From: Candidatus Cloacimonadales bacterium
GTDB taxonomy: Bacteria; Cloacimonadota; Cloacimonadia; Cloacimonadales; JAFGVF01
Assembly (NCBI GenBank): GCA_963667035.1
Contig: OY762964.1
Coordinates: 320,001 to 384,000, forward strand
Length of the DNA: 64,000 nt
Reading direction: 5' to 3'
Below the pieces are notes generated by a model. The model saw only the letters and a list, made by a program, of their open reading frames with translations, was not told the DNA's origin and ran no database searches. Below, in pieces: positions 1 through 64,000 of the stretch (the stretch's first letter is position 1; the number at the start of each line of letters is the position of its first letter). The translations under genes and the position numbers were made by a program.

Positions 1-2
1 TA

Positions 3-1307
3 GTAGAATTTCTCATTATTATCTGTATAAACTTCAGATACTTTACCGACTTTCTGATGCTTAATAAAATCTATCACTTCTTCATTGTTACCAATACCGG
101 GAACGTAAGTTGAGTTTTCTCTGATTTCTGATGTTTCTCTTGATTCGAAACCCCTTGCTTCAGCTTCTTTGTCAAAGTTCTCGATATTTGCAATTTCTGC
201 GAAGTTATTAACTGCATCAATCTGTTTCTGTTTTGAATCTTCACCGGCTTCAACTTTGAGAAGAATATGACGAGCCCAAACTTCATCTTTTCCCTTATCA
301 TCTTTTCTGTCGCCAAGCTTCTGAATAATGTGCCAACCGAATTTAGTTTTAACAGGTTCAGAAATCTCATCTTTCTTTAAAGCAAAAGCAACATCTTCAA
401 ATTCTTTAACCATTCTACGACGTCCAAAATAACCTAAGTCTCCACCCTTATCCTTATTGGAATCATCTTGGGAAAATTCTTTAGCCATTTCAGCAAAGTC
501 AGCACCGTCTTTAATTTTTTTGTAAAGCTCATCGGCTTTATCTTTAATAACTTTATAATCAGCATCTGTTGGAGCTGTAATGTCAACTCTTACATACTTT
601 GCTTTTGAATATGGTTCTCTCTTGAACTCTTCTTTATTGTCATCATAATATGATTTGATTTCTTCGTCTGAAATTGTAATATCTTTGATATCCATAGAGT
701 TAAAATCAATTACTTTTCCTGAAACTCTTGTGTTATCTTCAATATAGTCAGCTTTAACGCTATCTTCTGTTACAACAACTTCATTCTTGATTTTCTCTTC
801 TAAGATTGAGTAAGGAAGAGTTTCGTTCATATATGCTTCAATACTTGCACCGAACTGTGGGTTGTCAGCTAACATAGAAGCAAGCTTGTTGTAGTCATAA
901 ACACCATCAGTTTGTGCTTGTGGTAAAGATTTAATATCCTCAGGAGGATCGTTTTTAAGTCTGTCGATGATAATATCTTTATCAATCTTAATATTGCTCT
1001 TCTTCAATTCTTTGCTAAGAAGAATACGAGCCATAAATCTTTCCCATGTTTGATTCATGAGACGTTTTTCAGTCGCTTCATCTAACTCTTTGTCTTTGTT
1101 TGCTTCCTGAGAAGCCCATGCCTGAACTTCGGCACGATAGTTATCAACAAACTCTTTTCTCTCAATCTTTACACCATTGATTTTACCTACATAACCGGGT
1201 CGTCCGTTAAACAAACCTGTTATACCTCCAACTGCCATACCTACAATAAATACAAAAACAATAACGTAAATTACTACTTTCTGTTTCTCACGAAATTTCT
1301 CAAGCAT
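3..1307 (-). CDS. PpiD/SurA-like parvulin peptidyl-prolyl isomerase (periplasmic foldase); 3' end runs off the window
   Basis: Missing from the ORF track; translated by hand from ATG 1307 (SD GGAGG upstream): MLEKFREKQKVVIYVIVFVFIVGMAVGG (TM anchor), SurA-N-like region, parvulin motifs DFAEMAKEFSQDDSNKDKGGDLGYF, MVKEFEDVAFAL, PVKTKFGWHIIQ, ARHILLK. Confidence 0.9.
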   Translation of the reverse strand, partial: MLEKFREKQKVVIYVIVFVFIVGMAVGGITGLFNGRPGYVGKINGVKIERKEFVDNYRAEVQAWASQEANKDKELDEATEKRLMNQTWERFMARILLSKELKKSNIKIDKDIIIDRLKNDPPEDIKSLPQAQTDGVYDYNKLASMLADNPQFGASIEAYMNETLPYSILEEKIKNEVVVTEDSVKADYIEDNTRVSGKVIDFNSMDIKDITISDEEIKSYYDDNKEEFKREPYSKAKYVRVDITAPTDADYKVIKDKADELYKKIKDGADFAEMAKEFSQDDSNKDKGGDLGYFGRRRMVKEFEDVAFALKKDEISEPVKTKFGWHIIQKLGDRKDDKGKDEVWARHILLKVEAGEDSKQKQIDAVNNFAEIANIENFDKEAEARGFESRETSEIRENSTYVPGIGNNEEVIDFIKHQKVGKVSEVYTDNNEKFY

Positions 1308-1511
1308 ATATATTCCTCCAGCTTAATATCATTTTAGCATTACCAAATGCAATAACAAAAAAGAACTCTTTTTGTTCAAGTAATTTTTTCAGAATGTTGA
1401 TTTTATATGGATGTGATAATTTATAATCTCTTAAGGAGTTTCTGTTAATGGGGGCGGGAGTAATCCGACAGATGTGTAAAAATTGGAGCTTTTTACTCTC
1501 TCTATTTTCAT

Positions 1512-1674
1512 TCCTTTAGCAATCCCACCAACTACGTATTTTTTTCAAGATTTTCTCTCATTTTTCTCCGGTTTCTCTCCCGTTGCGAGCAACGGGAGAC
1601 CAACGGGAGAGCAACGGGAGAGCAACGGGAGACTAACCCGAAAGAAACCCGTGGTTGGTGGACGCCTAAAAGGA
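1512..1674 (+). repeat. ~160-bp dispersed element, copy 1 (imperfect terminal inverted repeats; internal hairpin plus 4 x 11-bp (G/C)CAACGGGAGA)
   Basis: TCTCCCGTTGC-GA-GCAACGGGAGA hairpin at 1576-1599, further tandem units to 1632; ends TCCTTTAGCAATCCCACCAACTAC / GTGGTTGGTGGACGCCTAAAAGGA; homologous to 26334-26496 and 46589-46740. Confidence 0.9.
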
Positions 1675-1819
1675 GTCATTCAAGAAATGAAAATAAGATA
1701 AAATAGGAGATAAATAGGAAGGAAATGGGAGTCGAAAACCAGAGCAAATATGTGTCTTTACAACGTCCTAAATAAAGTAGACACATATATAACTGAGAGA
1801 AATTAAAGGTTTACAGAAA

Positions 1820-2065
1820 ATGAAACAGAAAACAGCATTATGCTATAGTGAAGTATTTAAACGCAAAGTAGTTAAAGAAATTGAAGATGGAGTCCTAACT
1901 ATCTCCCAAGCAAGAACTATTTACAACATAGGTGGCTCCTCAACTTTGAAACGTTGGATTAATGAATACGGAATAAATGATTGCATGGGAAGGACGGTAC
2001 ACTTGGATGCAGCCGAAAAGCTACTACAAAGAGAAGAAAGCCTTAGAGCAAAAGATAGATTTTGA
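1820..2065 (+). pseudogene. IS3 OrfA (HTH) remnant
   Basis: YSEVFKRKVVKEIE...ISQARTIYNIGGSSTLKRWINEYG HTH; appears to lack the usual coiled-coil C-terminus. Confidence 0.8.
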
Positions 2066-2607
2066 AGAGAAGGTAATCTCTAAAGTTATGGTTATACGTT
2101 CAGTAATTCCAGAGACCGGAGGTCGTAAATTACAGGAGCATCTTCCTGATCCTGAATATGGAGTTCCAATCACAGTTGGACGCGATAAGCTTTTTGATAT
2201 ACTCAGAGCTCAAGGTTTGTTGTTTAAACATAAGCCTCGTAAGGTATATACATCTGTCTCTGACCCGGATCATCAAGTATATCTAAATTTATTAGAGAAT
2301 CTGACAGTAACTCGACCTAATCAGGTTTGGGTAACAGATATAACCTATTTGCAGTTAGTAAATGGTAAGCATTGCTATCTATCAATAATGATTGATTACT
2401 ACAGTCGTAAGATTGTGGGTTTTACAGTACAGAAAGACATGACGGCAGAAAGTACACTTGCAACCTTCAATAAAGCTTATAAGAGTATCAAGCCTGCACC
2501 CGGCTTGATACACCACTCTGATAAAGGTTCTCAATACACTTCAGGAGTCTATACTAATCGATTGCAAGAGTGTGGAGTAGATATAAGCATGACCGGTCCT
2601 AACAAAT
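1977..2607 (+). pseudogene. IS3 OrfB (DDE integrase core), truncated and in the +1 frame relative to orfA
   Basis: RPNQVWVTDITY and IHHSDKGSQY (first two Asp) are present; the sequence breaks before the catalytic Glu (AIAERINRTIK in copy 3); A4 here versus A5 at the junction in copy 3. Confidence 0.85.
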
Positions 2608-2635
2608 CAAAGACCATAAAATTCGTAAAAGAAAA

Positions 2636-2664
2636 ACCCCAAGTTTATTTCGAAACTTGGGGTA
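2636..2664. terminator. Intrinsic terminator hairpin downstream of pepA
   Basis: ACCCCAAGTTT...AAACTTGGGGT inverted repeat with T-run on the minus strand. Confidence 0.7.
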
Positions 2665-2691
2665 AACTGATTTATCGTTCTTATGCTTTAT

Positions 2692-4146
2692 TTATTCAGC
2701 TAAGTTCTCTATTAGAGCAGTAATTAGTCTAACTCCCCAGCCGGTAGCACCGGATGGAGTATACCCTTTATCTTTTGCACTTAAAGCAAGTCCCGCCATA
2801 TCAACATGGAGCCAAGGCTTGCCCTGTACGAATTCTTCAATAAACATTCCTGCAGTTATAGTCCCCGCTTCTCTGCCACCAACATTTTTAATGTCAGCAA
2901 TGTTAGATTTGAGAAGATCTTTGTATTCTTCAAAGTTTGGGAGAGGCCATATTTTTTCACCTGTAATGTCTGAAGCAGCATCAAGAGCTTCCAGAAGACC
3001 TTCATCATTAGTTACAACAGCCGAAGCAACTGTTCCTAAGCAAACCACTTGTGCTCCTGTAAGAGTAGCTATATCGAGAAGTCCGTAAACATTTTCTTTT
3101 TCAATTGCATAGTGAATAGCATCTACAAGAGTTAATCTTCCTTCAGCATCGGTATTAATAACTTCAATGGTTTTGCCGGCCATTGAACCGATTATATCTC
3201 CGGTACGATAGGCATCTCCTGAAATCATATTTTCACAAGTTGCAATTATAGCGGTCACATTAACTTTTGGTCTGAGCTGTCCGATGGCACACATAGCACC
3301 AATAACAGCTGCAGAACCACCCATATCAGCTTTCATTGTTACCATTCCGTCTGCTGTTTTTATGCAATATCCGCCACTATCGTAAGTTAATCCCTTACCG
3401 ATAAGACCAAATGTTTTGTCAGTATCAGGGTCACCTTTATATCTCATGATAATAAGTTTTGGTTCTTCTGTAGCACCTTTAGCAACTGACCAGAAAGCAT
3501 CCATTTTATTGGCATGAATATATTCTTTACTATGAACCTCAACATGTAATCCTGATTCAGTACCCATTTCGTGAGCTCTTCTTGCTAATTCAGTCGGAGT
3601 AACAACATTTGCAGGTTCATTAACCAGGTCTCTGGCAAAGTTGGTTGTTTTACCAAGAATTTGACCTTCATAGATTCCATCTTCCATATCAAGATTAGTC
3701 TCACTTAAGAGATATATTATTTTTAAATTGCTATCATTTTTCTTTTCCTGGAACTTGTCGAATTTATAAAGTGCCAATTCAACAGCTTCTCCGATAACTC
3801 TACCGAATAATTTGTAGTCGTCTGTGTGTGGGTACTGAGCAATTATGCATTCATCCACAGGCTTAAACTTGGCAATTGCCTTAATGCTGGTAGCAATTGC
3901 ATTCCTAAGAATGTCCGGTCCGTATTTATCTTCTTTTCCAAGTCCCACAAATATAGTGTCAATTCTACCCTTATCGATTCTATCTATAAAAGTGTAACTC
4001 TGACCTTTCTTAAAATTGAATTCGGAAGCTATCAATTCTTGCTTTTGAGCTTCAGTAACCCATTCCGGATAACCTTCTTGTTCGAAATCAAGTTTAAGAT
4101 ATACCTTCGCTGTATCAGGTATCCGGGAGATTAGTTTAATATTCAT
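2692..4146 (-). CDS. pepA: Leucyl aminopeptidase (M17)
   Basis: GKGLTYDSGG, MKADMGGSA, NTDAEGRL, DIATLTGA motifs. Confidence 0.95.
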   Translation of the reverse strand: MNIKLISRIPDTAKVYLKLDFEQEGYPEWVTEAQKQELIASEFNFKKGQSYTFIDRIDKGRIDTIFVGLGKEDKYGPDILRNAIATSIKAIAKFKPVDECIIAQYPHTDDYKLFGRVIGEAVELALYKFDKFQEKKNDSNLKIIYLLSETNLDMEDGIYEGQILGKTTNFARDLVNEPANVVTPTELARRAHEMGTESGLHVEVHSKEYIHANKMDAFWSVAKGATEEPKLIIMRYKGDPDTDKTFGLIGKGLTYDSGGYCIKTADGMVTMKADMGGSAAVIGAMCAIGQLRPKVNVTAIIATCENMISGDAYRTGDIIGSMAGKTIEVINTDAEGRLTLVDAIHYAIEKENVYGLLDIATLTGAQVVCLGTVASAVVTNDEGLLEALDAASDITGEKIWPLPNFEEYKDLLKSNIADIKNVGGREAGTITAGMFIEEFVQGKPWLHVDMAGLALSAKDKGYTPSGATGWGVRLITALIENLAE

Positions 4147-4159
4147 TATTCCTCCATCA

Positions 4160-4909
4160 TTAATTATTCAAGACTGATTTAAAGAACTCATCGGCACATT
4201 CAATAATAATATCTTTATCATAGTCCATAGTTGCCACATGATAAGAATTATCTAACCAGATAAGTTTCTTCATATTTGAGCGGATGTTCTCATAAGTCCA
4301 TTCTGCACTTACAACAGGGACGACATGATCATCTTTAGACTTGAATATAATAACCGGTTGTGTCAATTTGTGCAAGTCCAATCTTACCGCTGTTATTAAC
4401 TTAAGCATTTGATGAATTCCTTCTAGAGGAGTTTTTTCATAGGCTATCTCTTTTTGAGATTTATCTTTAATGTCTGATGCTATAGGTTTAGTCGTTCTTT
4501 TGATACTTTTGAGAAATGGTATCCACTTCATCATTGGATTCGTAAAAATCATAGCATGATTAATTAGAGCAGCACCTTTTAGAATGGGATATATTTCCAG
4601 CATCCGCATTGAAAGGGTTCCTCCCATAGATAAACCTAGAATGAATACGTTCTTCGTTCTTTTCATACAGTCATCAATGCCCTTTTCTACATCTTTAATC
4701 CAGTCTGTGTATTGAGTGTTCTCAAGGTCTTGCCAGTCTGTTCCATGCCCGCTCAGAGGGGGCATCTCTACGTGATACCCTTTCTCAGCAAACCTTTCTG
4801 CTACGTAAAGCATACTGGAAGTTGTCGAAGTGAAACCATGTACAATAACAACGCCTATGTCTTCTGTTCCTTCATAACTGAACTCATGGTGATGTTTTAA
4901 CAAACTCAT
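4160..4909 (-). CDS. Alpha/beta-hydrolase carboxylesterase / monoacylglycerol lipase (Est30/YvaK-like)
   Basis: VHGFTS, GLSMGG nucleophile elbow, DDHVVP, NSYHV; directly downstream of glpK. Confidence 0.85.
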   Translation of the reverse strand: MSLLKHHHEFSYEGTEDIGVVIVHGFTSTTSSMLYVAERFAEKGYHVEMPPLSGHGTDWQDLENTQYTDWIKDVEKGIDDCMKRTKNVFILGLSMGGTLSMRMLEIYPILKGAALINHAMIFTNPMMKWIPFLKSIKRTTKPIASDIKDKSQKEIAYEKTPLEGIHQMLKLITAVRLDLHKLTQPVIIFKSKDDHVVPVVSAEWTYENIRSNMKKLIWLDNSYHVATMDYDKDIIIECADEFFKSVLNN

Positions 4910-4917
4910 TGTTCCTC

Positions 4918-6420
4918 CTATACTGTAATTGATTTTCTAATAGCTCTTTGCCAGCCATTAACTAATCTATCTATCTCTTTCTTTGAACCCTTGGGTTCCC
5001 ATGCAATATCCCTTTTCTGTATTAACAGTAATTCCTCTTTGCTCCAAAAACCTGATGCAAGTCCTGAGCCAAAAGCTGCTCCTAAACATGTCGTTTCACT
5101 AATTTTAGGTTTAATAACTTCACATTCCAAAATATCCGATAGAAACTGCATAAGTAAAGAGTTAACTGTCATACCACCATCAACTTTCAGTTGTTTAAGC
5201 TCTATCCCTGTATCTGCTTCCATCGCTTTGAATACATCATAAGTCTGATATGCAGTAGCCTCTAACACTGCTCTTGCTAAATGAGAGGAATTGCTATAAT
5301 GAGTGATTCCTGTTATTAAACCTTGAGCATTTGAGTTCCAATAAGGAGCGAATAATCCACTGAAAGCGGGGACACAATATACGCCTCCATTATCTGATGC
5401 TTTTGAGGCAAGAGTCTCAATATCAGCAGATTGTTTTATTAATCCAATGTTATCTCTAAACCATTGAACTAACGAACCGGCTAAAGCAATTGAACCTTCT
5501 AAAGCATAGACAGGTTCTTTATCTTCAATAGAATAAGCAGGAGTTGTTAACAGCCCATTCTCAGAAAGATAAAAATCATGACCAATATTCATTAACAGAA
5601 AAGCTCCTGTACCATAAGTACTTTTAGCTTCTCCTTTTATATAGCAATTCTGTCCGAATAAAGCTGCTTGTTGATCTCCTAAAACAGTGTTAATCATAAC
5701 ACTTGTTTCTTTACCCTTCCATACCAATTTGCCATAACCCTTAGGAGTTATTGAAGGTTTCACTTCAGGTAAAGCAGATCTTGGAACGGAGAAGATATCT
5801 AACAACTCGTCATCCCAATCAAAATCCCTTATATTATATAAGAGAGTTCTTCCTGCATTAGTAACATCTGTAGCATGAACATGTTTTGTTAGATTCCAAA
5901 GCAACCAACTATCCATGGTTCCAATCAATGCATTATCATTCCTTAGAGCAGACTTTACATCACTATTATTATCTATTAACCACTTGATTTTAGATCCTGA
6001 GAAATAAGTAGCAGGGGGTAGTCCTGTCTTCTCTCTGAAAAAATTCTTGCCGTATTTATTATCTAGCTTCTCACATAACTCTGCAGTTCGTGTATCTTGC
6101 CATACTATTGCATTGTAAAGTGGTTTGCCTGTGTGTTTATCCCATATTGTGACAGTTTCTCTTTGATTTGTAATACCTATTGATACTAATTCATTAACTG
6201 AGATTGATGCTTTTGACAATGTTTTGTTAATTGCTTTCTTAGTATTTTCAAGAATCTCTGTAGGGTCTTGTTCAACCCAACCGGGATTTGGATAATATTG
6301 TTTATGTTCTATTTGAGTACTACAAACAATATCTCCTTTATGATTGAAGATTATGAATCTAGAACTTGTTGTTCCTTGGTCAATTGCACCGATATACTTA
6401 TTTGTCTGTAATTTCACCAT
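4918..6420 (-). CDS. glpK: Glycerol kinase
   Basis: AIDQGTTSSR, GITNQRET, GDQQAALFGQ, KSTYGTG, LKVDGG motifs. Confidence 0.95.
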   Translation of the reverse strand: MVKLQTNKYIGAIDQGTTSSRFIIFNHKGDIVCSTQIEHKQYYPNPGWVEQDPTEILENTKKAINKTLSKASISVNELVSIGITNQRETVTIWDKHTGKPLYNAIVWQDTRTAELCEKLDNKYGKNFFREKTGLPPATYFSGSKIKWLIDNNSDVKSALRNDNALIGTMDSWLLWNLTKHVHATDVTNAGRTLLYNIRDFDWDDELLDIFSVPRSALPEVKPSITPKGYGKLVWKGKETSVMINTVLGDQQAALFGQNCYIKGEAKSTYGTGAFLLMNIGHDFYLSENGLLTTPAYSIEDKEPVYALEGSIALAGSLVQWFRDNIGLIKQSADIETLASKASDNGGVYCVPAFSGLFAPYWNSNAQGLITGITHYSNSSHLARAVLEATAYQTYDVFKAMEADTGIELKQLKVDGGMTVNSLLMQFLSDILECEVIKPKISETTCLGAAFGSGLASGFWSKEELLLIQKRDIAWEPKGSKKEIDRLVNGWQRAIRKSITV

Positions 6421-6488
6421 AAGAACTTTGTAACTATATAAATTTATTAGTCAAGAATAATCTCTTTATATGAACAAGAAGAAAAAAA

Positions 6489-8852
6489 CTACAGAAGACT
6501 TATCGGGTCAATATCCAAAGTAGAATGAATAGTTGTTAATTTTGGTCCGTTAGTAAGAATATAATCAATAGCTTTATGTAGCAGAGCTATGCTAGGAGCT
6601 CTAACTATGACATGGTATCTGTAATTATTATTAACTTTGGGAATAGGAGCTTCAATAGGTCCATTTATTATGACTTTGTTATCCAATGTATCGGCGATTA
6701 TCTTAAACATAGGTTGTAAACCAATCATTGATTTTTGGAGTGAATTCTGATTTTTACACTGGTAAACGATTCTTGCCATTTTATAGAATGGGGCATACTT
6801 TAGAGCTTTTCTTAACTCAAGCTCTTCTTTTACAAACAAAGATTGATCTCTCGCCACAGCATATCTAATGGAGTAATGTTCCGGTAGATAAGATTGAATA
6901 ACCACTTCACCGACTTTATCAGCTCTACCCGGGCGTCCTGCAATTTGTATTAGTAACTGGAATGCACGCTCTGAAGCCCTAAAATCAGGGAAACTGAGTG
7001 ATAAATCTGCCGAAATGACTACTGCTAAGGTTACATTGGGAAAATCTAATCCTTTAGCAATCATCTGTGTCCCAAGCAATATGTCAACACTACCTGAAAT
7101 CATTGATTCAAAAAGCTCTTCATGAGCATTTCGTTTTTTTGATGTATCTGAATCTATACGGAGTATGCTTGCTTCGGGAAATCTCTCCTTTAAAATCTCT
7201 TCAATTCTCTGAGTACCGGGAGTTCCAAGTCTAAATTCATAGGAACCACAATTACTGCATTTACGAGGAGGAGGTGTTTCTAATCCGCAATAATGGCACA
7301 CGAGCTTATTCAAGTCCTTATGATAGTGCATGCTGATATCACAGTTATTGCATTTTACTATTTCACCACAAGAAGTGCATTGGATGTAAGCGGAAAAAGC
7401 TCTTCTGTTATGAAGTATCATGATTTGTTCTTTTGCTTTCAAACGATCCGCAATCTTATTGATAAGATATGGGGAAAATATAGTTCCCTTTGCTTCTTTT
7501 CTCATGTCTACCAGAGTAATTTTAGGCTCTTTATGCTTAGTTGGTCTGTGAGTCAATTTCAAGAGCTTGTACTTACTTGTGAAGACATTATTGAACGACT
7601 CCAAACTTGGGGTAGCACTTCCTAAAATTACAGGACAATTATGAGCTTTTGCTCTCACGATAGCAATATCTCTTGCATTATAGCGAGGAGCAATATCTTG
7701 CTTATAACTTTGATCGTGCTCTTCATCAACAACAATCAAACCAAGATTGGCTAAAGGAGCAAAAATTGCGCTTCTTACTCCTACTACTATTCTTGTGAAA
7801 CCATTGTTTATTCTTTTCCACTCTTCATACCGAGCTCTATCTGAAAGACCGCTATGTAGAATAGATACACTGTTTCCAAAGACAGCTTTAAATCTGGTTG
7901 CAGTTTGGGGTGTAAGAGAGATTTCAGGTATTAATACAATACCTGTTTTACCATTATTCAGTACCTCTTTCAGCACTCTGATATACACTTCTGTTTTACC
8001 ACTTCCTGTAATTCCGTGTAAAAGGAATGGAGAAAACTCTTTAAGATTGGAAGTGACTTTCCCAATGGCTTCTTCTTGCTCTTTTGAGAGTTGTATGCTT
8101 TCGTCTTGTTTATAAGATCTATCTAATTGAAACCCATCAGGACAAGGTAGTGAAACAGCCTTAATTGCACCTTTTTTCTCCAAGGCTCTTATCACATAAG
8201 AAGAGAATCTCTTATTAAGAGAATTCTTTGGATACATTCCATCTTTCTCAAGTAAGAAATCCATTACTATTGTTTGCAAATCAGTAAGTTTTACTTCTCG
8301 GTTATTTATCTTTAAGTAAGTGCAAACTTTATCATTTACTTTCTGAGGATATCTACGCTCAATTTGTATCAGATCTTGTTGTTCTAATTCTAGTATTCTG
8401 GAATAGAAGTTACCTGTTTTTGATTCACGTCGGATTTTATTCAGCTTATGCTTTTTATTCTTGTCTAGCTCTGAAAGGTATTGAGTGAGATTATCAATAA
8501 TTGGAAAATCCTTCAGAACAATAACATCTTGCATTATCTCAAGATTAAAGGCTGGCGGAAGAATCGAAAAAAGAGCTTTCCCAAGACTGCAAAAGTAGTA
8601 ATTGCTTATCCATGAGGCTAGTTTATAGAGTTGTGTATTTATTAAGGGGTCTTCATCAATAATCTCTATGACAGGTTTATACTTAATGGTAGAATCAAGA
8701 ATTGATTCATCAACTTCTTCTCCGGCTATTCCAACTTTAATGATATTCTGGAAAGGAACGATCAATCTCGCTCCTTTCTTAATTGGAGTAAAGGAGTAAT
8801 AATGAAAAGTGGTATCAATATCAATATTCAAGTATACTTCATAATAAATCAT
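6489..8852 (-). CDS. priA: Primosomal protein N' (replication-restart helicase)
   Basis: GITGSGKTEVY, PEISLTPQ, DEEHD, GSATPS, two CxxC zinc-finger pairs, GTQMIAKGLDFP; ATG 8852 preferred as start. Confidence 0.95.
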   Translation of the reverse strand: MIYYEVYLNIDIDTTFHYYSFTPIKKGARLIVPFQNIIKVGIAGEEVDESILDSTIKYKPVIEIIDEDPLINTQLYKLASWISNYYFCSLGKALFSILPPAFNLEIMQDVIVLKDFPIIDNLTQYLSELDKNKKHKLNKIRRESKTGNFYSRILELEQQDLIQIERRYPQKVNDKVCTYLKINNREVKLTDLQTIVMDFLLEKDGMYPKNSLNKRFSSYVIRALEKKGAIKAVSLPCPDGFQLDRSYKQDESIQLSKEQEEAIGKVTSNLKEFSPFLLHGITGSGKTEVYIRVLKEVLNNGKTGIVLIPEISLTPQTATRFKAVFGNSVSILHSGLSDRARYEEWKRINNGFTRIVVGVRSAIFAPLANLGLIVVDEEHDQSYKQDIAPRYNARDIAIVRAKAHNCPVILGSATPSLESFNNVFTSKYKLLKLTHRPTKHKEPKITLVDMRKEAKGTIFSPYLINKIADRLKAKEQIMILHNRRAFSAYIQCTSCGEIVKCNNCDISMHYHKDLNKLVCHYCGLETPPPRKCSNCGSYEFRLGTPGTQRIEEILKERFPEASILRIDSDTSKKRNAHEELFESMISGSVDILLGTQMIAKGLDFPNVTLAVVISADLSLSFPDFRASERAFQLLIQIAGRPGRADKVGEVVIQSYLPEHYSIRYAVARDQSLFVKEELELRKALKYAPFYKMARIVYQCKNQNSLQKSMIGLQPMFKIIADTLDNKVIINGPIEAPIPKVNNNYRYHVIVRAPSIALLHKAIDYILTNGPKLTTIHSTLDIDPISLL

Positions 8853-8887
8853 GATTCCAACCAATTTAGCTTTTAATAAAAGTCAAA

Positions 8888-8919
8888 AAAAAACAGCTTT
8901 GCTAAAGCAAAGCTGTTTT
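8888..8919 (-). terminator. Intrinsic terminator of the Agl/Glt-like operon
   Basis: AAACAGCTTTGC-TAAA-GCAAAGCTGTTT with a long T-run on the minus strand, running into the priA -35 box. Confidence 0.8.
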
Positions 8920-8934
8920 ATAATTATAAGATTC

Positions 8935-10437
8935 CTAGCTACGAAGCATAAGCTTAAATCCATAGCCGAGAGATTCTTTAAGTTTCATAGGGAACTTCCA
9001 ACCAAGAACTATGTCTCTTGCTTTCTTTAAGAAGTCAGGAGTAAATACACTACCTGCTGAGCCTTCAATTCCTGCTTCAGTAATGTTACCGTTAACATCA
9101 ACCTCAATAGTAACATTGAGGATACCATAGATGTTTTGGATCTGACGTTCTTTCTCAAAAAGCTGAACAATCTGTTTCTTTCGAATATTCACGAAACGTT
9201 TAATTCTTTCAAAGTTACCTTTTTCCTGAGCACTTAGCTCTTCTTTAGGACCTTCTTCACTAACAACTTTAATGTTCCTAGCTTTGAAACTAGCTATCAT
9301 AGCAACAGCAGTTTTACCACTCAATACTTGAACATTACCTGCTGTAATTGAAGCACCGCCTCCTGCTAATTGTGAAAGGTCAGTTATGGCTGATCCTGCA
9401 CCTTTGAGCTCTGATTGAGTCATTAGAGATGCTGCCCCAACTTGTGAAAGAACAGCTGCGGAGTTATCTAAACCGCCGGCTCCTCCACCAATGCCAGGAC
9501 CTGCACCAGGACCACCACCAGGTTTACCGGGACCTTTGCCTTTACCTTTTCCTGGACCTCGTCCACCACCGCTACCTCCGGCAGCTGCAGCGACAATAGT
9601 CTCAGAAGTAACAGCAAATGCTGGTCCTTTTACTTCAACAAGATCCTTTGTCTCTGATACATCGAAACCTAGAAGAGATTGTGCCATAGCAGCAGCTGCA
9701 GCACTTCTTTCTCCGGCTGACATTTCAGAAATACTTGGACCTTTTTCAGTAACTTCTTCTGTAGGTATTTCTTCATCAGTTTGAGCCTGACCTGTATCTT
9801 GTTCAAGATCTGCAAAACTAGTTCCAATTTGAGATTTAGTGGCAGCTTGAGATTCTCTAATTGCAGCAAGTCTGCTTTCAAGAGTATTCTCAAATACCGG
9901 TGGCCTGTAAGTTCTACTGAATACTGCCATACCGATAAACGAGATTATCATAGCAATAATAATAAAGTTTCTTGTAAATCGTGCTTCTGAAGTTAATTCC
10001 TCAAAACGATGATATTGCTTAATGATTGTCTCCTGCTGTTTTGTATAAGTAGGAGTATAAGGATCACCAAAGCTATAGGTGATTTCATAATCATCATTTA
10101 GTTGTATTGTACCACTTGTTTCCGGTGATAAAACAAATTTGGTACCGTTAAGAAGGTTCTTCTTCTTTAACTCATCCAAAGTCATTTCTTGATTATCACC
10201 TTTAACAATGTTAAGCTTCATATCTTTTGTGAGCATTACATTGAAAGTATTGCTTTGCTTAACAACGAAAAGATGCTTATCAGGAAATTTGGGGTCTATA
10301 ATCTGCCAGAACATTTTGCTATCTTTACCAAGATACATTTTATTCGCAATTAATGACTCCTTATTTCCTATGGATGCGGCATAATTAATCTGTTTACCAC
10401 GGAAGTAAAGGCGCATTCTTAATACTTTTTCACTCAT
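8935..10437 (-). CDS. GltG/AgmX/PglI-like energy transducer (N-terminal cytoplasmic FHA-like domain, single TM, Gly/Pro-rich linker, TonB-C-like domain)
   Basis: KVLRMRLY..GK N-terminus; TM FIIIAMIISFIGMAVF; GGRGPGKGKGKGPGKPGGGPGAGPG linker; C-terminal QIVQLFEKERQ..IYGILNVTIEVDVNGNITEA..WKFP; directly downstream of exbB/exbD/exbD. Confidence 0.7.
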   Translation of the reverse strand: MSEKVLRMRLYFRGKQINYAASIGNKESLIANKMYLGKDSKMFWQIIDPKFPDKHLFVVKQSNTFNVMLTKDMKLNIVKGDNQEMTLDELKKKNLLNGTKFVLSPETSGTIQLNDDYEITYSFGDPYTPTYTKQQETIIKQYHRFEELTSEARFTRNFIIIAMIISFIGMAVFSRTYRPPVFENTLESRLAAIRESQAATKSQIGTSFADLEQDTGQAQTDEEIPTEEVTEKGPSISEMSAGERSAAAAAMAQSLLGFDVSETKDLVEVKGPAFAVTSETIVAAAAGGSGGGRGPGKGKGKGPGKPGGGPGAGPGIGGGAGGLDNSAAVLSQVGAASLMTQSELKGAGSAITDLSQLAGGGASITAGNVQVLSGKTAVAMIASFKARNIKVVSEEGPKEELSAQEKGNFERIKRFVNIRKKQIVQLFEKERQIQNIYGILNVTIEVDVNGNITEAGIEGSAGSVFTPDFLKKARDIVLGWKFPMKLKESLGYGFKLMLRS

Positions 10438-10448
10438 AGTATACTCCT

Positions 10449-11012
10449 CTAAATCTTCGAAGGCATAGTAAGCACACTTGCTCTATTTTCTTCATGTTTT
10501 GAAGCAAAATAAATATTAGAGAACTTTGCTTTAGCTGCAATATAAACCAGTTCAGTAATAATTTGACAAGGTGTTGAATAATCAGCCTGAATAATTAAGA
10601 GGGGAGCAAGATCAGGATTAGAACTTATAAGTGCCTCAACCTCAGTTTCAAGATATGTCTTCAGATTTTCTCTGGTATTCTGATCATTGACAATCTGTTC
10701 TAATGTACCAACAGGAGTATTGTCAGTACCCACATATATATTATCGGGATATACTTTCACAAGTAATGTTCTTGTAGAGCTCTCATCATACTCTTCTTGA
10801 GTCAGAGTTGTAGGGAACTCTAATCCCTTGGGTTGACTTAAGACCTGTGCAGTCATGTTAACATTCTTAATCAGGAAAACAAGTAGGATAGTGAGGATAT
10901 CAACCAGTGAGGTAATGTTCAACTGTTTGACTTTACCTTTGTTATTCTTAGCACGTGCATAACCTTCTTCTTCAAAATCATCTTCAAGTTCAAAGTTTCT
11001 ATTTCTTAACAT
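10449..11012 (-). CDS. ExbD/TolR-family protein, AglS-like
   Basis: LNITSLVDILTILLVFLIK TM with conserved Asp; LIIQADYSTP..II..V..A..A.F..I.F periplasmic domain. Confidence 0.85.
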   Translation of the reverse strand: MLRNRNFELEDDFEEEGYARAKNNKGKVKQLNITSLVDILTILLVFLIKNVNMTAQVLSQPKGLEFPTTLTQEEYDESSTRTLLVKVYPDNIYVGTDNTPVGTLEQIVNDQNTRENLKTYLETEVEALISSNPDLAPLLIIQADYSTPCQIITELVYIAAKAKFSNIYFASKHEENRASVLTMPSKI

Positions 11013-11023
11013 ATGCACCTCTG

Positions 11024-11548
11024 CTATTGCATTTGAACGAGTTTACGACGTTGATAAGCAACATCTGGGAATCTTACTTTTCCGTCTTCAGTAGACATCT
11101 TGCAAATATCAATTATTCTTAGTAAATGCTCATATTTAACATTATCATAAGGAGTAATTTTAATAGTTTGCTGTTCAGGATTCCTTTTCTTAACTCCATC
11201 AAGGTATTTATCCAATTCTACATAATTGAAATCATCTATGAACTTACGTTTCTTATCAAGCTCTTCAATAACTTCAATTCCTCGAGTAAACTTACCGTCT
11301 ACTTCGTCATTATATATGACTAGGTCAACGGCATATACTTTTTCATCTTCACCGCCTCCACCGTCTCCTGAACCTCCTGCATCCGCGCCTGAAAAATTCA
11401 GAGCAAGAAGTGTTACTTGCACGGATACAACCATGAAAAGCAACATCGGAATGATGGTTAAAAAGAGATTCATGATCGGCACAAGGTTTGGCGGATCAGT
11501 TGAGTGGGAAGCTTTATTGCTTCTACTTTGAGACGGTCTATAAGCCAT
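11024..11548 (-). CDS. ExbD/TolR-family protein, AglQ-like (Asn at the conserved Asp position)
   Basis: NLVPIMNLFLTIIPMLLFM TM; IKITPYDNVKYEHLLRIIDIC ExbD-like C-terminus. Confidence 0.85.
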   Translation of the reverse strand: MAYRPSQSRSNKASHSTDPPNLVPIMNLFLTIIPMLLFMVVSVQVTLLALNFSGADAGGSGDGGGGEDEKVYAVDLVIYNDEVDGKFTRGIEVIEELDKKRKFIDDFNYVELDKYLDGVKKRNPEQQTIKITPYDNVKYEHLLRIIDICKMSTEDGKVRFPDVAYQRRKLVQMQ

Positions 11549-11550
11549 TA

Positions 11551-12285
11551 TTATTCCTTAATATTAGCGTTAATCTTATTAATCATTTTAACACTGTATT
11601 CATCAATGTCATTCATGATTTTTTCTGCTCTGTTTCTAAGGGCACCTTGAATCAATGTTGTAGGGATAGCAACGATAAGACCCATACCTGTTGTACCCAT
11701 CGCAGCTTTAATACCACCGGTAAGAGCTTCTTGTTGTTCTGTACCAACTTTACCTTCAAGAGAACTGAAAGCAAGGATAAGACCGTAAATAGTACCAAGA
11801 AGACCGGTAAGAGTAGAAATATTAGCGATGATTTCAAACCAGAAAAGACCGGACTCAATTTTTGGAATCTTCTGTAACGAAGCTTCATCAAATGCTCTTT
11901 GAACTGATCTTTTGAGTTCCATACCTTTTACACCGCTTTTCTGCTGATCAACAAACACTTTCAAACCACTCCAGAAGATAAATCCAAGTGTAGTTTTCTT
12001 GAATGCTTCTGTAATTTTGATAGCTTCATTGTAGTTTTCTGATTTAACATACCCTTGTAACTTCAAGTAGAAATTACGAGTATCAATTTTTTCATCGAGG
12101 AAGAGTTTTTTGAATTTAACAAATCCATAAACTATAGCAATTATAAGATAGCCGAGGATGATATAAGCCCAGAATGATGACTCTTTCCATACTGATGCAA
12201 AATCCAATCCACCGGTTGGAGCTGCAAATAATGATACTCCCATTAATATCAGCAATGCAACTAAAAACAATCTCTTACTTTTCAT
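11551..12285 (-). CDS. MotA/TolQ/ExbB ion-channel protein, AglR-like
   Basis: IANISTLTGLLGTIYGLILAF and GIKAAMGTTGMGLIVAIP TM motifs; signal-peptide-like N-terminal extension. Confidence 0.9.
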   Translation of the reverse strand: MKSKRLFLVALLILMGVSLFAAPTGGLDFASVWKESSFWAYIILGYLIIAIVYGFVKFKKLFLDEKIDTRNFYLKLQGYVKSENYNEAIKITEAFKKTTLGFIFWSGLKVFVDQQKSGVKGMELKRSVQRAFDEASLQKIPKIESGLFWFEIIANISTLTGLLGTIYGLILAFSSLEGKVGTEQQEALTGGIKAAMGTTGMGLIVAIPTTLIQGALRNRAEKIMNDIDEYSVKMINKINANIKE

Positions 12286-12299
12286 GCTTTCTCCTTTTT

Positions 12300-12512
12300 C
12301 TAATATAAATTTCTATTCGACTCTTTTAACTTCATTAGTAGAAACTTATGATACTTGTTATTGTATTCGGTTTTCTTACGGAGAAGGTTTGATTCAATCT
12401 TTGGAGCTTTTCGGATTTCAGCTTCAAATACTTCAGTTTCCGTAAAGGTAACCGATTTCACTAATGAAAAAGCCAAAACTAATAGTAAAACTGAGAGAAT
12501 CTTCTTCTTCAT
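12300..12512 (-). CDS. Small exported protein, GltF/CglF-like
   Basis: Signal peptide MKKKILSVLLLVLAFSLVKS; SD GGAGGAG; start overlaps upstream stop; F.E.EI.K.P...R...F...L.ES pattern and position between the TPR gene and exbB resemble GltF. Confidence 0.55.
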   Translation of the reverse strand: MKKKILSVLLLVLAFSLVKSVTFTETEVFEAEIRKAPKIESNLLRKKTEYNNKYHKFLLMKLKESNRNLY

Positions 12513-15500
12513 TATTCTCCTCCCTTTTTATAAACAAGGTTCATATCAAGAATCAGGGCAGTTTGCTTTTTGCTACTCTCAACCTTAACCACTATCGAGT
12601 TAAGCTCACTATTGAAACCGGCAGGATCAATGTCAACAGGGTTTGAGAAGATTGCATTATTCTCTTCATCAGTAAATGCTTCTATCTCCTCCGATATCAT
12701 TATGCCATTTAACCAGATAGTTGCCTTTTCAACAGCAGCAAATTTCAAACTTGCTTTTATAACTTCTTGGTATCCTATGAAGTCCTTCTTAAAGTATTTC
12801 ACATAAGTTTTTGTTTCTTCGGTAGGAATTTCTTCTATTGCCAGGCTATCAGTTAGAGTTGTATCTGAAACAGCAATCTCAGTAATTTCTTCTCTAACAA
12901 TTGTGCTATCTATCTCTGCTTTTTGCATAACAGTACTAGTAGCATATATCCATCTGGCAGATGTAGACTCCATATCATAAATCTTATCAGTAGGATATAT
13001 CTGTTCGAATGATTCAACGGCAATCCATTCACTATTAGCGGTACTCATAGAATCTGACGGAATATAAATATCTGACATTTTCCATTCACTACCTGATATA
13101 ATCTTATCTTCAGCAGTTGTTCTATGATAATTTAAGGTTTCGCTGTCAAAGGCAACTTGCATATTTAATGCCAATACAGCTGTTGTATCTGAGATATTGT
13201 CTGCTTTAACCTCGAACTTATTAGTTCCTTCTTTTAACATTGAATAATCAATTTTATATAGATAGTGAGGTGTTATCTGATTGTTAATTGTTAAAGAATC
13301 AACAAAAACAGGTAGTTGCTTAACTATCGTATCATTAACCCAGAACTTAATGTTTGCAGTATCAGGATAAGCAAATTGAATATAAGCTTTCGCAGGAAGA
13401 ATCTCTGCACTTGTAGTGCAACTTGCAAAGACACTGTTGTAAGGTCTTATCTCAAAACCACTCAATACTAGATTTCGAGGTGTTACAAATTGGCTAATCT
13501 CATTATAACTTTTTGTTGGTACATAGAGTGAATCAGGTGATTCTAAAAGATTGTTCTCAACAAACCATGATGTATCAGGGGGCATGTCATTAACATCAAG
13601 TTGTGGTACTAAATCTGCAATCTTAGGCATCATCGTTTCAATATTCTTATCTGTATAACCTGTGCCATCAACAAAGAAGTTGTACAAATTGAGGTATCTC
13701 TTTCTTGATTCTTCGCGATATAGCTCTACAAAGCTATCTGTCATTGGTTTCAATTGAAGCTCAATAACATTATCAACTTGGTCTTTTCCTGACGCTTGTT
13801 TAAGATTGTAAATTTCATTAGATTGAGTGAAGTAGAATTCCATTCTGCGATCAACAACTTTTGCTGCATGTTCCCAAATCTCTCCTGATATATATAGCAA
13901 CCTTACTTTTCTAGGAATATCAATATTCCATTCAGCAGCTTCTTGAAGAAGCTTTACCAACTCGCCTTCTTTTTTGGAGGCTAATTGATAAACATATTGA
14001 ATTCTGTTATTATCTTTAGAAACTGTTTGATTAGTTTTATTTAATACATGAGTTCTAAACTTAGTGTTATGATTAACTCTAAAAATATCTTTGTCATTTG
14101 CGTTTAGCCATGAATTTCTAAGGTTAGTAAGACGTTTATCATAGCTAGCAAGAAAATCTGCTCTGTCTTTTAGATATTGCTGATATTCCTGCCATGCTTT
14201 GTATTCCGCAGCATAGTAATCGAACCATTTATTAATCTCAGGCATAATCTCAGTGAGGTTGACGCCTTTCTTGGAATAATAACTTTCAAGTTTTCTTACT
14301 TCATCAATTTTAGCATTCATGCTATCCCAGTCTTCGGACTTAAAGGCAACATCGGCTTCCTTAACAACCTTATCAATCTTCTGAAATGCTATTGCACTAT
14401 ATAAATCGACAGAAGGATCTTTTTCATAGATGTAATGAGCAATCTGTTCATACTTATCCTTATCAGTATCATAGTAGGCTTTTGCTATAAACTTCAAATA
14501 ATCCATAGAACTTGGATCATCAGGATAAATTTTTTCGAATTTACTCATTAACGAAATCAAAGTATCTTGATTCGCTGTTTCATCTTGAAGGTAAATATTG
14601 ATAGCCATTTTATAGATATCTTCTGTTTTATTTTCACCAATGTCTATTTTGCCATTCTTAGCAGTGTTATGTAGTTCTAAATATCCTGCAGCTGCATCAT
14701 ATTTATATGTACCTGAGTTTTCTTTTTCCTTTAACTGATTAAGGATTATAGTAAAAGACTCATTGGATTCAGGGAACTTTGAGACAAATCTATTTTGAAT
14801 AGATATTACTTGTGTTGTATCTGACAAAACAGTATCAGCTATAGCCCAAGCGTTGTAATATAATGAATGAATATCTTTAAGCTCGGTTTTAAACTCAGCA
14901 TTCTCTAATAGTATATCAATAGAATTCTGATAATCTCCACCTTTAAAGAATAGCTGACGTGCCTTATCCCTTAAATCATAAACCCTATCTTTGTCTGTTT
15001 TAGGGTCGAACTTAGATGCTAATCTAAGCTGTTCATTAGCCGCTGTTATATAATCTGCAGTATCAGCTAATCTGTCTACATTCTTGTTAATTTGAGCTAA
15101 GTAGCTTTGTTTAAGCTCTTTCTGGTCTTCTTCATCATTAGCATACTTTTGAGCTTCAGCATAATACCCCTCTGATTGGTTGAACTCAGACTTCTTCTCG
15201 TGTAATTGAGCCAAAAGCACGTAGATATCTCTAGTTCTAACCTTCTCATTCTGATATTTCAATAGTTCATTTAAATCAGCTACAACCATATCGTCATTTT
15301 CAAGCTCTCTATTTATAATACTTCTGTTCCAAAGAATACTCTTTATCACATTGTCTTGTTCAGGAGTATAGAACTCATTGCTTGTTATGACTTCATAAAA
15401 TCTACTTGCCCCGGCAACATATAAGCTATCGAGATAAGACTTTGTAATCTCAATATTGTTAATTTCGTCGAAGTAAGTCGAATCTGCTACTATTGGACTA

Positions 15501-16996
15501 AGCTTGTTATAGGCATAATCGGTTGCTGAAAAAAGCATATATTCTTTTTCATAGCTAACAGTAGTATCTGATGAAGCTGCTTCTTGTGTTAGGATAAGAT
15601 TCTGTGTAAAAAGGTAGTATTCAGTTTGACCAGTATTCTCAGCCAAGTTGAAACCAAAATTTATCATCTTATCACTTTTGTCTGTTAACCAAGCAATGCC
15701 TGCCTCATCTTTAAATTCAGGAATTTCAGCATAGGCATTGATCAAATCAATATAGCGTTTATAGTTTTCGACAGATGCTTGATTAATGAGGTCATTACTA
15801 TAGAATGTTTCAAGTCTTTCAAACTTATTTCTTACGGAGTTGAAATAGCTCATGAATTCATGATTGTTTCTATTAGCATTGTACCAATCAGAGTTATAGC
15901 CATAAGATGAAATAGCGTATAATGATTTCTCCTTAACAACATCTCTATATTCTTTACCATCCCTAATGTAGCTGGCATAAGTTGAATATAAATCCAATAC
16001 TGAATCAATATAAGTAGGATTGCTGATATTTAATGAATCCAAGCTAATACGAGCAAAATAGTAATCGCCTGCTTGCATAGGAGCATTCAAATCGAGTTTA
16101 AGATTAATAACTTCGTCAAAGATGCGTTGATTTATTGAAAGGGTAAAAAGAGATGCATAATTGTTTATAAAGGCATCTGCTGATTTAGCATAATCTAAAT
16201 AATTAGTACTATCTATACCCACCAAAGAGTAAGCAACATTCTCAACCGCAAAATCATGATAATAGAGTTTTGTATAGTCTCTGTCGTCTTTTAAGATTGA
16301 TGCAAAGTCAGTGATAGCATTATCCCAATCGGACATTTGGTAATATGCCCATGCTCTTTGGAATAAAGCATCTGTTTTCATGTTACTAATTTCATCATCA
16401 CGATTAATCAATATCGAAAGAAAAGCTGCTGATTTCTTGTAGTAATTTAAAGGGATTTCAGCATTCGTGGCTATATCTGAGAATATAAGTGCAAGTTTGA
16501 ATATGCTTTCATCATAATAATCCGTATAACTGTACTCTTCAATAACTTTTGCATAAAAGTCCTTGGCTTCGGAAAACACTTCATTTGAGTATTTTAAAGA
16601 GTCTGGCCAAGTAACAAAAGTCGGATTAGCTTCTTCATATAATGGTCTGCCATCATCAATCCTATCTTTTGCCATTTTATAACTGTAATATGCGATATTG
16701 TATAAGATAATCTCTTTGTCATAGAAATTAGGATCCGCCTCAAGTACTTTCTTATACCAATTTAAAGTAATGGAGGGGGTCTCACGGTATAAGCTCGAGC
16801 TTATCTCTGCTAAGTTATAATACAACTTAGGAAGATTAGGACTATTAGGATTATCTAGAATAAACTGTTGTGTTTGTCTATAAATATCCGCTTTATAATT
16901 CTGAACCTCTTCAAATTGATCTTTAAGACTTTTTTGTCCCCACAACCCACTTAATGCAAGTAAAAATAAAATAATAACAACACTACATTTTTTCAT
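12512..16996 (-). CDS. Very large exported TPR-repeat protein (GltD/AgmU-like) with C-terminal beta-sandwich domains
   Basis: Signal peptide; TPR helices (LYYNLAEI, ALFQRAWAYYQMSDWDNAITDFASIL, IYVLLAQLHEK); beta-rich C-terminus. Confidence 0.75.
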   Translation of the reverse strand: MKKCSVVIILFLLALSGLWGQKSLKDQFEEVQNYKADIYRQTQQFILDNPNSPNLPKLYYNLAEISSSLYRETPSITLNWYKKVLEADPNFYDKEIILYNIAYYSYKMAKDRIDDGRPLYEEANPTFVTWPDSLKYSNEVFSEAKDFYAKVIEEYSYTDYYDESIFKLALIFSDIATNAEIPLNYYKKSAAFLSILINRDDEISNMKTDALFQRAWAYYQMSDWDNAITDFASILKDDRDYTKLYYHDFAVENVAYSLVGIDSTNYLDYAKSADAFINNYASLFTLSINQRIFDEVINLKLDLNAPMQAGDYYFARISLDSLNISNPTYIDSVLDLYSTYASYIRDGKEYRDVVKEKSLYAISSYGYNSDWYNANRNNHEFMSYFNSVRNKFERLETFYSNDLINQASVENYKRYIDLINAYAEIPEFKDEAGIAWLTDKSDKMINFGFNLAENTGQTEYYLFTQNLILTQEAASSDTTVSYEKEYMLFSATDYAYNKLSPIVADSTYFDEINNIEITKSYLDSLYVAGASRFYEVITSNEFYTPEQDNVIKSILWNRSIINRELENDDMVVADLNELLKYQNEKVRTRDIYVLLAQLHEKKSEFNQSEGYYAEAQKYANDEEDQKELKQSYLAQINKNVDRLADTADYITAANEQLRLASKFDPKTDKDRVYDLRDKARQLFFKGGDYQNSIDILLENAEFKTELKDIHSLYYNAWAIADTVLSDTTQVISIQNRFVSKFPESNESFTIILNQLKEKENSGTYKYDAAAGYLELHNTAKNGKIDIGENKTEDIYKMAINIYLQDETANQDTLISLMSKFEKIYPDDPSSMDYLKFIAKAYYDTDKDKYEQIAHYIYEKDPSVDLYSAIAFQKIDKVVKEADVAFKSEDWDSMNAKIDEVRKLESYYSKKGVNLTEIMPEINKWFDYYAAEYKAWQEYQQYLKDRADFLASYDKRLTNLRNSWLNANDKDIFRVNHNTKFRTHVLNKTNQTVSKDNNRIQYVYQLASKKEGELVKLLQEAAEWNIDIPRKVRLLYISGEIWEHAAKVVDRRMEFYFTQSNEIYNLKQASGKDQVDNVIELQLKPMTDSFVELYREESRKRYLNLYNFFVDGTGYTDKNIETMMPKIADLVPQLDVNDMPPDTSWFVENNLLESPDSLYVPTKSYNEISQFVTPRNLVLSGFEIRPYNSVFASCTTSAEILPAKAYIQFAYPDTANIKFWVNDTIVKQLPVFVDSLTINNQITPHYLYKIDYSMLKEGTNKFEVKADNISDTTAVLALNMQVAFDSETLNYHRTTAEDKIISGSEWKMSDIYIPSDSMSTANSEWIAVESFEQIYPTDKIYDMESTSARWIYATSTVMQKAEIDSTIVREEITEIAVSDTTLTDSLAIEEIPTEETKTYVKYFKKDFIGYQEVIKASLKFAAVEKATIWLNGIMISEEIEAFTDEENNAIFSNPVDIDPAGFNSELNSIVVKVESSKKQTALILDMNLVYKKGGE

Positions 16997-16998
16997 GC

Positions 16999-19041
16999 CT
17001 ACTTGCCTCCCGGTGATGAGTTACTACTATTATCTCTTGCTTTTATAAAGGCATCATCTTGCTTGACTGTATCAATGTAAAGCAAGTCGATAATAGTATA
17101 ATCAAACTCTGATTTTACTCTATTTATGTCTGACCTAATATTTGCAACTACAGCGGTATGGTCATCAATAACCACATCCTGTTTAACAGCGTCCTTTTCA
17201 GTTCTTCTTAACAAGATTGCAGCTAAACGCTCATTAAAGCTTTCAGCAACGAATTTACGAATTTCGAGAAGGTCCTGTCTATCCTCTAAGAGGCTGTTTA
17301 GCTCAGTTTCAAGTTCATTAGCTGTTTCTTTGTTAATCCAGTAATCACTGTAACGTAATTCCATTTCATTTTCAAGATTAGCAATGCTCTTGTGCAAATC
17401 CAAAATATATTGGTCAATAGATTCAATCTTAGCTTGATTATCTTTAGTTCTAATAAGGTCTTTAACATTTCCCCACATTTGAATCATTTTCTTAGATTCA
17501 TATATTTCACTTGCTACTGACAAAGCAATGTTGAGATCATTTTGAGATACAGTTTCCATATCCAAAAGGAATCTCTTAGCCAAAGCAAGAACGTACAGTT
17601 GATCTGTATATAAAATGACATCGTCAACCATAGATACTCTGCTGTCATTAGGTTGTTCACCAAGAACATGCAAATGCAACACTTCTTCAACTATACTATT
17701 TACTGAGTCAATATAATCATTTTCCATTGTCCAAAGTTCACGAAGCTTTTCCTCGTCTGCACCTGATGCTGTTGTGAGCATCTTTTCTGAAGCTAGAGAT
17801 ATCTTATCTTCTGCACTTTGGATTTTTGTTATTAAATCAAGTTTTTCTTCTTTTGACTCTGCATCGAAAAGTTGCATTTTTAAGTTTTGCAGCTCTTCCA
17901 CTTTCTTATGTTTAGCAATAAGAATATCTAGATATAGATTGGCGAAATCCATTGCTGAATCAACAATCTCTTTTTGCTCACTAAGTGATTTATCCTTATA
18001 ATCCATAGTTGCAAGGAGGTAAACACATGCAGTATAATATTCATTATTAAATGGGTTAGCCTGAATATCTTCCAGTAACGCTTTAGCCATTTCCAAATCA
18101 CCGTTATTCATATTCATTACAGCGATTTCGAATTTAACTTCAGCAGTCATCTTGCCTGTTACACTAACTATAGAGTTGTATTGAGAATAGTACTTAGTTG
18201 CACTCTCAATATCACCTCTTTGAGCTTGGATACGGGCAATACTCAATGGTATATATTCATAATAAGGAGTATTTACCGGGTATGCTTGCATAAGGAGTAA
18301 AAATGACTCTAAACCTGCTTCAAGTGGCTCTGTAAATGATGAAATCAAGGCGATCATAAACTGTGACCTAAAGCCAAAAGTCTGATCTTCTGTTAAGGTT
18401 TCAAATACATTAACTGCATCTATGTACTTATTCTCATTGTATAAAGTTTGCCCATACCAATAATCTTGTGAACTAGATTTATCCCAGACATATTCCTCGT
18501 ATGATTTGAGGAATTTCTCATTCTGCCCACTCTTAATATAAATATTCTGCAAAGTATAATTTGCAGATTTATATTTAGAAGATGCAGGATACTTATTTAT
18601 CAGATTCTCAAGTTTGGTTTGAGCTCTAGAATAGTCTTTTTTCTGGAAATCAATCAGGGCTCCATAGAAAAGGAATTCATCGTTGACAGCACTTGTACTC
18701 TTGTAAGCAAGCTTTAAATCTTCAAGTAGCAAAATTGTCTTAGACAAATCCTTCTCAACCAAGCTGCTTTTCAAAGTAGACTCATCTTCTTTGAAAAGCT
18801 CTTTTATCTGGTCATAAAGCCCTTGTTTCTCTAGGTTCTTAACTTGACGTTTTCTTAAGGCTACGGTTCTTAATTGATCTATCTGATCTTCCAAATCAAC
18901 TACATCACTAAGTTCGTCCTTAATAATCTGAACCCTATCAGACTGTTCTAAACCGTTCCACTGGTTCTCACTAATCTCAGCATACGCTAAAACGCTCAGG
19001 TACAATGAAATCAATAAGAAAAGATATGATATCTTTCTCAT
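16999..19041 (-). CDS. Exported TPR / coiled-coil protein
   Basis: Signal peptide; TPR motifs (FLFYGALIDFQKKDYSRAQTKLENLINKYPAS, YWYGQTLYNENKYIDAVNVF); long coiled-coil C-terminal half. Confidence 0.75.
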   Translation of the reverse strand: MRKISYLFLLISLYLSVLAYAEISENQWNGLEQSDRVQIIKDELSDVVDLEDQIDQLRTVALRKRQVKNLEKQGLYDQIKELFKEDESTLKSSLVEKDLSKTILLLEDLKLAYKSTSAVNDEFLFYGALIDFQKKDYSRAQTKLENLINKYPASSKYKSANYTLQNIYIKSGQNEKFLKSYEEYVWDKSSSQDYWYGQTLYNENKYIDAVNVFETLTEDQTFGFRSQFMIALISSFTEPLEAGLESFLLLMQAYPVNTPYYEYIPLSIARIQAQRGDIESATKYYSQYNSIVSVTGKMTAEVKFEIAVMNMNNGDLEMAKALLEDIQANPFNNEYYTACVYLLATMDYKDKSLSEQKEIVDSAMDFANLYLDILIAKHKKVEELQNLKMQLFDAESKEEKLDLITKIQSAEDKISLASEKMLTTASGADEEKLRELWTMENDYIDSVNSIVEEVLHLHVLGEQPNDSRVSMVDDVILYTDQLYVLALAKRFLLDMETVSQNDLNIALSVASEIYESKKMIQMWGNVKDLIRTKDNQAKIESIDQYILDLHKSIANLENEMELRYSDYWINKETANELETELNSLLEDRQDLLEIRKFVAESFNERLAAILLRRTEKDAVKQDVVIDDHTAVVANIRSDINRVKSEFDYTIIDLLYIDTVKQDDAFIKARDNSSNSSPGGK

Positions 19042-19074
19042 TACTTCCTACTTAAAAAGTTGAGAGTGGTTAAT

Positions 19075-20052
19075 TTATTCAGACTCTTCGAGAATTCTTC
19101 TGATATCTTCAAGTTCCTGTTGAGCCTTTTGTCTTCTTTCTCTAATTGCTCTTAACTCTTGAAGAAGATCGTCTGTTTCTCCTAACTGGTCTTGATTTGT
19201 AATAACTCTAGTTCCTCTGATAGCATCTTTGTTGCTACCTGCAATCCTTGGTTGCTTGGATTCTTTTACATAGTCGTTAAATGTATAAGAAAGAGCAAAA
19301 GTGAAATTCAGTTTATCATATGAATCATCACCTTTGAAATATTCATCTAACTCAGTAAATGCCATTCTAAGAGCAAAATCATTATAATTTAAATCTATTC
19401 CGGCATTAACCATGGATCCATCAACTTCACCGATTACACCAAACCACTTATTAGGGCGGAAAAGAACAGAAGCGAATAACCCGCTGAAATCTGATGATAA
19501 ATCACCGACTCCTTGATATTTTTGCTTTGAACCGATACCTAATGAAGCTACAGTCTCAATGTAACTAAATACAGGTAAACCACGAATTACGGTTGACTTG
19601 GTAGCAACAGCATAGAATGCGTTCTTCTCGAAATATCTTGAATAATAGCCGTACTTATCTACGTCTCTATTGGGTGCGTCACCAGAGTCTGCATCACGTC
19701 CAATAGGTGAGCCGATATTATCCATACCGAAAGATACTGCAGGAAACTTTACTGTTTCTTCAAAAACTTTAACCTTTGCATTAGCAAAGGCTAGTCCGTC
19801 ACAGTCATCTGTGTATACAACTCCTACTTCAATTCTGTCCCAAAGACCGCCTGAAATCGCACCTACAAGCTTACTTTCAAGTTTGCCGTTACCGTCGTCA
19901 CGTGTGTAAGTAGCAAAAGTTCCGGTAAATTCTGTGTGAGGCACTACATAGCCATTTGGTGTTCTAATAGCTGAGCCTAAAGATGTAAACGGTGCTGCTA
20001 TCAGTGAACAGATGAAAAGCATTACAAATACAATAAGGTAAATTTTCTTCAT
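19075..20052 (-). CDS. Probable outer-membrane beta-barrel protein (YjbH-like) with C-terminal coiled-coil tail
   Basis: Signal peptide; IRTPNGYV, RIEVGV, NAKVKVFEE...PAVSFG, amphipathic strands ending LNFTFALSYTF, then a ~65-aa tail; first gene of the operon with strong SD. Confidence 0.6.
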   Translation of the reverse strand: MKKIYLIVFVMLFICSLIAAPFTSLGSAIRTPNGYVVPHTEFTGTFATYTRDDGNGKLESKLVGAISGGLWDRIEVGVVYTDDCDGLAFANAKVKVFEETVKFPAVSFGMDNIGSPIGRDADSGDAPNRDVDKYGYYSRYFEKNAFYAVATKSTVIRGLPVFSYIETVASLGIGSKQKYQGVGDLSSDFSGLFASVLFRPNKWFGVIGEVDGSMVNAGIDLNYNDFALRMAFTELDEYFKGDDSYDKLNFTFALSYTFNDYVKESKQPRIAGSNKDAIRGTRVITNQDQLGETDDLLQELRAIRERRQKAQQELEDIRRILEESE

Positions 20053-20128
20053 CAATTCCCCCTCCTAGGGATTATTTTTTTTCCATATTTAAATCAATAA
20101 ATTAGACTTTATCAGTAATAAAATACAA

Positions 20129-20147
20129 TTGACAATTATTTAGTCAA
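20129..20147. promoter_or_regulatory. Overlapping divergent -35 boxes (TTGAC-N9-GTCAA palindrome) for yraN and the Agl/Glt-like operon
   Basis: TTGACA at 20129-20134 (+) and TTGACT at 20147-20142 (-). Confidence 0.5.
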
Positions 20148-20173
20148 GGAATTTCTATAATACTGAGGTTAGT

Positions 20174-20542
20174 ATGAAAAATGATTTAGGCACCCAAGGA
20201 GAAATAGTTTCTCTTAAACATCTATCCCGCAAAGGATACCAAATAATTTTCAAGAACTTCCATTCACGTTATGGGGAGATAGACTTGATTGCAAAGAAAG
20301 GAACGTTGTTGGCGTTTGTTGAAGTAAAAACTCGCACCAATACCCCTTTTTATCAAATACAAACGGCTATCTCCAGAGCTAAGCAAAATAAAATATCTTT
20401 AACAGTTATGGAATTCCTGAATTGCTATCCGCAATACGAAAACTCAGAAATTCGTCTAGATATGATACTTTGCAATTATATCTCAATGTCAAATGAATTC
20501 TCGGTTAAGCATATTGAGAATGCTTTTGATTTAACATTCTAA
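20174..20542 (+). CDS. yraN: YraN family (UPF0102) putative endonuclease
   Basis: G..GE...L...GY.I...N....GEIDLIA.....L.FVEVKTR, IRLDMI, HIENAF. Confidence 0.9.
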   Translation: MKNDLGTQGEIVSLKHLSRKGYQIIFKNFHSRYGEIDLIAKKGTLLAFVEVKTRTNTPFYQIQTAISRAKQNKISLTVMEFLNCYPQYENSEIRLDMILCNYISMSNEFSVKHIENAFDLTF

Positions 20543-20989
20543 CTGTCTTTGAAATTATTCCAATTTAGCTAAACCTCAAATTAATGAGAACTAAGACAAT
20601 ATAGTGTGATTCAAAATTTGAGGCAAATTATAGTCAATATTTTTTTCTTTTTTCCATTTTTCCATTTCAATAACATCCTGCTCCAATTTTGTTTCTTGGG
20701 ATAAAAGTAAATATCTGTAATTCATATTTTGGGCTTGTTTTCAAACTCTTAATTAGTAATATGGAATCCACCTAAAATTAGATTCTTAACATCTGGGCTA
20801 ACGTGGAATATCTTATGCTGAGTTTGCTACTCTTTGCAGAAATCTATACTAGAACTTCAAACTGAATGTGTTATATTCTGAAGCCGAATTAAGTTTATCT
20901 GTATGAACGAAATTAAAACTGATGCAATCTTTTAAGCTTGACATCCAAGTAGAGGGAGCGAGTTAAGTTAAAGTCAGAGGTTAGACATA

Positions 20990-21637
20990 ATGCTAAACAA
21001 TGATAAATATAAACTACCTGATATTGATTTGTTACAATCCGATATTGTCGGATTAAGCTTTCTTGTATGGCGACCGGATAACTACTATGCTGTTCTTGGA
21101 GCTTCAAATAACCCCGAGACAAGTTTACATCAAGATGCAATTTCCGAAGATGCAGTAATTGTTCAAAAAAGACCTAGTGGTGGAGAGTCGGTACTTCTTA
21201 CTCCAAACACTCTAGTTGTTTCATTTAACCTTCATACAAAACAAAAGGTTAACCCTAAAGCATTCTTTGCCTATGTCAATCTTACTATCATAGCAACGCT
21301 AGAGAATATCGGTTTTGGAGATCTCTCGGTAAAGGGAGTATCGGATATTTGCATAGGTGACAAGAAAATTTTAGGTTGTTCTATATATAAAAACACTTAT
21401 GGTATTTTGTATCAATCGGTGCTTAATGTCTGCGAAGATCCTGCTTTATTCAGTAAATATTTGAAACATCCTGAGAGAGAACCAGATTATAGAAAAGGAA
21501 GAAATCACGAAGAATTTGTAACTTCGCTTAAAACAGTTAATCCGAAGACGGATATAGAAACTATTGAAAATGAGATTCGCTCGGTAATAGATTTGCTAAT
21601 AAAAGATTTCAATATGGAGGATATAAATGCAATATAG
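20990..21637 (+). CDS. Lipoate-protein ligase / BPL-LPL catalytic-domain protein
   Basis: VLGASN, KRPSGGESV, DICIGDKKILGCS; short form without C-terminal domain. Confidence 0.75.
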   Translation: MLNNDKYKLPDIDLLQSDIVGLSFLVWRPDNYYAVLGASNNPETSLHQDAISEDAVIVQKRPSGGESVLLTPNTLVVSFNLHTKQKVNPKAFFAYVNLTIIATLENIGFGDLSVKGVSDICIGDKKILGCSIYKNTYGILYQSVLNVCEDPALFSKYLKHPEREPDYRKGRNHEEFVTSLKTVNPKTDIETIENEIRSVIDLLIKDFNMEDINAI

Positions 21638-22754
21638 GAAGATGCCAAAGTTAGATGATGAGCTATCGATATTAGGTTTAGGATGCATGAGATTACCGAT
21701 GACCGAAGAGAAGAAGATAGATGAAGAACAAGCATTTGCTATGATGAAGCAGTCAATTGACTCAGGTATCAACTATTTTGATACTGCTTGGCCTTATCAT
21801 CAAGGAGAAAGTGAACTTGTAGTCGGTAAGTTTTTAGCCCAAGGTTATCGAGACAAAGTATTGCTTGCTACCAAATTGCCTTCTTGGCTTATAAATACAA
21901 GAGAAGATATGGATGAGTATCTTAACAAACAACTTGAGAGATTGCAGACAGATCACATTGATTATTATCTTGTACATGCTTTGAATAACAATCTTTGGAA
22001 GAACCTTTTAAAGCATGGTATATTTGATTTTTTGGAAAAGGCTAAAGCAGATGGAAAGATAGTTAATATCGGATTCTCGTTTCATGATAAATATCCTGTA
22101 TTCAGTAAGATAATTAATGCCTATGACTGGGATTTCTGTCAGATACAATTGAATTTCTTTGATACAACTTATCAAGCAGGATTAAGAGGTATGAGATTAG
22201 CTGCTTCAAAAGGTATTGGAGTTATAGTAATGGAACCGTTAAGAGGAGGTAAACTTGTTAGCAATATTCCTCCTGAGATAGAGGATTTATGGAATAAGTC
22301 TTCTTATAAATCAAGTCCTGCAGAAAGAGCACTTCGTTGGGTATGGAACCAGCCTGAGGTGCAAATTATACTTAGTGGAATGAGCAATATGGAACAGTTG
22401 CAAGAGAATATAAAATCTGCAGATGTATGCCAAGAGGGTCAGTTGTCACCTAAAGAACTCAGATTATATCAGAAAGCTAGAAAGACTTATCTGGAGAGGA
22501 TGGCTGTCGGTTGTACTTCTTGTGCTTATTGTATGCCATGTCCTCATGGAGTTAACATACCTATGTGTCTAGGTTTATACAATAATGGATATATGTTTGG
22601 CGATAAAACTCAAGCAAAACGTGAATACTTAGGATTTGTTAGAGAAGAAAGCAGAGCGGATAAGTGTGTAAATTGCGGTATCTGTCTGGAGAAATGCCCT
22701 CAGCAAATTAATATTCCTAAGCAGTTAAGAGACGTTGTTAAGTACTTTGAATAG
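21627..22754 (+). CDS. Aldo/keto reductase with C-terminal 4Fe-4S dicluster
   Basis: LGLGCMRLP, INYFDTAWPYH, LATKLP, CTSCAYCMPCP and CVNCGICLEKCP. Confidence 0.9.
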   Translation: MQYRKMPKLDDELSILGLGCMRLPMTEEKKIDEEQAFAMMKQSIDSGINYFDTAWPYHQGESELVVGKFLAQGYRDKVLLATKLPSWLINTREDMDEYLNKQLERLQTDHIDYYLVHALNNNLWKNLLKHGIFDFLEKAKADGKIVNIGFSFHDKYPVFSKIINAYDWDFCQIQLNFFDTTYQAGLRGMRLAASKGIGVIVMEPLRGGKLVSNIPPEIEDLWNKSSYKSSPAERALRWVWNQPEVQIILSGMSNMEQLQENIKSADVCQEGQLSPKELRLYQKARKTYLERMAVGCTSCAYCMPCPHGVNIPMCLGLYNNGYMFGDKTQAKREYLGFVREESRADKCVNCGICLEKCPQQINIPKQLRDVVKYFE

Positions 22755-22790
22755 AGTATTGTAATAATTGATATAGCTTTTGATAGAATT

Positions 22791-22824
22791 ACACAAACCC
22801 GAATTTATTGATTCGGGTTTGTGT
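22791..22824 (+). terminator. Terminator-like hairpin after the aldo/keto reductase gene
   Basis: ACACAAACCCGAAT / ATTCGGGTTTGTGT perfect 14-bp stem. Confidence 0.7.
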
Positions 22825-22988
22825 GATTTATGAGTAGCCACTTTACTTAGATGTATCTTTACTAAGCAGGCAAGTAATCTTTGTTTAATCATGCTTAACG
22901 AAAAAATGATGCAGGAAGGCAAAGAAAAAGTTGTCATCATTAATGAAATCATAAAAGTAACAAAAAAACATAAACAATGAGGAACAAA

Positions 22989-24284
22989 ATGAAAAAACTT
23001 AGGGTACTAATCATTATCCTGATAATAGCAGGATTAGCTTTTGCCGGCTTCAAAATATTCGGCAAAAAAGATAAAGCTGATGGAGACAGTAGCTTTGAGT
23101 TCACAAATGTGAAGAAAGGAAATATTGAGAATATAGTTTCCTGCACAGGAACTATTGAACCGTTAGGTTCAGTAGATGTTGGTACCGAGCTATCGGGAAC
23201 AATAGAGAAAGTACTTGTAGATTTTAATGATGTTGTAAAAAAGAATCAGGTTCTAGCTATTCTTGATACTACTCAATTAGCAATTAATGTTAAGACTTCG
23301 AAAGCTGATTTATTAAGAGCTCAAGCACAGTTTGACTTGGCTAAAATGACTTATGAAAGCGATATGGAACTCTTTAAGAAAGGTTTTATCTCTGAAATAG
23401 ATTTACAATCATCAAAGACAAGCTTCCATTCTGCTCAAGCTTCTATGATTTCTTCCGAATCAAACTATGAGAAAAGCTATAACAATCTTCATAAATATGC
23501 TATTATACGCTCTCCAATAGACGGTACAATCATTAACAGAAATGTTGATCCCGGTCAGACAGTTGCTGCAAGCTATTCTACTCCAACGCTTTTTACTGTT
23601 GCTGAGAATCTGGATAATGTCAAGATTGAAGCTCTTGTGGATGAGAGTGATATAGGTCAGATTAGAGAAGGAATGGAAGTAGTGTTTACTGTAGAAAGCT
23701 ATCCTGATGAAGAATTCAAAGGTAAAGCTGAACAGATTAGATTACAGCCTCAGACTGTTTCTAATGTAGTAAACTATACAGTTATTGTTGAAGCTCAGAA
23801 CAAGAATGGCATTCTTTTACCCGGTATGACAGCAACTGTAGAATTCATCATTGAACAGAAGCTTGATGTTCTTATGGTTCAAACTTCTGCAATTAAATTC
23901 CAACCTGACCGTTTTCTTATGGCTGATATTATGCAAAGACAACAACAGAGCATGAGCTCAGAACAAAAAACTGAAATGGAGAAGAGACGTGCAGCCTTTG
24001 CTAACATGAGTCAGTCAGAGAGACAAGCAGCAATGCAGAAATTACGTGAAGGCAATGGAAACGGTATGCAAGGACGTGGAAATATGAATGGTCAGAATAA
24101 GAACATGGCACGAGTCTGGTACATTGATGAATCTGGTAATCCCTCAGTATTAAGAGTATTTACAGGAGTTACTGATGGAGCAAATACAGAGATATACGGT
24201 GATAATGTTAAAGAAGGAATGCAGTTAATCTATAAACAAAACACTTCTTCAGTACCTAACCATATGAGAAGGAGACTATTTTAG
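22989..24284 (+). CDS. MacA-like periplasmic adaptor (membrane fusion protein)
   Basis: TM anchor; GTIEP...DVGTELSGTI, IRSPIDGTII, GQTVAASYSTPTLF, VDESDIGQI, LLPGMTA. Confidence 0.9.
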   Translation: MKKLRVLIIILIIAGLAFAGFKIFGKKDKADGDSSFEFTNVKKGNIENIVSCTGTIEPLGSVDVGTELSGTIEKVLVDFNDVVKKNQVLAILDTTQLAINVKTSKADLLRAQAQFDLAKMTYESDMELFKKGFISEIDLQSSKTSFHSAQASMISSESNYEKSYNNLHKYAIIRSPIDGTIINRNVDPGQTVAASYSTPTLFTVAENLDNVKIEALVDESDIGQIREGMEVVFTVESYPDEEFKGKAEQIRLQPQTVSNVVNYTVIVEAQNKNGILLPGMTATVEFIIEQKLDVLMVQTSAIKFQPDRFLMADIMQRQQQSMSSEQKTEMEKRRAAFANMSQSERQAAMQKLREGNGNGMQGRGNMNGQNKNMARVWYIDESGNPSVLRVFTGVTDGANTEIYGDNVKEGMQLIYKQNTSSVPNHMRRRLF

Positions 24285-24293
24285 GAAGCGTTT

Positions 24294-25028
24294 ATGGCAA
24301 ATAAGATAATAGAGATGTTTAATCTTAAAAAGAACTATAACATGGGAACACAAGTAGTTAAAGCTCTTCAAGGTGTCGATTTATCAATAGAAGAGGGAGA
24401 GTTTGTTGCCATAATGGGTTCTTCCGGTTCAGGAAAGTCAACTTTGATGAACATCGTAGGATGTTTAGATAAGATTACTGAAGGAACATATCTTCTTGAT
24501 GGTGTTGATGTGAAGGACTTGAATAAAAACCAGTATGCTGACATTAGAAATCAAAAGATAGGATTTGTATTCCAAGGATTTAACCTGCTTCCTAGGACAA
24601 CAGCTTTAGAGAACGTTGAACTTCCGCTTTTATACGATAGACAAGGTCGCATCACTAATCCGATTGAGAAAGCCAGGAATGCATTAAAGAAAGTGGGATT
24701 GGAAGAAAGAATGGACCATGAACCTAACCAGTTATCCGGTGGACAACAACAGAGAGTGGCAATAGCCCGAGCTCTTGTTACAGAACCTGCTCTTTTACTT
24801 GCGGACGAACCGACAGGAAACTTGGACACAAAAACATCTACTGAGGTTATGGCTCTTTTCCAAGAACTCAATGACCAAGGCATCACTATAGTATTAGTTA
24901 CTCACGAGTCTGATATTGCTCAGTATGCAAAGAGGAACATAATCTTAAGAGATGGCAAAATAATTGAAGACCATTTAGTGAAAGACAGATTAATCGCAAG
25001 TGAAGGAGTTCAAAATGAAGTGGTCTAA
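24294..25028 (+). CDS. ABC transporter ATP-binding protein (MacB/LolD-like)
   Basis: GSSGSGKST, LSGGQQQRVAIARAL, LLADEPTGNLD, VTHE. Confidence 0.95.
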   Translation: MANKIIEMFNLKKNYNMGTQVVKALQGVDLSIEEGEFVAIMGSSGSGKSTLMNIVGCLDKITEGTYLLDGVDVKDLNKNQYADIRNQKIGFVFQGFNLLPRTTALENVELPLLYDRQGRITNPIEKARNALKKVGLEERMDHEPNQLSGGQQQRVAIARALVTEPALLLADEPTGNLDTKTSTEVMALFQELNDQGITIVLVTHESDIAQYAKRNIILRDGKIIEDHLVKDRLIASEGVQNEVV

Positions 25029-26235
25029 TCTGCAAAAAGTAGCAATAAAGAGCTTATTAAAGAACAAAATGAGGAGTTTACTGACTTCTCTGGGTGTAAT
25101 TATCGGTGTAAGCTCGGTTATTGTAATGGTTGCAATAGGTGAAGGGTCTCAAAGACGAATTCAACAATCCTTTAGCTCGATGGGTACAAACATGTTAATG
25201 ATTTCTCCCAACTGGCATAGAACTCAAGGAGTAAGTCAGGGTGCTAGTGGATCAAGATACAGACTATCTTATGACGATATTGATTATATAAAGGAAAGTT
25301 GTCCTAACGTGGCAGCTGTATCCGCTATTATTCGTTCCAGTGGACAGTTAATAGGTGGAATAGGTAATTGGAGTAGTTCTGTAGAAGGTGTAGACCCGGG
25401 TTACTTCGAGATTCGTGATTGGGAACTTACTAGCGGTACTATATTCACTAATCGTGATGTTGAATCAAAAAAGAAAGTATGTATAATCGGACAAACTATA
25501 GCAAATGAATTATTCCCATACGAGGATCCGGTTGGAAAGAAACTTAGGATTAGAAACATTCCTTTTAAGATTATCGGTGTACTTGCAGAAAAAGGTGATA
25601 ACTCATGGGGACAGGATCAAGATGATGTTGTACTCGCTCCTTCCAAGACTGTTTTATATAGACTTAAAGGTCAACGGGATGTAGATAGAATATATGTTAG
25701 TGCCTTATCGGAAGATGCAATGGATGAAGCAGAAAGAGAAGTTGATGAAGCACTGAGAACAATGCATAAACTGTCTCCCGGAGAAGAAGCCGATTTTAGA
25801 ATAAGAAATCAGACTGAAATGCTTGAGATGGCTTCCGAAACAGGTAAAACCCTTACTATGCTTTTAGGCTCAATTGCCGGAGTTTCTCTTCTTGTGGGAG
25901 GAATCGGTATTATGAACATAATGCTTGTTTCTGTTACCGAAAGAACTCGTGAGATAGGTATCAGACTATCTCTTGGAGCCAGAAGTCAAGATGTCTTATT
26001 ACAATTCTTAACCGAAGCTATAGTACTTAGTTTAAGCGGGGGGATATTAGGAATTGCATTAGCCTTCGGCATATCGGCAATTGTGGAGCGAGCGTCCGAG
26101 CTTACTCCATACATTAACCCTTTAATAGCTTTGATGGCATTCGGATTCTCAGGAGCTGTCGGAATTTTCTTTGGATATTATCCCGCAAGAAAAGCTTCTA
26201 ATCTCAATCCGATTGATGCTTTAAGATATGAGTAA
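25015..26235 (+). CDS. ABC transporter permease (MacB/FtsX-like)
   Basis: RSLLTSLGVIIGV, GGIGIMNIMLVSVTERTREIGIR, YYPARKASNLNPIDALRYE; ATG 25015 with SD AAGGAG. Confidence 0.95.
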   Translation: MKWSNLQKVAIKSLLKNKMRSLLTSLGVIIGVSSVIVMVAIGEGSQRRIQQSFSSMGTNMLMISPNWHRTQGVSQGASGSRYRLSYDDIDYIKESCPNVAAVSAIIRSSGQLIGGIGNWSSSVEGVDPGYFEIRDWELTSGTIFTNRDVESKKKVCIIGQTIANELFPYEDPVGKKLRIRNIPFKIIGVLAEKGDNSWGQDQDDVVLAPSKTVLYRLKGQRDVDRIYVSALSEDAMDEAEREVDEALRTMHKLSPGEEADFRIRNQTEMLEMASETGKTLTMLLGSIAGVSLLVGGIGIMNIMLVSVTERTREIGIRLSLGARSQDVLLQFLTEAIVLSLSGGILGIALAFGISAIVERASELTPYINPLIALMAFGFSGAVGIFFGYYPARKASNLNPIDALRYE

Positions 26236-26333
26236 CCATAGAATGTATTGATATTATAAATGCGTGATTGATATAATTTGGGGTCCTTTTTATAGGACTC
26301 TTTTTTTATTTCATGAGAGCAATCTATTTTGCA

Positions 26334-26496
26334 TCCTTCAGCACGTCCACCAACCACAAATTTACTACAAGTATTTCTCTCATTTTTCTCCCGTTTCTAT
26401 CTCGTTGCGAGCAACGGGAGACCAACGGGAGACCAACGGGAGAGCAACGGGAGACTAACCCGAGAGAAACCTCCGGTTGGAGGACGACCGGAAGGA
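26334..26496 (+). repeat. ~160-bp dispersed element, copy 2 (4 x 11-bp units)
   Basis: TIRs TCCTTCAGCACGTCCACCAACC / GGTTGGAGGACGACCGGAAGGA (18/22 complementary); tandem units at 26411-26454. Confidence 0.9.
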
Positions 26497-26502
26497 GCTT
26501 GG

Positions 26503-26755
26503 TACAACGTCCTATATCGTCCAGAATAAAGTAGACACATATATAACTTAGAGAAACTAACGGTTTACAGAAAATGAAACAGAAAACAGCATTATGTTAT
26601 AATGAAGTGTTTAAACGCAAAGTAGTTAAAGAAATTGAAGAAGGAGTCCTAACTATCTCCCAAGCAAGAACTATTTACAACATAGGTGGCTCCTCTACTC
26701 TTCAATGCCGGATTGAAGAATACAGAATAAATGATCGCATAGGAAGGACGGTACA
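26503..26755 (+). mobile_element. IS3-family remnant, copy 2 (IRL and orfA HTH only)
   Basis: TACAACGTCC-TATATCGTCCAGAATAAAGTAGACAC (doubled IR tip); orfA from 26574 matches the other copies up to GGAAGGACGGTACA, then diverges. Confidence 0.85.
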
Positions 26756-26824
26756 TTACTCCTATAGGAGCATGAAATATCCATATCTCACACAAGGTTA
26801 TATGCTAATTTAATGATGAAGAAA

Positions 26825-27721
26825 CTAATTTTGAGTCATAATCTCATCACACAATTGTCGAGTAAAGAGGATAGCTCCTTCCTTGTTAAGATGAGAAGGA
26901 TCTCTATAGTACTCATTCTGGGAGGATAGTAGATTATCTTCACCAAGATTAATAAGAGTAATATCTTTAAGTTTTTTAAGATATTCTATAGACGGACTTG
27001 AGACATAGCTTTTTGAGAAGTCGGGAGAAATAACAATATAAATCTTACTTCCTTTCAAACCATTTATGAAGCTTTCGAAATAAGCTACTGTGTCTTGATT
27101 CAAATCTCTGGAATAATTAACAACTTGAGTTTCCTTATATTCAATAGGATATTTACCAATTCTTGGCTTCCAGCCTTTATCAGCTCTTCTACCATCCAAA
27201 TCTTTAATAATAAAAGATCGGAGTAGATAATAAAAAGATGAGTTATAAGCATAAAGTCTGGAGTTTAAAAGAAACTTTTCATGAGGAGAGATTCTATCAA
27301 TAACTTCATGAATCTCGGGATGAGATCTATAAAAAGGTCTTAGAAATCCTGCCTTTTCAAAAGATAAGCCTTGTTCAAGGAAATAGGGTTCGACATTGAC
27401 AATGATAATCTTAGGATTATATCTGTCGACAACGCCCCTTCCCATTGCATTCCAAAATGGGAGAATCTGTCCTCCACGTCCGGTAGTCCAACACGATAAC
27501 CCCAGTTTTTCCTCAATTACATGTGGAACATAATTAGTTTCAGCTCGGGAGCTTCCGAGGATAATCACATCTTCAGTTGATTCCTCAAGGCTATATCTCG
27601 CTTTGTAATATCTTCCGTTATCAGAATGAGAAACAACTTGATCCATACCTACCCCAATGAGAAAATCAAGTATAAAGAAAGCAATTAACAGGATAAATAT
27701 CTTAAGAAATAATCTCTTCAT
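26825..27721 (-). CDS. SGNH-like periplasmic acyl-transfer partner (AlgJ/DltD-like)
   Basis: TM anchor; IILGSSRA block I and YYRDPSHLN (DxxH) block V; directly downstream of the MBOAT gene. Confidence 0.7.
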   Translation of the reverse strand: MKRLFLKIFILLIAFFILDFLIGVGMDQVVSHSDNGRYYKARYSLEESTEDVIILGSSRAETNYVPHVIEEKLGLSCWTTGRGGQILPFWNAMGRGVVDRYNPKIIIVNVEPYFLEQGLSFEKAGFLRPFYRSHPEIHEVIDRISPHEKFLLNSRLYAYNSSFYYLLRSFIIKDLDGRRADKGWKPRIGKYPIEYKETQVVNYSRDLNQDTVAYFESFINGLKGSKIYIVISPDFSKSYVSSPSIEYLKKLKDITLINLGEDNLLSSQNEYYRDPSHLNKEGAILFTRQLCDEIMTQN

Positions 27722-27729
27722 GGACTCTC

Positions 27730-29130
27730 CTAAAACTGAAAATAGATGAACTGACTTTGGTCAAATACACCCAATGAAACAATATATATCAAGATGAACA
27801 ACATTGATGCGTATCTAACTACTATATTAGGATTGCTAAACAACTTAAGTTCAGGTTTAAACTCTCCCAAATAGTCGTTTATGAAAAGAATGAAAATTGC
27901 CATAACAGAGAATGAGAATATCCCGATATCTCCTGTATAAAGACTCATACTATTAAAGCTTAATATCTTTTTAATGATTTCAAATGCTGCACCAACAGAT
28001 GGAGCTCGGAAGAATATCCAAGCAAAAGAAACAAGAACAAACACAACAGCAATTCTGATAAGTTTAGGAACTTTAATCTTACTAAGTGATTTTTCAATAA
28101 TCAGATAGAGACCGTGTAAAGCTCCCCATACGATAAAAGTCCAATTAGCACCATGCCAAAATCCGCTCACAACAAAGGTAATAAACAGATTTCTCTTAGT
28201 CTTAAAGGCACCGGCACGACTTCCTCCAATCGGAATATAGAGATAGTCCCTAAACCATGAGGAAAGAGATATATGCCATCTTTGCCAAAACTCCTTAAAG
28301 GAAGTTGCAAGATATGGACGATTGAAGTTCTGCATTAATGAGAAACCGAAGAGCTTAGCGCATCCAATAGCTATTAATGAATATCCGCCGAAATCGCAAT
28401 ATATCTGAACAGCAAAGAATACCGTTGCAACTATCAAAGATATGCTTGAGTGCATTGGAACATTACCATAGACATTATCTACATAAAGAGATATTCTATC
28501 AGCGATACCTACTTTCATGAACATACCCCATAACATCATTTTAAGTCCTGCGGAGGCATTATCATAATCGAATTTACGTGGTTTATAGAATTGAGGAAGC
28601 AGATGTGTAGCTCTTTCAATAGGACCTGCAACCAGTTGTGGGAAGAAACTAACAAAAGCACCGAAAGCAATGAAATCTTTTGTAGGTTGTAACTTACGAT
28701 TATACACATCGATAGTATAGCTAAGAGTTTGGAAGGTGTAGAAGCTTATCCCAACAGGAAGAATGATGCTAAGCGTTCGAGCGTTTAGGGTAAAACCGAA
28801 GAAAGTGAAAGCATTAATAAAACTATCCAGAAAGAAGTTGTAGTACTTAAAGAACATTAGAAATCCGAGATTAACTATTATGCTAGTCCACAATAACATC
28901 CTTCGAGGTCGCTTTTGCTCATACTTTGATAATCCCAAACCTACTGAGTAATCAACAATTGTACTAAAGGCAATTAGTGAAAGAAATCTCCAATCCCACC
29001 ATCCGTAAAAGACATAACTTGAAACAAGGATAAGTAGGTTTTGCGATTTAAGGTTTTTGTTTGTTACAAACCAATACAGAAAGAAAACAACAACCAGAAA
29101 TATTCCGAACTCAAAAGAATTAAATAACAT
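27730..29130 (-). CDS. MBOAT family O-acyltransferase (AlgI/PatA-like)
   Basis: MLFNS.EF, LPVGISFYTFQ, FFPQLVAGPIERA, FWQRWHISLS, SGFWHGANW, FIYFQF. Confidence 0.95.
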   Translation of the reverse strand: MLFNSFEFGIFLVVVFFLYWFVTNKNLKSQNLLILVSSYVFYGWWDWRFLSLIAFSTIVDYSVGLGLSKYEQKRPRRMLLWTSIIVNLGFLMFFKYYNFFLDSFINAFTFFGFTLNARTLSIILPVGISFYTFQTLSYTIDVYNRKLQPTKDFIAFGAFVSFFPQLVAGPIERATHLLPQFYKPRKFDYDNASAGLKMMLWGMFMKVGIADRISLYVDNVYGNVPMHSSISLIVATVFFAVQIYCDFGGYSLIAIGCAKLFGFSLMQNFNRPYLATSFKEFWQRWHISLSSWFRDYLYIPIGGSRAGAFKTKRNLFITFVVSGFWHGANWTFIVWGALHGLYLIIEKSLSKIKVPKLIRIAVVFVLVSFAWIFFRAPSVGAAFEIIKKILSFNSMSLYTGDIGIFSFSVMAIFILFINDYLGEFKPELKLFSNPNIVVRYASMLFILIYIVSLGVFDQSQFIYFQF

Positions 29131-29332
29131 ATATACACCTAATTATGATTACTCTTATATTTTATATGAAACAGCTTACATCCCATTTTCAAATACAGAT
29201 AACCGAAATAGCTGTCAATTATTATTGTAAAGTTCACTAATTTGTTAATAAAGGAATAGATATATGATTTATTGGTAAAGCATTTATGAACAAGATTAAA
29301 CTTGGGGAGACACGTCCGCACAACTTGCATTG

Positions 29333-31831
29333 CTATTTCATGATGATTAGCTTTATAGTTTTACTACTCCTTACTTCCACAGGTCTAACCAGATATAATC
29401 CATTAGGAGCAATATTGCCATTCTTAGTATAACCGTCCCACTCATTTGTACCGCTTAAAACATTTACGATTTGCCCTCTTAGATTATATATCTCCCAACC
29501 TACTTTATCATCTTTAGAATCAATTCGACAGATTCCCTTATATGGGTTGAAAGGATTAGGATAAATACTTATAGAATCTTGTACGGGAGGAACGGAACCT
29601 CCATTCGATTGTGAAGCATTTAAGACAATATTGTATAGTTGACCTGATGAAACCGGCATTGAGTTCTCAAATGTAGAAATCGCATCACCGGAGTAATCAT
29701 GATACTTAAACTCAATTACCGTACCATTTTGTGGTATTTGAACAAGCATAGTGCAGTAAATATTAGCTTCATAAATAATCGGAGATGCTATACCCAAGCA
29801 TTCTTCTCCAGCAAAAGCACCAACCCAATCGTTTGGTTCAGGAGTGAGGTTATTTAACTCAATGTATAATGTTGCAGTATTGTTCGGATAGACTGATAGT
29901 TCCCAGAGTGGCGACTCTCTATCACTAAATGCTACTGGAGTGGAATCATTATATACTAAACTTGTGTTATTACTAAGATTCATCCAATAGCCGTTTCCCG
30001 GAATCATCTCATCCAGAGTGTTGAAATATTCAGGCATTGTCGGATCGTAAGAATGATTTAAGTCTTTAACTTGAATTATACTACTAATTATGGATTGAAG
30101 AGCAATAGTAGGAGATAATGCAATCTGAGGCTTATATCCGACCATATTCCATCCGCCTTGCAAGTTAATATTGGATGATACATTTGTAGCAAATCCGGCA
30201 ATCTCAATGATTGCTTCCTCGTCCATGTTCACCCAGTAAGCATTATCAGTGTTTAAAAGGTTTAAAGTGTTGAAATGGTCAGGCATAGAAGGGTCATAAG
30301 ATTGAGTTAGATTCTTGACTTGAACAAGGTTTTCAGAGACTGATGCAAAAACTGTAGCAGGATTCATATCAGTCGATTCAGTGTTAAATGAAACAAGGTT
30401 CCATCCGGAATCTAAATCAATATTCTGCGTGATTCCTGTAACTCCGAATGTTACATTAAGGTTAGTTATACTACCATTTAAAACTTCAACATTGTTAAAG
30501 GTCTGATCAGGATATCCGGAGCAACTAACTGTAACATTGTATATACCTTCTGCTATAGGTCTATAAAAATCACCATTATCAGATTGAGAATGAACTGCTG
30601 AATTAGCATTATCATGTAAATTAATGAATATTTCTGCTTCAAGTGGATTCCCTAATTCATCTGTAACAACACCTCTAATCCCATATTGAGCTTCTTTTAA
30701 AAAATCAATGAAGGCTTGTCTGTTGTAATTATAGTAATCCGGTAGTAATGTGTTGTTAAGTAGCTTTGTACCTGAAATTTCAATAGTAACTTCTCTGCAT
30801 TGTTGAAAGTAATTCATCCAGTCTTGGCGACAGCCATCAGTTGTATACCAATCATAACCGTTAGTGATCCCATTGTTTTGTTCCGTGAAATATCCTGACG
30901 GAGAATCGTTTTGAACTGAAGTCGCATAGTTTCGACTAATATATTGGTACCAAGTGTCATCAACATGTCTTGTTGACCAAGTATCCCATGGATAGTTTAC
31001 TAGCTCCGCTCCCCCATGAAAATTAGCAGATAAAGTAAAATTATGTGCATTGGCAAAATCCATCTGACATTGATTTTCCTGAGCAGTTGGATTGCTGTCA
31101 CCGTTTGTATTACTTCCAGGGTCAATAAAGTTTCTATTCAAATCAATATCGTTTGTATTATAACGTCTTGCACTGTTTACGGTTTCATTCCCCCCATAGA
31201 AAGTACCGTCAGGGTTAGCAAGAGGATTTATAAAAATCTCCATATTGTTAACCATGTCGGTAAGCTCTATATCAGTGTTATAACTTTCACATAACTCATA
31301 AGCAAAACGTAATAATGCTACCCAACCAAGAGTTTCATCTCCATGCATAGTAGAAGTGTAATAAACTTCAGGTTCAGCTTCTTGAGTGTTAACATTATCA
31401 GATATCTTTAGAACCTGGATATCTCTTCCATCTTCCGAATATCCGATATGAATCAATTGGCAAATATCAGAATAGTTTGTAGATAGGCTCGATAACATTT
31501 GTTGATATACGCTATAAGTCGGATAAAGGTTCCAGTTATCCATTTGCGATATAGAAGTTGCCATAGAAACCCTTGAAGTACTATATGGTAATGGGATTTC
31601 TTGATATCTGATATTGTTTGTATTGAGGTTAGCCACTTCTCCAGGTAAAGCAAAAGCGTATACAAACTGACCATCTACTCTGTCAATAGAACATAAATCA
31701 GATAAAACATCAATTTCTGCTCTAGATTCAACTTTTATCTTAACATAAATCTCAGGACGCTGTTTTTCCCCTGCAAATACCTGTAATGCTATAAGCATAA
31801 TTGTTAAGAAGCTGACTAAGCGGTTCATCAT
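29333..31831 (-). CDS. Secreted M14 zinc carboxypeptidase with C-terminal sorting domain (FlgD/T9SS-like)
   Basis: Signal peptide; HGDE, DLNRNF, NFHGG..VNYPWD; transthyretin-like domain; two L..GWN repeats; YPNPFN..IYNLRGQ.V..WDG..GLYLV. Confidence 0.9.
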   Translation of the reverse strand: MMNRLVSFLTIMLIALQVFAGEKQRPEIYVKIKVESRAEIDVLSDLCSIDRVDGQFVYAFALPGEVANLNTNNIRYQEIPLPYSTSRVSMATSISQMDNWNLYPTYSVYQQMLSSLSTNYSDICQLIHIGYSEDGRDIQVLKISDNVNTQEAEPEVYYTSTMHGDETLGWVALLRFAYELCESYNTDIELTDMVNNMEIFINPLANPDGTFYGGNETVNSARRYNTNDIDLNRNFIDPGSNTNGDSNPTAQENQCQMDFANAHNFTLSANFHGGAELVNYPWDTWSTRHVDDTWYQYISRNYATSVQNDSPSGYFTEQNNGITNGYDWYTTDGCRQDWMNYFQQCREVTIEISGTKLLNNTLLPDYYNYNRQAFIDFLKEAQYGIRGVVTDELGNPLEAEIFINLHDNANSAVHSQSDNGDFYRPIAEGIYNVTVSCSGYPDQTFNNVEVLNGSITNLNVTFGVTGITQNIDLDSGWNLVSFNTESTDMNPATVFASVSENLVQVKNLTQSYDPSMPDHFNTLNLLNTDNAYWVNMDEEAIIEIAGFATNVSSNINLQGGWNMVGYKPQIALSPTIALQSIISSIIQVKDLNHSYDPTMPEYFNTLDEMIPGNGYWMNLSNNTSLVYNDSTPVAFSDRESPLWELSVYPNNTATLYIELNNLTPEPNDWVGAFAGEECLGIASPIIYEANIYCTMLVQIPQNGTVIEFKYHDYSGDAISTFENSMPVSSGQLYNIVLNASQSNGGSVPPVQDSISIYPNPFNPYKGICRIDSKDDKVGWEIYNLRGQIVNVLSGTNEWDGYTKNGNIAPNGLYLVRPVEVRSSKTIKLIIMK

Positions 31832-32017
31832 CTATACCTCCAATATCCTAACATGTTACTCCGTATTAACAAACTTATCATGTCAAATTAATTCTTTTGC
31901 AAACTTATCTAGTTTTTACTTGCTAAGATATTTATAGTTGTTTTGATAGCCTCAGAAAAGTAACTAAACTCATCGATTAGAATTAACAAGTTTTAGTAAG
32001 TCAATTAGGAGTTGAGA

Positions 32018-32977
32018 ATGAATACCGACTTAGAAAACAAAGAACAACAAGAAACTGAAGAAGAAGAAAAGAAAAAGAAATTTGAGTTCTTAATTGATTA
32101 TATCCCTCATTTAGCAGTGGCTGCAGTAATCACGATTGTTGGCTTAATTGTATTCAATTACAACTTTGATGTTAGAGTTGCTCATAGAGTAAGAGGATTT
32201 GAATACCAGTACAGTGTAAGCAAAGAACATTATGAGAAAGAGTCGTTTGAAGATAGAGCACTTAACTATGCAATAATCAAGTATTTCATGGAAAACCTTG
32301 ATTACAATTTCGAGGGATTAATCTCTAATGGTAAGAAAAGATTTACGACTCAAGCTTGGAAAGACGGATTTGAGAAATGGATGATATACTTATATCCATT
32401 GTACACTACAAAAGCAAAAATAACCTCTTTTGAAGAAGCTTTTTCAAGTACAACAAGCGGGAACAGGGATGGCTACCGTAACAAGCCCTATACTGCTTTC
32501 CTAAAATGTAATTTTGACATACTGCCTGAAGATTATAATCCCTATAACCTTCAATGCGTATCCGGTACAACGTTCCTTGAATCGCATCAAGGTGTAGAGT
32601 TTGAGTATACTTTGAATGAAAAAGCTTATGTTTCAGTCTTCTTACTATATCTGGATGATTTAAAAGTATTTAGGATTGCAAATGAAGTTAGTGATGCAGG
32701 AAGAAACTTCTTCCCACAAGATAGTTCAATGAAATTTGCTGCAAATGATTTACTTAGAGATGAATCAATCATTGTAACGGTCGCAACTCCTAAACCTTTA
32801 AAGATAGATACCATATTTAGCGAGCATGGAGCGGATACTATTAAAATGTATGATTTTTATAAAACTCTTCATAAGCAGAAGAAATTTAGTTTCTACATGA
32901 TACCATTATCCCGTCCGATAGGTAGTTCTAAAGTAGATCCTTATCATTTATCAAAAAATTTAAGACCTCAAATCTAA
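32018..32977 (+). CDS. Membrane-anchored hypothetical protein, possible C-terminal DUF4384-like domain
   Basis: SD AGGAG; acidic N-terminus, one TM; C-terminal VEF.YTLNEKAYVSVF...KVFRI...FP...ESIIVTVATPKPL pattern. Confidence 0.55.
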   Translation: MNTDLENKEQQETEEEEKKKKFEFLIDYIPHLAVAAVITIVGLIVFNYNFDVRVAHRVRGFEYQYSVSKEHYEKESFEDRALNYAIIKYFMENLDYNFEGLISNGKKRFTTQAWKDGFEKWMIYLYPLYTTKAKITSFEEAFSSTTSGNRDGYRNKPYTAFLKCNFDILPEDYNPYNLQCVSGTTFLESHQGVEFEYTLNEKAYVSVFLLYLDDLKVFRIANEVSDAGRNFFPQDSSMKFAANDLLRDESIIVTVATPKPLKIDTIFSEHGADTIKMYDFYKTLHKQKKFSFYMIPLSRPIGSSKVDPYHLSKNLRPQI

Positions 32978-32996
32978 CAAATTATTGATTAAAGAA

Positions 32997-33022
32997 AAGG
33001 CTGACAAACAATTATCAGCCTT
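32997..33022. terminator. Bidirectional terminator between convergent genes
   Basis: AAGGCTGACAA...TTATCAGCCTT. Confidence 0.55.
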
Positions 33023-33040
33023 ATAATTGTTCTTAAGCAA

Positions 33041-33598
33041 CTAATCCGTATTCAATAGTGAATACTGTAATACATCATAAAAAACTTTATCGTCTTCATG
33101 GAAACCTCTCTTTCTGAGAAGTCCTTCTTTAGTAAAACCAAGTTTTTCGACTAAAGCAACCGATGGTTTATTTTCAGGAGAAATAAGACATTGTATTCTA
33201 TGCAACTCCATTTCTGTGAAACAAAAAGATAGAATAGCTTTCATTGCTTCAGTCATGTACCCCTTTTTCCAGAACTTCCTGTTTAAATCATAACCCAGAT
33301 CTGCAATACTCTCTTTTACAAAATCATGCACAACCATGGTACCTATGAGAATTCCGGAACTTTTCTCTTCTATTCCCCACCTAATAGCAGACATGCTATC
33401 AAACTGATTGTTGAAATATTCAATTAACATCTCAGCCGTTTCTTCACTATCCGGACCTTTCCAATCCAAATACTCAGTTACATCTCGATTATCATAGATT
33501 TCAAAAAAGTCGTCAGCATCATCATACTCCATACGTCTAATTACTAAGCGATCTGTTTCCAATTCAGGAAAAGAGTTAAAAACTTCTCTAAAGCTCAT
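33041..33598 (-). CDS. GNAT N-acetyltransferase (RimJ/RimL family)
   Basis: FPELETDRLVIR, LGYDL...FWKKGYMTEA, N..S..LVEKLGFTKEG. Confidence 0.9.
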   Translation of the reverse strand: MSFREVFNSFPELETDRLVIRRMEYDDADDFFEIYDNRDVTEYLDWKGPDSEETAEMLIEYFNNQFDSMSAIRWGIEEKSSGILIGTMVVHDFVKESIADLGYDLNRKFWKKGYMTEAMKAILSFCFTEMELHRIQCLISPENKPSVALVEKLGFTKEGLLRKRGFHEDDKVFYDVLQYSLLNTD

Positions 33599-33606
33599 TG
33601 TAGCTC

Positions 33607-34866
33607 CTAATCTATAAAATTGTTGATTAAATCTGATTCTGTAAGTGAAACTTGAGTACTATCAGTAAGATTTTTAAGAATGAACTGATTTGTTTCAATT
33701 TCATTTTCTCCAATAATTAAAGCATACTTAGCATTAACTTTGTTAGCATTCTTCATTTGAGCTTTCATTGATAGTTTCAATGGGTCAAATTCAACAATTA
33801 CACCTTTTGCTCTCAGTTTTTGCATTATCTCAGCACCTTTTAAGAGTGATTGATCTCCAAGTATAACTGCATAAACATCCGGTTTATATTCATCACCCAT
33901 AAACAATCCTTCTTGCTCCAGCGAAAGAATTAAACGTTCCAAACCTGCTGCAAAACCAACTCCGGGAGAATCCTTACCACCCACTTGCTCAACTAAACCG
34001 TTATATCTCCCTCCACCACCTATGGCATTTTGAGCTCCCAATTCGTTGTTAAGAAACTCAAAGGCTGTATAAGTATAGTAATCCAATCCTCTTACAATTC
34101 TTGGATTAATACTGTATTCAATATCCATGGCTTTAAGATAACTCTGAACAGCCTCAAAATGCTCTCTACATTCTTCATCCAAATAATCTATCATCAAAGG
34201 AGCTTTCTCTGATATTGCATTACATGCAGGGACTTTACAATCCAGTAGTCTTCTGGGATTTTTTTCTAAACGAGTAATACAGTCACCGCATAGTTCGTGC
34301 TTTTGAGGTTCATAGTAATCAACAAGAGCTTTATTATACCTATCAGTTGAAGCTTTGTTACCTAATGAGTTAAGTTCTAACACAATGCCTTTCAAACCGA
34401 GTCTTTTTAAGAAAGTATATTGTATGGCAATAACTTCTGCGTCAACATATGGATGATTTGAGCCTATAGCTTCAACTCCATATTGATAAAATTGACGATA
34501 TCTTCCTTTCTGTGGTCTATCATATCTAAACATAGGTCCTATATAATAGAGTCTCTGAAGTCCACCATTTGCCTGCATATTGTTCTCAACATAGCTTCTG
34601 ACCACCGGAGCTGTTCCTTCTGGTCTTAAAGCAAATGTTCTTTGCTTATTATCCTTGAATTTGTACATCTCTTTCTGAACTATATCGGATGTATCACCAA
34701 CATTCCTCTCAAACAAATCAGCTTGTTCAAAAATTGGAGTAACAATTTCTTTATATCCAAACTCTGTAACGGTTTGTATAAATATCTTTTTTATGTAGTT
34801 CCAAGTATAGCTTTTATCCGGTAATATATCAAAAGTACCTCTTGGGATTGTGTATTTAACAGCCAT
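33607..34866 (-). CDS. hisS: Histidine--tRNA ligase
   Basis: PRGTFD, LRPEGTAPVVR, FRYDRPQKGRYRQF, VRGLDYY, GGGRY, GFAAGLERL. Confidence 0.97.
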   Translation of the reverse strand: MAVKYTIPRGTFDILPDKSYTWNYIKKIFIQTVTEFGYKEIVTPIFEQADLFERNVGDTSDIVQKEMYKFKDNKQRTFALRPEGTAPVVRSYVENNMQANGGLQRLYYIGPMFRYDRPQKGRYRQFYQYGVEAIGSNHPYVDAEVIAIQYTFLKRLGLKGIVLELNSLGNKASTDRYNKALVDYYEPQKHELCGDCITRLEKNPRRLLDCKVPACNAISEKAPLMIDYLDEECREHFEAVQSYLKAMDIEYSINPRIVRGLDYYTYTAFEFLNNELGAQNAIGGGGRYNGLVEQVGGKDSPGVGFAAGLERLILSLEQEGLFMGDEYKPDVYAVILGDQSLLKGAEIMQKLRAKGVIVEFDPLKLSMKAQMKNANKVNAKYALIIGENEIETNQFILKNLTDSTQVSLTESDLINNFID

Positions 34867-34960
34867 AACATCTCCTTGCGTTGTTTCGCATAATCATATT
34901 CTCAAATGTTTTGCTAATCAATGATTAGTCAATTCTTTTTAGGTGTTACATGTAATAGAA

Positions 34961-34988
34961 AAGGGATTCTTAAACTTAAGAATCCCTT
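34961..34988 (-). terminator. Terminator hairpin downstream of cutC
   Basis: AAGGGATTCTTAA / TTAAGAATCCCTT. Confidence 0.7.
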
Positions 34989-35008
34989 AAAATCTATCAT
35001 GATCTTTA

Positions 35009-35641
35009 TTATAATAATTTTCCAACAAGATTCCTTCCATGATAATATGGCTGATGTAATTTTGAATGGAGACGATTTACATTCTTATCGGTAATGTTAC
35101 CTGCAGGAATAATCTCCAATTCATAGTCTGCTATGTCATGCATCTTAATAATCATATCAAGTCCTGCTTCTGCAGTTTCTGCTCCTCCTGAAGAAAGAAT
35201 GTATTTCACACTCGGGTATTTCTTAAGAACCTCAACAGATTCAAGTATGTTATATGTTTGGTCAATTGCTTTATGGAAAGTTACAGGTATATCTCCTGTA
35301 GCTTTAAGAAGTTTCTTTAGAGCGGTTTCATTAATAGAGGCATCTTTTTTTAGAACACCTAACACGAATCCGGCAATCTTCATTGATTTAAACTCTCCTA
35401 TCGATGCACACATCTGGTCAATTTCTGCTTTAGAATAAACAAAATCACCTTCTCTTGGACGAATCATCACCTTCACAGGTATGTCAATAGCGTTTATAAC
35501 CAATCTTACCATCTCGATAGGTGGAGTTAAACCATCTTTTTCAAGATGAGAACAAAGCTCTAATCTGTCTGCTTTAAGCTCCCAAGCATAAAGTGCTTCC
35601 GAAAAGGACTCTACGCACACTTCTTTCCTAAAATTAATCAT
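35009..35641 (-). CDS. cutC: Copper homeostasis protein CutC
   Basis: EVCVES, ADRLELC, GLTP, VMIRPREGDF, TFHKAID, LSSGG; ATG 35641 with SD GGAG. Confidence 0.9.
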   Translation of the reverse strand: MINFRKEVCVESFSEALYAWELKADRLELCSHLEKDGLTPPIEMVRLVINAIDIPVKVMIRPREGDFVYSKAEIDQMCASIGEFKSMKIAGFVLGVLKKDASINETALKKLLKATGDIPVTFHKAIDQTYNILESVEVLKKYPSVKYILSSGGAETAEAGLDMIIKMHDIADYELEIIPAGNITDKNVNRLHSKLHQPYYHGRNLVGKLL

Positions 35642-35796
35642 ATATACTCCAAACATTGTTAATCGCAAGTTTGAATCATTAGAATAATCGTCAATAAAAA
35701 AGCTGTACTAAATATATAAATGTATCTGTTTTAAGACATTAGCAGATGGTTTTATATTTGTTTTGAGATTCCAAGTTGTATAAATATGTTAACTAA

Positions 35797-36438
35797 TTAA
35801 AGTCCATATACTTGTTTACGAATGAGTAATAATCTTTCTACTTCGCTATTATCCAAAAGAGGGATATCTCCCAATTGTTTTAAATTTAAATAAATCATGG
35901 CACACTGCTCAAGGGTTTCCAAGTTCTTATATGCTTGTTCAGCACTACTTCCAAATGTAGCAACACCATGTTTTTCCAACAATAAAGCTGAAGATTTACC
36001 AATCCTCTCTTTTATATCATTAGTAATGTCAATAGAGCCCGGAGTCCCATATCGAATCAAAGGAACAAAACCTAAAGTAATGATTAATTCAGCCAAAAAA
36101 GGTTTATCTAATGGAAGCCCTGCACATGCTAAAGTAGTAGCAGCTATCGGATGTGCATGACAGATGAACCTTACATCATTTCTATGCTTGTATATCTCAA
36201 GATGTAGTTTAGATTCTGAAGATGGTTGTTTGTTTGAATTTAAAGGATTACCTAACCTATCAATCATAATAACATCATCCATACTCAATCTACCCTTACA
36301 AACCCCAGACGTTGTTATCAGATATTGACTATCATTTATCTTACAACTTATGTTTCCGTCTGCAGCAATAGAATATCTATATTTGTACATCAACTGACCG
36401 ATTCTGATAATTTCTAGTTTTAAATCATTAATTGTCAT
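35797..36438 (-). CDS. Class II aldolase/adducin family protein
   Basis: DGNIS, PSSESKLHLEIY, HAHP, LLEKHGV. Confidence 0.9.
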   Translation of the reverse strand: MTINDLKLEIIRIGQLMYKYRYSIAADGNISCKINDSQYLITTSGVCKGRLSMDDVIMIDRLGNPLNSNKQPSSESKLHLEIYKHRNDVRFICHAHPIAATTLACAGLPLDKPFLAELIITLGFVPLIRYGTPGSIDITNDIKERIGKSSALLLEKHGVATFGSSAEQAYKNLETLEQCAMIYLNLKQLGDIPLLDNSEVERLLLIRKQVYGL

Positions 36439-36518
36439 TATACACTTCCGAAATAAAATTTGACATAATACTTCTGAACTAATTATATTTTTGTCAATAT
36501 ATACTCAAAGAGGTTGAA

Positions 36519-38072
36519 TTGATTAGACGACATTTGCTTACTGATATTTTGAAAGGTGTATTAATTGTTATTGTTGCTATATTCTTTTTATTTGCAATCT
36601 TATACAGTATCATTGCTCCTGAAGGAAGCCCATATTTACATAGCACTACTATTATAAGAAATGTTGTCTATATTCTTACAATAAGCTTTATAATCACTGT
36701 TGTAATCTTAGAAAACAGTAGTCCCATAAAAGCCTTAGCTTGGATATTAGCACTGGTATTCATACCTGTTGTAGGAATCTTTTTATACATTTATTTCGGT
36801 AGAAATTATCGTAAACGAAAGATGTACAACATTAAAGCCTTAAGTGATAATCAATTAGTTCAAAGGCTATTAAACGAGGGTATACAACGAAGTGACGAAG
36901 CTCTTTCTAAATTGAGTAATTCTTTCCAAATAAAAATAACCAAGCTTTTGTTAAACAACAGTAAAGCATTTTTAACAGTAAATAATGAAGCTGAGATTTT
37001 TAAAGACGGGATTGAAGCTTTTGGAGAAATATTCTCTCAGCTAAAAGAGGCAAAAGATCACATTCATTTAGAATACTTCTCAATTTCCAATGATTCTGTT
37101 GGAAATGAGTTAAGAGAAATTCTAATAAACAAAGCCAATGAAGGTGTTAAGATTAGATTTATCATTGATTATGTTGGCTCTATTTTTTTGAGTAAGAGAT
37201 TTGTCCGGAAAATGACACATGCCGGAATTGAAGTAACATACTTCTCTCCTTCTAAATTTCCTTTTATCAACAGCAGACTAAACTATAGAAATCATAGGAA
37301 AATCATTGTTATAGACGGAGAAACAGGATTTGTTGGTGGACTCAACATCGGAGACAGCTATATAAGCAAAAACAAGTATTTCGGATACTGGAGAGATACT
37401 CACATGAAGCTTAAAGGTGAAGCAGTAAGATCTTTACAGGCTATTTTTTCTTTGGATTGGCAATATACTACAAAAGAAAGTTTGTTTAGTGTAAGCAACT
37501 TCTTTCCGACTAAAATCATAAATCACAATCCTATACAAATAGTTTCCAGTGGACCTGATTCCGATTGGGCTAGTATTATGCAAGTCTATTTCTCTATGAT
37601 AGCAGGAGCCTCAAAATCCATTAAGATTACTAGTCCTTATTTAGTATTGGATGAGAGTCTTCTAATGAGCATTAAAACAGCAGCCCTAAGTGGCATTGAT
37701 GTTAAAATTATCATACCGGGTATTCCTGATCATCAGATAGTTTATTGGGGAACTCAATCCTATATTGAAGAATTATTGGAAGCAGGTGTGAAAATATTTA
37801 GTTACAAAAAAGGCTTCATCCATGCAAAGGTTTTAATAGCAGATCATCTATGTGCCTCAGTAGGTACAGCAAACATGGATATTAGGAGTTTCAAGCATAA
37901 TTTTGAGGTAAATGCTTTACTCTTCGGAAGCGATGCAATAGGGAAACTAATTGATCAGTTTGGTTTAGATTTGCTTGACTGTGAAGAATTTACTCTCACA
38001 GAATTTCAGAAGAGAGGGAAAGTGAAAAGGTTAAGAGAATCTGTATGTAGATTGTTCTCTCCTTTGTTATAA
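36519..38072 (+). CDS. cls: Cardiolipin synthase
   Basis: Two HKD motifs (RNHRKIIVIDG, HAKVLIAD); PLD N-terminal TM segments. Confidence 0.95.
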   Translation: MIRRHLLTDILKGVLIVIVAIFFLFAILYSIIAPEGSPYLHSTTIIRNVVYILTISFIITVVILENSSPIKALAWILALVFIPVVGIFLYIYFGRNYRKRKMYNIKALSDNQLVQRLLNEGIQRSDEALSKLSNSFQIKITKLLLNNSKAFLTVNNEAEIFKDGIEAFGEIFSQLKEAKDHIHLEYFSISNDSVGNELREILINKANEGVKIRFIIDYVGSIFLSKRFVRKMTHAGIEVTYFSPSKFPFINSRLNYRNHRKIIVIDGETGFVGGLNIGDSYISKNKYFGYWRDTHMKLKGEAVRSLQAIFSLDWQYTTKESLFSVSNFFPTKIINHNPIQIVSSGPDSDWASIMQVYFSMIAGASKSIKITSPYLVLDESLLMSIKTAALSGIDVKIIIPGIPDHQIVYWGTQSYIEELLEAGVKIFSYKKGFIHAKVLIADHLCASVGTANMDIRSFKHNFEVNALLFGSDAIGKLIDQFGLDLLDCEEFTLTEFQKRGKVKRLRESVCRLFSPLL

Positions 38073-38075
38073 ATT

Positions 38076-39233
38076 ATGAGAAGATTGATTAGTTTTTTAG
38101 AATCGCAAGAAAACTCGAACTTGATTAAACAAATAGGGGATGAATATCCGTTAAGTATAAATAGATTAGAATACTACACTAGAACTTATCCCGAGTTTCC
38201 GATAAAAGAATATCTTACGTTGTTAAGAATTCGTAGCAAAGTCTCTAAAAGAATACATTTTTCTGACAAGCTTTTGTTTACTGAAAAGGGAGCAATGCAA
38301 TCAAGTTCATCAACCTTAGCCAAATTTCATGCAGACTTGTTTAAAGACTATGGTATAATTGCTGATTTATGCTGTGGTTGTGGAATTGACCTCATAGAAT
38401 TGAGTAAACAAAAAGAACAATGTATAGCTGTTGATTGGGATGAAGAAACTCTTGAATGTGCTAAATTCAATTGTAAATCACTTGGAATTGATAATGTTAC
38501 TTTCTCATGTACCAAAGCTGAAGATTTCGATTCAGCTGTTGAAGCAATATTTGCCGATCCGGATAGAAGACCTGTGAGCAAAAGAACATTCTCTGCAGAG
38601 CAAATCTCCCCTTCATTATCCGAACTCCTCAAGCTACAATCGATTACTCCAAACCTAGCTGTTAAACTTTCACCAATCATGGATTACAAGAACCTGGTAT
38701 TACCAGAAAGAACAACGCTACTCTTTGTTTCGGAAGATGGAACAATGAAAGAGATTCTTTTAGTATCTGGTGAGTTAGCTACAGAATCTATAAGTCGCAT
38801 AGCGATACAATTACCTTCTGATAACAGATTCCAACAAACAAACAACAAAGTATCCGTTACTGATATAAAGGATTATCTTTTTGAGCCTGATTCTGCAATC
38901 ATTAGAAGTGGTATGGTTCAAGATTTAGCATTTCAAGAACAAATGACTTTGATTGACTCTCATCTTGCCATACTAACATCCGATAAAGCTATGCATAGTA
39001 ACTGGTATAAGAGTTTTAAAGTTTTGCATATCATGTCATATAACCGAAAACAGTTTCAAAAGTATCTTACAGCAAACAACATAGGAGATATTACAATTAA
39101 GCCTAGAGGTTTTCCGGAAGAAACTGAAAAATTCAAAAAAAAGCTCAAGTTAAAGGGAAGTAATTCTACTACTTGTTTCATACTAAGAATAGGCTCAGGT
39201 CATACTGTTGCTTTTGTAGAAAGAATAAGTTAA
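38076..39233 (+). CDS. Class I SAM-dependent methyltransferase with C-terminal THUMP-like domain
   Basis: MQSSS, ADLCCGCGID, FADPDRR, VKLSP, YLFEPDSAIIRSG. Confidence 0.8.
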   Translation: MRRLISFLESQENSNLIKQIGDEYPLSINRLEYYTRTYPEFPIKEYLTLLRIRSKVSKRIHFSDKLLFTEKGAMQSSSSTLAKFHADLFKDYGIIADLCCGCGIDLIELSKQKEQCIAVDWDEETLECAKFNCKSLGIDNVTFSCTKAEDFDSAVEAIFADPDRRPVSKRTFSAEQISPSLSELLKLQSITPNLAVKLSPIMDYKNLVLPERTTLLFVSEDGTMKEILLVSGELATESISRIAIQLPSDNRFQQTNNKVSVTDIKDYLFEPDSAIIRSGMVQDLAFQEQMTLIDSHLAILTSDKAMHSNWYKSFKVLHIMSYNRKQFQKYLTANNIGDITIKPRGFPEETEKFKKKLKLKGSNSTTCFILRIGSGHTVAFVERIS

Positions 39234-39284
39234 GTATAATTATTTCTATTGACTCTTAATAGCCAAATAAATTTTAATAAAGCC

Positions 39285-39881
39285 ATGATAAATAAATCTA
39301 AAGTACGTTACAAAATAATAGCAATTATTATTTTAATTACAGGATTATCGGGATGTGATATCTTTAAACCAAGAAAATCTGAAGAACCAACCCAGCCTCA
39401 AAAATGGAATGAATTCTTCACAGCTTGGGAATTAACACTTGAGAATCTTGAATTTGCTTATGAAGATAAGCGTAATAAAGATAATTATGTCCAGATTCTA
39501 ACAGAAGACTTCGAGTTCTATATGGATGATAATGATGCTTTAGATTTAGGTTTAAACAAACAATACTCTTGGGATAGGCAATCCGAGTTAAATCTACTTG
39601 AGAATATGCATGCCTATTTATCCGATACTAATGGAAACTTTGATATAATGTTCTCTGTTGAGAACTCGTCAGCTAGTGGTGTAAATGAAATGGAAGTTGA
39701 TGTAACATACGATATATTGATAACGGCAAACGCTGACTCAACTGCTGCTTTTAATGGTAATGCTACAATTTATTTTGAAGAAGACAGCGGTTATTGGTAT
39801 CTTAAGAAATTCTATGATTCCAGGAATAGTGAGCCGACTAATCCCACTTGGGGCAAGATGAAGTATGAATATGTTCAGTAA
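39285..39881 (+). CDS. Lipoprotein of unknown function (NTF2/SnoaL-like fold likely), paralog 1
   Basis: Lipobox LSGC; LENLEFAY..Y..L.EDFEF...W.R..E pattern shared with the next gene; ATG 39285 preferred. Confidence 0.65.
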   Translation: MINKSKVRYKIIAIIILITGLSGCDIFKPRKSEEPTQPQKWNEFFTAWELTLENLEFAYEDKRNKDNYVQILTEDFEFYMDDNDALDLGLNKQYSWDRQSELNLLENMHAYLSDTNGNFDIMFSVENSSASGVNEMEVDVTYDILITANADSTAAFNGNATIYFEEDSGYWYLKKFYDSRNSEPTNPTWGKMKYEYVQ

Positions 39882-40461
39882 ATTGATTAAGATTATGATA
39901 ATCATTACAAGCATGTTCATTTATGCATGTGAGGAGAATCCTTTTAATCCCAAGACCATAGAAATAATTGAAACATCCAATGATTACGATTTTTCAACTC
40001 CAACCATGGTTATTGAGAATCTTGTTCGATCTTACGAGCAGAAGAATCTTGATCTTTTTAAGAGTTGTTTAGCTCAGGAATTCAGATTCGAATTGATTGC
40101 ATCTGATGCGGATGATATCGGTATAGATATGGATGGTGACGGTATCAAAGATAGTTGGTGGGGATATCAACAAGAAGTTTTAACACATGAGAATCTTTTC
40201 GAAAAAGGTGCAAACGGTTATCCTCCTCCGGATCAGATAACTCTACAGATTCCTACCGGACAGATTATTTGGAGTGATGATTCTGAGTTTCAAGAGGAAG
40301 GTTACCTTTACACAGATATTAGATTTAATCTATCCCTTCAATTCAATACAGGTCAATCATTCAATGCCAGTGGACGCGTGAGATTTTATGTTCTAAATAC
40401 AGGAACAGATGTAGACCCTCGATGGAGGATTATCATCTGGAGAGATAATTCTTGGTTGTAA
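39865..40461 (+). CDS. Lipoprotein of unknown function, paralog 2
   Basis: Lipobox IYAC; IENLVRSY..F..CL..EFRF, DMDGDG Ca-binding-like loop, W....E...LF, WRIIIWRD. Confidence 0.65.
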   Translation: MNMFSKLIKIMIIITSMFIYACEENPFNPKTIEIIETSNDYDFSTPTMVIENLVRSYEQKNLDLFKSCLAQEFRFELIASDADDIGIDMDGDGIKDSWWGYQQEVLTHENLFEKGANGYPPPDQITLQIPTGQIIWSDDSEFQEEGYLYTDIRFNLSLQFNTGQSFNASGRVRFYVLNTGTDVDPRWRIIIWRDNSWL

Positions 40462-40467
40462 ACTCTT

Positions 40468-40884
40468 ATGTATAGTAGAATATTAGCAATTGATTACGGT
40501 GAAAAAAGAATAGGCTTAGCCTTAACAGACCTTATGCAAATGTTTGCAAAACCCTTCAAGACAATACCTAATGAAGGAAATAAGAAGACAATAGTTGCTA
40601 TAATGGATATCATCAAAGAGAAAGATGTCAGCCTGGTTGTTTTAGGACTCCCTTTAGGCCTTGAAGGACAACATACGGATAAGACAAGGGAAATTCTTGC
40701 TTTTCATGAGATTCTTAAAGAATCTCTGGAAACTCCAATTACTTTATGGGATGAGCGTCTTACCACCTATGAAGCTAAACAAGAATTGATAAAAATGGGA
40801 TATAATCCCATTAAGGGAAGAGAGATTATTGATGCTGTTGCAGCATATATGATATTGAGGAATTATTTAAAGGCAAATCAATAA
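40468..40884 (+). CDS. ruvX: Holliday junction resolvase-like / pre-16S rRNA nuclease YqgF
   Basis: LAIDYGEKRIGLA, VLGLP, WDERLTT, IDAVAA..IL..YL. Confidence 0.95.
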   Translation: MYSRILAIDYGEKRIGLALTDLMQMFAKPFKTIPNEGNKKTIVAIMDIIKEKDVSLVVLGLPLGLEGQHTDKTREILAFHEILKESLETPITLWDERLTTYEAKQELIKMGYNPIKGREIIDAVAAYMILRNYLKANQ

Positions 40885-41880
40885 ATGGACAAACGAAACG
40901 GATTTATACTTACAACAGCCATCATCTTGGCTGTTTTTCTTATTCTGGCAATACTATTGAGTGTACCAAGAAGTATCAAAAGAACTACTTTAATTATCAA
41001 TAAAGGTGATTCGGCAGGATTGATTGCTAAGAAACTTGCTGACAAAGGATTAATACGTTCGACATTTGTTTTCAGGCTTACTGCTACCATTACAAGAAAA
41101 GATAGAGAGCTGAAACCGGGACGCTACATTTTTGAGACTGAATCTAATGCTTTCATTGCTCTTGATAAAATATCATCCGGTGACTATGAGTTAATTTCCA
41201 TCACAATACCGGAAGGATTATCATTAGATAAGACTTTAACCAAAGTATCCAATTCATTGGATATCCCTTTCGGTGAGCTAAAAGATTTAGCTACAAATCC
41301 GTTGATTTGCAATAAACTCACAGGCATAAATGTTAATACTCTTGAAGGATTCTTATATCCGGAAACTTACCATTTTGAGGAGAATACCTCAGCACTTCAA
41401 GTCTTAACGGTAATGGTCAATCTTGCCAAGAAGGAGTTCCGTAAAGTAGAAATCGGTAGCATTAACTATTTAGATTATTATCAATCTCTTATCCTTGCTT
41501 CTATAGTTGAACTGGAAGCAAAAGACTCTTCAGAAATGCCAATCATTGCAGACGTATATATTAAAAGGCTTCAGAAAGGAATAAAACTTGGAGCTAGTCC
41601 AACGGTTCAATATCTACTAGAGCAAGAAGGCAAAAGAAGAAAATTCCTCTATTACAAAGATACAGAAATAGAATCCCCTTATAATACATATTTGAATTAT
41701 GGATTACCTCCAACTCCTATTTGCAGTCCTTCTGCAAATGCTATTAGAGCAGTTATTAAACCAACTCGAACAGATTATTTGTATTTCTTTGCAGATGGAA
41801 ATGGTAAACACATATTTACCAAATCCTATCAAGAACATCTGAATATGCGTAAACAGCATAAAATGAAAGGAAACAGATAG
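40885..41880 (+). CDS. mltG: Endolytic transglycosylase MltG
   Basis: ITIPEG, LEGFLYPETY, ILASIVELE, SPYNTY..GLPPTPI, YLYF..DG.G.H.F. Confidence 0.92.
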   Translation: MDKRNGFILTTAIILAVFLILAILLSVPRSIKRTTLIINKGDSAGLIAKKLADKGLIRSTFVFRLTATITRKDRELKPGRYIFETESNAFIALDKISSGDYELISITIPEGLSLDKTLTKVSNSLDIPFGELKDLATNPLICNKLTGINVNTLEGFLYPETYHFEENTSALQVLTVMVNLAKKEFRKVEIGSINYLDYYQSLILASIVELEAKDSSEMPIIADVYIKRLQKGIKLGASPTVQYLLEQEGKRRKFLYYKDTEIESPYNTYLNYGLPPTPICSPSANAIRAVIKPTRTDYLYFFADGNGKHIFTKSYQEHLNMRKQHKMKGNR

Positions 41881-42089
41881 ACCTTATAGCCAGTCTGTTT
41901 ACCTGTATAATTCCCCAACTAGTAGTAAGTTATAAAAACAAATATTGACTTATTATTACGATTCCAAACTAATGACATACCTCTTCGCAAGCCAAAGTAC
42001 GCAAACTGTCGAAGAGAGTTTTTCGTGAAGATTACTACTATAATAACTCCCTTTAGCAGTTATCTTCTGACGACATTACTGGAGGAATT

Positions 42090-43301
42090 ATGCCTACATT
42101 TGACACAGGCTCAACTGGTTTCATGCTTGTTGCAACCAGCCTTGTGATGCTTATGACTCCCGGACTAGCCTTTTTCTACGGTGGTCTTGCATCAAAACGT
42201 AACATTCTCGGAATTATGATTCAGAGTTTCGTATCTCTTGGAATCACAACAATGATGTGGTATTCAATCGGTTATTCCCTTTGCTTTAGTGGCACAGGAC
42301 CAATAATCGGTAATTTAGAACACATCTTCTTAAGAGGAATTGATACTTTCACTCCTTTTGGTGACGGTGCAATACCATTATTACTTTTCATATCATATCA
42401 AATGATGTTTGCGATTATTACACCTGCTCTTATCACAGGTGCCTTTACTGGTCGTGTCTCATTTAAAGCTTACCTAATTTTCCTTGTTTTATGGCAATTA
42501 CTTGTTTATTATCCCTTCGTACACATGATATGGGGTGGCGGTATATTGGCTCAATGGGGCGTAATGGACTTTGCAGGTGGCATAGTTGTTCACGTTACTG
42601 CAGGTTTTGCCGCTCTAGCTTCTGTTTTCTTTGTCGGCTCTCGACTGGATAAAAACTCTAAACCTAATAGCATACCACTTGTTGCAATTGGTACCGGTCT
42701 CTTATGGTTTGGATGGTATGGTTTTAACGCAGGTAGTGAGTTAAGAGTAGATAATATTACTGCTCTTGCTTTCTTAAATACTGACGTTGCCGCTTCTTTT
42801 GCAACCGTAACCTGGTTGATTATTGAATGGAAATTAACAGGTAAACCAAAATTCGTTGGCTTAATGACAGGAGCTGTTGCAGGTTTGGCTACTATCACTC
42901 CGGCAGCTGGTTTCATCCCCGTATGGGCTGCCGCAATAGTTGGTGTAGTTGCAAGTAGTGTTTGTTACATAGCTGTTCATATTAAGAACAAACGCGGTTG
43001 GGATGATGCCTTAGACGTTTGGGGTGTTCATGGAGTCGGTGGATTCATTGGTACCATTATGCTTGGTATTTTTGCTTCTCATTCCATAAATAGTAACATC
43101 ACAGACGGATTAATCAACGGCAACCCCGGTTTCTTACTAAAACAGATAGTAGCAACTGTCGGTGCGGCTATTTATGCATATCTATTTACTTACTTAATGT
43201 TGTGGTTAATTAACAAAATCACTCCGGTTAGAGTCTCAGAAGCTGAAGAAAAAGCCGGTCTCGATAATTCACAACATCAAGAAGAAGCTTATACAGATTA
43301 G
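42090..43301 (+). CDS. amt: Ammonium transporter
   Basis: LMTPGLAFFYGG, QMMFAIITPAL, DFAGG.VVH, LLWFGWYGFNAGS, DDALDVWGVHG; twin His intact. Confidence 0.97.
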   Translation: MPTFDTGSTGFMLVATSLVMLMTPGLAFFYGGLASKRNILGIMIQSFVSLGITTMMWYSIGYSLCFSGTGPIIGNLEHIFLRGIDTFTPFGDGAIPLLLFISYQMMFAIITPALITGAFTGRVSFKAYLIFLVLWQLLVYYPFVHMIWGGGILAQWGVMDFAGGIVVHVTAGFAALASVFFVGSRLDKNSKPNSIPLVAIGTGLLWFGWYGFNAGSELRVDNITALAFLNTDVAASFATVTWLIIEWKLTGKPKFVGLMTGAVAGLATITPAAGFIPVWAAAIVGVVASSVCYIAVHIKNKRGWDDALDVWGVHGVGGFIGTIMLGIFASHSINSNITDGLINGNPGFLLKQIVATVGAAIYAYLFTYLMLWLINKITPVRVSEAEEKAGLDNSQHQEEAYTD

Positions 43302-43394
43302 TTTTTTCTGAGTAGGTAAGGGAGTTAACCGACTCAAAACAATTTCACTGCACAGCAGGTTTATCCTGCTGTGCCTATCTCTTTTAGGCTTATT

Positions 43395-45233
43395 ATGAAC
43401 TTACAACACATGAAAATGCAGATATTCGAGCTGGGATTGTTGATTCTGGTTGCTTATGTTTGTGGTCTGCTAGCTAAGAAAATCAAAGTTGGTGCTGTAA
43501 TAGGACAAATATTCGGCGGCATACTTGTAGGACCTCATTTCTTGGAGCTACTACATAAGTTTTTTATTAATCACCAACAATGGTCTCATCTTGCATTCTT
43601 TAAACCTATATATTTCTTTTACCGAAACGGTTTCTCCGAATACAGCGAAATACTGGAAAGTTATCACTTTTTCGTGTTTCTTTTCTTGGGGCTCATAGCA
43701 TTCTCAATTGGAGAGGAACTTCATAGAGACAGGCTAAAACAGGTTGGTTTTAAAGCATTCATTATCTGCATGATACAAGGCTTTCTAACCTTCTTCCTTA
43801 TTGCCTTCGGATTTAGATTCCTCTTCGGATTCCCTTGGATTGTTTCTTTAATCATAGGATCAATAGGTATTGCAACAGCACCTGCCTTGACTTTTATTTT
43901 AATGTCAAAGCTGAAGATAACTGGAAGGTTAAAGCAACTTCTTGCGAATATTGTCGTTCTGGATGATATTTTAGAAGTGGTAATGTTTTCTATATTTCTA
44001 AGTATCGCAATGGCACAGCAGACTTCTCACGATATTTCCGGATTTCATATAATGAAGGAAGTTATACTTGAGCTAGTACTTGCCATAGGAATCGGTACTG
44101 TTATCTTCTTGATTCTTAAACTCACCATAAGAGAAAGAAGCAAGGATAACGAAGAAGTAGATGAAGAAGGTTCTTTTCTATCTACGGTTCTATCACAACA
44201 TCCAACCCCATCGGTTGAGATTCTCCTGATAGTACTTGCAATTGTTGCAATCGGTATTTCAGTGGCGATTCATTTCAATTTACCATTCCTTATCACTGCC
44301 GTGACTGCCGGTTTCCTTATCTCAAATCTTCACAATAATGCTATCTTTGATTCTTTGAAGATTGAAAATGTGATGCCTATCATGAATCTGTTGTTCTTTG
44401 CAATAATCGGAGCTAGTGTAAGACTAGAAAGTTTCTCGAAAGAGACAATTCTCTATGTTGCAGGATACATTGTATTCAGGTCAGCAGGTAAACTTATCGG
44501 TAACTGGAGTGGTGCTAGAATGACCGGACAAGATCCGAAGATTACCGCTGCTTTACCAAAACTAATGTTGCCTCAAGCCGGTATGGCTGCTGTTGAAACA
44601 ATACTCGTAGCTTCTGTACTTAAAGTTAACGGAGAGATTATATTTAATACCATTATCCCTGCATTAGTCGTATTCGAATTAGGTGGGGCCTATCTTTCTG
44701 AGAAAACACTAATCAAGTGGAAGAATGTTTCATTGGGAGAAAAAGAAGCTTTGAAACAAGCCGTAACAGATAAAAATCCAAATAGTTTATCATCCTTAAT
44801 CGGAGATAGAGTTATCCGAATGATGGCAAATACAAAACAAGAAGCTCTTTTTGAACTTGCACAAGTATTTGTACGCAAAGGTATCATTATGGAAACAGCC
44901 GACGTAACTCCTGCTCTACTCCAAAGAGAAAAACTCTCAAGTACTGCTATAGGGCGTGGAGTTGCAATCCCGCATTGTAGAATACCTCACATCGAGCAGA
45001 CTATGATTGTTTGTGGAATTTCTACAAATGGTATAGACTGGAAATGTCCTGACGGTCAGGATGTAAACGTTATGTTTCTCATTCTTACTCCGGAGACAAA
45101 GCCTCAGGAGCATCTCAAAGCTCTTTCTCTTATAGCATCTGTTGCAAAGAGAAACAACTTTGTTAAGGAACTTACGGAAGCCGTTACTACTAAGAATGAA
45201 CAAAAATGGCGTGAGATAATGACAATCTCGTAA
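43395..45233 (+). CDS. Cation:proton antiporter fused to a C-terminal PTS EIIA domain
   Basis: Multi-TM CPA domain (IATAPA, VVLDD, LFFAIIGA, LPQAG); EIIA motif REKLSSTAIGRGVAIPHCR, GIDW..PDG, HLKALS. Confidence 0.85.
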   Translation: MNLQHMKMQIFELGLLILVAYVCGLLAKKIKVGAVIGQIFGGILVGPHFLELLHKFFINHQQWSHLAFFKPIYFFYRNGFSEYSEILESYHFFVFLFLGLIAFSIGEELHRDRLKQVGFKAFIICMIQGFLTFFLIAFGFRFLFGFPWIVSLIIGSIGIATAPALTFILMSKLKITGRLKQLLANIVVLDDILEVVMFSIFLSIAMAQQTSHDISGFHIMKEVILELVLAIGIGTVIFLILKLTIRERSKDNEEVDEEGSFLSTVLSQHPTPSVEILLIVLAIVAIGISVAIHFNLPFLITAVTAGFLISNLHNNAIFDSLKIENVMPIMNLLFFAIIGASVRLESFSKETILYVAGYIVFRSAGKLIGNWSGARMTGQDPKITAALPKLMLPQAGMAAVETILVASVLKVNGEIIFNTIIPALVVFELGGAYLSEKTLIKWKNVSLGEKEALKQAVTDKNPNSLSSLIGDRVIRMMANTKQEALFELAQVFVRKGIIMETADVTPALLQREKLSSTAIGRGVAIPHCRIPHIEQTMIVCGISTNGIDWKCPDGQDVNVMFLILTPETKPQEHLKALSLIASVAKRNNFVKELTEAVTTKNEQKWREIMTIS

Positions 45234-45250
45234 TTTAGAATTATACAAAT

Positions 45251-45284
45251 ATAGGGAGTTTCATAAACAGAAACTCCCTATTTT
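45251..45284 (+). terminator. Intrinsic terminator after the antiporter gene
   Basis: ATAGGGAGTTTC / GAAACTCCCTAT followed by a T-run. Confidence 0.8.
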
Positions 45285-45536
45285 ATTATACTGACATATT
45301 CCTACAATATCTTGAAGAGTATTTATTATTCATAAATCCATGGTAAAGCTCATTCCTACTTCGGATTGTAAAGTCCTGATGCAGGTAGACACTTTTTATC
45401 ATGGATAACTTTCTTAACTTACCCACATTTCATACCACGACTATTGGAGCTTGAATGAGGAGCTCCATTAGCCGTGTATTGTGGATAAGTTCTCTAAAGA
45501 ACGAAAGTTGTCCACAATATGGTTTTACTTGCATGA

Positions 45537-46361
45537 CTAAGATGCAAGTGCATTATTATAAAATTCATTAGGTGTTTTAAGCTTTAGTGCACAATGCAAG
45601 CGTTTATTGTTGTAAAGATAAACTGCATCGGCGACTACTTTCCTAGCTTGTTCTATATCTCTGAATTTATCTCTCAAATAAAACTCATACTTTATAGTCC
45701 TATTGATTCTCTCGGCTATTGCATTGTCGTAGCATTTGTTAGGACCGGTCATGCTTATATCTACTCCACACTCTTGCAATCGATTAGTATAGATTCCTGA
45801 AGTGTATTGAGAACCTTTATCAGAGTGGTGTATCAAGCCGGGTGCAGGCTTGATACTCTTATAAGCTTTATTGAAGGTTGCAAGTGTACTTTCTGCCGTC
45901 ATGTCTTTCTGTACTGTAAAACCCACAATCTTACGACTGTAATAGTCTGTCATTATTGATAGATAGCAATGCTTGCCATTTACTAACTGCAAATAGGTTA
46001 TATCTGTTACCCAAACCTGATTAGGTCGAGTTACTGTCAGATTCTCTAATAAATTTGGATATACTTGATGATCCGGGTCAGAGACAGATGTATATACCTT
46101 ACGAGGTTTATGTTTAAACAACAAACCTTGAGCTCTGAGTGTATCAAAAAGTTTATCGCGTCCAACTGTGATTGGAACTCCATATTCAGGATCAAGAAGA
46201 TGCTCCTGCAATTTACGACCTCCGGTCTCCGGAATTTCTGAACGTATAACCATAACTTTAGAGATTACCTTTTCTTCAAAATCTATCTTTTGCTCTAAGG
46301 CTTTCTTCTCTTTGTAATAGCTTTTTCGGCTGCATCCAAGTGTACCGTCCTTCCTATGCAA
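45537..46361 (-). CDS. IS3 OrfB transposase (complete DDE core)
   Basis: LGCSRKSYYK, WVTDITY, HHSDKGSQY, NAIAERINRTIKYE, YNNKRLHCAL..TP; -1 frame relative to orfA; true start unclear. Confidence 0.9.
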   Translation of the reverse strand: MHRKDGTLGCSRKSYYKEKKALEQKIDFEEKVISKVMVIRSEIPETGGRKLQEHLLDPEYGVPITVGRDKLFDTLRAQGLLFKHKPRKVYTSVSDPDHQVYPNLLENLTVTRPNQVWVTDITYLQLVNGKHCYLSIMTDYYSRKIVGFTVQKDMTAESTLATFNKAYKSIKPAPGLIHHSDKGSQYTSGIYTNRLQECGVDISMTGPNKCYDNAIAERINRTIKYEFYLRDKFRDIEQARKVVADAVYLYNNKRLHCALKLKTPNEFYNNALAS

Positions 46362-46522
46362 TCATTTATTCCGTATTCATTAATCCAACGTTTCAAAGTA
46401 GAGGAGCCACCTATGTTGTAAATAGTTCTTGCTTGGGAGATAGTTAGGACTCCATCTTCAATTTCTTTAACTACTTTGCATTTAAATACTTCACTATAAC
46501 ATAATGCTGTTTTCTGTTTCAT
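46295..46522 (-). CDS. IS3 OrfA (HTH), probably shortened by internal deletion
   Basis: Near-identical to 1820-2065 and 26574-26755. Confidence 0.75.
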   Translation of the reverse strand: MKQKTALCYSEVFKCKVVKEIEDGVLTISQARTIYNIGGSSTLKRWINEYGINDCIGRTVHLDAAEKAITKRRKP

Positions 46523-46588
46523 TTTCTGTAAACCTTTAATTTCTCTCAGTTATATATGTGTCTACTTTATTTAGGACGATGTAATCTA

Positions 46589-46740
46589 TCCTTTTGCACG
46601 TCCACCAACCGGGGGTTTCTCTCGGGTTAGTCTCCCGTTGCTCTCCCGTTGGTCTCCCGTTGCGAGCAACGGGAGAGAAACGAGATAGAAATGAGAGAGA
46701 ATCTTGAAAGAAATCCGTAGTTGGACGGATTACTAAAGGA
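46589..46740 (-). repeat. ~150-bp dispersed element, copy 3 (3 x 11-bp units)
   Basis: TCTCCCGTTG(C/G) x3 at 46631-46663 plus inverted arm 46666-46676; ends TCCTTTTGCACGTCCACCAACC / AGTTGGACGGATTACTAAAGGA. Confidence 0.9.
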
Positions 46741-47101
46741 GTGAAAAAAGAACAAAGCAGATTGATAATTATGACAAATTACGAATAGGAATTGATTAAG
46801 ATTGAGAATGGAATTTAATCCTATTATTAAAGCGTTATATCATGTATTAGATATTAAGTAAATACTATATATAAAAGCACTTTTCTCGAGGCACAAAATT
46901 CTTTGTTAAAGAGCTAAACCTGAGGGCATGAGAGAAAATGAAGAAAAAATGAGAAAAACAGAAAATGAAAGCTAAAATGGGGTTAAGAAAGAGCTATAAA
47001 AGTGTTAAAGATAAAAATAAAATCAGTTACATAACTCAATGCTAAAAAGAAAGTAAATATAAATGTGTGTCCACATACGAATAAAAAAGATGCTTTTTTT
47101 A

Positions 47102-47129
47102 TTGACTCTAAAAGGGGTCTCATTAGGTT
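47102..47129 (+). promoter_or_regulatory. Probable rRNA operon promoter
   Basis: TTGACT-N16-TAGGTT preceded by an A/T-tract UP-like region. Confidence 0.55.
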
Positions 47130-47233
47130 GTCGAAACACTTGTGAAACGGATGCGGAAACGCGGAAGTTAGACAGGTTGATCTTTAAGAAGTCAGAAATA
47201 GTGAGTGAATAATAAGCCAACAAGTCAATTATG

Positions 47234-48779
<1,546 letters not shown>

Positions 48780-48928
48780 TAAAGGTGTATAAAGCGATGA
48801 ATCTTTTAATCAGATTCCATTGCAATAATTAAAAATGTTCGGTAAGTTGTTCACTCACTTTTATAAATTTTAAAGTTTTTAGATCTAACAAAGTGAAATA
48901 CGTGGGATAGAGTGTATAGAGGATATTC

Positions 48929-51803
<2,875 letters not shown>

Positions 51804-51854
51804 AAACTTTATATACTCTATCCCAGCAAATATAGTCGCAAAGCAGCGGCTGAA

Positions 51855-51971
51855 GATGGTGGCAATTGCGGTGATGATACACCTGTACCCATTCCGAACA
51901 CAGCAGTTAAGCTCACCAGCGTCGATGGTACTGCATTGGCAACGATGTGGGAGAGTAGATCGCCGCCATCT
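51855..51971 (+). rRNA. rrf: 5S rRNA (ends approximate)
   Basis: TGGTGGC...CACCTGTACCCATTCCGAACACAGCAGTTAAGC...GATGGTACTGC...GGGAGAGTAG..CGCCGCCA. Confidence 0.97.
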
Positions 51972-52024
51972 TCAGCCGCTGTTGACTTTTAAAGACAAAG
52001 TCAGTGACATTTATTTTTATAATT

Positions 52025-52052
52025 AAAAAGGGAACCGAAAAGGTTCCCTTTT
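52025..52052. terminator. Bidirectional terminator between the rrn operon and ovoA
   Basis: AAAAAGGGAACC-GAAA-AGGTTCCCTTTT. Confidence 0.85.
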
Positions 52053-52070
52053 ATACTTTTGTTAATAAAT

Positions 52071-54176
52071 CTACTTCTTCTTCCAGATTGTTACATTTGA
52101 GATTCTATAATCAAACTTTCTCGAATTTAATCTGATTGCATAGGGTATGTTGGCAGGTTCTTCTACTAGATCGAAGTTCTTTGAAAACAACTCTTTTATA
52201 TTATCAAGATAATAAACCGGCTCACCGTCTCTACGGAATCCACCCGGCCAATTATGTGAAGAGGCAACTTTCACATCCCAATCTGCAGTTGTAGCGAGTA
52301 CTAGATAACCTCCCGGATTAACTCGATTATGTATCTCCTCAATAAATGAAAGAGGATTATACATAGTTTCTAATGCATTCTCAACAATAATAACATCATA
52401 TTCTTTAAACTTAGCCATTAGATTTGAACCGTCAGCCTGATAGAAATCAATGTTTTCTCTTAGATTGTTCAGCCCTAAATCTTTAAGATTTATCTCTGCA
52501 AATGAATATATATCACCTTCCTCTTTTACCAGATACTTAACAATACCATTCTTTTTAAGATTTACACCTATTTTGAGCATTCTGGCAGAGAAATCAACTC
52601 CGGTTACATATTTAAAACAATTAGCAAGTTCAAAGGTTGTACGTCCTGTTCTACATCCCAGATTAAGAGCTTTACGCGAATTGCAAGCCGGAATAGAGTT
52701 GATAATAAGCTCAGCTAACTGCTTTGAATAGTTCCCCAGTTCAAGATAATCCGGTCCATAACCAAAATCACACCCGGTAATGACCTCAGGATCATCTTCA
52801 TAAACAGATCCATGAATAGCAGGTTGTTCTTCCGATTCAACGTATCTAAATCCGGCATGTTGATAGAAATGTCGTCTAAAAGCATATCTTGAATCTTTAA
52901 GAGCTTCATTACCTGTGGAAATCCAAGAGCCTCCTTTAATCATATTGTGGAGATTATCAAAGGTTGGAGTTGAGAAATCATCATAAGCAGGATGGACTTT
53001 GAATCCGTCAAATCCATAGATTGGAGTTTCGGTCCATTGCCATACATTACCAATAACGTCAAAGAATCCGTTGTTTTCAAACTTATTTACCGGACATGGA
53101 GAACAGTAGTGTTCCAGATTAATGTTGCCGGGAGCTGTTTCCCATTTTGGCTGATCCACTAGATCAATACTGTTATAGAGAGTGTACCATTCTTCTTCTG
53201 TAGGTAATCTAAGTTTCTTACCACTCTTTTCCGATTTCCAATTTGTGAAGGCTTTTGCTTCCAGATAATTACACTCAACAGGCCAATCCCATGGCATCGA
53301 TATTTCTTTGAATACCAGTCTTAGCTTCAAATCTCCTTCCGGATTACGTTTCCAGAATCTTGGCATAGCACACTTCTCATATTGTACCCATGCCCAACCT
53401 TCATCTGTCCACCATTTTTGGTTGTTATAACCGTCAGAATCAATAAATTCTTTGAACTCAGCATTGGAAACAAGATATTTAGAAGCCTTAAAGTCCTTTA
53501 CTTTATGAGTTTTCTTACCATACTCGTTGTCCCATCCGTAGTATTCTGCATCCAATGGCTTTCCAAGCGTAATCTCACATCCATTAACGGGAAGTAGCTC
53601 ATTCATAGGTGGTTTATTGCTCTCGTGGCAAACATCCCAGAAAACATTGTCGTTAAGAACTTCCAGTGGAAGTTGTCTAATTAGTACGGATGAAGTTTCT
53701 AAATGAATCCTTGAGTGTTCAATACCCATCATGATAATCCAAAAAGGATTTTCCCAGTTGATAGGCATTGCTAATGGAAGTGTCTTAATCAGTTCTTCGA
53801 CTAATGTCTTAACCTTTGCTCTATAGGCTATAGTATTTTCCAGTGTTGGCCATTCAAAGTGAGACTCATTCAAATCATCCCATGACATCTCATCAACACC
53901 AATTGCAAACATTGATTCATATTTAGGATTCACTCGAGTCTCAATTACTTTCGAGATGATTAGTTTATTAATATAGAAAGATGCAGTATGTCCAAAATAA
54001 AATATCAGCGGATGCCTTAATGGATCTGCACGCATATAGAAAGCTTCTGGTTTTAATCCGGCTAAGAGCTTTTCTTCAATAGCCCACGATGCTCTAAAAT
54101 AATCTAATATCTCCTGTCTCTTCATCTCGGGAAAACCATTCTTGAGATTAATCGTTTTAGTTATTTTGTAGTCCAT
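52071..54176 (-). CDS. ovoA: 5-histidylcysteine sulfoxide synthase with C-terminal methyltransferase (ovothiol biosynthesis)
   Basis: LRHPLIFYFGHTA, GVDEMSWDD, iron motif GIEHSRIHLETSSVL (HxxxHxE), FGE-sulfatase domain (GNVWQW, HPAYDDFSTP, RYAFRRHFYQHAGFRY), SAM domain LGCRTGR..GVDFSAR. Confidence 0.93.
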   Translation of the reverse strand: MDYKITKTINLKNGFPEMKRQEILDYFRASWAIEEKLLAGLKPEAFYMRADPLRHPLIFYFGHTASFYINKLIISKVIETRVNPKYESMFAIGVDEMSWDDLNESHFEWPTLENTIAYRAKVKTLVEELIKTLPLAMPINWENPFWIIMMGIEHSRIHLETSSVLIRQLPLEVLNDNVFWDVCHESNKPPMNELLPVNGCEITLGKPLDAEYYGWDNEYGKKTHKVKDFKASKYLVSNAEFKEFIDSDGYNNQKWWTDEGWAWVQYEKCAMPRFWKRNPEGDLKLRLVFKEISMPWDWPVECNYLEAKAFTNWKSEKSGKKLRLPTEEEWYTLYNSIDLVDQPKWETAPGNINLEHYCSPCPVNKFENNGFFDVIGNVWQWTETPIYGFDGFKVHPAYDDFSTPTFDNLHNMIKGGSWISTGNEALKDSRYAFRRHFYQHAGFRYVESEEQPAIHGSVYEDDPEVITGCDFGYGPDYLELGNYSKQLAELIINSIPACNSRKALNLGCRTGRTTFELANCFKYVTGVDFSARMLKIGVNLKKNGIVKYLVKEEGDIYSFAEINLKDLGLNNLRENIDFYQADGSNLMAKFKEYDVIIVENALETMYNPLSFIEEIHNRVNPGGYLVLATTADWDVKVASSHNWPGGFRRDGEPVYYLDNIKELFSKNFDLVEEPANIPYAIRLNSRKFDYRISNVTIWKKK

Positions 54177-54336
54177 ATAGGCCTCGCTTGTGTTTCTTAG
54201 TTACTATAATTTAAATCCAACTTCGTAAGATGTCAAAAGAAATATTAAAAATAAGTCTATGAATGCAATTAAAGTTGATAATATGATTATAAGAACGATT
54301 AAGACTCAGTAAGTTCTATGGTGCCCTATTAGCACT

Positions 54337-54383
54337 TATCTCGTAGAAAGCTACGGGAGACTACGCGTTGGCAACGGGTGAGA
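54337..54383 (+). repeat. Degenerate copy of the CAACGGGAGA hairpin/tandem core with no adjacent IS
   Basis: TATCTCGTAG-AAA-GCTACGGGAGA-CTACGCGTTG-GCAACGGGTGA resembles TATCTCGTTGC-GA-GCAACGGGAGA... of copy 2. Confidence 0.5.
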
Positions 54384-54457
54384 ATGCCAGATTAGTAAGT
54401 GATTTGAAAATTGGATTAGTATTTATACATAGAAAAGCTATAGTAATCTACTATAAA

Positions 54458-54486
54458 TAAAAAAAGCCTGCCGAAATGGCAGGCTA
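54458..54486 (-). terminator. Intrinsic terminator downstream of the decarboxylase gene
   Basis: AGCCTGCC-GAAAT-GGCAGGCT with T8 on the minus strand. Confidence 0.85.
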
Positions 54487-54497
54487 AATATTATATA

Positions 54498-55658
54498 CTA
54501 TTGAAATATATAAGTTTTCAACGGTGGGAATCCATTGAATTCAATAGCACTATAGCTAGTTGTGTAAGCACCAGTCGTTAACCAATAAAGTTTGTCTCCG
54601 GTAGCCAAAGATAGAGGAAGCGGGTACATTGTATTCTCATACATAATGTCTTGAGAATCACAAGTAGGACCGGCGAGTATAACATCCTCCAAAACTCCGG
54701 TACGTTCTGTATATATAGGAAACTTAATTGATTCTTCAATAGTCTCAATCAATCCCGAGAACTTACCGACATCGGTATAGACCCATCTGTTAAGGGCTGT
54801 TCTTGATTTTCTGGAGACAAGAACAACTTCACTAACAAGAATGCCAGCATCAGCGACAAGAGAACGACCCGGTTCCAGAATAATCTGAGGCATATCATCA
54901 CCAAAATCTTCCTCAATATAACGCAGAATTTCTTCAGCATATACAGTTAACTCGTTAGTTTTGTTAACATAATTTGCAGGAAATCCCCCACCCATATTAA
55001 TCATTCTAAGTTTAATATCTTCATTCTCTTTTAAGAGGTCAAATATATACTTAACTTTTGCAAGTGCACCGTCCCAAGTTCCGATCTCTCTCTGTTGCGA
55101 ACCTACGTGGAAAGACATCCCATAAGGATCAAGTCCAAGTTTCTGAGCCAAAACAGCAAGATCATACACCAGGTCAGGCTGACAACCGAATTTACGGGAT
55201 AAACCCCAATCAGCTGTAGACGTGTTTTCTAATAAAACTCTGAAAAAGACCTTAGAACCCGGAGCTGCGAACGCAATATTACGAAGATCGGATTCACTGT
55301 CTGTCACAAAAAGTCTGACTCCTTTGTCATAGAAATACTTAATATGGTCTGCCTTTTTAATTGTATTTCCATAGCTAATTCTGTCAGGAGAAACACCAAG
55401 ACTAAGAACTTTATCAAGCTCAAAGATGGATGCGATATCAAAATTAGAGCCCAAGTCTTTGAGCAAACTAATAACTTCAACCGCAGGATTTGCTTTTACA
55501 GCATAATAAATCATTGCATGTGGAAAAAGATCAATCATCTGCTGGAATTTATCTCTGATAATATTCAGATTAACCAGCAGAAAAGGTGTCTCTTTACCTT
55601 TTGCATGATCCATAAAAAGCTTCCATTCCTGTTCGGAGTAATAAGCTTCTTTCATCAT
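54498..55658 (-). CDS. Fold-type III PLP ornithine/lysine decarboxylase
   Basis: YAVKAN (PLP Lys), FDIAS, KFGC, SFHVGSQ, NMGGGFP, EPGR, GPTCDS, GAYT. Confidence 0.9.
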   Translation of the reverse strand: MMKEAYYSEQEWKLFMDHAKGKETPFLLVNLNIIRDKFQQMIDLFPHAMIYYAVKANPAVEVISLLKDLGSNFDIASIFELDKVLSLGVSPDRISYGNTIKKADHIKYFYDKGVRLFVTDSESDLRNIAFAAPGSKVFFRVLLENTSTADWGLSRKFGCQPDLVYDLAVLAQKLGLDPYGMSFHVGSQQREIGTWDGALAKVKYIFDLLKENEDIKLRMINMGGGFPANYVNKTNELTVYAEEILRYIEEDFGDDMPQIILEPGRSLVADAGILVSEVVLVSRKSRTALNRWVYTDVGKFSGLIETIEESIKFPIYTERTGVLEDVILAGPTCDSQDIMYENTMYPLPLSLATGDKLYWLTTGAYTTSYSAIEFNGFPPLKTYIFQ

Positions 55659-55879
55659 TCCTCCTTTATGTAATCAGAATTTTGAACAAGACACAATACA
55701 AGTTCAATAAAATTCAGAAAAGTATCACATGAAAAATTTTGAAAAGCATATAGTGTCAATGATTATTTTTGATAAATTGCTAACTGTCTATGAGATATGA
55801 TTATAAGCCTCAAAATAGGTCGCTAAAGATTGTAATAAATGTTCAAACTAATCAAATGGGGGAATTGTCGACTAATAAA

Positions 55880-55906
55880 AAGAGCTGTTCACAATGAACA
55901 GCCCTT
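55880..55906 (-). terminator. Terminator downstream of kamE
   Basis: AAGAGCTGTTCA-CAA-TGAACAGCCCTT, T-run on the minus strand. Confidence 0.7.
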
Positions 55907-55926
55907 ATATATTAAAAAAGTGAATA

Positions 55927-56682
55927 CTATTTCTTTTCTTCTCTTTCTGCTATTGTAACGGATATGAATGAAGCAACGTCAGTTGAATATGAACCTGTAC
56001 CGAATCCGGCATCATAACCGAGTTCAATTGCGATTTCATGATTAAGACGAGGTCCCCCACAGATAAAGAGCATCTTATCTCTGAGTCCTTCAGCTTCCGC
56101 CATTTCAATAAGCTTAGTTAGGTTCTGAATATGAATATTCTTCTGAGTCACAATCTGAGAAACAAGAATAGCATCTGCATTGACTTCACGTGCTTTCTTG
56201 AGAAGTTCTTCGCATGGAACTTGAGCTCCCATATTAATAGCTTCTATATGCTTGTATCTTTCAAGACCATAACGATGATTGTAGCCTTTCATGTTCATGA
56301 TTGCATCAATACCCACAGTATGTGCATCGCTTTCAATGCATGCACCGACAACTGTCAGGTCTCTTCCGATATGTTGCTCTATGTAGTCATCATTCTCATA
56401 CATATCCATTACGGGTGTTTCCACTACTTTAACTTTGATAGCAGTCAGGTCGATTTCCGCATTGGAAGTTGCATAAGCGTTAAAATGAGTAAAACCTTCA
56501 GTCAGGTCATTCATGTGACAGACATCAATATCATCCATTCCCATTTTACGGAGGATTTGTCTGGCAGCTTCTTTACCCTGTTCGTTACATGGAACAGGTA
56601 AAGTAAAAGAGATCTGAACACGACCGTCGTTTAAAGTGTCACCATAAGGTCTTATTCTGGTTGGATCTGTTTTTACCGGCAT
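55927..56682 (-). CDS. kamE: D-lysine/beta-lysine 5,6-aminomutase beta subunit
   Basis: PYGDTLNDGRVQISFTLP dimerisation domain; B12 motif SDAHTVGIDAIMNMKG; LVSQIVTQK; CGGPR; GYDAGFG. Confidence 0.95.
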   Translation of the reverse strand: MPVKTDPTRIRPYGDTLNDGRVQISFTLPVPCNEQGKEAARQILRKMGMDDIDVCHMNDLTEGFTHFNAYATSNAEIDLTAIKVKVVETPVMDMYENDDYIEQHIGRDLTVVGACIESDAHTVGIDAIMNMKGYNHRYGLERYKHIEAINMGAQVPCEELLKKAREVNADAILVSQIVTQKNIHIQNLTKLIEMAEAEGLRDKMLFICGGPRLNHEIAIELGYDAGFGTGSYSTDVASFISVTIAEREEKK

Positions 56683-56692
56683 TATTTCCTCC

Positions 56693-58255
56693 TTATCCGT
56701 TTAATCCGAGTTCCTGTTTCATCTGTTCCAGGAATGGGTTGAGATAGTTTTCAGAGCGTTTGAATACTCCTTCGGCACCTTTGCCTTTATCTTCAGGACG
56801 CTTAATGTCAGCAAAATCTCCACGAGCCATTGCTTCAAAGAGACCGGTATCTACAACTTTCTGTAAGAAAGCAATAGCCTCGTCAAGTACCGATTCAGCA
56901 CGCTTGTTGATGAAGCCGTCAGGATCTATTGAAAGCTCTTTACCAAGGTCTTTTACAGCAGTAAAAATATAGTTGGCATTCTCAATCGCGAGTGCTCTAT
57001 CAGCGATATGCGGAGTATGAATAGCCTCAGTCATCATACCAAGAAGCTGAACACCTTGTCCGGTCAACTGACCGATAAAGTTGAACATAGCGTCCATAAG
57101 GTGAGTTTTGAAGATGTTGCCTGAAGCAAATTTAGTAGGTGGCATATATTTAACGGGAGCAGTAGGGAAGAGGGTTTTAGTAAGCATAGCATGTGCCAGC
57201 TCATATGAGAAACTGTTCTCTACTTCGGGGTTGATCTCATAAGCATGACCAAGTCCCATTTTCTCCTCTTTAATTCCTGAGAAAGCAGCAAACTGTTCGT
57301 TGATAAGCTGAGAAGCTGTAACAGTGTAAGCTTTTTCAATCGCATCAGATGTAGTGAGATAGTTGTCTTCACCTGTCTGAATCTCTATTCCTGCATAAGC
57401 GTTTATCATGCGTGAGAAGTACTGATCAAGAATAGTTCTTCTTGGGTTGATATCACGGAAAAGGATACCGTACATCGCATCGTTGAGCATAACATCAAGA
57501 CGTTCAATCGCACCCATAACAGCAATCTCCGGCATACAAAGTCCGGATGCATAATTTGTGAGTCCGATATATCTTTCAAGCTCATCACCAACTTCATCAA
57601 GAGCTTTACGCATAATACGGAAGTTTTCTTGTGTTGCGAATGTACCACCGAAACCTTCAGTTGTAGGTCCGTAAGGTACATAGTCGAGTAATGATTGGGC
57701 AGTAGAACGGATAACGGCAATAATATCGGCACCTTCACGGGCCGCTGCTACAGCCTGATTCACATCTTCATAGATGTTTCCGGTTGCCACGATAACATAG
57801 AGACCCGGTTTTCTGCGTGGTCCGAATGTTTTGAACTTGTTCTCACGGAACTCTTTCTGACTTCTGATATGAGCCAACATCTTCTCTGTTTGCTCCTGAA
57901 TCACAGCGAGAACTTTCTCGTCATCATCCTGCTTTACTGTAGAGAGGTCTATTTCACCTGTAGCAACTTTATCAGCAACTTCTTGAGCAGAAATATTTAA
58001 TCCTGACATTGCGTTAGCAATCCAGTATGCAGCTCCGCGTTCTATTATTTTTTTCTCTTGTAAATGTTCAACAATCACATTTGGTAAAGGAGTCCCATCA
58101 TCAGTTGCTCCGTCAATACCCATTAATCTAACAACGGTACGCTCAATCGTTTCTGAGCTGTAACCATCGAAAAGCCAATCAAATGAATATACAATCTGTC
58201 TCGCCAAGTCTTTCGCCTTACGAATCTTTTCCTCTTTGATGGAAAGCTGTAACAC
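56693..58255 (-). CDS. kamD: D-lysine/beta-lysine 5,6-aminomutase alpha subunit
   Basis: YVIVATGNIYED, AVIRSTAQSLLDYVPYG, NYASGLCMPEIA, GILFRDIN, KYMPPTK; GTG start with SD. Confidence 0.95.
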   Translation of the reverse strand: MLQLSIKEEKIRKAKDLARQIVYSFDWLFDGYSSETIERTVVRLMGIDGATDDGTPLPNVIVEHLQEKKIIERGAAYWIANAMSGLNISAQEVADKVATGEIDLSTVKQDDDEKVLAVIQEQTEKMLAHIRSQKEFRENKFKTFGPRRKPGLYVIVATGNIYEDVNQAVAAAREGADIIAVIRSTAQSLLDYVPYGPTTEGFGGTFATQENFRIMRKALDEVGDELERYIGLTNYASGLCMPEIAVMGAIERLDVMLNDAMYGILFRDINPRRTILDQYFSRMINAYAGIEIQTGEDNYLTTSDAIEKAYTVTASQLINEQFAAFSGIKEEKMGLGHAYEINPEVENSFSYELAHAMLTKTLFPTAPVKYMPPTKFASGNIFKTHLMDAMFNFIGQLTGQGVQLLGMMTEAIHTPHIADRALAIENANYIFTAVKDLGKELSIDPDGFINKRAESVLDEAIAFLQKVVDTGLFEAMARGDFADIKRPEDKGKGAEGVFKRSENYLNPFLEQMKQELGLNG

Positions 58256-58425
58256 ATCTCCTCCCTTTCGTCGGTATTTCTTTGCCTGACAAAACTTTTA
58301 AGCCGTTTTTTCGTCAAGGGAAATTGGGGAGTATCCACTACCAGATAAATCTTGTGGTTCCGTGGAATTCAATCTTCAATATAACAGGTTCGGATTTGAC
58401 TTCTAAGATGTGTGCTTAGAATGGT

Positions 58426-59220
58426 CATATTCGACCCCATTCGGGGTCGTTTGTGTTTGGGGATTACTTACCATGCATTACATGCATGGCTACTCACATT
58501 TAATCCCGTTGGGATTAACATCGTATATGTTAGTTCACATTGATACCCATTGGGATTAGCATTATATATGATAATTTACATTGATAACCTTTAGGATTAT
58601 GCCTGCCTTTGGATGATTATTGCATCATTGCTTTCCAGCATTGTGTGCATTGTTTCCCAATCTAGTAACATTGGGAATACACTTTTATAATGTTTTTCAT
58701 AATTATCAGGTTATGTTTACTTACAAACTAACCAAGGTTAGAAATTGAATTTGCTAACCATGAAATGGTTACATATGAATAGCCCCGAATGCAATTCGGG
58801 GTAAAGAATTACCAGCGATCGACAACTCCAACGGAGTTGAATTTATTTGGTCATGGTACTCATTGCTAAAATATTTGACCCCATTCGAGGTCGTTGTCTG
58901 TTTTTGGGTTCAGTTACCATGCATTTCATACATGGCTACACACATTTAATCACTCCATGATTATTCCTACCTGTTTATGATTGTGTTTTGGGGGATTGAG
59001 AACTATGCATTGGATACAATGTTATTTACATTTATTCTCGTTGGGATAATGGCTGCCTTTGTATGTTTTTTATAATTATCTGACTATGTTTACATGCATA
59101 CAAACGAAGATTGGAAATGGAATTTGTTAACCCTGGAAGGGTTACATATGAGTAGCCCCGAATGCAATTCGGGGTAATGTATTCCTCCAAATAATACAAC
59201 CCCGAATGGGGTTGAATATG
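58426..59220. repeat. Four ~90-bp three-hairpin REP-like units as two inverted doublets upstream of tnpA (A1 58426-58517, B1 58755-58842, A2 58871-58963, B2 59128-59220)
   Basis: A units: CGACCCCATTCGGGGTCG..CCATGCATTACATGCATGG-CTAC..AATCCCGTTGGGATT; B units are the inverse layout: AACCATGAAATGGTT..(G/A)TAG-CCCCGAATGCAATTCGGGG..CAACTCCAACGGAGTTG. Confidence 0.9.
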
Positions 59221-59228
59221 CTAATCAT

Positions 59229-59257
59229 TTGACACATATACTCATGCATATTATATT
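59229..59257 (+). promoter_or_regulatory. Sigma70-type promoter of tnpA
   Basis: TTGACA-N17-TATATT, then SD GGAGG and ATG 59292. Confidence 0.7.
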
Positions 59258-59291
59258 TGTAGTGCTCTCTGTAGGAGAAATTGGAGGTTAT

Positions 59292-59738
59292 ATGTCTACA
59301 TACTCGCAACTACTATATCATATTGTTTTTAGTACAAAAGGACGAATGAGAACTCTAAATCTGAAGAAAAGAGATGAGATTTTGAGTTACATGTGTGGAT
59401 TTCTTAGAAACAATAATACTCATGTGTTCAGAATAAATATGACAGATGACCATGTACACATATTTTGTTCTATTCATCAATCGGAGTGCATATCCAGTTT
59501 GATTAAAGGATTAAAGATAGCAACAGGTAAATGGATGAAGAGTCAAAACATATCTCCCGATTTTCACGGATGGCAAATTGGATATGGGATATTTACAGTA
59601 AATTGGAACGATAGACAAAAGTTAATCGAATATATAAAGAATCAGCAAGAACACCATAAACATACGGACTCATTAGCAGAATTTAAGAAGTTATTGGATG
59701 AATTTGGTATTGATTATAAAGATGCATATCTTGAGTGA
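59292..59738 (+). CDS. tnpA: IS200/IS605-type HUH (Y1) transposase/nuclease, REP-associated, no tnpB
   Basis: YHIVFSTKGR, DHVH (HUH), WQIGYG.FTV, catalytic YIKNQ, EHH; 148 aa. Confidence 0.92.
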   Translation: MSTYSQLLYHIVFSTKGRMRTLNLKKRDEILSYMCGFLRNNNTHVFRINMTDDHVHIFCSIHQSECISSLIKGLKIATGKWMKSQNISPDFHGWQIGYGIFTVNWNDRQKLIEYIKNQQEHHKHTDSLAEFKKLLDEFGIDYKDAYLE

Positions 59739-59739
59739 A

Positions 59740-59960
59740 CATATTCGACCCCATCCGGGGTCGGTTGGTGTTTTCGTGGATTGTTTACCATGCATTTCAT
59801 ACATGGCTACTCATATTTAATCACTCCGTGATTATTCCTGACTATTTATGATTGTGTTTTGGGATTGCTAACCATGAAATGGTTACATGTGAGTAGCCCC
59901 GAATGCAATTCGGGGTCACTAATTTCACATGAAATTAACAACTCCAACGGGGTTAAATAT
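59740..59960. repeat. Third inverted doublet of REP-like units downstream of tnpA (A3 59740-59834, B3 59868-59960)
   Basis: CGACCCCATCCGGGGTCG, CCATGCATTTCATACATGG-CTAC, AATCACTCCGTGATT; AACCATGAAATGGTT, GTAG-CCCCGAATGCAATTCGGGG, AACTCCAACGGGGTT. Confidence 0.9.
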
Positions 59961-60252
59961 TGCCAAATGATTTCTCCGGAATGAAACAATTTTTTCTTAA
60001 CATATATGCAAAAACTAAGACTCAATTCCTCAAAATAATATAGCAACGGAATCTAGTTTCACATCATATCATATTCGATTTATAGATATGCTATTCTGGC
60101 TACTTGTTATAGGCAAGTATATGAATGATTAGCGTAGAACAATTATCTTGACGTAATATTTATAGTGATTAATAAATCCTTAACAATAAAATTGTTAAAA
60201 AATAGGAATATCACTTTTAGTAGGGATGCTATTGTGGTAAAGAGAGGAAAAA

Positions 60253-60837
60253 ATGGGGAAGAAGGGGAAAACAACTCTACTGATTATTGCATTAATCATG
60301 CTATCAACTTGTCTTTTTGCTAAAGAACCAATCAAAGAAGAACTACCTAAGAAAGAGTTTAGCTTGGGGGTTAATGTTGGAGCGGTTTCAGGCATAGGAC
60401 TGTCAGCACGAATATTTAATGAGAAAAACGGTTTACAGTTCACAATAGGTGGTTGGGGTAGTGAGAAATCTAAAGAAGATGGGTATTACAAAGTAAAAAA
60501 AGAGTTTTATGATTTTGGTTTGCAAGTCATGCATGAACTTCGCAAATATGAGGACGGGCGTTTCTACATGTTTGGAGGAGGAATGTGTTTAGCTGCTGAA
60601 TCAAAACGGATATATAAGGATTATAAAAAGGATGAAGATCCATTTTCCCTAGAAGATGATGATGATAAACTTGCAGTTGTGACTTTTGGAGGAGGAGTAG
60701 GATTTGAACACAAATTTTCAGGTCCAGTATATATGATTGCAGAAGTACCTGTAACCTTTTTCGCTTCATTCAATAACAATACTGTAATAGGAGTCGTGCC
60801 TATTAGTATTCAATTGGGTTTGATGTACAAGTTTTAA
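60253..60837 (+). CDS. Small outer-membrane beta-barrel protein, paralog 1
   Basis: Signal peptide; LGVNVGAVSGIGLSAR; C-terminal GLMYKF beta-signal. Confidence 0.65.
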   Translation: MGKKGKTTLLIIALIMLSTCLFAKEPIKEELPKKEFSLGVNVGAVSGIGLSARIFNEKNGLQFTIGGWGSEKSKEDGYYKVKKEFYDFGLQVMHELRKYEDGRFYMFGGGMCLAAESKRIYKDYKKDEDPFSLEDDDDKLAVVTFGGGVGFEHKFSGPVYMIAEVPVTFFASFNNNTVIGVVPISIQLGLMYKF

Positions 60838-60849
60838 TATATAAAGGAG

Positions 60850-61425
60850 ATGATCTTGAAAAAATTGATACTACTTGTTTTAATGATTTGCATGGCAATT
60901 ACAATGTTTGCAGAAACAGTTGTTGAAGAAATTAAGGAAGTTAAAGAAGTGAGAGTTAAACCTGAGACGGATTTCTATCTGGGTATGAATTTTGGATTTG
61001 TTTCCGGATTCGGTTTCTCAGCAAGAGTGTTTGGACCTAAGTTAGGGATGCAAATGACATATGCTCGTCTTGAAATATCCGAAGATCAGGACTCTGATGA
61101 AATGACGAGTAAGGGTACTAATTTTGGTATAGAAGTATTATACTCAATCCATAGCTCTAAGAATTATCGCTTCTATGCACTCCTTGGAGGAGCAAATTAT
61201 TCACTTAAAGGTGATTATCATTTCGATATAGCTGATGTTGGTGATGATGACTTTGACCATGAAACCAGATACAAAATACAGACTTACGGTCTTGGACCCG
61301 GATTCGAAATCAAAGCTTTAGGACCGATTATGCTCATTGCTGAGATGCCTGTAAGTTATGCAGAGGAAGATGGAGATTCTAGAATCTTCTTAGGATTGAA
61401 TCTAGGAATTATGGCTAAATTCTAA
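60850..61425 (+). CDS. Small outer-membrane beta-barrel protein, paralog 2
   Basis: Signal peptide; LGMNFGFVSGFGFSAR; GP....AEMPV; C-terminal GIMAKF. Confidence 0.65.
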   Translation: MILKKLILLVLMICMAITMFAETVVEEIKEVKEVRVKPETDFYLGMNFGFVSGFGFSARVFGPKLGMQMTYARLEISEDQDSDEMTSKGTNFGIEVLYSIHSSKNYRFYALLGGANYSLKGDYHFDIADVGDDDFDHETRYKIQTYGLGPGFEIKALGPIMLIAEMPVSYAEEDGDSRIFLGLNLGIMAKF

Positions 61426-61445
61426 TCTAAGTCTATTTTAACTAT

Positions 61446-61470
61446 AGCCCCGGTAATTACCGGGGCTTTT
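61446..61470. terminator. Hairpin between convergent genes
   Basis: AGCCCCGGTAATTACCGGGGCT perfect palindrome followed by TTT. Confidence 0.7.
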
Positions 61471-61477
61471 GTGTAGT

Positions 61478-63241
61478 TTACTTTATAAAAACAAACTTCT
61501 TTTGAGTCCGAACATTGCCAGTTTCTAACATTATGAAATATACACCGGAGCTGTAATCATCTACGTTGAACATTTTATCAAGACTAAGAACTTGCTTCCC
61601 GGAACTAATCATTACATTGCTATTTCTTCTCAATAGACGACCTTTTATGTCGTAAAGAGATATGGTTGAATATCCCGATGACTTTGTATCAATTTCTACT
61701 AATACATTATTGTAAGCGGGATTTGGATATACCGATAACAGTAAAGGTTGGGTAGATGTAACATTTTCATCAATAGCAGTAAGTCCTGTGACTACAACAT
61801 TATCAACAGCAAGCAACAAGGCATCAAAAGAACAACATTCAATGCCAATTCTAAAGCTCTGATTACTCCATGGTTCGATTGGAAATTCATAAAGTGTCCA
61901 GTTATCGGTTACTTCAATATAATCGGTTTCATGTAAGGATATTGGATTCTCAATATCAGCATCCGGATAGATATACACTTTGATTCTTTCTAATCCATAT
62001 TGAGAGGTCATGGATCTTGTCATAAAACTCAGAGAACCTGATGTAATAGGACTTATCACAGGAGAGATGATAATGTCTTCATTCGGAGGGATTACTGAAG
62101 CAAGAGAAACTAGGCATTTCTCTCCCGTAAAAGCATTGAAAGGGAAACCGATAAGCTGTGAAGGTTCCCATACGACAAAACCATGAGCATTACCTTCTCC
62201 ATCAAAGTCCCATTCTCCAAGACCATAAGTGAGACTACTATCATTGTCTAAGCAAGTCCATGGCTGTCCTAAATCCTGAAACGAGGTATAGTCTTCAAAA
62301 TCATCTTGAAACACCATATTTTGTCCCGAGCTGGTAGTAAAACTCCAAGTGGGACCAACTCTTATCTCATCTGAGAATGTACCTTCAACTCGCCAAAAGT
62401 AATGAGTTCCGGTCTCTAAATCGAAAGGAATATCCAGAGTTTGTTGAGCTGTGTTGTTGCTTAAAAGGGTGAGATTTGATTCATTAGTACCCAGATAAAC
62501 ATTGTAGGACTCAGCATTCCAATACCAATTCAAATTAGTATTGATAGGAACATCAACCGAACCGTTATATGGAAAGGGTTGTTCCGGAGTTAGCATCTCA
62601 CGATTAACCAGCAACTTTATGTTGGGTAGATTTGTCTCTCTTAATGCTGAATAATTATTAAGAGCATCAGTGCTTACCGGAGAAGTCATGCTCCCCGTGA
62701 ATAATCCCATAGTATCTGTATAGCTGTGAGCTAGAAAGCGTTCATAAGAGGACATCATGCCATCACGGGATTCCTTTATGCTGATGAGTAAATTTTCTCC
62801 GTTTTGGTATATATAGGGAGTATCAAAACTGATAGACAGCCAACCGGACGTGGTATCAATGAACTGATAGTTATCCGTACTCCAAGTTCCGCTAAAGCAT
62901 TCTTGCAAATCACTATCCTGTTGCCAATCGATGTTGTTGAAACTTGAATGTTGAGTTGTTCCAAGCTTCACAATCAGATCATTTTGATGTTGGAAGAATT
63001 GATTGTAAGCATCTTGGATCGGGCTGTCTGAGTCAAAGTTCAGATTAAAAGCAATCCCGATTATCTCATAATCCTCAGATAAGAGATAATCGGGATAAAT
63101 CATTTGTGAGTAGCTGTAGTTTATTCTGTTAAATATAGGTAGATGAGAGTTAGTAATGTTACCTTCTCCGATTTGTATCTGCTCGGTTGAGTGAAGCAAG
63201 CAGATACAATATAAGAGTAGGGTAAACAATATCTTTCTCAT
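61478..63241 (-). CDS. Secreted protein with cleaved-adhesin (choice-of-anchor J)-like domain and T9SS-type C-terminal sorting domain
   Basis: Signal peptide; QIGEG...LPI...YSYSQMIY domain; Fn3-like YNVYLGT..YFWRV..GPTWSFTT; FQDDFEDY..WTCLDND..IISP; VYPNP..LYDIKGR..SGVYF..KKFVFIK. Confidence 0.75.
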   Translation of the reverse strand: MRKILFTLLLYCICLLHSTEQIQIGEGNITNSHLPIFNRINYSYSQMIYPDYLLSEDYEIIGIAFNLNFDSDSPIQDAYNQFFQHQNDLIVKLGTTQHSSFNNIDWQQDSDLQECFSGTWSTDNYQFIDTTSGWLSISFDTPYIYQNGENLLISIKESRDGMMSSYERFLAHSYTDTMGLFTGSMTSPVSTDALNNYSALRETNLPNIKLLVNREMLTPEQPFPYNGSVDVPINTNLNWYWNAESYNVYLGTNESNLTLLSNNTAQQTLDIPFDLETGTHYFWRVEGTFSDEIRVGPTWSFTTSSGQNMVFQDDFEDYTSFQDLGQPWTCLDNDSSLTYGLGEWDFDGEGNAHGFVVWEPSQLIGFPFNAFTGEKCLVSLASVIPPNEDIIISPVISPITSGSLSFMTRSMTSQYGLERIKVYIYPDADIENPISLHETDYIEVTDNWTLYEFPIEPWSNQSFRIGIECCSFDALLLAVDNVVVTGLTAIDENVTSTQPLLLSVYPNPAYNNVLVEIDTKSSGYSTISLYDIKGRLLRRNSNVMISSGKQVLSLDKMFNVDDYSSGVYFIMLETGNVRTQKKFVFIK

Positions 63242-63242
63242 T

Positions 63243-63998
63243 TTACTTCACTACTACAACCTTCTTAGCTAAAGTCTTATTCTCTTTTGATTTAAGAAAA
63301 TAGAAACCATTAGCAAGATTACGAGTATTTACTTCTCTGCTCCCGTCTATATCCATAACTTTTCTTCCCTTGATATCATACAATGCAATATCCGATATTT
63401 CATTATCCGCTTTCAGTTTGAAGCTATCTCTACAAGGATTGGGATAAACAGACATTGTAGGAATAGGTTGTATGTGCTCTTCATTATCGGTAGGAAGATA
63501 TTGATAAACAGAACGATAGTATAATTCAAGATTGTCTGAAGCTGAAGTGCCGTAAGAACTCACAGTTTCAGCTAATACACCATTTTCATAAGTGTTAACT
63601 GAATGAAAGGAGTGATACTCTGTTCCTGAATTCAAATCTGTATTGAACATATCCGTTTGAGATATACCGAATTCATTATAAACATACTCGGTTCTGTTCA
63701 TTTGAACCCACCCTCCATAGTATTCAATATATGAATAAGAGATAGAACTTGTCAAATTGCCATTAGTATATGTATATATATCATATAGTTCCATGTCACC
63801 ATAATCAGAATAATTAGTTTGATTCATCCTATACAATTCACCATTTTGCCATAAATTATCCCAAACAGCTGAAACTTCCCATGCTCCATTCTCCCATACA
63901 TAATAGGTTTTTAAATCAAGACCGTCTTCGCAATATTCATATTCCATCTTAGCGGTTAACAGCCAAGAACCATTATTATTTTCATAGTACATGTCTTG
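63243..63998 (-). CDS. Secreted beta-rich repeat protein with T9SS-type C-terminal domain; start lies outside the window
   Basis: Frame stays open to the window edge; Y.Y.NG.L repeats; VYPNPCRD..LYDIKGRKV..LANGFYFLK..KKVVVVK. Confidence 0.75.
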   Translation of the reverse strand, partial: QDMYYENNNGSWLLTAKMEYEYCEDGLDLKTYYVWENGAWEVSAVWDNLWQNGELYRMNQTNYSDYGDMELYDIYTYTNGNLTSSISYSYIEYYGGWVQMNRTEYVYNEFGISQTDMFNTDLNSGTEYHSFHSVNTYENGVLAETVSSYGTSASDNLELYYRSVYQYLPTDNEEHIQPIPTMSVYPNPCRDSFKLKADNEISDIALYDIKGRKVMDIDGSREVNTRNLANGFYFLKSKENKTLAKKVVVVK

Positions 63999-64000
63999 TA

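What the first reader, a model, noticed from the sequence alone, without database searches (positions are those of the whole stretch)
8935..20052. Complete Agl-Glt-core-like envelope motor operon in a probable Cloacimonadota genome
Seen: eight tightly coupled co-oriented genes with one upstream promoter region and one terminator: OM barrel, TPR/coiled-coil protein, 1494-aa TPR protein, 70-aa exported peptide, ExbB-like, two different ExbD-like, and a TonB-like protein with an N-terminal cytoplasmic domain. No TonB-dependent receptor, tolB or pal is nearby. Established: a TolQ plus two TolR paralogs (AglRQS) with TPR proteins (GltD/E), small GltF and TonB-like GltG form the core of the Myxococcus gliding machine and its Nfs spore-coat paralog; the core's role outside myxobacteria is largely unknown. 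Inference: an ion-driven trans-envelope machine for surface motility, surface-polymer handling or secretion in a lineage where I know of no characterised equivalent.
Basis: partly seen in the sequence, partly recalled or inferred. Interest (0 to 1): 0.78.

Follow-up and report, generated by a model that had tools for sequence, protein, structure and literature searches.

The report
Single-aspartate Glt-type envelope motor, Cloacimonadota
An eight-gene operon kept by most Cloacimonadota genomes encodes a divergent relative of the core of the Myxococcus gliding motor, with its own outer-membrane barrel and only one of the two usual proton-carrying aspartates, and it likely moves a cell-surface polymer rather than the cell.

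Summary
The eight-gene operon is real (minus strand, 20055 to 8935). Its ExbB-like ortholog occurs in 162 of 232 Cloacimonadota genomes, and the gene order held in all 60 loci read. It is a variant of the Agl-Glt 'core complex'. The ExbB-like gene groups with AglR-type proteins (100/99), apart from TolQ/ExbB. The TonB-like protein has an FHA-fold, membrane helix and AgmX/PglI-type tail, like GltG. The 1494-aa protein is GltD-like. GltC and GltF identity rests mainly on position, and GltE is missing. A seven-gene sister cluster occurs in KSB1 and Calditrichota. Three features set it apart: a predicted 12-stranded FapF-like barrel unrelated to the barrels of myxobacteria-type clusters; weak sugar-binding-type domains on GltD; and Asn in place of the channel Asp in the AglQ-position subunit (63 of 63), the substitution reported to paralyse Myxococcus AglQ. 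Gliding is unlikely (MglB-type gene in 1 of 114 genomes). An obligate T9SS motor is unlikely (SprA persists where the operon is missing). Best reading: ion-driven handling of an envelope polymer; the cargo is untested. This scan found the same operon before in other Cloacimonadota (e1-9740147, e1-7711585).

The parts
19075..20055 (-). Outer-membrane barrel, 326 aa: signal peptide, conserved N-terminal segment that may be a plug, predicted 12 strands, C-terminal coiled coil; FapF/COG4313/KdgM-like fold
   Evidence: AF2 model pLDDT 67.5 with 12 strands at 43-259; best fold FapF Z 13.1, rmsd 4.2, 192 aligned, tied with KdgM Z 12.4; weak YjbH Pfam match in 6 of 21 homologues; no similarity to myxobacteria-type cluster barrels, E 0.23
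16999..19041 (-). Periplasmic TPR plus coiled-coil protein, 680 aa, in the GltC position
   Evidence: TPR Pfam hits; hhalign 3.6e-26 to KSB1/Calditrichota counterparts and 4.6e-19 to myxobacteria-type GltC, but 2.3e-20 to a generic TPR control; 29 of 60 loci have a single long TPR ORF in place of this gene and the next
12512..16996 (-). GltD-like periplasmic TPR scaffold, 1494 aa, with C-terminal beta-sandwich region resembling sugar-binding domains (residues about 1130-1494)
   Evidence: hhalign 3.9e-54 over 767 collinear columns to the GltD-type family; 9.8e-50 over 1180 columns to KSB1/Calditrichota, 3.5e-29 to myxobacteria-type GltD, control 3.9e-24; C-terminal hits to esterase, lectin, rhamnosidase and GH2 domains, best E 2e-4
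12300..12512 (-). 70-aa exported peptide in the GltF position
   Evidence: Conserved in position and size; profile match to GltF-type peptides E 3.4e-4 with signal peptide, E 0.023 without
11551..12285 (-). AglR-type ExbB/TolQ/MotA motor subunit, 244 aa
   Evidence: PF01618 1e-22; one side of a 100/99 branch with AglR-type proteins; T148 and T181 kept, P141 replaced by T as in the AglR-type group
11024..11548 (-). First ExbD/TolR-type subunit (AglQ position), 174 aa, with Asn at the channel-Asp column
   Evidence: PF02472 1.6e-4; Asn in 63 of 63 Cloacimonadota sequences at the E. coli ExbD D25 column
10449..11018 (-). Second ExbD/TolR-type subunit (AglS position), 189 aa, channel Asp retained
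   Evidence: PF02472 1.7e-12; Asp in 63 of 63
8935..10437 (-). GltG-like transducer, 500 aa: cytoplasmic FHA-fold (1-127), membrane helix (about 158-176), Gly-rich disordered linker, TonB-C/AgmX-PglI-type domain (about 403-498)
   Evidence: AF2 model; FHA folds fill the fold searches, top Z 9.2; hhalign 1.5e-19 to myxobacteria-type GltG N-domain; NF033768 in 14 of 21 homologues, best 3.6e-8, window copy below cut-off
8890..8919 (-). Intrinsic-terminator-like hairpin ending the operon before priA
   Evidence: 13-bp stem plus T-run
20056..20173 (.). 118-bp gap to the divergent YraN-family gene; probable promoter region; strong purine-rich ribosome-binding-like site before the barrel start
   Evidence: promoter matches at chance level overall

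Best explanation
The operon encodes a GltE-less variant of the Agl-Glt core complex that likely works as an ion-driven machine spanning the envelope and likely moves or organises an envelope polymer at its own outer-membrane barrel, not the whole cell. Shown by calls: the parts, their order, their kinship to AglR, AglQ/S, GltG and GltD, the Asn/Asp asymmetry and the distribution. Inferred from the M. xanthus model (PMC11761067) and ExbBD/TolQR knowledge: five AglR-type subunits surround a heterodimer of the two ExbD-type subunits, and only the AglS-position subunit can carry the ion on an Asp. The GltG-like protein docks on the pentamer by its helix and membrane-proximal FHA-fold. Its disordered linker crosses the wall, and its TonB-C domain works on the GltD/GltC-type scaffold, probably via the small peptide. 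The scaffold couples to the 12-stranded barrel. The least supported step is the cargo: a glycan or other surface polymer, as with Agl-Nfs.
For: AglR-type clade, 100/99 support, plus the P141T signature in 54 of 55 versus P in 25 of 25 outgroup rows. FHA-helix-TonB-C architecture and N-domain profile match to GltG-type proteins. Same order as myxobacteria-type clusters whose neighbours hit NCBIfam GltC, GltE and GltG below cut-off. A single long TPR ORF replaces the two TPR genes in 29 of 60 loci, which points to one complex. Barrel gene leads the operon in 59 of 60 loci. For a polymer cargo: weak sugar-binding-type domains on GltD; weak YjbH exopolysaccharide-barrel match in 6 of 21; a polysaccharide-export (OPX) gene follows the cluster in both myxobacteria-type loci where that gene was scanned (L127, L180); Agl-Nfs moves spore-coat glycan without MreB (PMC3858216, passages); PGA synthetase in 107 of 114 phylum genomes.
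Against: No cargo gene is linked in the window. PGA synthetase is equally present where the operon's ExbB is missing (f7 6 of 6, f17 8 of 8). The sugar-binding and YjbH matches are weak (E 2e-4, 4e-4). GltC and GltF assignments do not beat, or barely beat, controls. KSB1/Calditrichota clusters have no barrel match in the 32 loci displayed, and their GltG-like protein is shorter (mostly about 350-400 aa) and matches the Cloacimonadota profile only in the C-terminal domain. Two genomes keep barrel and scaffold without the motor and one keeps the barrel alone, so the outer part may have a job of its own. The Asn could mean a weakened or differently coupled motor.
Confidence: 0.42

Rival explanations
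1. It is a housekeeping outer-membrane tethering or remodelling motor that does the Tol-Pal-type job in a phylum without recognisable Tol-Pal.
For: No TolB match at E 1e-45 in 114 genomes while the control rings in E. coli and Caulobacter; no Pal or TolB over cut-off in the own genome. Single copy in nearly all carriers. It lies among housekeeping genes: priA here, dnaE in relatives, atp operon and aspS in KSB1/Calditrichota. GltG is compared to TolA in PMC11761067.
Against: Near-complete genomes of families f7, f14 and most of f17 have neither this motor nor TolB, so it is dispensable. No Pal-like peptidoglycan-binding lipoprotein is in the operon.
Confidence: 0.2
2. It is an energised channel: the TonB-C domain pulls, through the small peptide, on the plug of the 12-stranded barrel to import or export a small substrate or a peptide.
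For: The barrel's best folds are FapF (amyloid subunit export), KdgM and COG4313, and several alignments start at residues 20-31, the conserved segment before strand 1. The barrel outlasts motor and scaffold in G022. A TonB-box-like pull on Glt barrels has been proposed (PMC9946355, passage).
Against: The genome has three ordinary exbBD-tonB loci, one beside a probable TonB-dependent receptor. The Z-scores are generic for 12-stranded barrels (many rows at 10-13). A scaffold of over 2000 residues is not needed for TonB-type gating.
Confidence: 0.15
3. It drives Myxococcus-type gliding.
For: AglRQS-, GltG- and GltD-type parts, one barrel, and MreB present.
Against: MglB-type Roadblock gene in 1 of 114 genomes, control rings in 3. 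No GYF_2/GltJ match (no positive control). No GltE; barrel unrelated to myxobacteria-type cluster barrels. PMC3169522 (part 5) states that the core alone is unlikely to drive motility. An enrichment of Ca. Cloacimonas fortuita showed sphere-shaped cells in a matrix (PMC13082233, passage); the largest family (f4, which by the source names I take to include Cloacimonas) carries the ortholog in 92 of 98 genomes.
Confidence: 0.1
4. It replaces GldLM as the motor of a type IX secretion system.
For: The own genome has SprA over cut-off and 144 T9SS C-terminal-domain matches. GldM matched in 0 of 158 genomes (no positive control).
Against: SprA is present in 9 of 9 f7, 17 of 21 f17 and 58 of 62 f12 genomes, where the operon's ExbB occurs in 0 of 9, 2 of 21 and 36 of 62, and those genomes have no GldM match either. 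Myxobacteria-type relatives use the core for other jobs.
Confidence: 0.08
5. It is an ordinary ExbBD-TonB uptake or Tol-type operon with unusual neighbours.
For: The window ExbB's best NCBIfam hit is TolQ, 3.4e-19, far below the cut-off.
Against: It falls outside the 25 outgroup ExbB/TolQ rows with 100/99 support; FHA-fold N-domain; no receptor, tolB or pal in the operon.
Confidence: 0.03

Closest known systems
Agl-Glt 'core complex' (Group B: gltC, gltD, gltE, gltG, aglR, aglQ, aglS plus one extra gene; Luciano et al. 2011, PMC3169522)
   Same: One cluster with an AglR-type subunit, two different ExbD/TolR-type subunits, a GltG-type transducer, GltD-type and GltC-position TPR proteins and a small exported protein; function unknown in non-gliders.
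   Different: No GltE. It adds a 12-stranded barrel and sugar-binding-type domains on GltD, and GltC and GltD are often one protein. The paper parts read name Delta-, Gamma- and Betaproteobacteria and one Fibrobacter, not Cloacimonadota, KSB1 or Calditrichota. In the ExbB tree the Cloacimonadota form its own long branch, sister to the other two groups sampled.
Myxococcus xanthus Agl-Glt gliding machine
   Same: Motor type and transducer architecture; the retained cytoplasmic domain matches the N-domain of myxobacteria-type GltG proteins that align to the membrane-proximal part of the GltG model, the part predicted to pack on AglR (PMC11761067).
   Different: No evidence for GltA/B/H-type barrels, GltE, GltJ or MglB. 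AglQ needs Asp28 in M. xanthus (D28N paralyses it; PMC3858216), whereas the AglQ-position subunit here has Asn naturally.
Myxococcus Agl-Nfs spore-coat machine
   Same: The same core used to move a surface glycan, without gliding accessories and without MreB; the nearest functional model.
   Different: Nfs has GltA/B/H-type barrels and an E subunit and borrows an unlinked motor; the cargo here is not identified.
ExbB-ExbD-TonB and TolQ-TolR-TolA
   Same: 5:2 ion-channel motor family; ExbB T148 and T181 kept; TonB-C-type domain.
   Different: Separate clade, heterodimeric ExbD pair with one Asp, FHA-fold on the transducer, no receptor, TolB or Pal.
FapF / COG4313 / KdgM 12-stranded barrels; YjbH (PF06082)
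   Same: Predicted 12-stranded fold, N-terminal segment, coiled-coil extension; weak YjbH profile match.
   Different: About 10% identity; the coiled coil is C-terminal; the fold match shows no function.

Membership tests
Agl-Glt core complex (Luciano 2011 Group B) | AglR-type motor subunit, distinct from TolQ/ExbB | tested here: met
   80-row tree, ingroup 55 versus outgroup 25, 100/99; P141T signature. The reference AglR-type rows are unlabelled metagenome loci, not M. xanthus itself.
Agl-Glt core complex (Luciano 2011 Group B) | Two different ExbD/TolR-type genes after aglR | tested here: met
   each matches its positional counterpart in KSB1/Calditrichota and myxobacteria-type loci
Agl-Glt core complex (Luciano 2011 Group B) | GltG: cytoplasmic FHA-type domain, one membrane helix, TonB-like C-terminus | tested here: met
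   hhalign 1.5e-19; NF033768 in 14 of 21, window copy below cut-off; the full-length GltG model NF033760 did not match
Agl-Glt core complex (Luciano 2011 Group B) | GltD: giant exported TPR protein | tested here: met
   Collinear profile match 3.9e-54; full-length 9.8e-50 through KSB1/Calditrichota; direct match to myxobacteria-type GltD 3.5e-29 against control 3.9e-24; same position
Agl-Glt core complex (Luciano 2011 Group B) | GltC: about 670-aa exported TPR protein | tested here: inconclusive
   Size and position fit; hhalign 4.6e-19 does not beat the generic TPR control 2.3e-20; NF033756 not hit
Agl-Glt core complex (Luciano 2011 Group B) | GltE: separate TPR lipoprotein after gltD | tested here: not met
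   No such gene between gltD and the small gene in the window or 60 loci, nor in the KSB1/Calditrichota loci shown; TPR proteins match GltE-type profiles far below the control
Agl-Glt core complex (Luciano 2011 Group B) | Genes clustered in one operon | tested here: met
Agl-Glt core complex (Luciano 2011 Group B) | Direct AglR-GltG interaction and ion-driven activity | not testable with these tools
Myxococcus Agl-Glt gliding machine | GltF small exported protein | tested here: inconclusive
   Position and size fit; E 3.4e-4 with and 0.023 without signal peptide, unrelated controls 0.8-0.99
Myxococcus Agl-Glt gliding machine | GltA/B/H-type outer-membrane barrels | tested here: not met
   hhalign E 0.23 to the genes upstream of gltC in 21 myxobacteria-type loci, taken as GltA-position barrels; 12 predicted strands
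Myxococcus Agl-Glt gliding machine | MglAB polarity module | tested here: not met
   Roadblock PF03259 in 1 of 114 genomes, none in the own genome, control rings in 3; MglA itself not searched
Myxococcus Agl-Glt gliding machine | GltJ (GYF_2 domain), GltI, GltK, CglB | tested here: inconclusive
   GYF_2 not found but no positive control; GltI, GltK and CglB not searched
Myxococcus Agl-Glt gliding machine | Channel Asp in AglQ (D28) | tested here: not met
   Asn in 63 of 63 at the ExbD D25 column; equating that column with AglQ D28 is an inference, M. xanthus AglQ was not aligned
ExbBD-TonB uptake system | Ordinary ExbB clade, ExbD homodimer, TonB-dependent receptor partner | tested here: not met
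   such loci exist elsewhere in the genome
Tol-Pal | tolB and pal in the operon or genome | tested here: not met
T9SS energising motor (GldLM replacement) | Obligate co-occurrence with the SprA translocon | tested here: not met
   SprA 212 of 232 against operon ExbB 162 of 232; f7 9 of 9 against 0 of 9

The most novel reading that the evidence does not exclude
The ancestral Agl-Glt core is an asymmetric 5:1:1 motor with a single ion-carrying aspartate, inherited vertically in Cloacimonadota and shared with KSB1 and Calditrichota. It drives interchangeable outer-membrane output modules, here a plugged 12-stranded barrel. The two-Asp Myxococcus gliding motor would then be the derived state, and a one-Asp stator would have to work by a cycle other than the alternating two-Asp rotation accepted for MotAB, ExbBD and TolQR.
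Probability: 0.3. Interest if true: 0.78.

Novelty: new variant of a known kind. Interest (0 to 1): 0.52.

Why it matters
The job of the Agl-Glt core outside myxobacteria has been open since 2011. This extends it from scattered proteobacteria and one Fibrobacter to a near phylum-wide trait of Cloacimonadota and to KSB1 and Calditrichota, which include cultured Caldithrix (cultured status from my own knowledge). The conserved Asn/Asp pair is a sharp, testable puzzle about how 5:2 ion motors turn, since the same substitution is reported to stop the Myxococcus motor. Natural deletion stages (motor lost, then scaffold, barrel last) mark the modules. It is not a new kind of system, the cargo is not pinned down, and this scan has reported the operon before.

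Tried and rejected
Complex prediction of the 680-aa TPR protein with the barrel returned no verdict (score 0.03, mark 0.32); it counts neither way. The ESM Atlas gave no answer. No RNA holder was listed for the stretch. tblastn of the ExbB against plasmids found nothing. The window proteins did not hit the full-length NCBIfam GltC, GltE or GltG models. The barrel had no significant sequence match among solved structures. A word-seeded homologue search with the 1494-aa profile reached only Cloacimonadota-type hits, and the ExbB search listing was filled by them. No named M. xanthus or gammaproteobacterial core sequence could be fetched, so 'myxobacteria-type' means unlabelled metagenome loci recognised by NCBIfam neighbours and gene order. 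The redox-module lead from earlier findings was tested by DUF3570 only: absent from the own genome and present in 6 of 21 genomes searched, so it is not a general partner here. The T9SS-motor and PGA-specific readings fail on exclusive co-occurrence. GldM and GYF_2 searches had no positive control. Sun et al. 2011 was not held. No AU test was run, the root is the midpoint, and outgroup sampling is 23 Cloacimonadota paralogues plus two E. coli proteins, so branching order among the three AglR-type groups is provisional.
Full report
Observation. Eight minus-strand ORFs run from 20055 to 8935: 326, 680, 1494, 70, 244, 174, 189 and 500 aa. The gaps are -1 to 33 nt, and a 13-bp hairpin with a T-run lies at 8919-8890. 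Promoter-like matches are at chance level (55 against 56.9). The flanks are priA and a divergent YraN-family gene. The window lies in a one-contig genome of 3.10 Mb, 98% complete. Named homologues are Cloacimonadota. The genome has three other exbB loci of ordinary exbBD-tonB appearance, one beside a 1029-aa probable receptor (read from translations).

Conservation. A profile of the ExbB-like gene matched at E 1e-40 or better in 162 of 232 phylum genomes, and in 114 of 151 high-quality ones. It was missing from families f7 (0 of 9), f14 (0 of 6), f9 (0 of 2), f16 (0 of 1), most of f17 (2 of 21) and part of f12 (36 of 62). I read 60 loci, chosen among ExbB hits with room on the contig and so not a random sample: 20 and 40. 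All keep the order. The barrel leads in 59 of 60. A single ORF of 1739-2149 aa replaces the two TPR genes in 29 of 60; in most family-f4 cases its N-terminal part no longer matches the 680-aa profile. Of 19 genomes probed with the barrel profile, 17 of them lacking the motor ortholog, three of those 17 had a full-length barrel. G040 and G176 keep barrel, both TPR genes, the small gene and a secreted TonB-C-domain protein without membrane anchor or motor genes. G022 keeps the barrel alone before priA.

What the parts are. The 500-aa protein folds into an N-terminal beta-sandwich, a membrane helix, a disordered Gly-rich linker and a C-terminal alpha/beta domain. FHA domains fill both fold searches for residues 1-127 (top Z 9.2, rmsd 2.6, 91 aligned), and TonB C-domains also appear. 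Fourteen of 21 homologues hit the AgmX/PglI C-terminal model; the window copy is below its cut-off. This is the GltG architecture described in PMC3169522 (Table 1) and PMC11761067. A profile of the first 1100 residues of the 1494-aa protein, run over 1.84 billion representatives, gave 92 hits at E 1e-30 or better (those looked up by name were Cloacimonadota). Below them came a tier in which 36 of 52 long proteins form one family, collinear with the query at E 3.9e-54 over 767 columns. One branch of that family led to 485 matching stretches in GTDB genomes; the best 80 were labelled mainly KSB1, Calditrichota or unclassified. In 51 of 53 such loci with room, ExbB and both ExbD genes follow, in the order TPR, GltD-type, small, ExbB, ExbD, ExbD, TonB-like. 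The other branch led to mostly GC-rich metagenome loci ordered barrel-sized gene, TPR, GltD-type, TPR, small, (motor), TonB-like. Their members hit NCBIfam GltC, GltE and GltG below cut-off, and 11 of 28 with room carry the motor genes in place. I call these myxobacteria-type; they have no organism label.

Direct profile tests. TonB-like against GltG-type: 1.5e-19, over the N-terminal domain, which corresponds to the part of the GltG model just before the membrane helix. 1494-aa protein: 9.8e-50 over 1180 columns against KSB1/Calditrichota, 3.5e-29 against myxobacteria-type GltD, 1e-4 against GltC, 1e-5 against GltE, and 3.9e-24 against a generic TPR control. 680-aa protein: 3.6e-26, 4.6e-19 against GltC, and 2.3e-20 against the control, so GltC identity is not shown by sequence. 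Small peptide: 3.4e-4 against GltF-type, falling to 0.023 without signal peptides. Barrel: E 0.23 against the gene upstream of gltC in myxobacteria-type loci. There is no GltE gene.

The motor. In an 80-row tree (21 Cloacimonadota, 22 KSB1/Calditrichota taken as every third locus, 12 myxobacteria-type, 25 outgroup) the first three groups lie on one side of a 100/99 branch, each a supported group. The ingroup rows had been filtered at E 1e-30 to the Cloacimonadota profile; this dropped only two contig-end fragments. ExbB T148 is kept in all ingroup and outgroup rows and T181 in all 55 ingroup rows. P141 is T in 54 of 55 ingroup rows and P in 25 of 25 outgroup rows. At the E. coli ExbD D25 column, the second ExbD has Asp in 63 of 63, 60 of 60 and 11 of 11. 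The first has Asn in 63 of 63 Cloacimonadota, 55 of 60 KSB1/Calditrichota (5 Asp) and 7 of 11 myxobacteria-type (2 Gly, 2 Asp). PMC3858216 states that aglQ D28N abolishes proton conductance and paralyses gliding and sporulation. That D28 is the same column is my inference. If it holds, most non-Myxococcus cores sampled run with one Asp. I found no paper or earlier scan note on this, but those searches are narrow.

The outer parts. The barrel model has 12 strands, an N-terminal conserved segment and a C-terminal helix. FapF, KdgM, COG4313 and autotransporter barrels are the nearest folds at Z 11-13, which shows fold only. Six of 21 homologues weakly match YjbH. All four KSB1/Calditrichota-type genomes probed hold unlinked proteins of 342-449 aa, barrel-like on reading, that share the coiled-coil tail. 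The last 365 residues of the GltD-like protein weakly match jelly-roll sugar-binding domains (best E 2e-4), and two family members hit the rhamnosidase model there.

How it most likely works. By analogy with the AlphaFold model of the M. xanthus complex (PMC11761067, parts 1-3 and passages), the AglR-type pentamer holds the ExbD heterodimer, and the transducer docks by its helix and FHA-fold. Its TonB-C domain reaches the GltD/GltC scaffold via the small peptide, and the scaffold meets the barrel. All of these contacts are inferred here. For the job, the core without accessories is said not to drive motility, while Agl-Nfs moves a surface glycan. The genome has MreB, PGA synthetase, SprA and 144 T9SS cargo-domain matches. 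It has no Roadblock/MglB, no GldM match (no control), no TolB or Pal over cut-off and no DUF3570. Across the phylum, Roadblock is in 1 of 114, TolB in 0 of 114, GldM in 0 of 158, SprA in 212 of 232 and PgsB in 107 of 114. SprA and PgsB persist in operon-less families, so neither needs this motor. I put polymer handling at 0.42, Tol-Pal-type envelope upkeep at 0.2, gated transport at 0.15, gliding at 0.1 and T9SS motor at 0.08.

Known and new. It works like the Agl-Glt core and descends from the same stock, but it fails the GltE test, so I file it as a variant and not as a standard member. Literature seen: PMC3169522 parts 2-5 of 8; PMC11761067 parts 1-3 of 7 plus passages; passages of PMC3858216, PMC9946355, PMC8542988 and PMC13082233; nothing of Sun et al. 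2011. Searches for Agl-Glt with Cloacimonetes, Cloacimonadota, Calditrichota or KSB1 listed no paper that joins them. PMC8542988 has no 'gliding', 'TonB' or 'ExbB' in its main text, and PMC13082233 has no 'gliding' or 'TonB'. Supplements were not read; Figure S1 and Tables S2-S3 of PMC3169522 define the core's extra gene and could bear on the small peptide. This scan has reported the same operon in other Cloacimonadota and related cores in other phyla.

Verdict. Real, conserved, a new variant of a known but functionally unexplained system. Interest 0.52.

Noticed in passing
L252 (G040:C4) 3970-12520; L253 (G176:C53) 4294-12844; L251 (G022:C22) 6374-7351: Motor-less derivatives: barrel, both TPR genes, small gene and a secreted 255-258-aa TonB-C-domain protein with no exbB/exbD; in G022 the barrel alone precedes priA.
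   Followed up: partly
G000:C1:2434071-2439020 and genome-wide: A 2063-aa SprA-type T9SS translocon and 144 T9SS C-terminal-domain matches in a genome with no GldM match; SprA in 212 of 232 phylum genomes, GldM in 0 of 158 (no positive control). What energises this secretion system is unexplained.
   Followed up: partly
L205-L210 (G232-G235): KSB1/Calditrichota-type genomes carry unlinked barrel-like proteins of 342-449 aa with the same C-terminal coiled-coil tail as the operon barrel, two in tandem in G232 and one next to a TPR gene in L210.
   Followed up: partly
L127:18477-19106; L180:20828-21475: In myxobacteria-type clusters a polysaccharide-export (OPX) gene follows gltG after two unannotated genes of about 190-220 and 440 aa; genes of the same sizes recur in many of these loci.
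   Followed up: partly
L008, L013 and others, upstream of the barrel; L079, L060 flanks: dnaE and two GWxTD-domain genes precede the operon in many Cloacimonadota; in KSB1/Calditrichota the cluster sits between the atp operon and aspS, followed by a LysM gene and phoH.
   Followed up: no
G203-G208 (family f14): Six small (1.5-1.6 Mb) one-contig Cloacimonadota genomes lack this operon's ExbB, SprA and PGA synthetase together, suggesting a stripped-down envelope.
   Followed up: no
G036:C2:3557408, G031:C1:2042840, G135:C3:365950: The PGA synthetase gene lies roughly 10-20 kb from the operon in three family-f2 genomes, but far away in the own genome.
   Followed up: no
L254 (G222:C407) 253-2448; G209: Two tandem barrel genes lead the operon in G222; G209 has a second, unlinked copy.
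   Followed up: no
L036, L041, L035, L046, L065, L125, L151: A minority of clusters have Asp in the first ExbD as well, so one-Asp and two-Asp motors coexist within both sister groups.
   Followed up: partly
window 22977-26235: A MacAB-type efflux set (membrane-fusion protein, ABC ATPase, permease) on the plus strand; looks ordinary, read from translations only.
   Followed up: no
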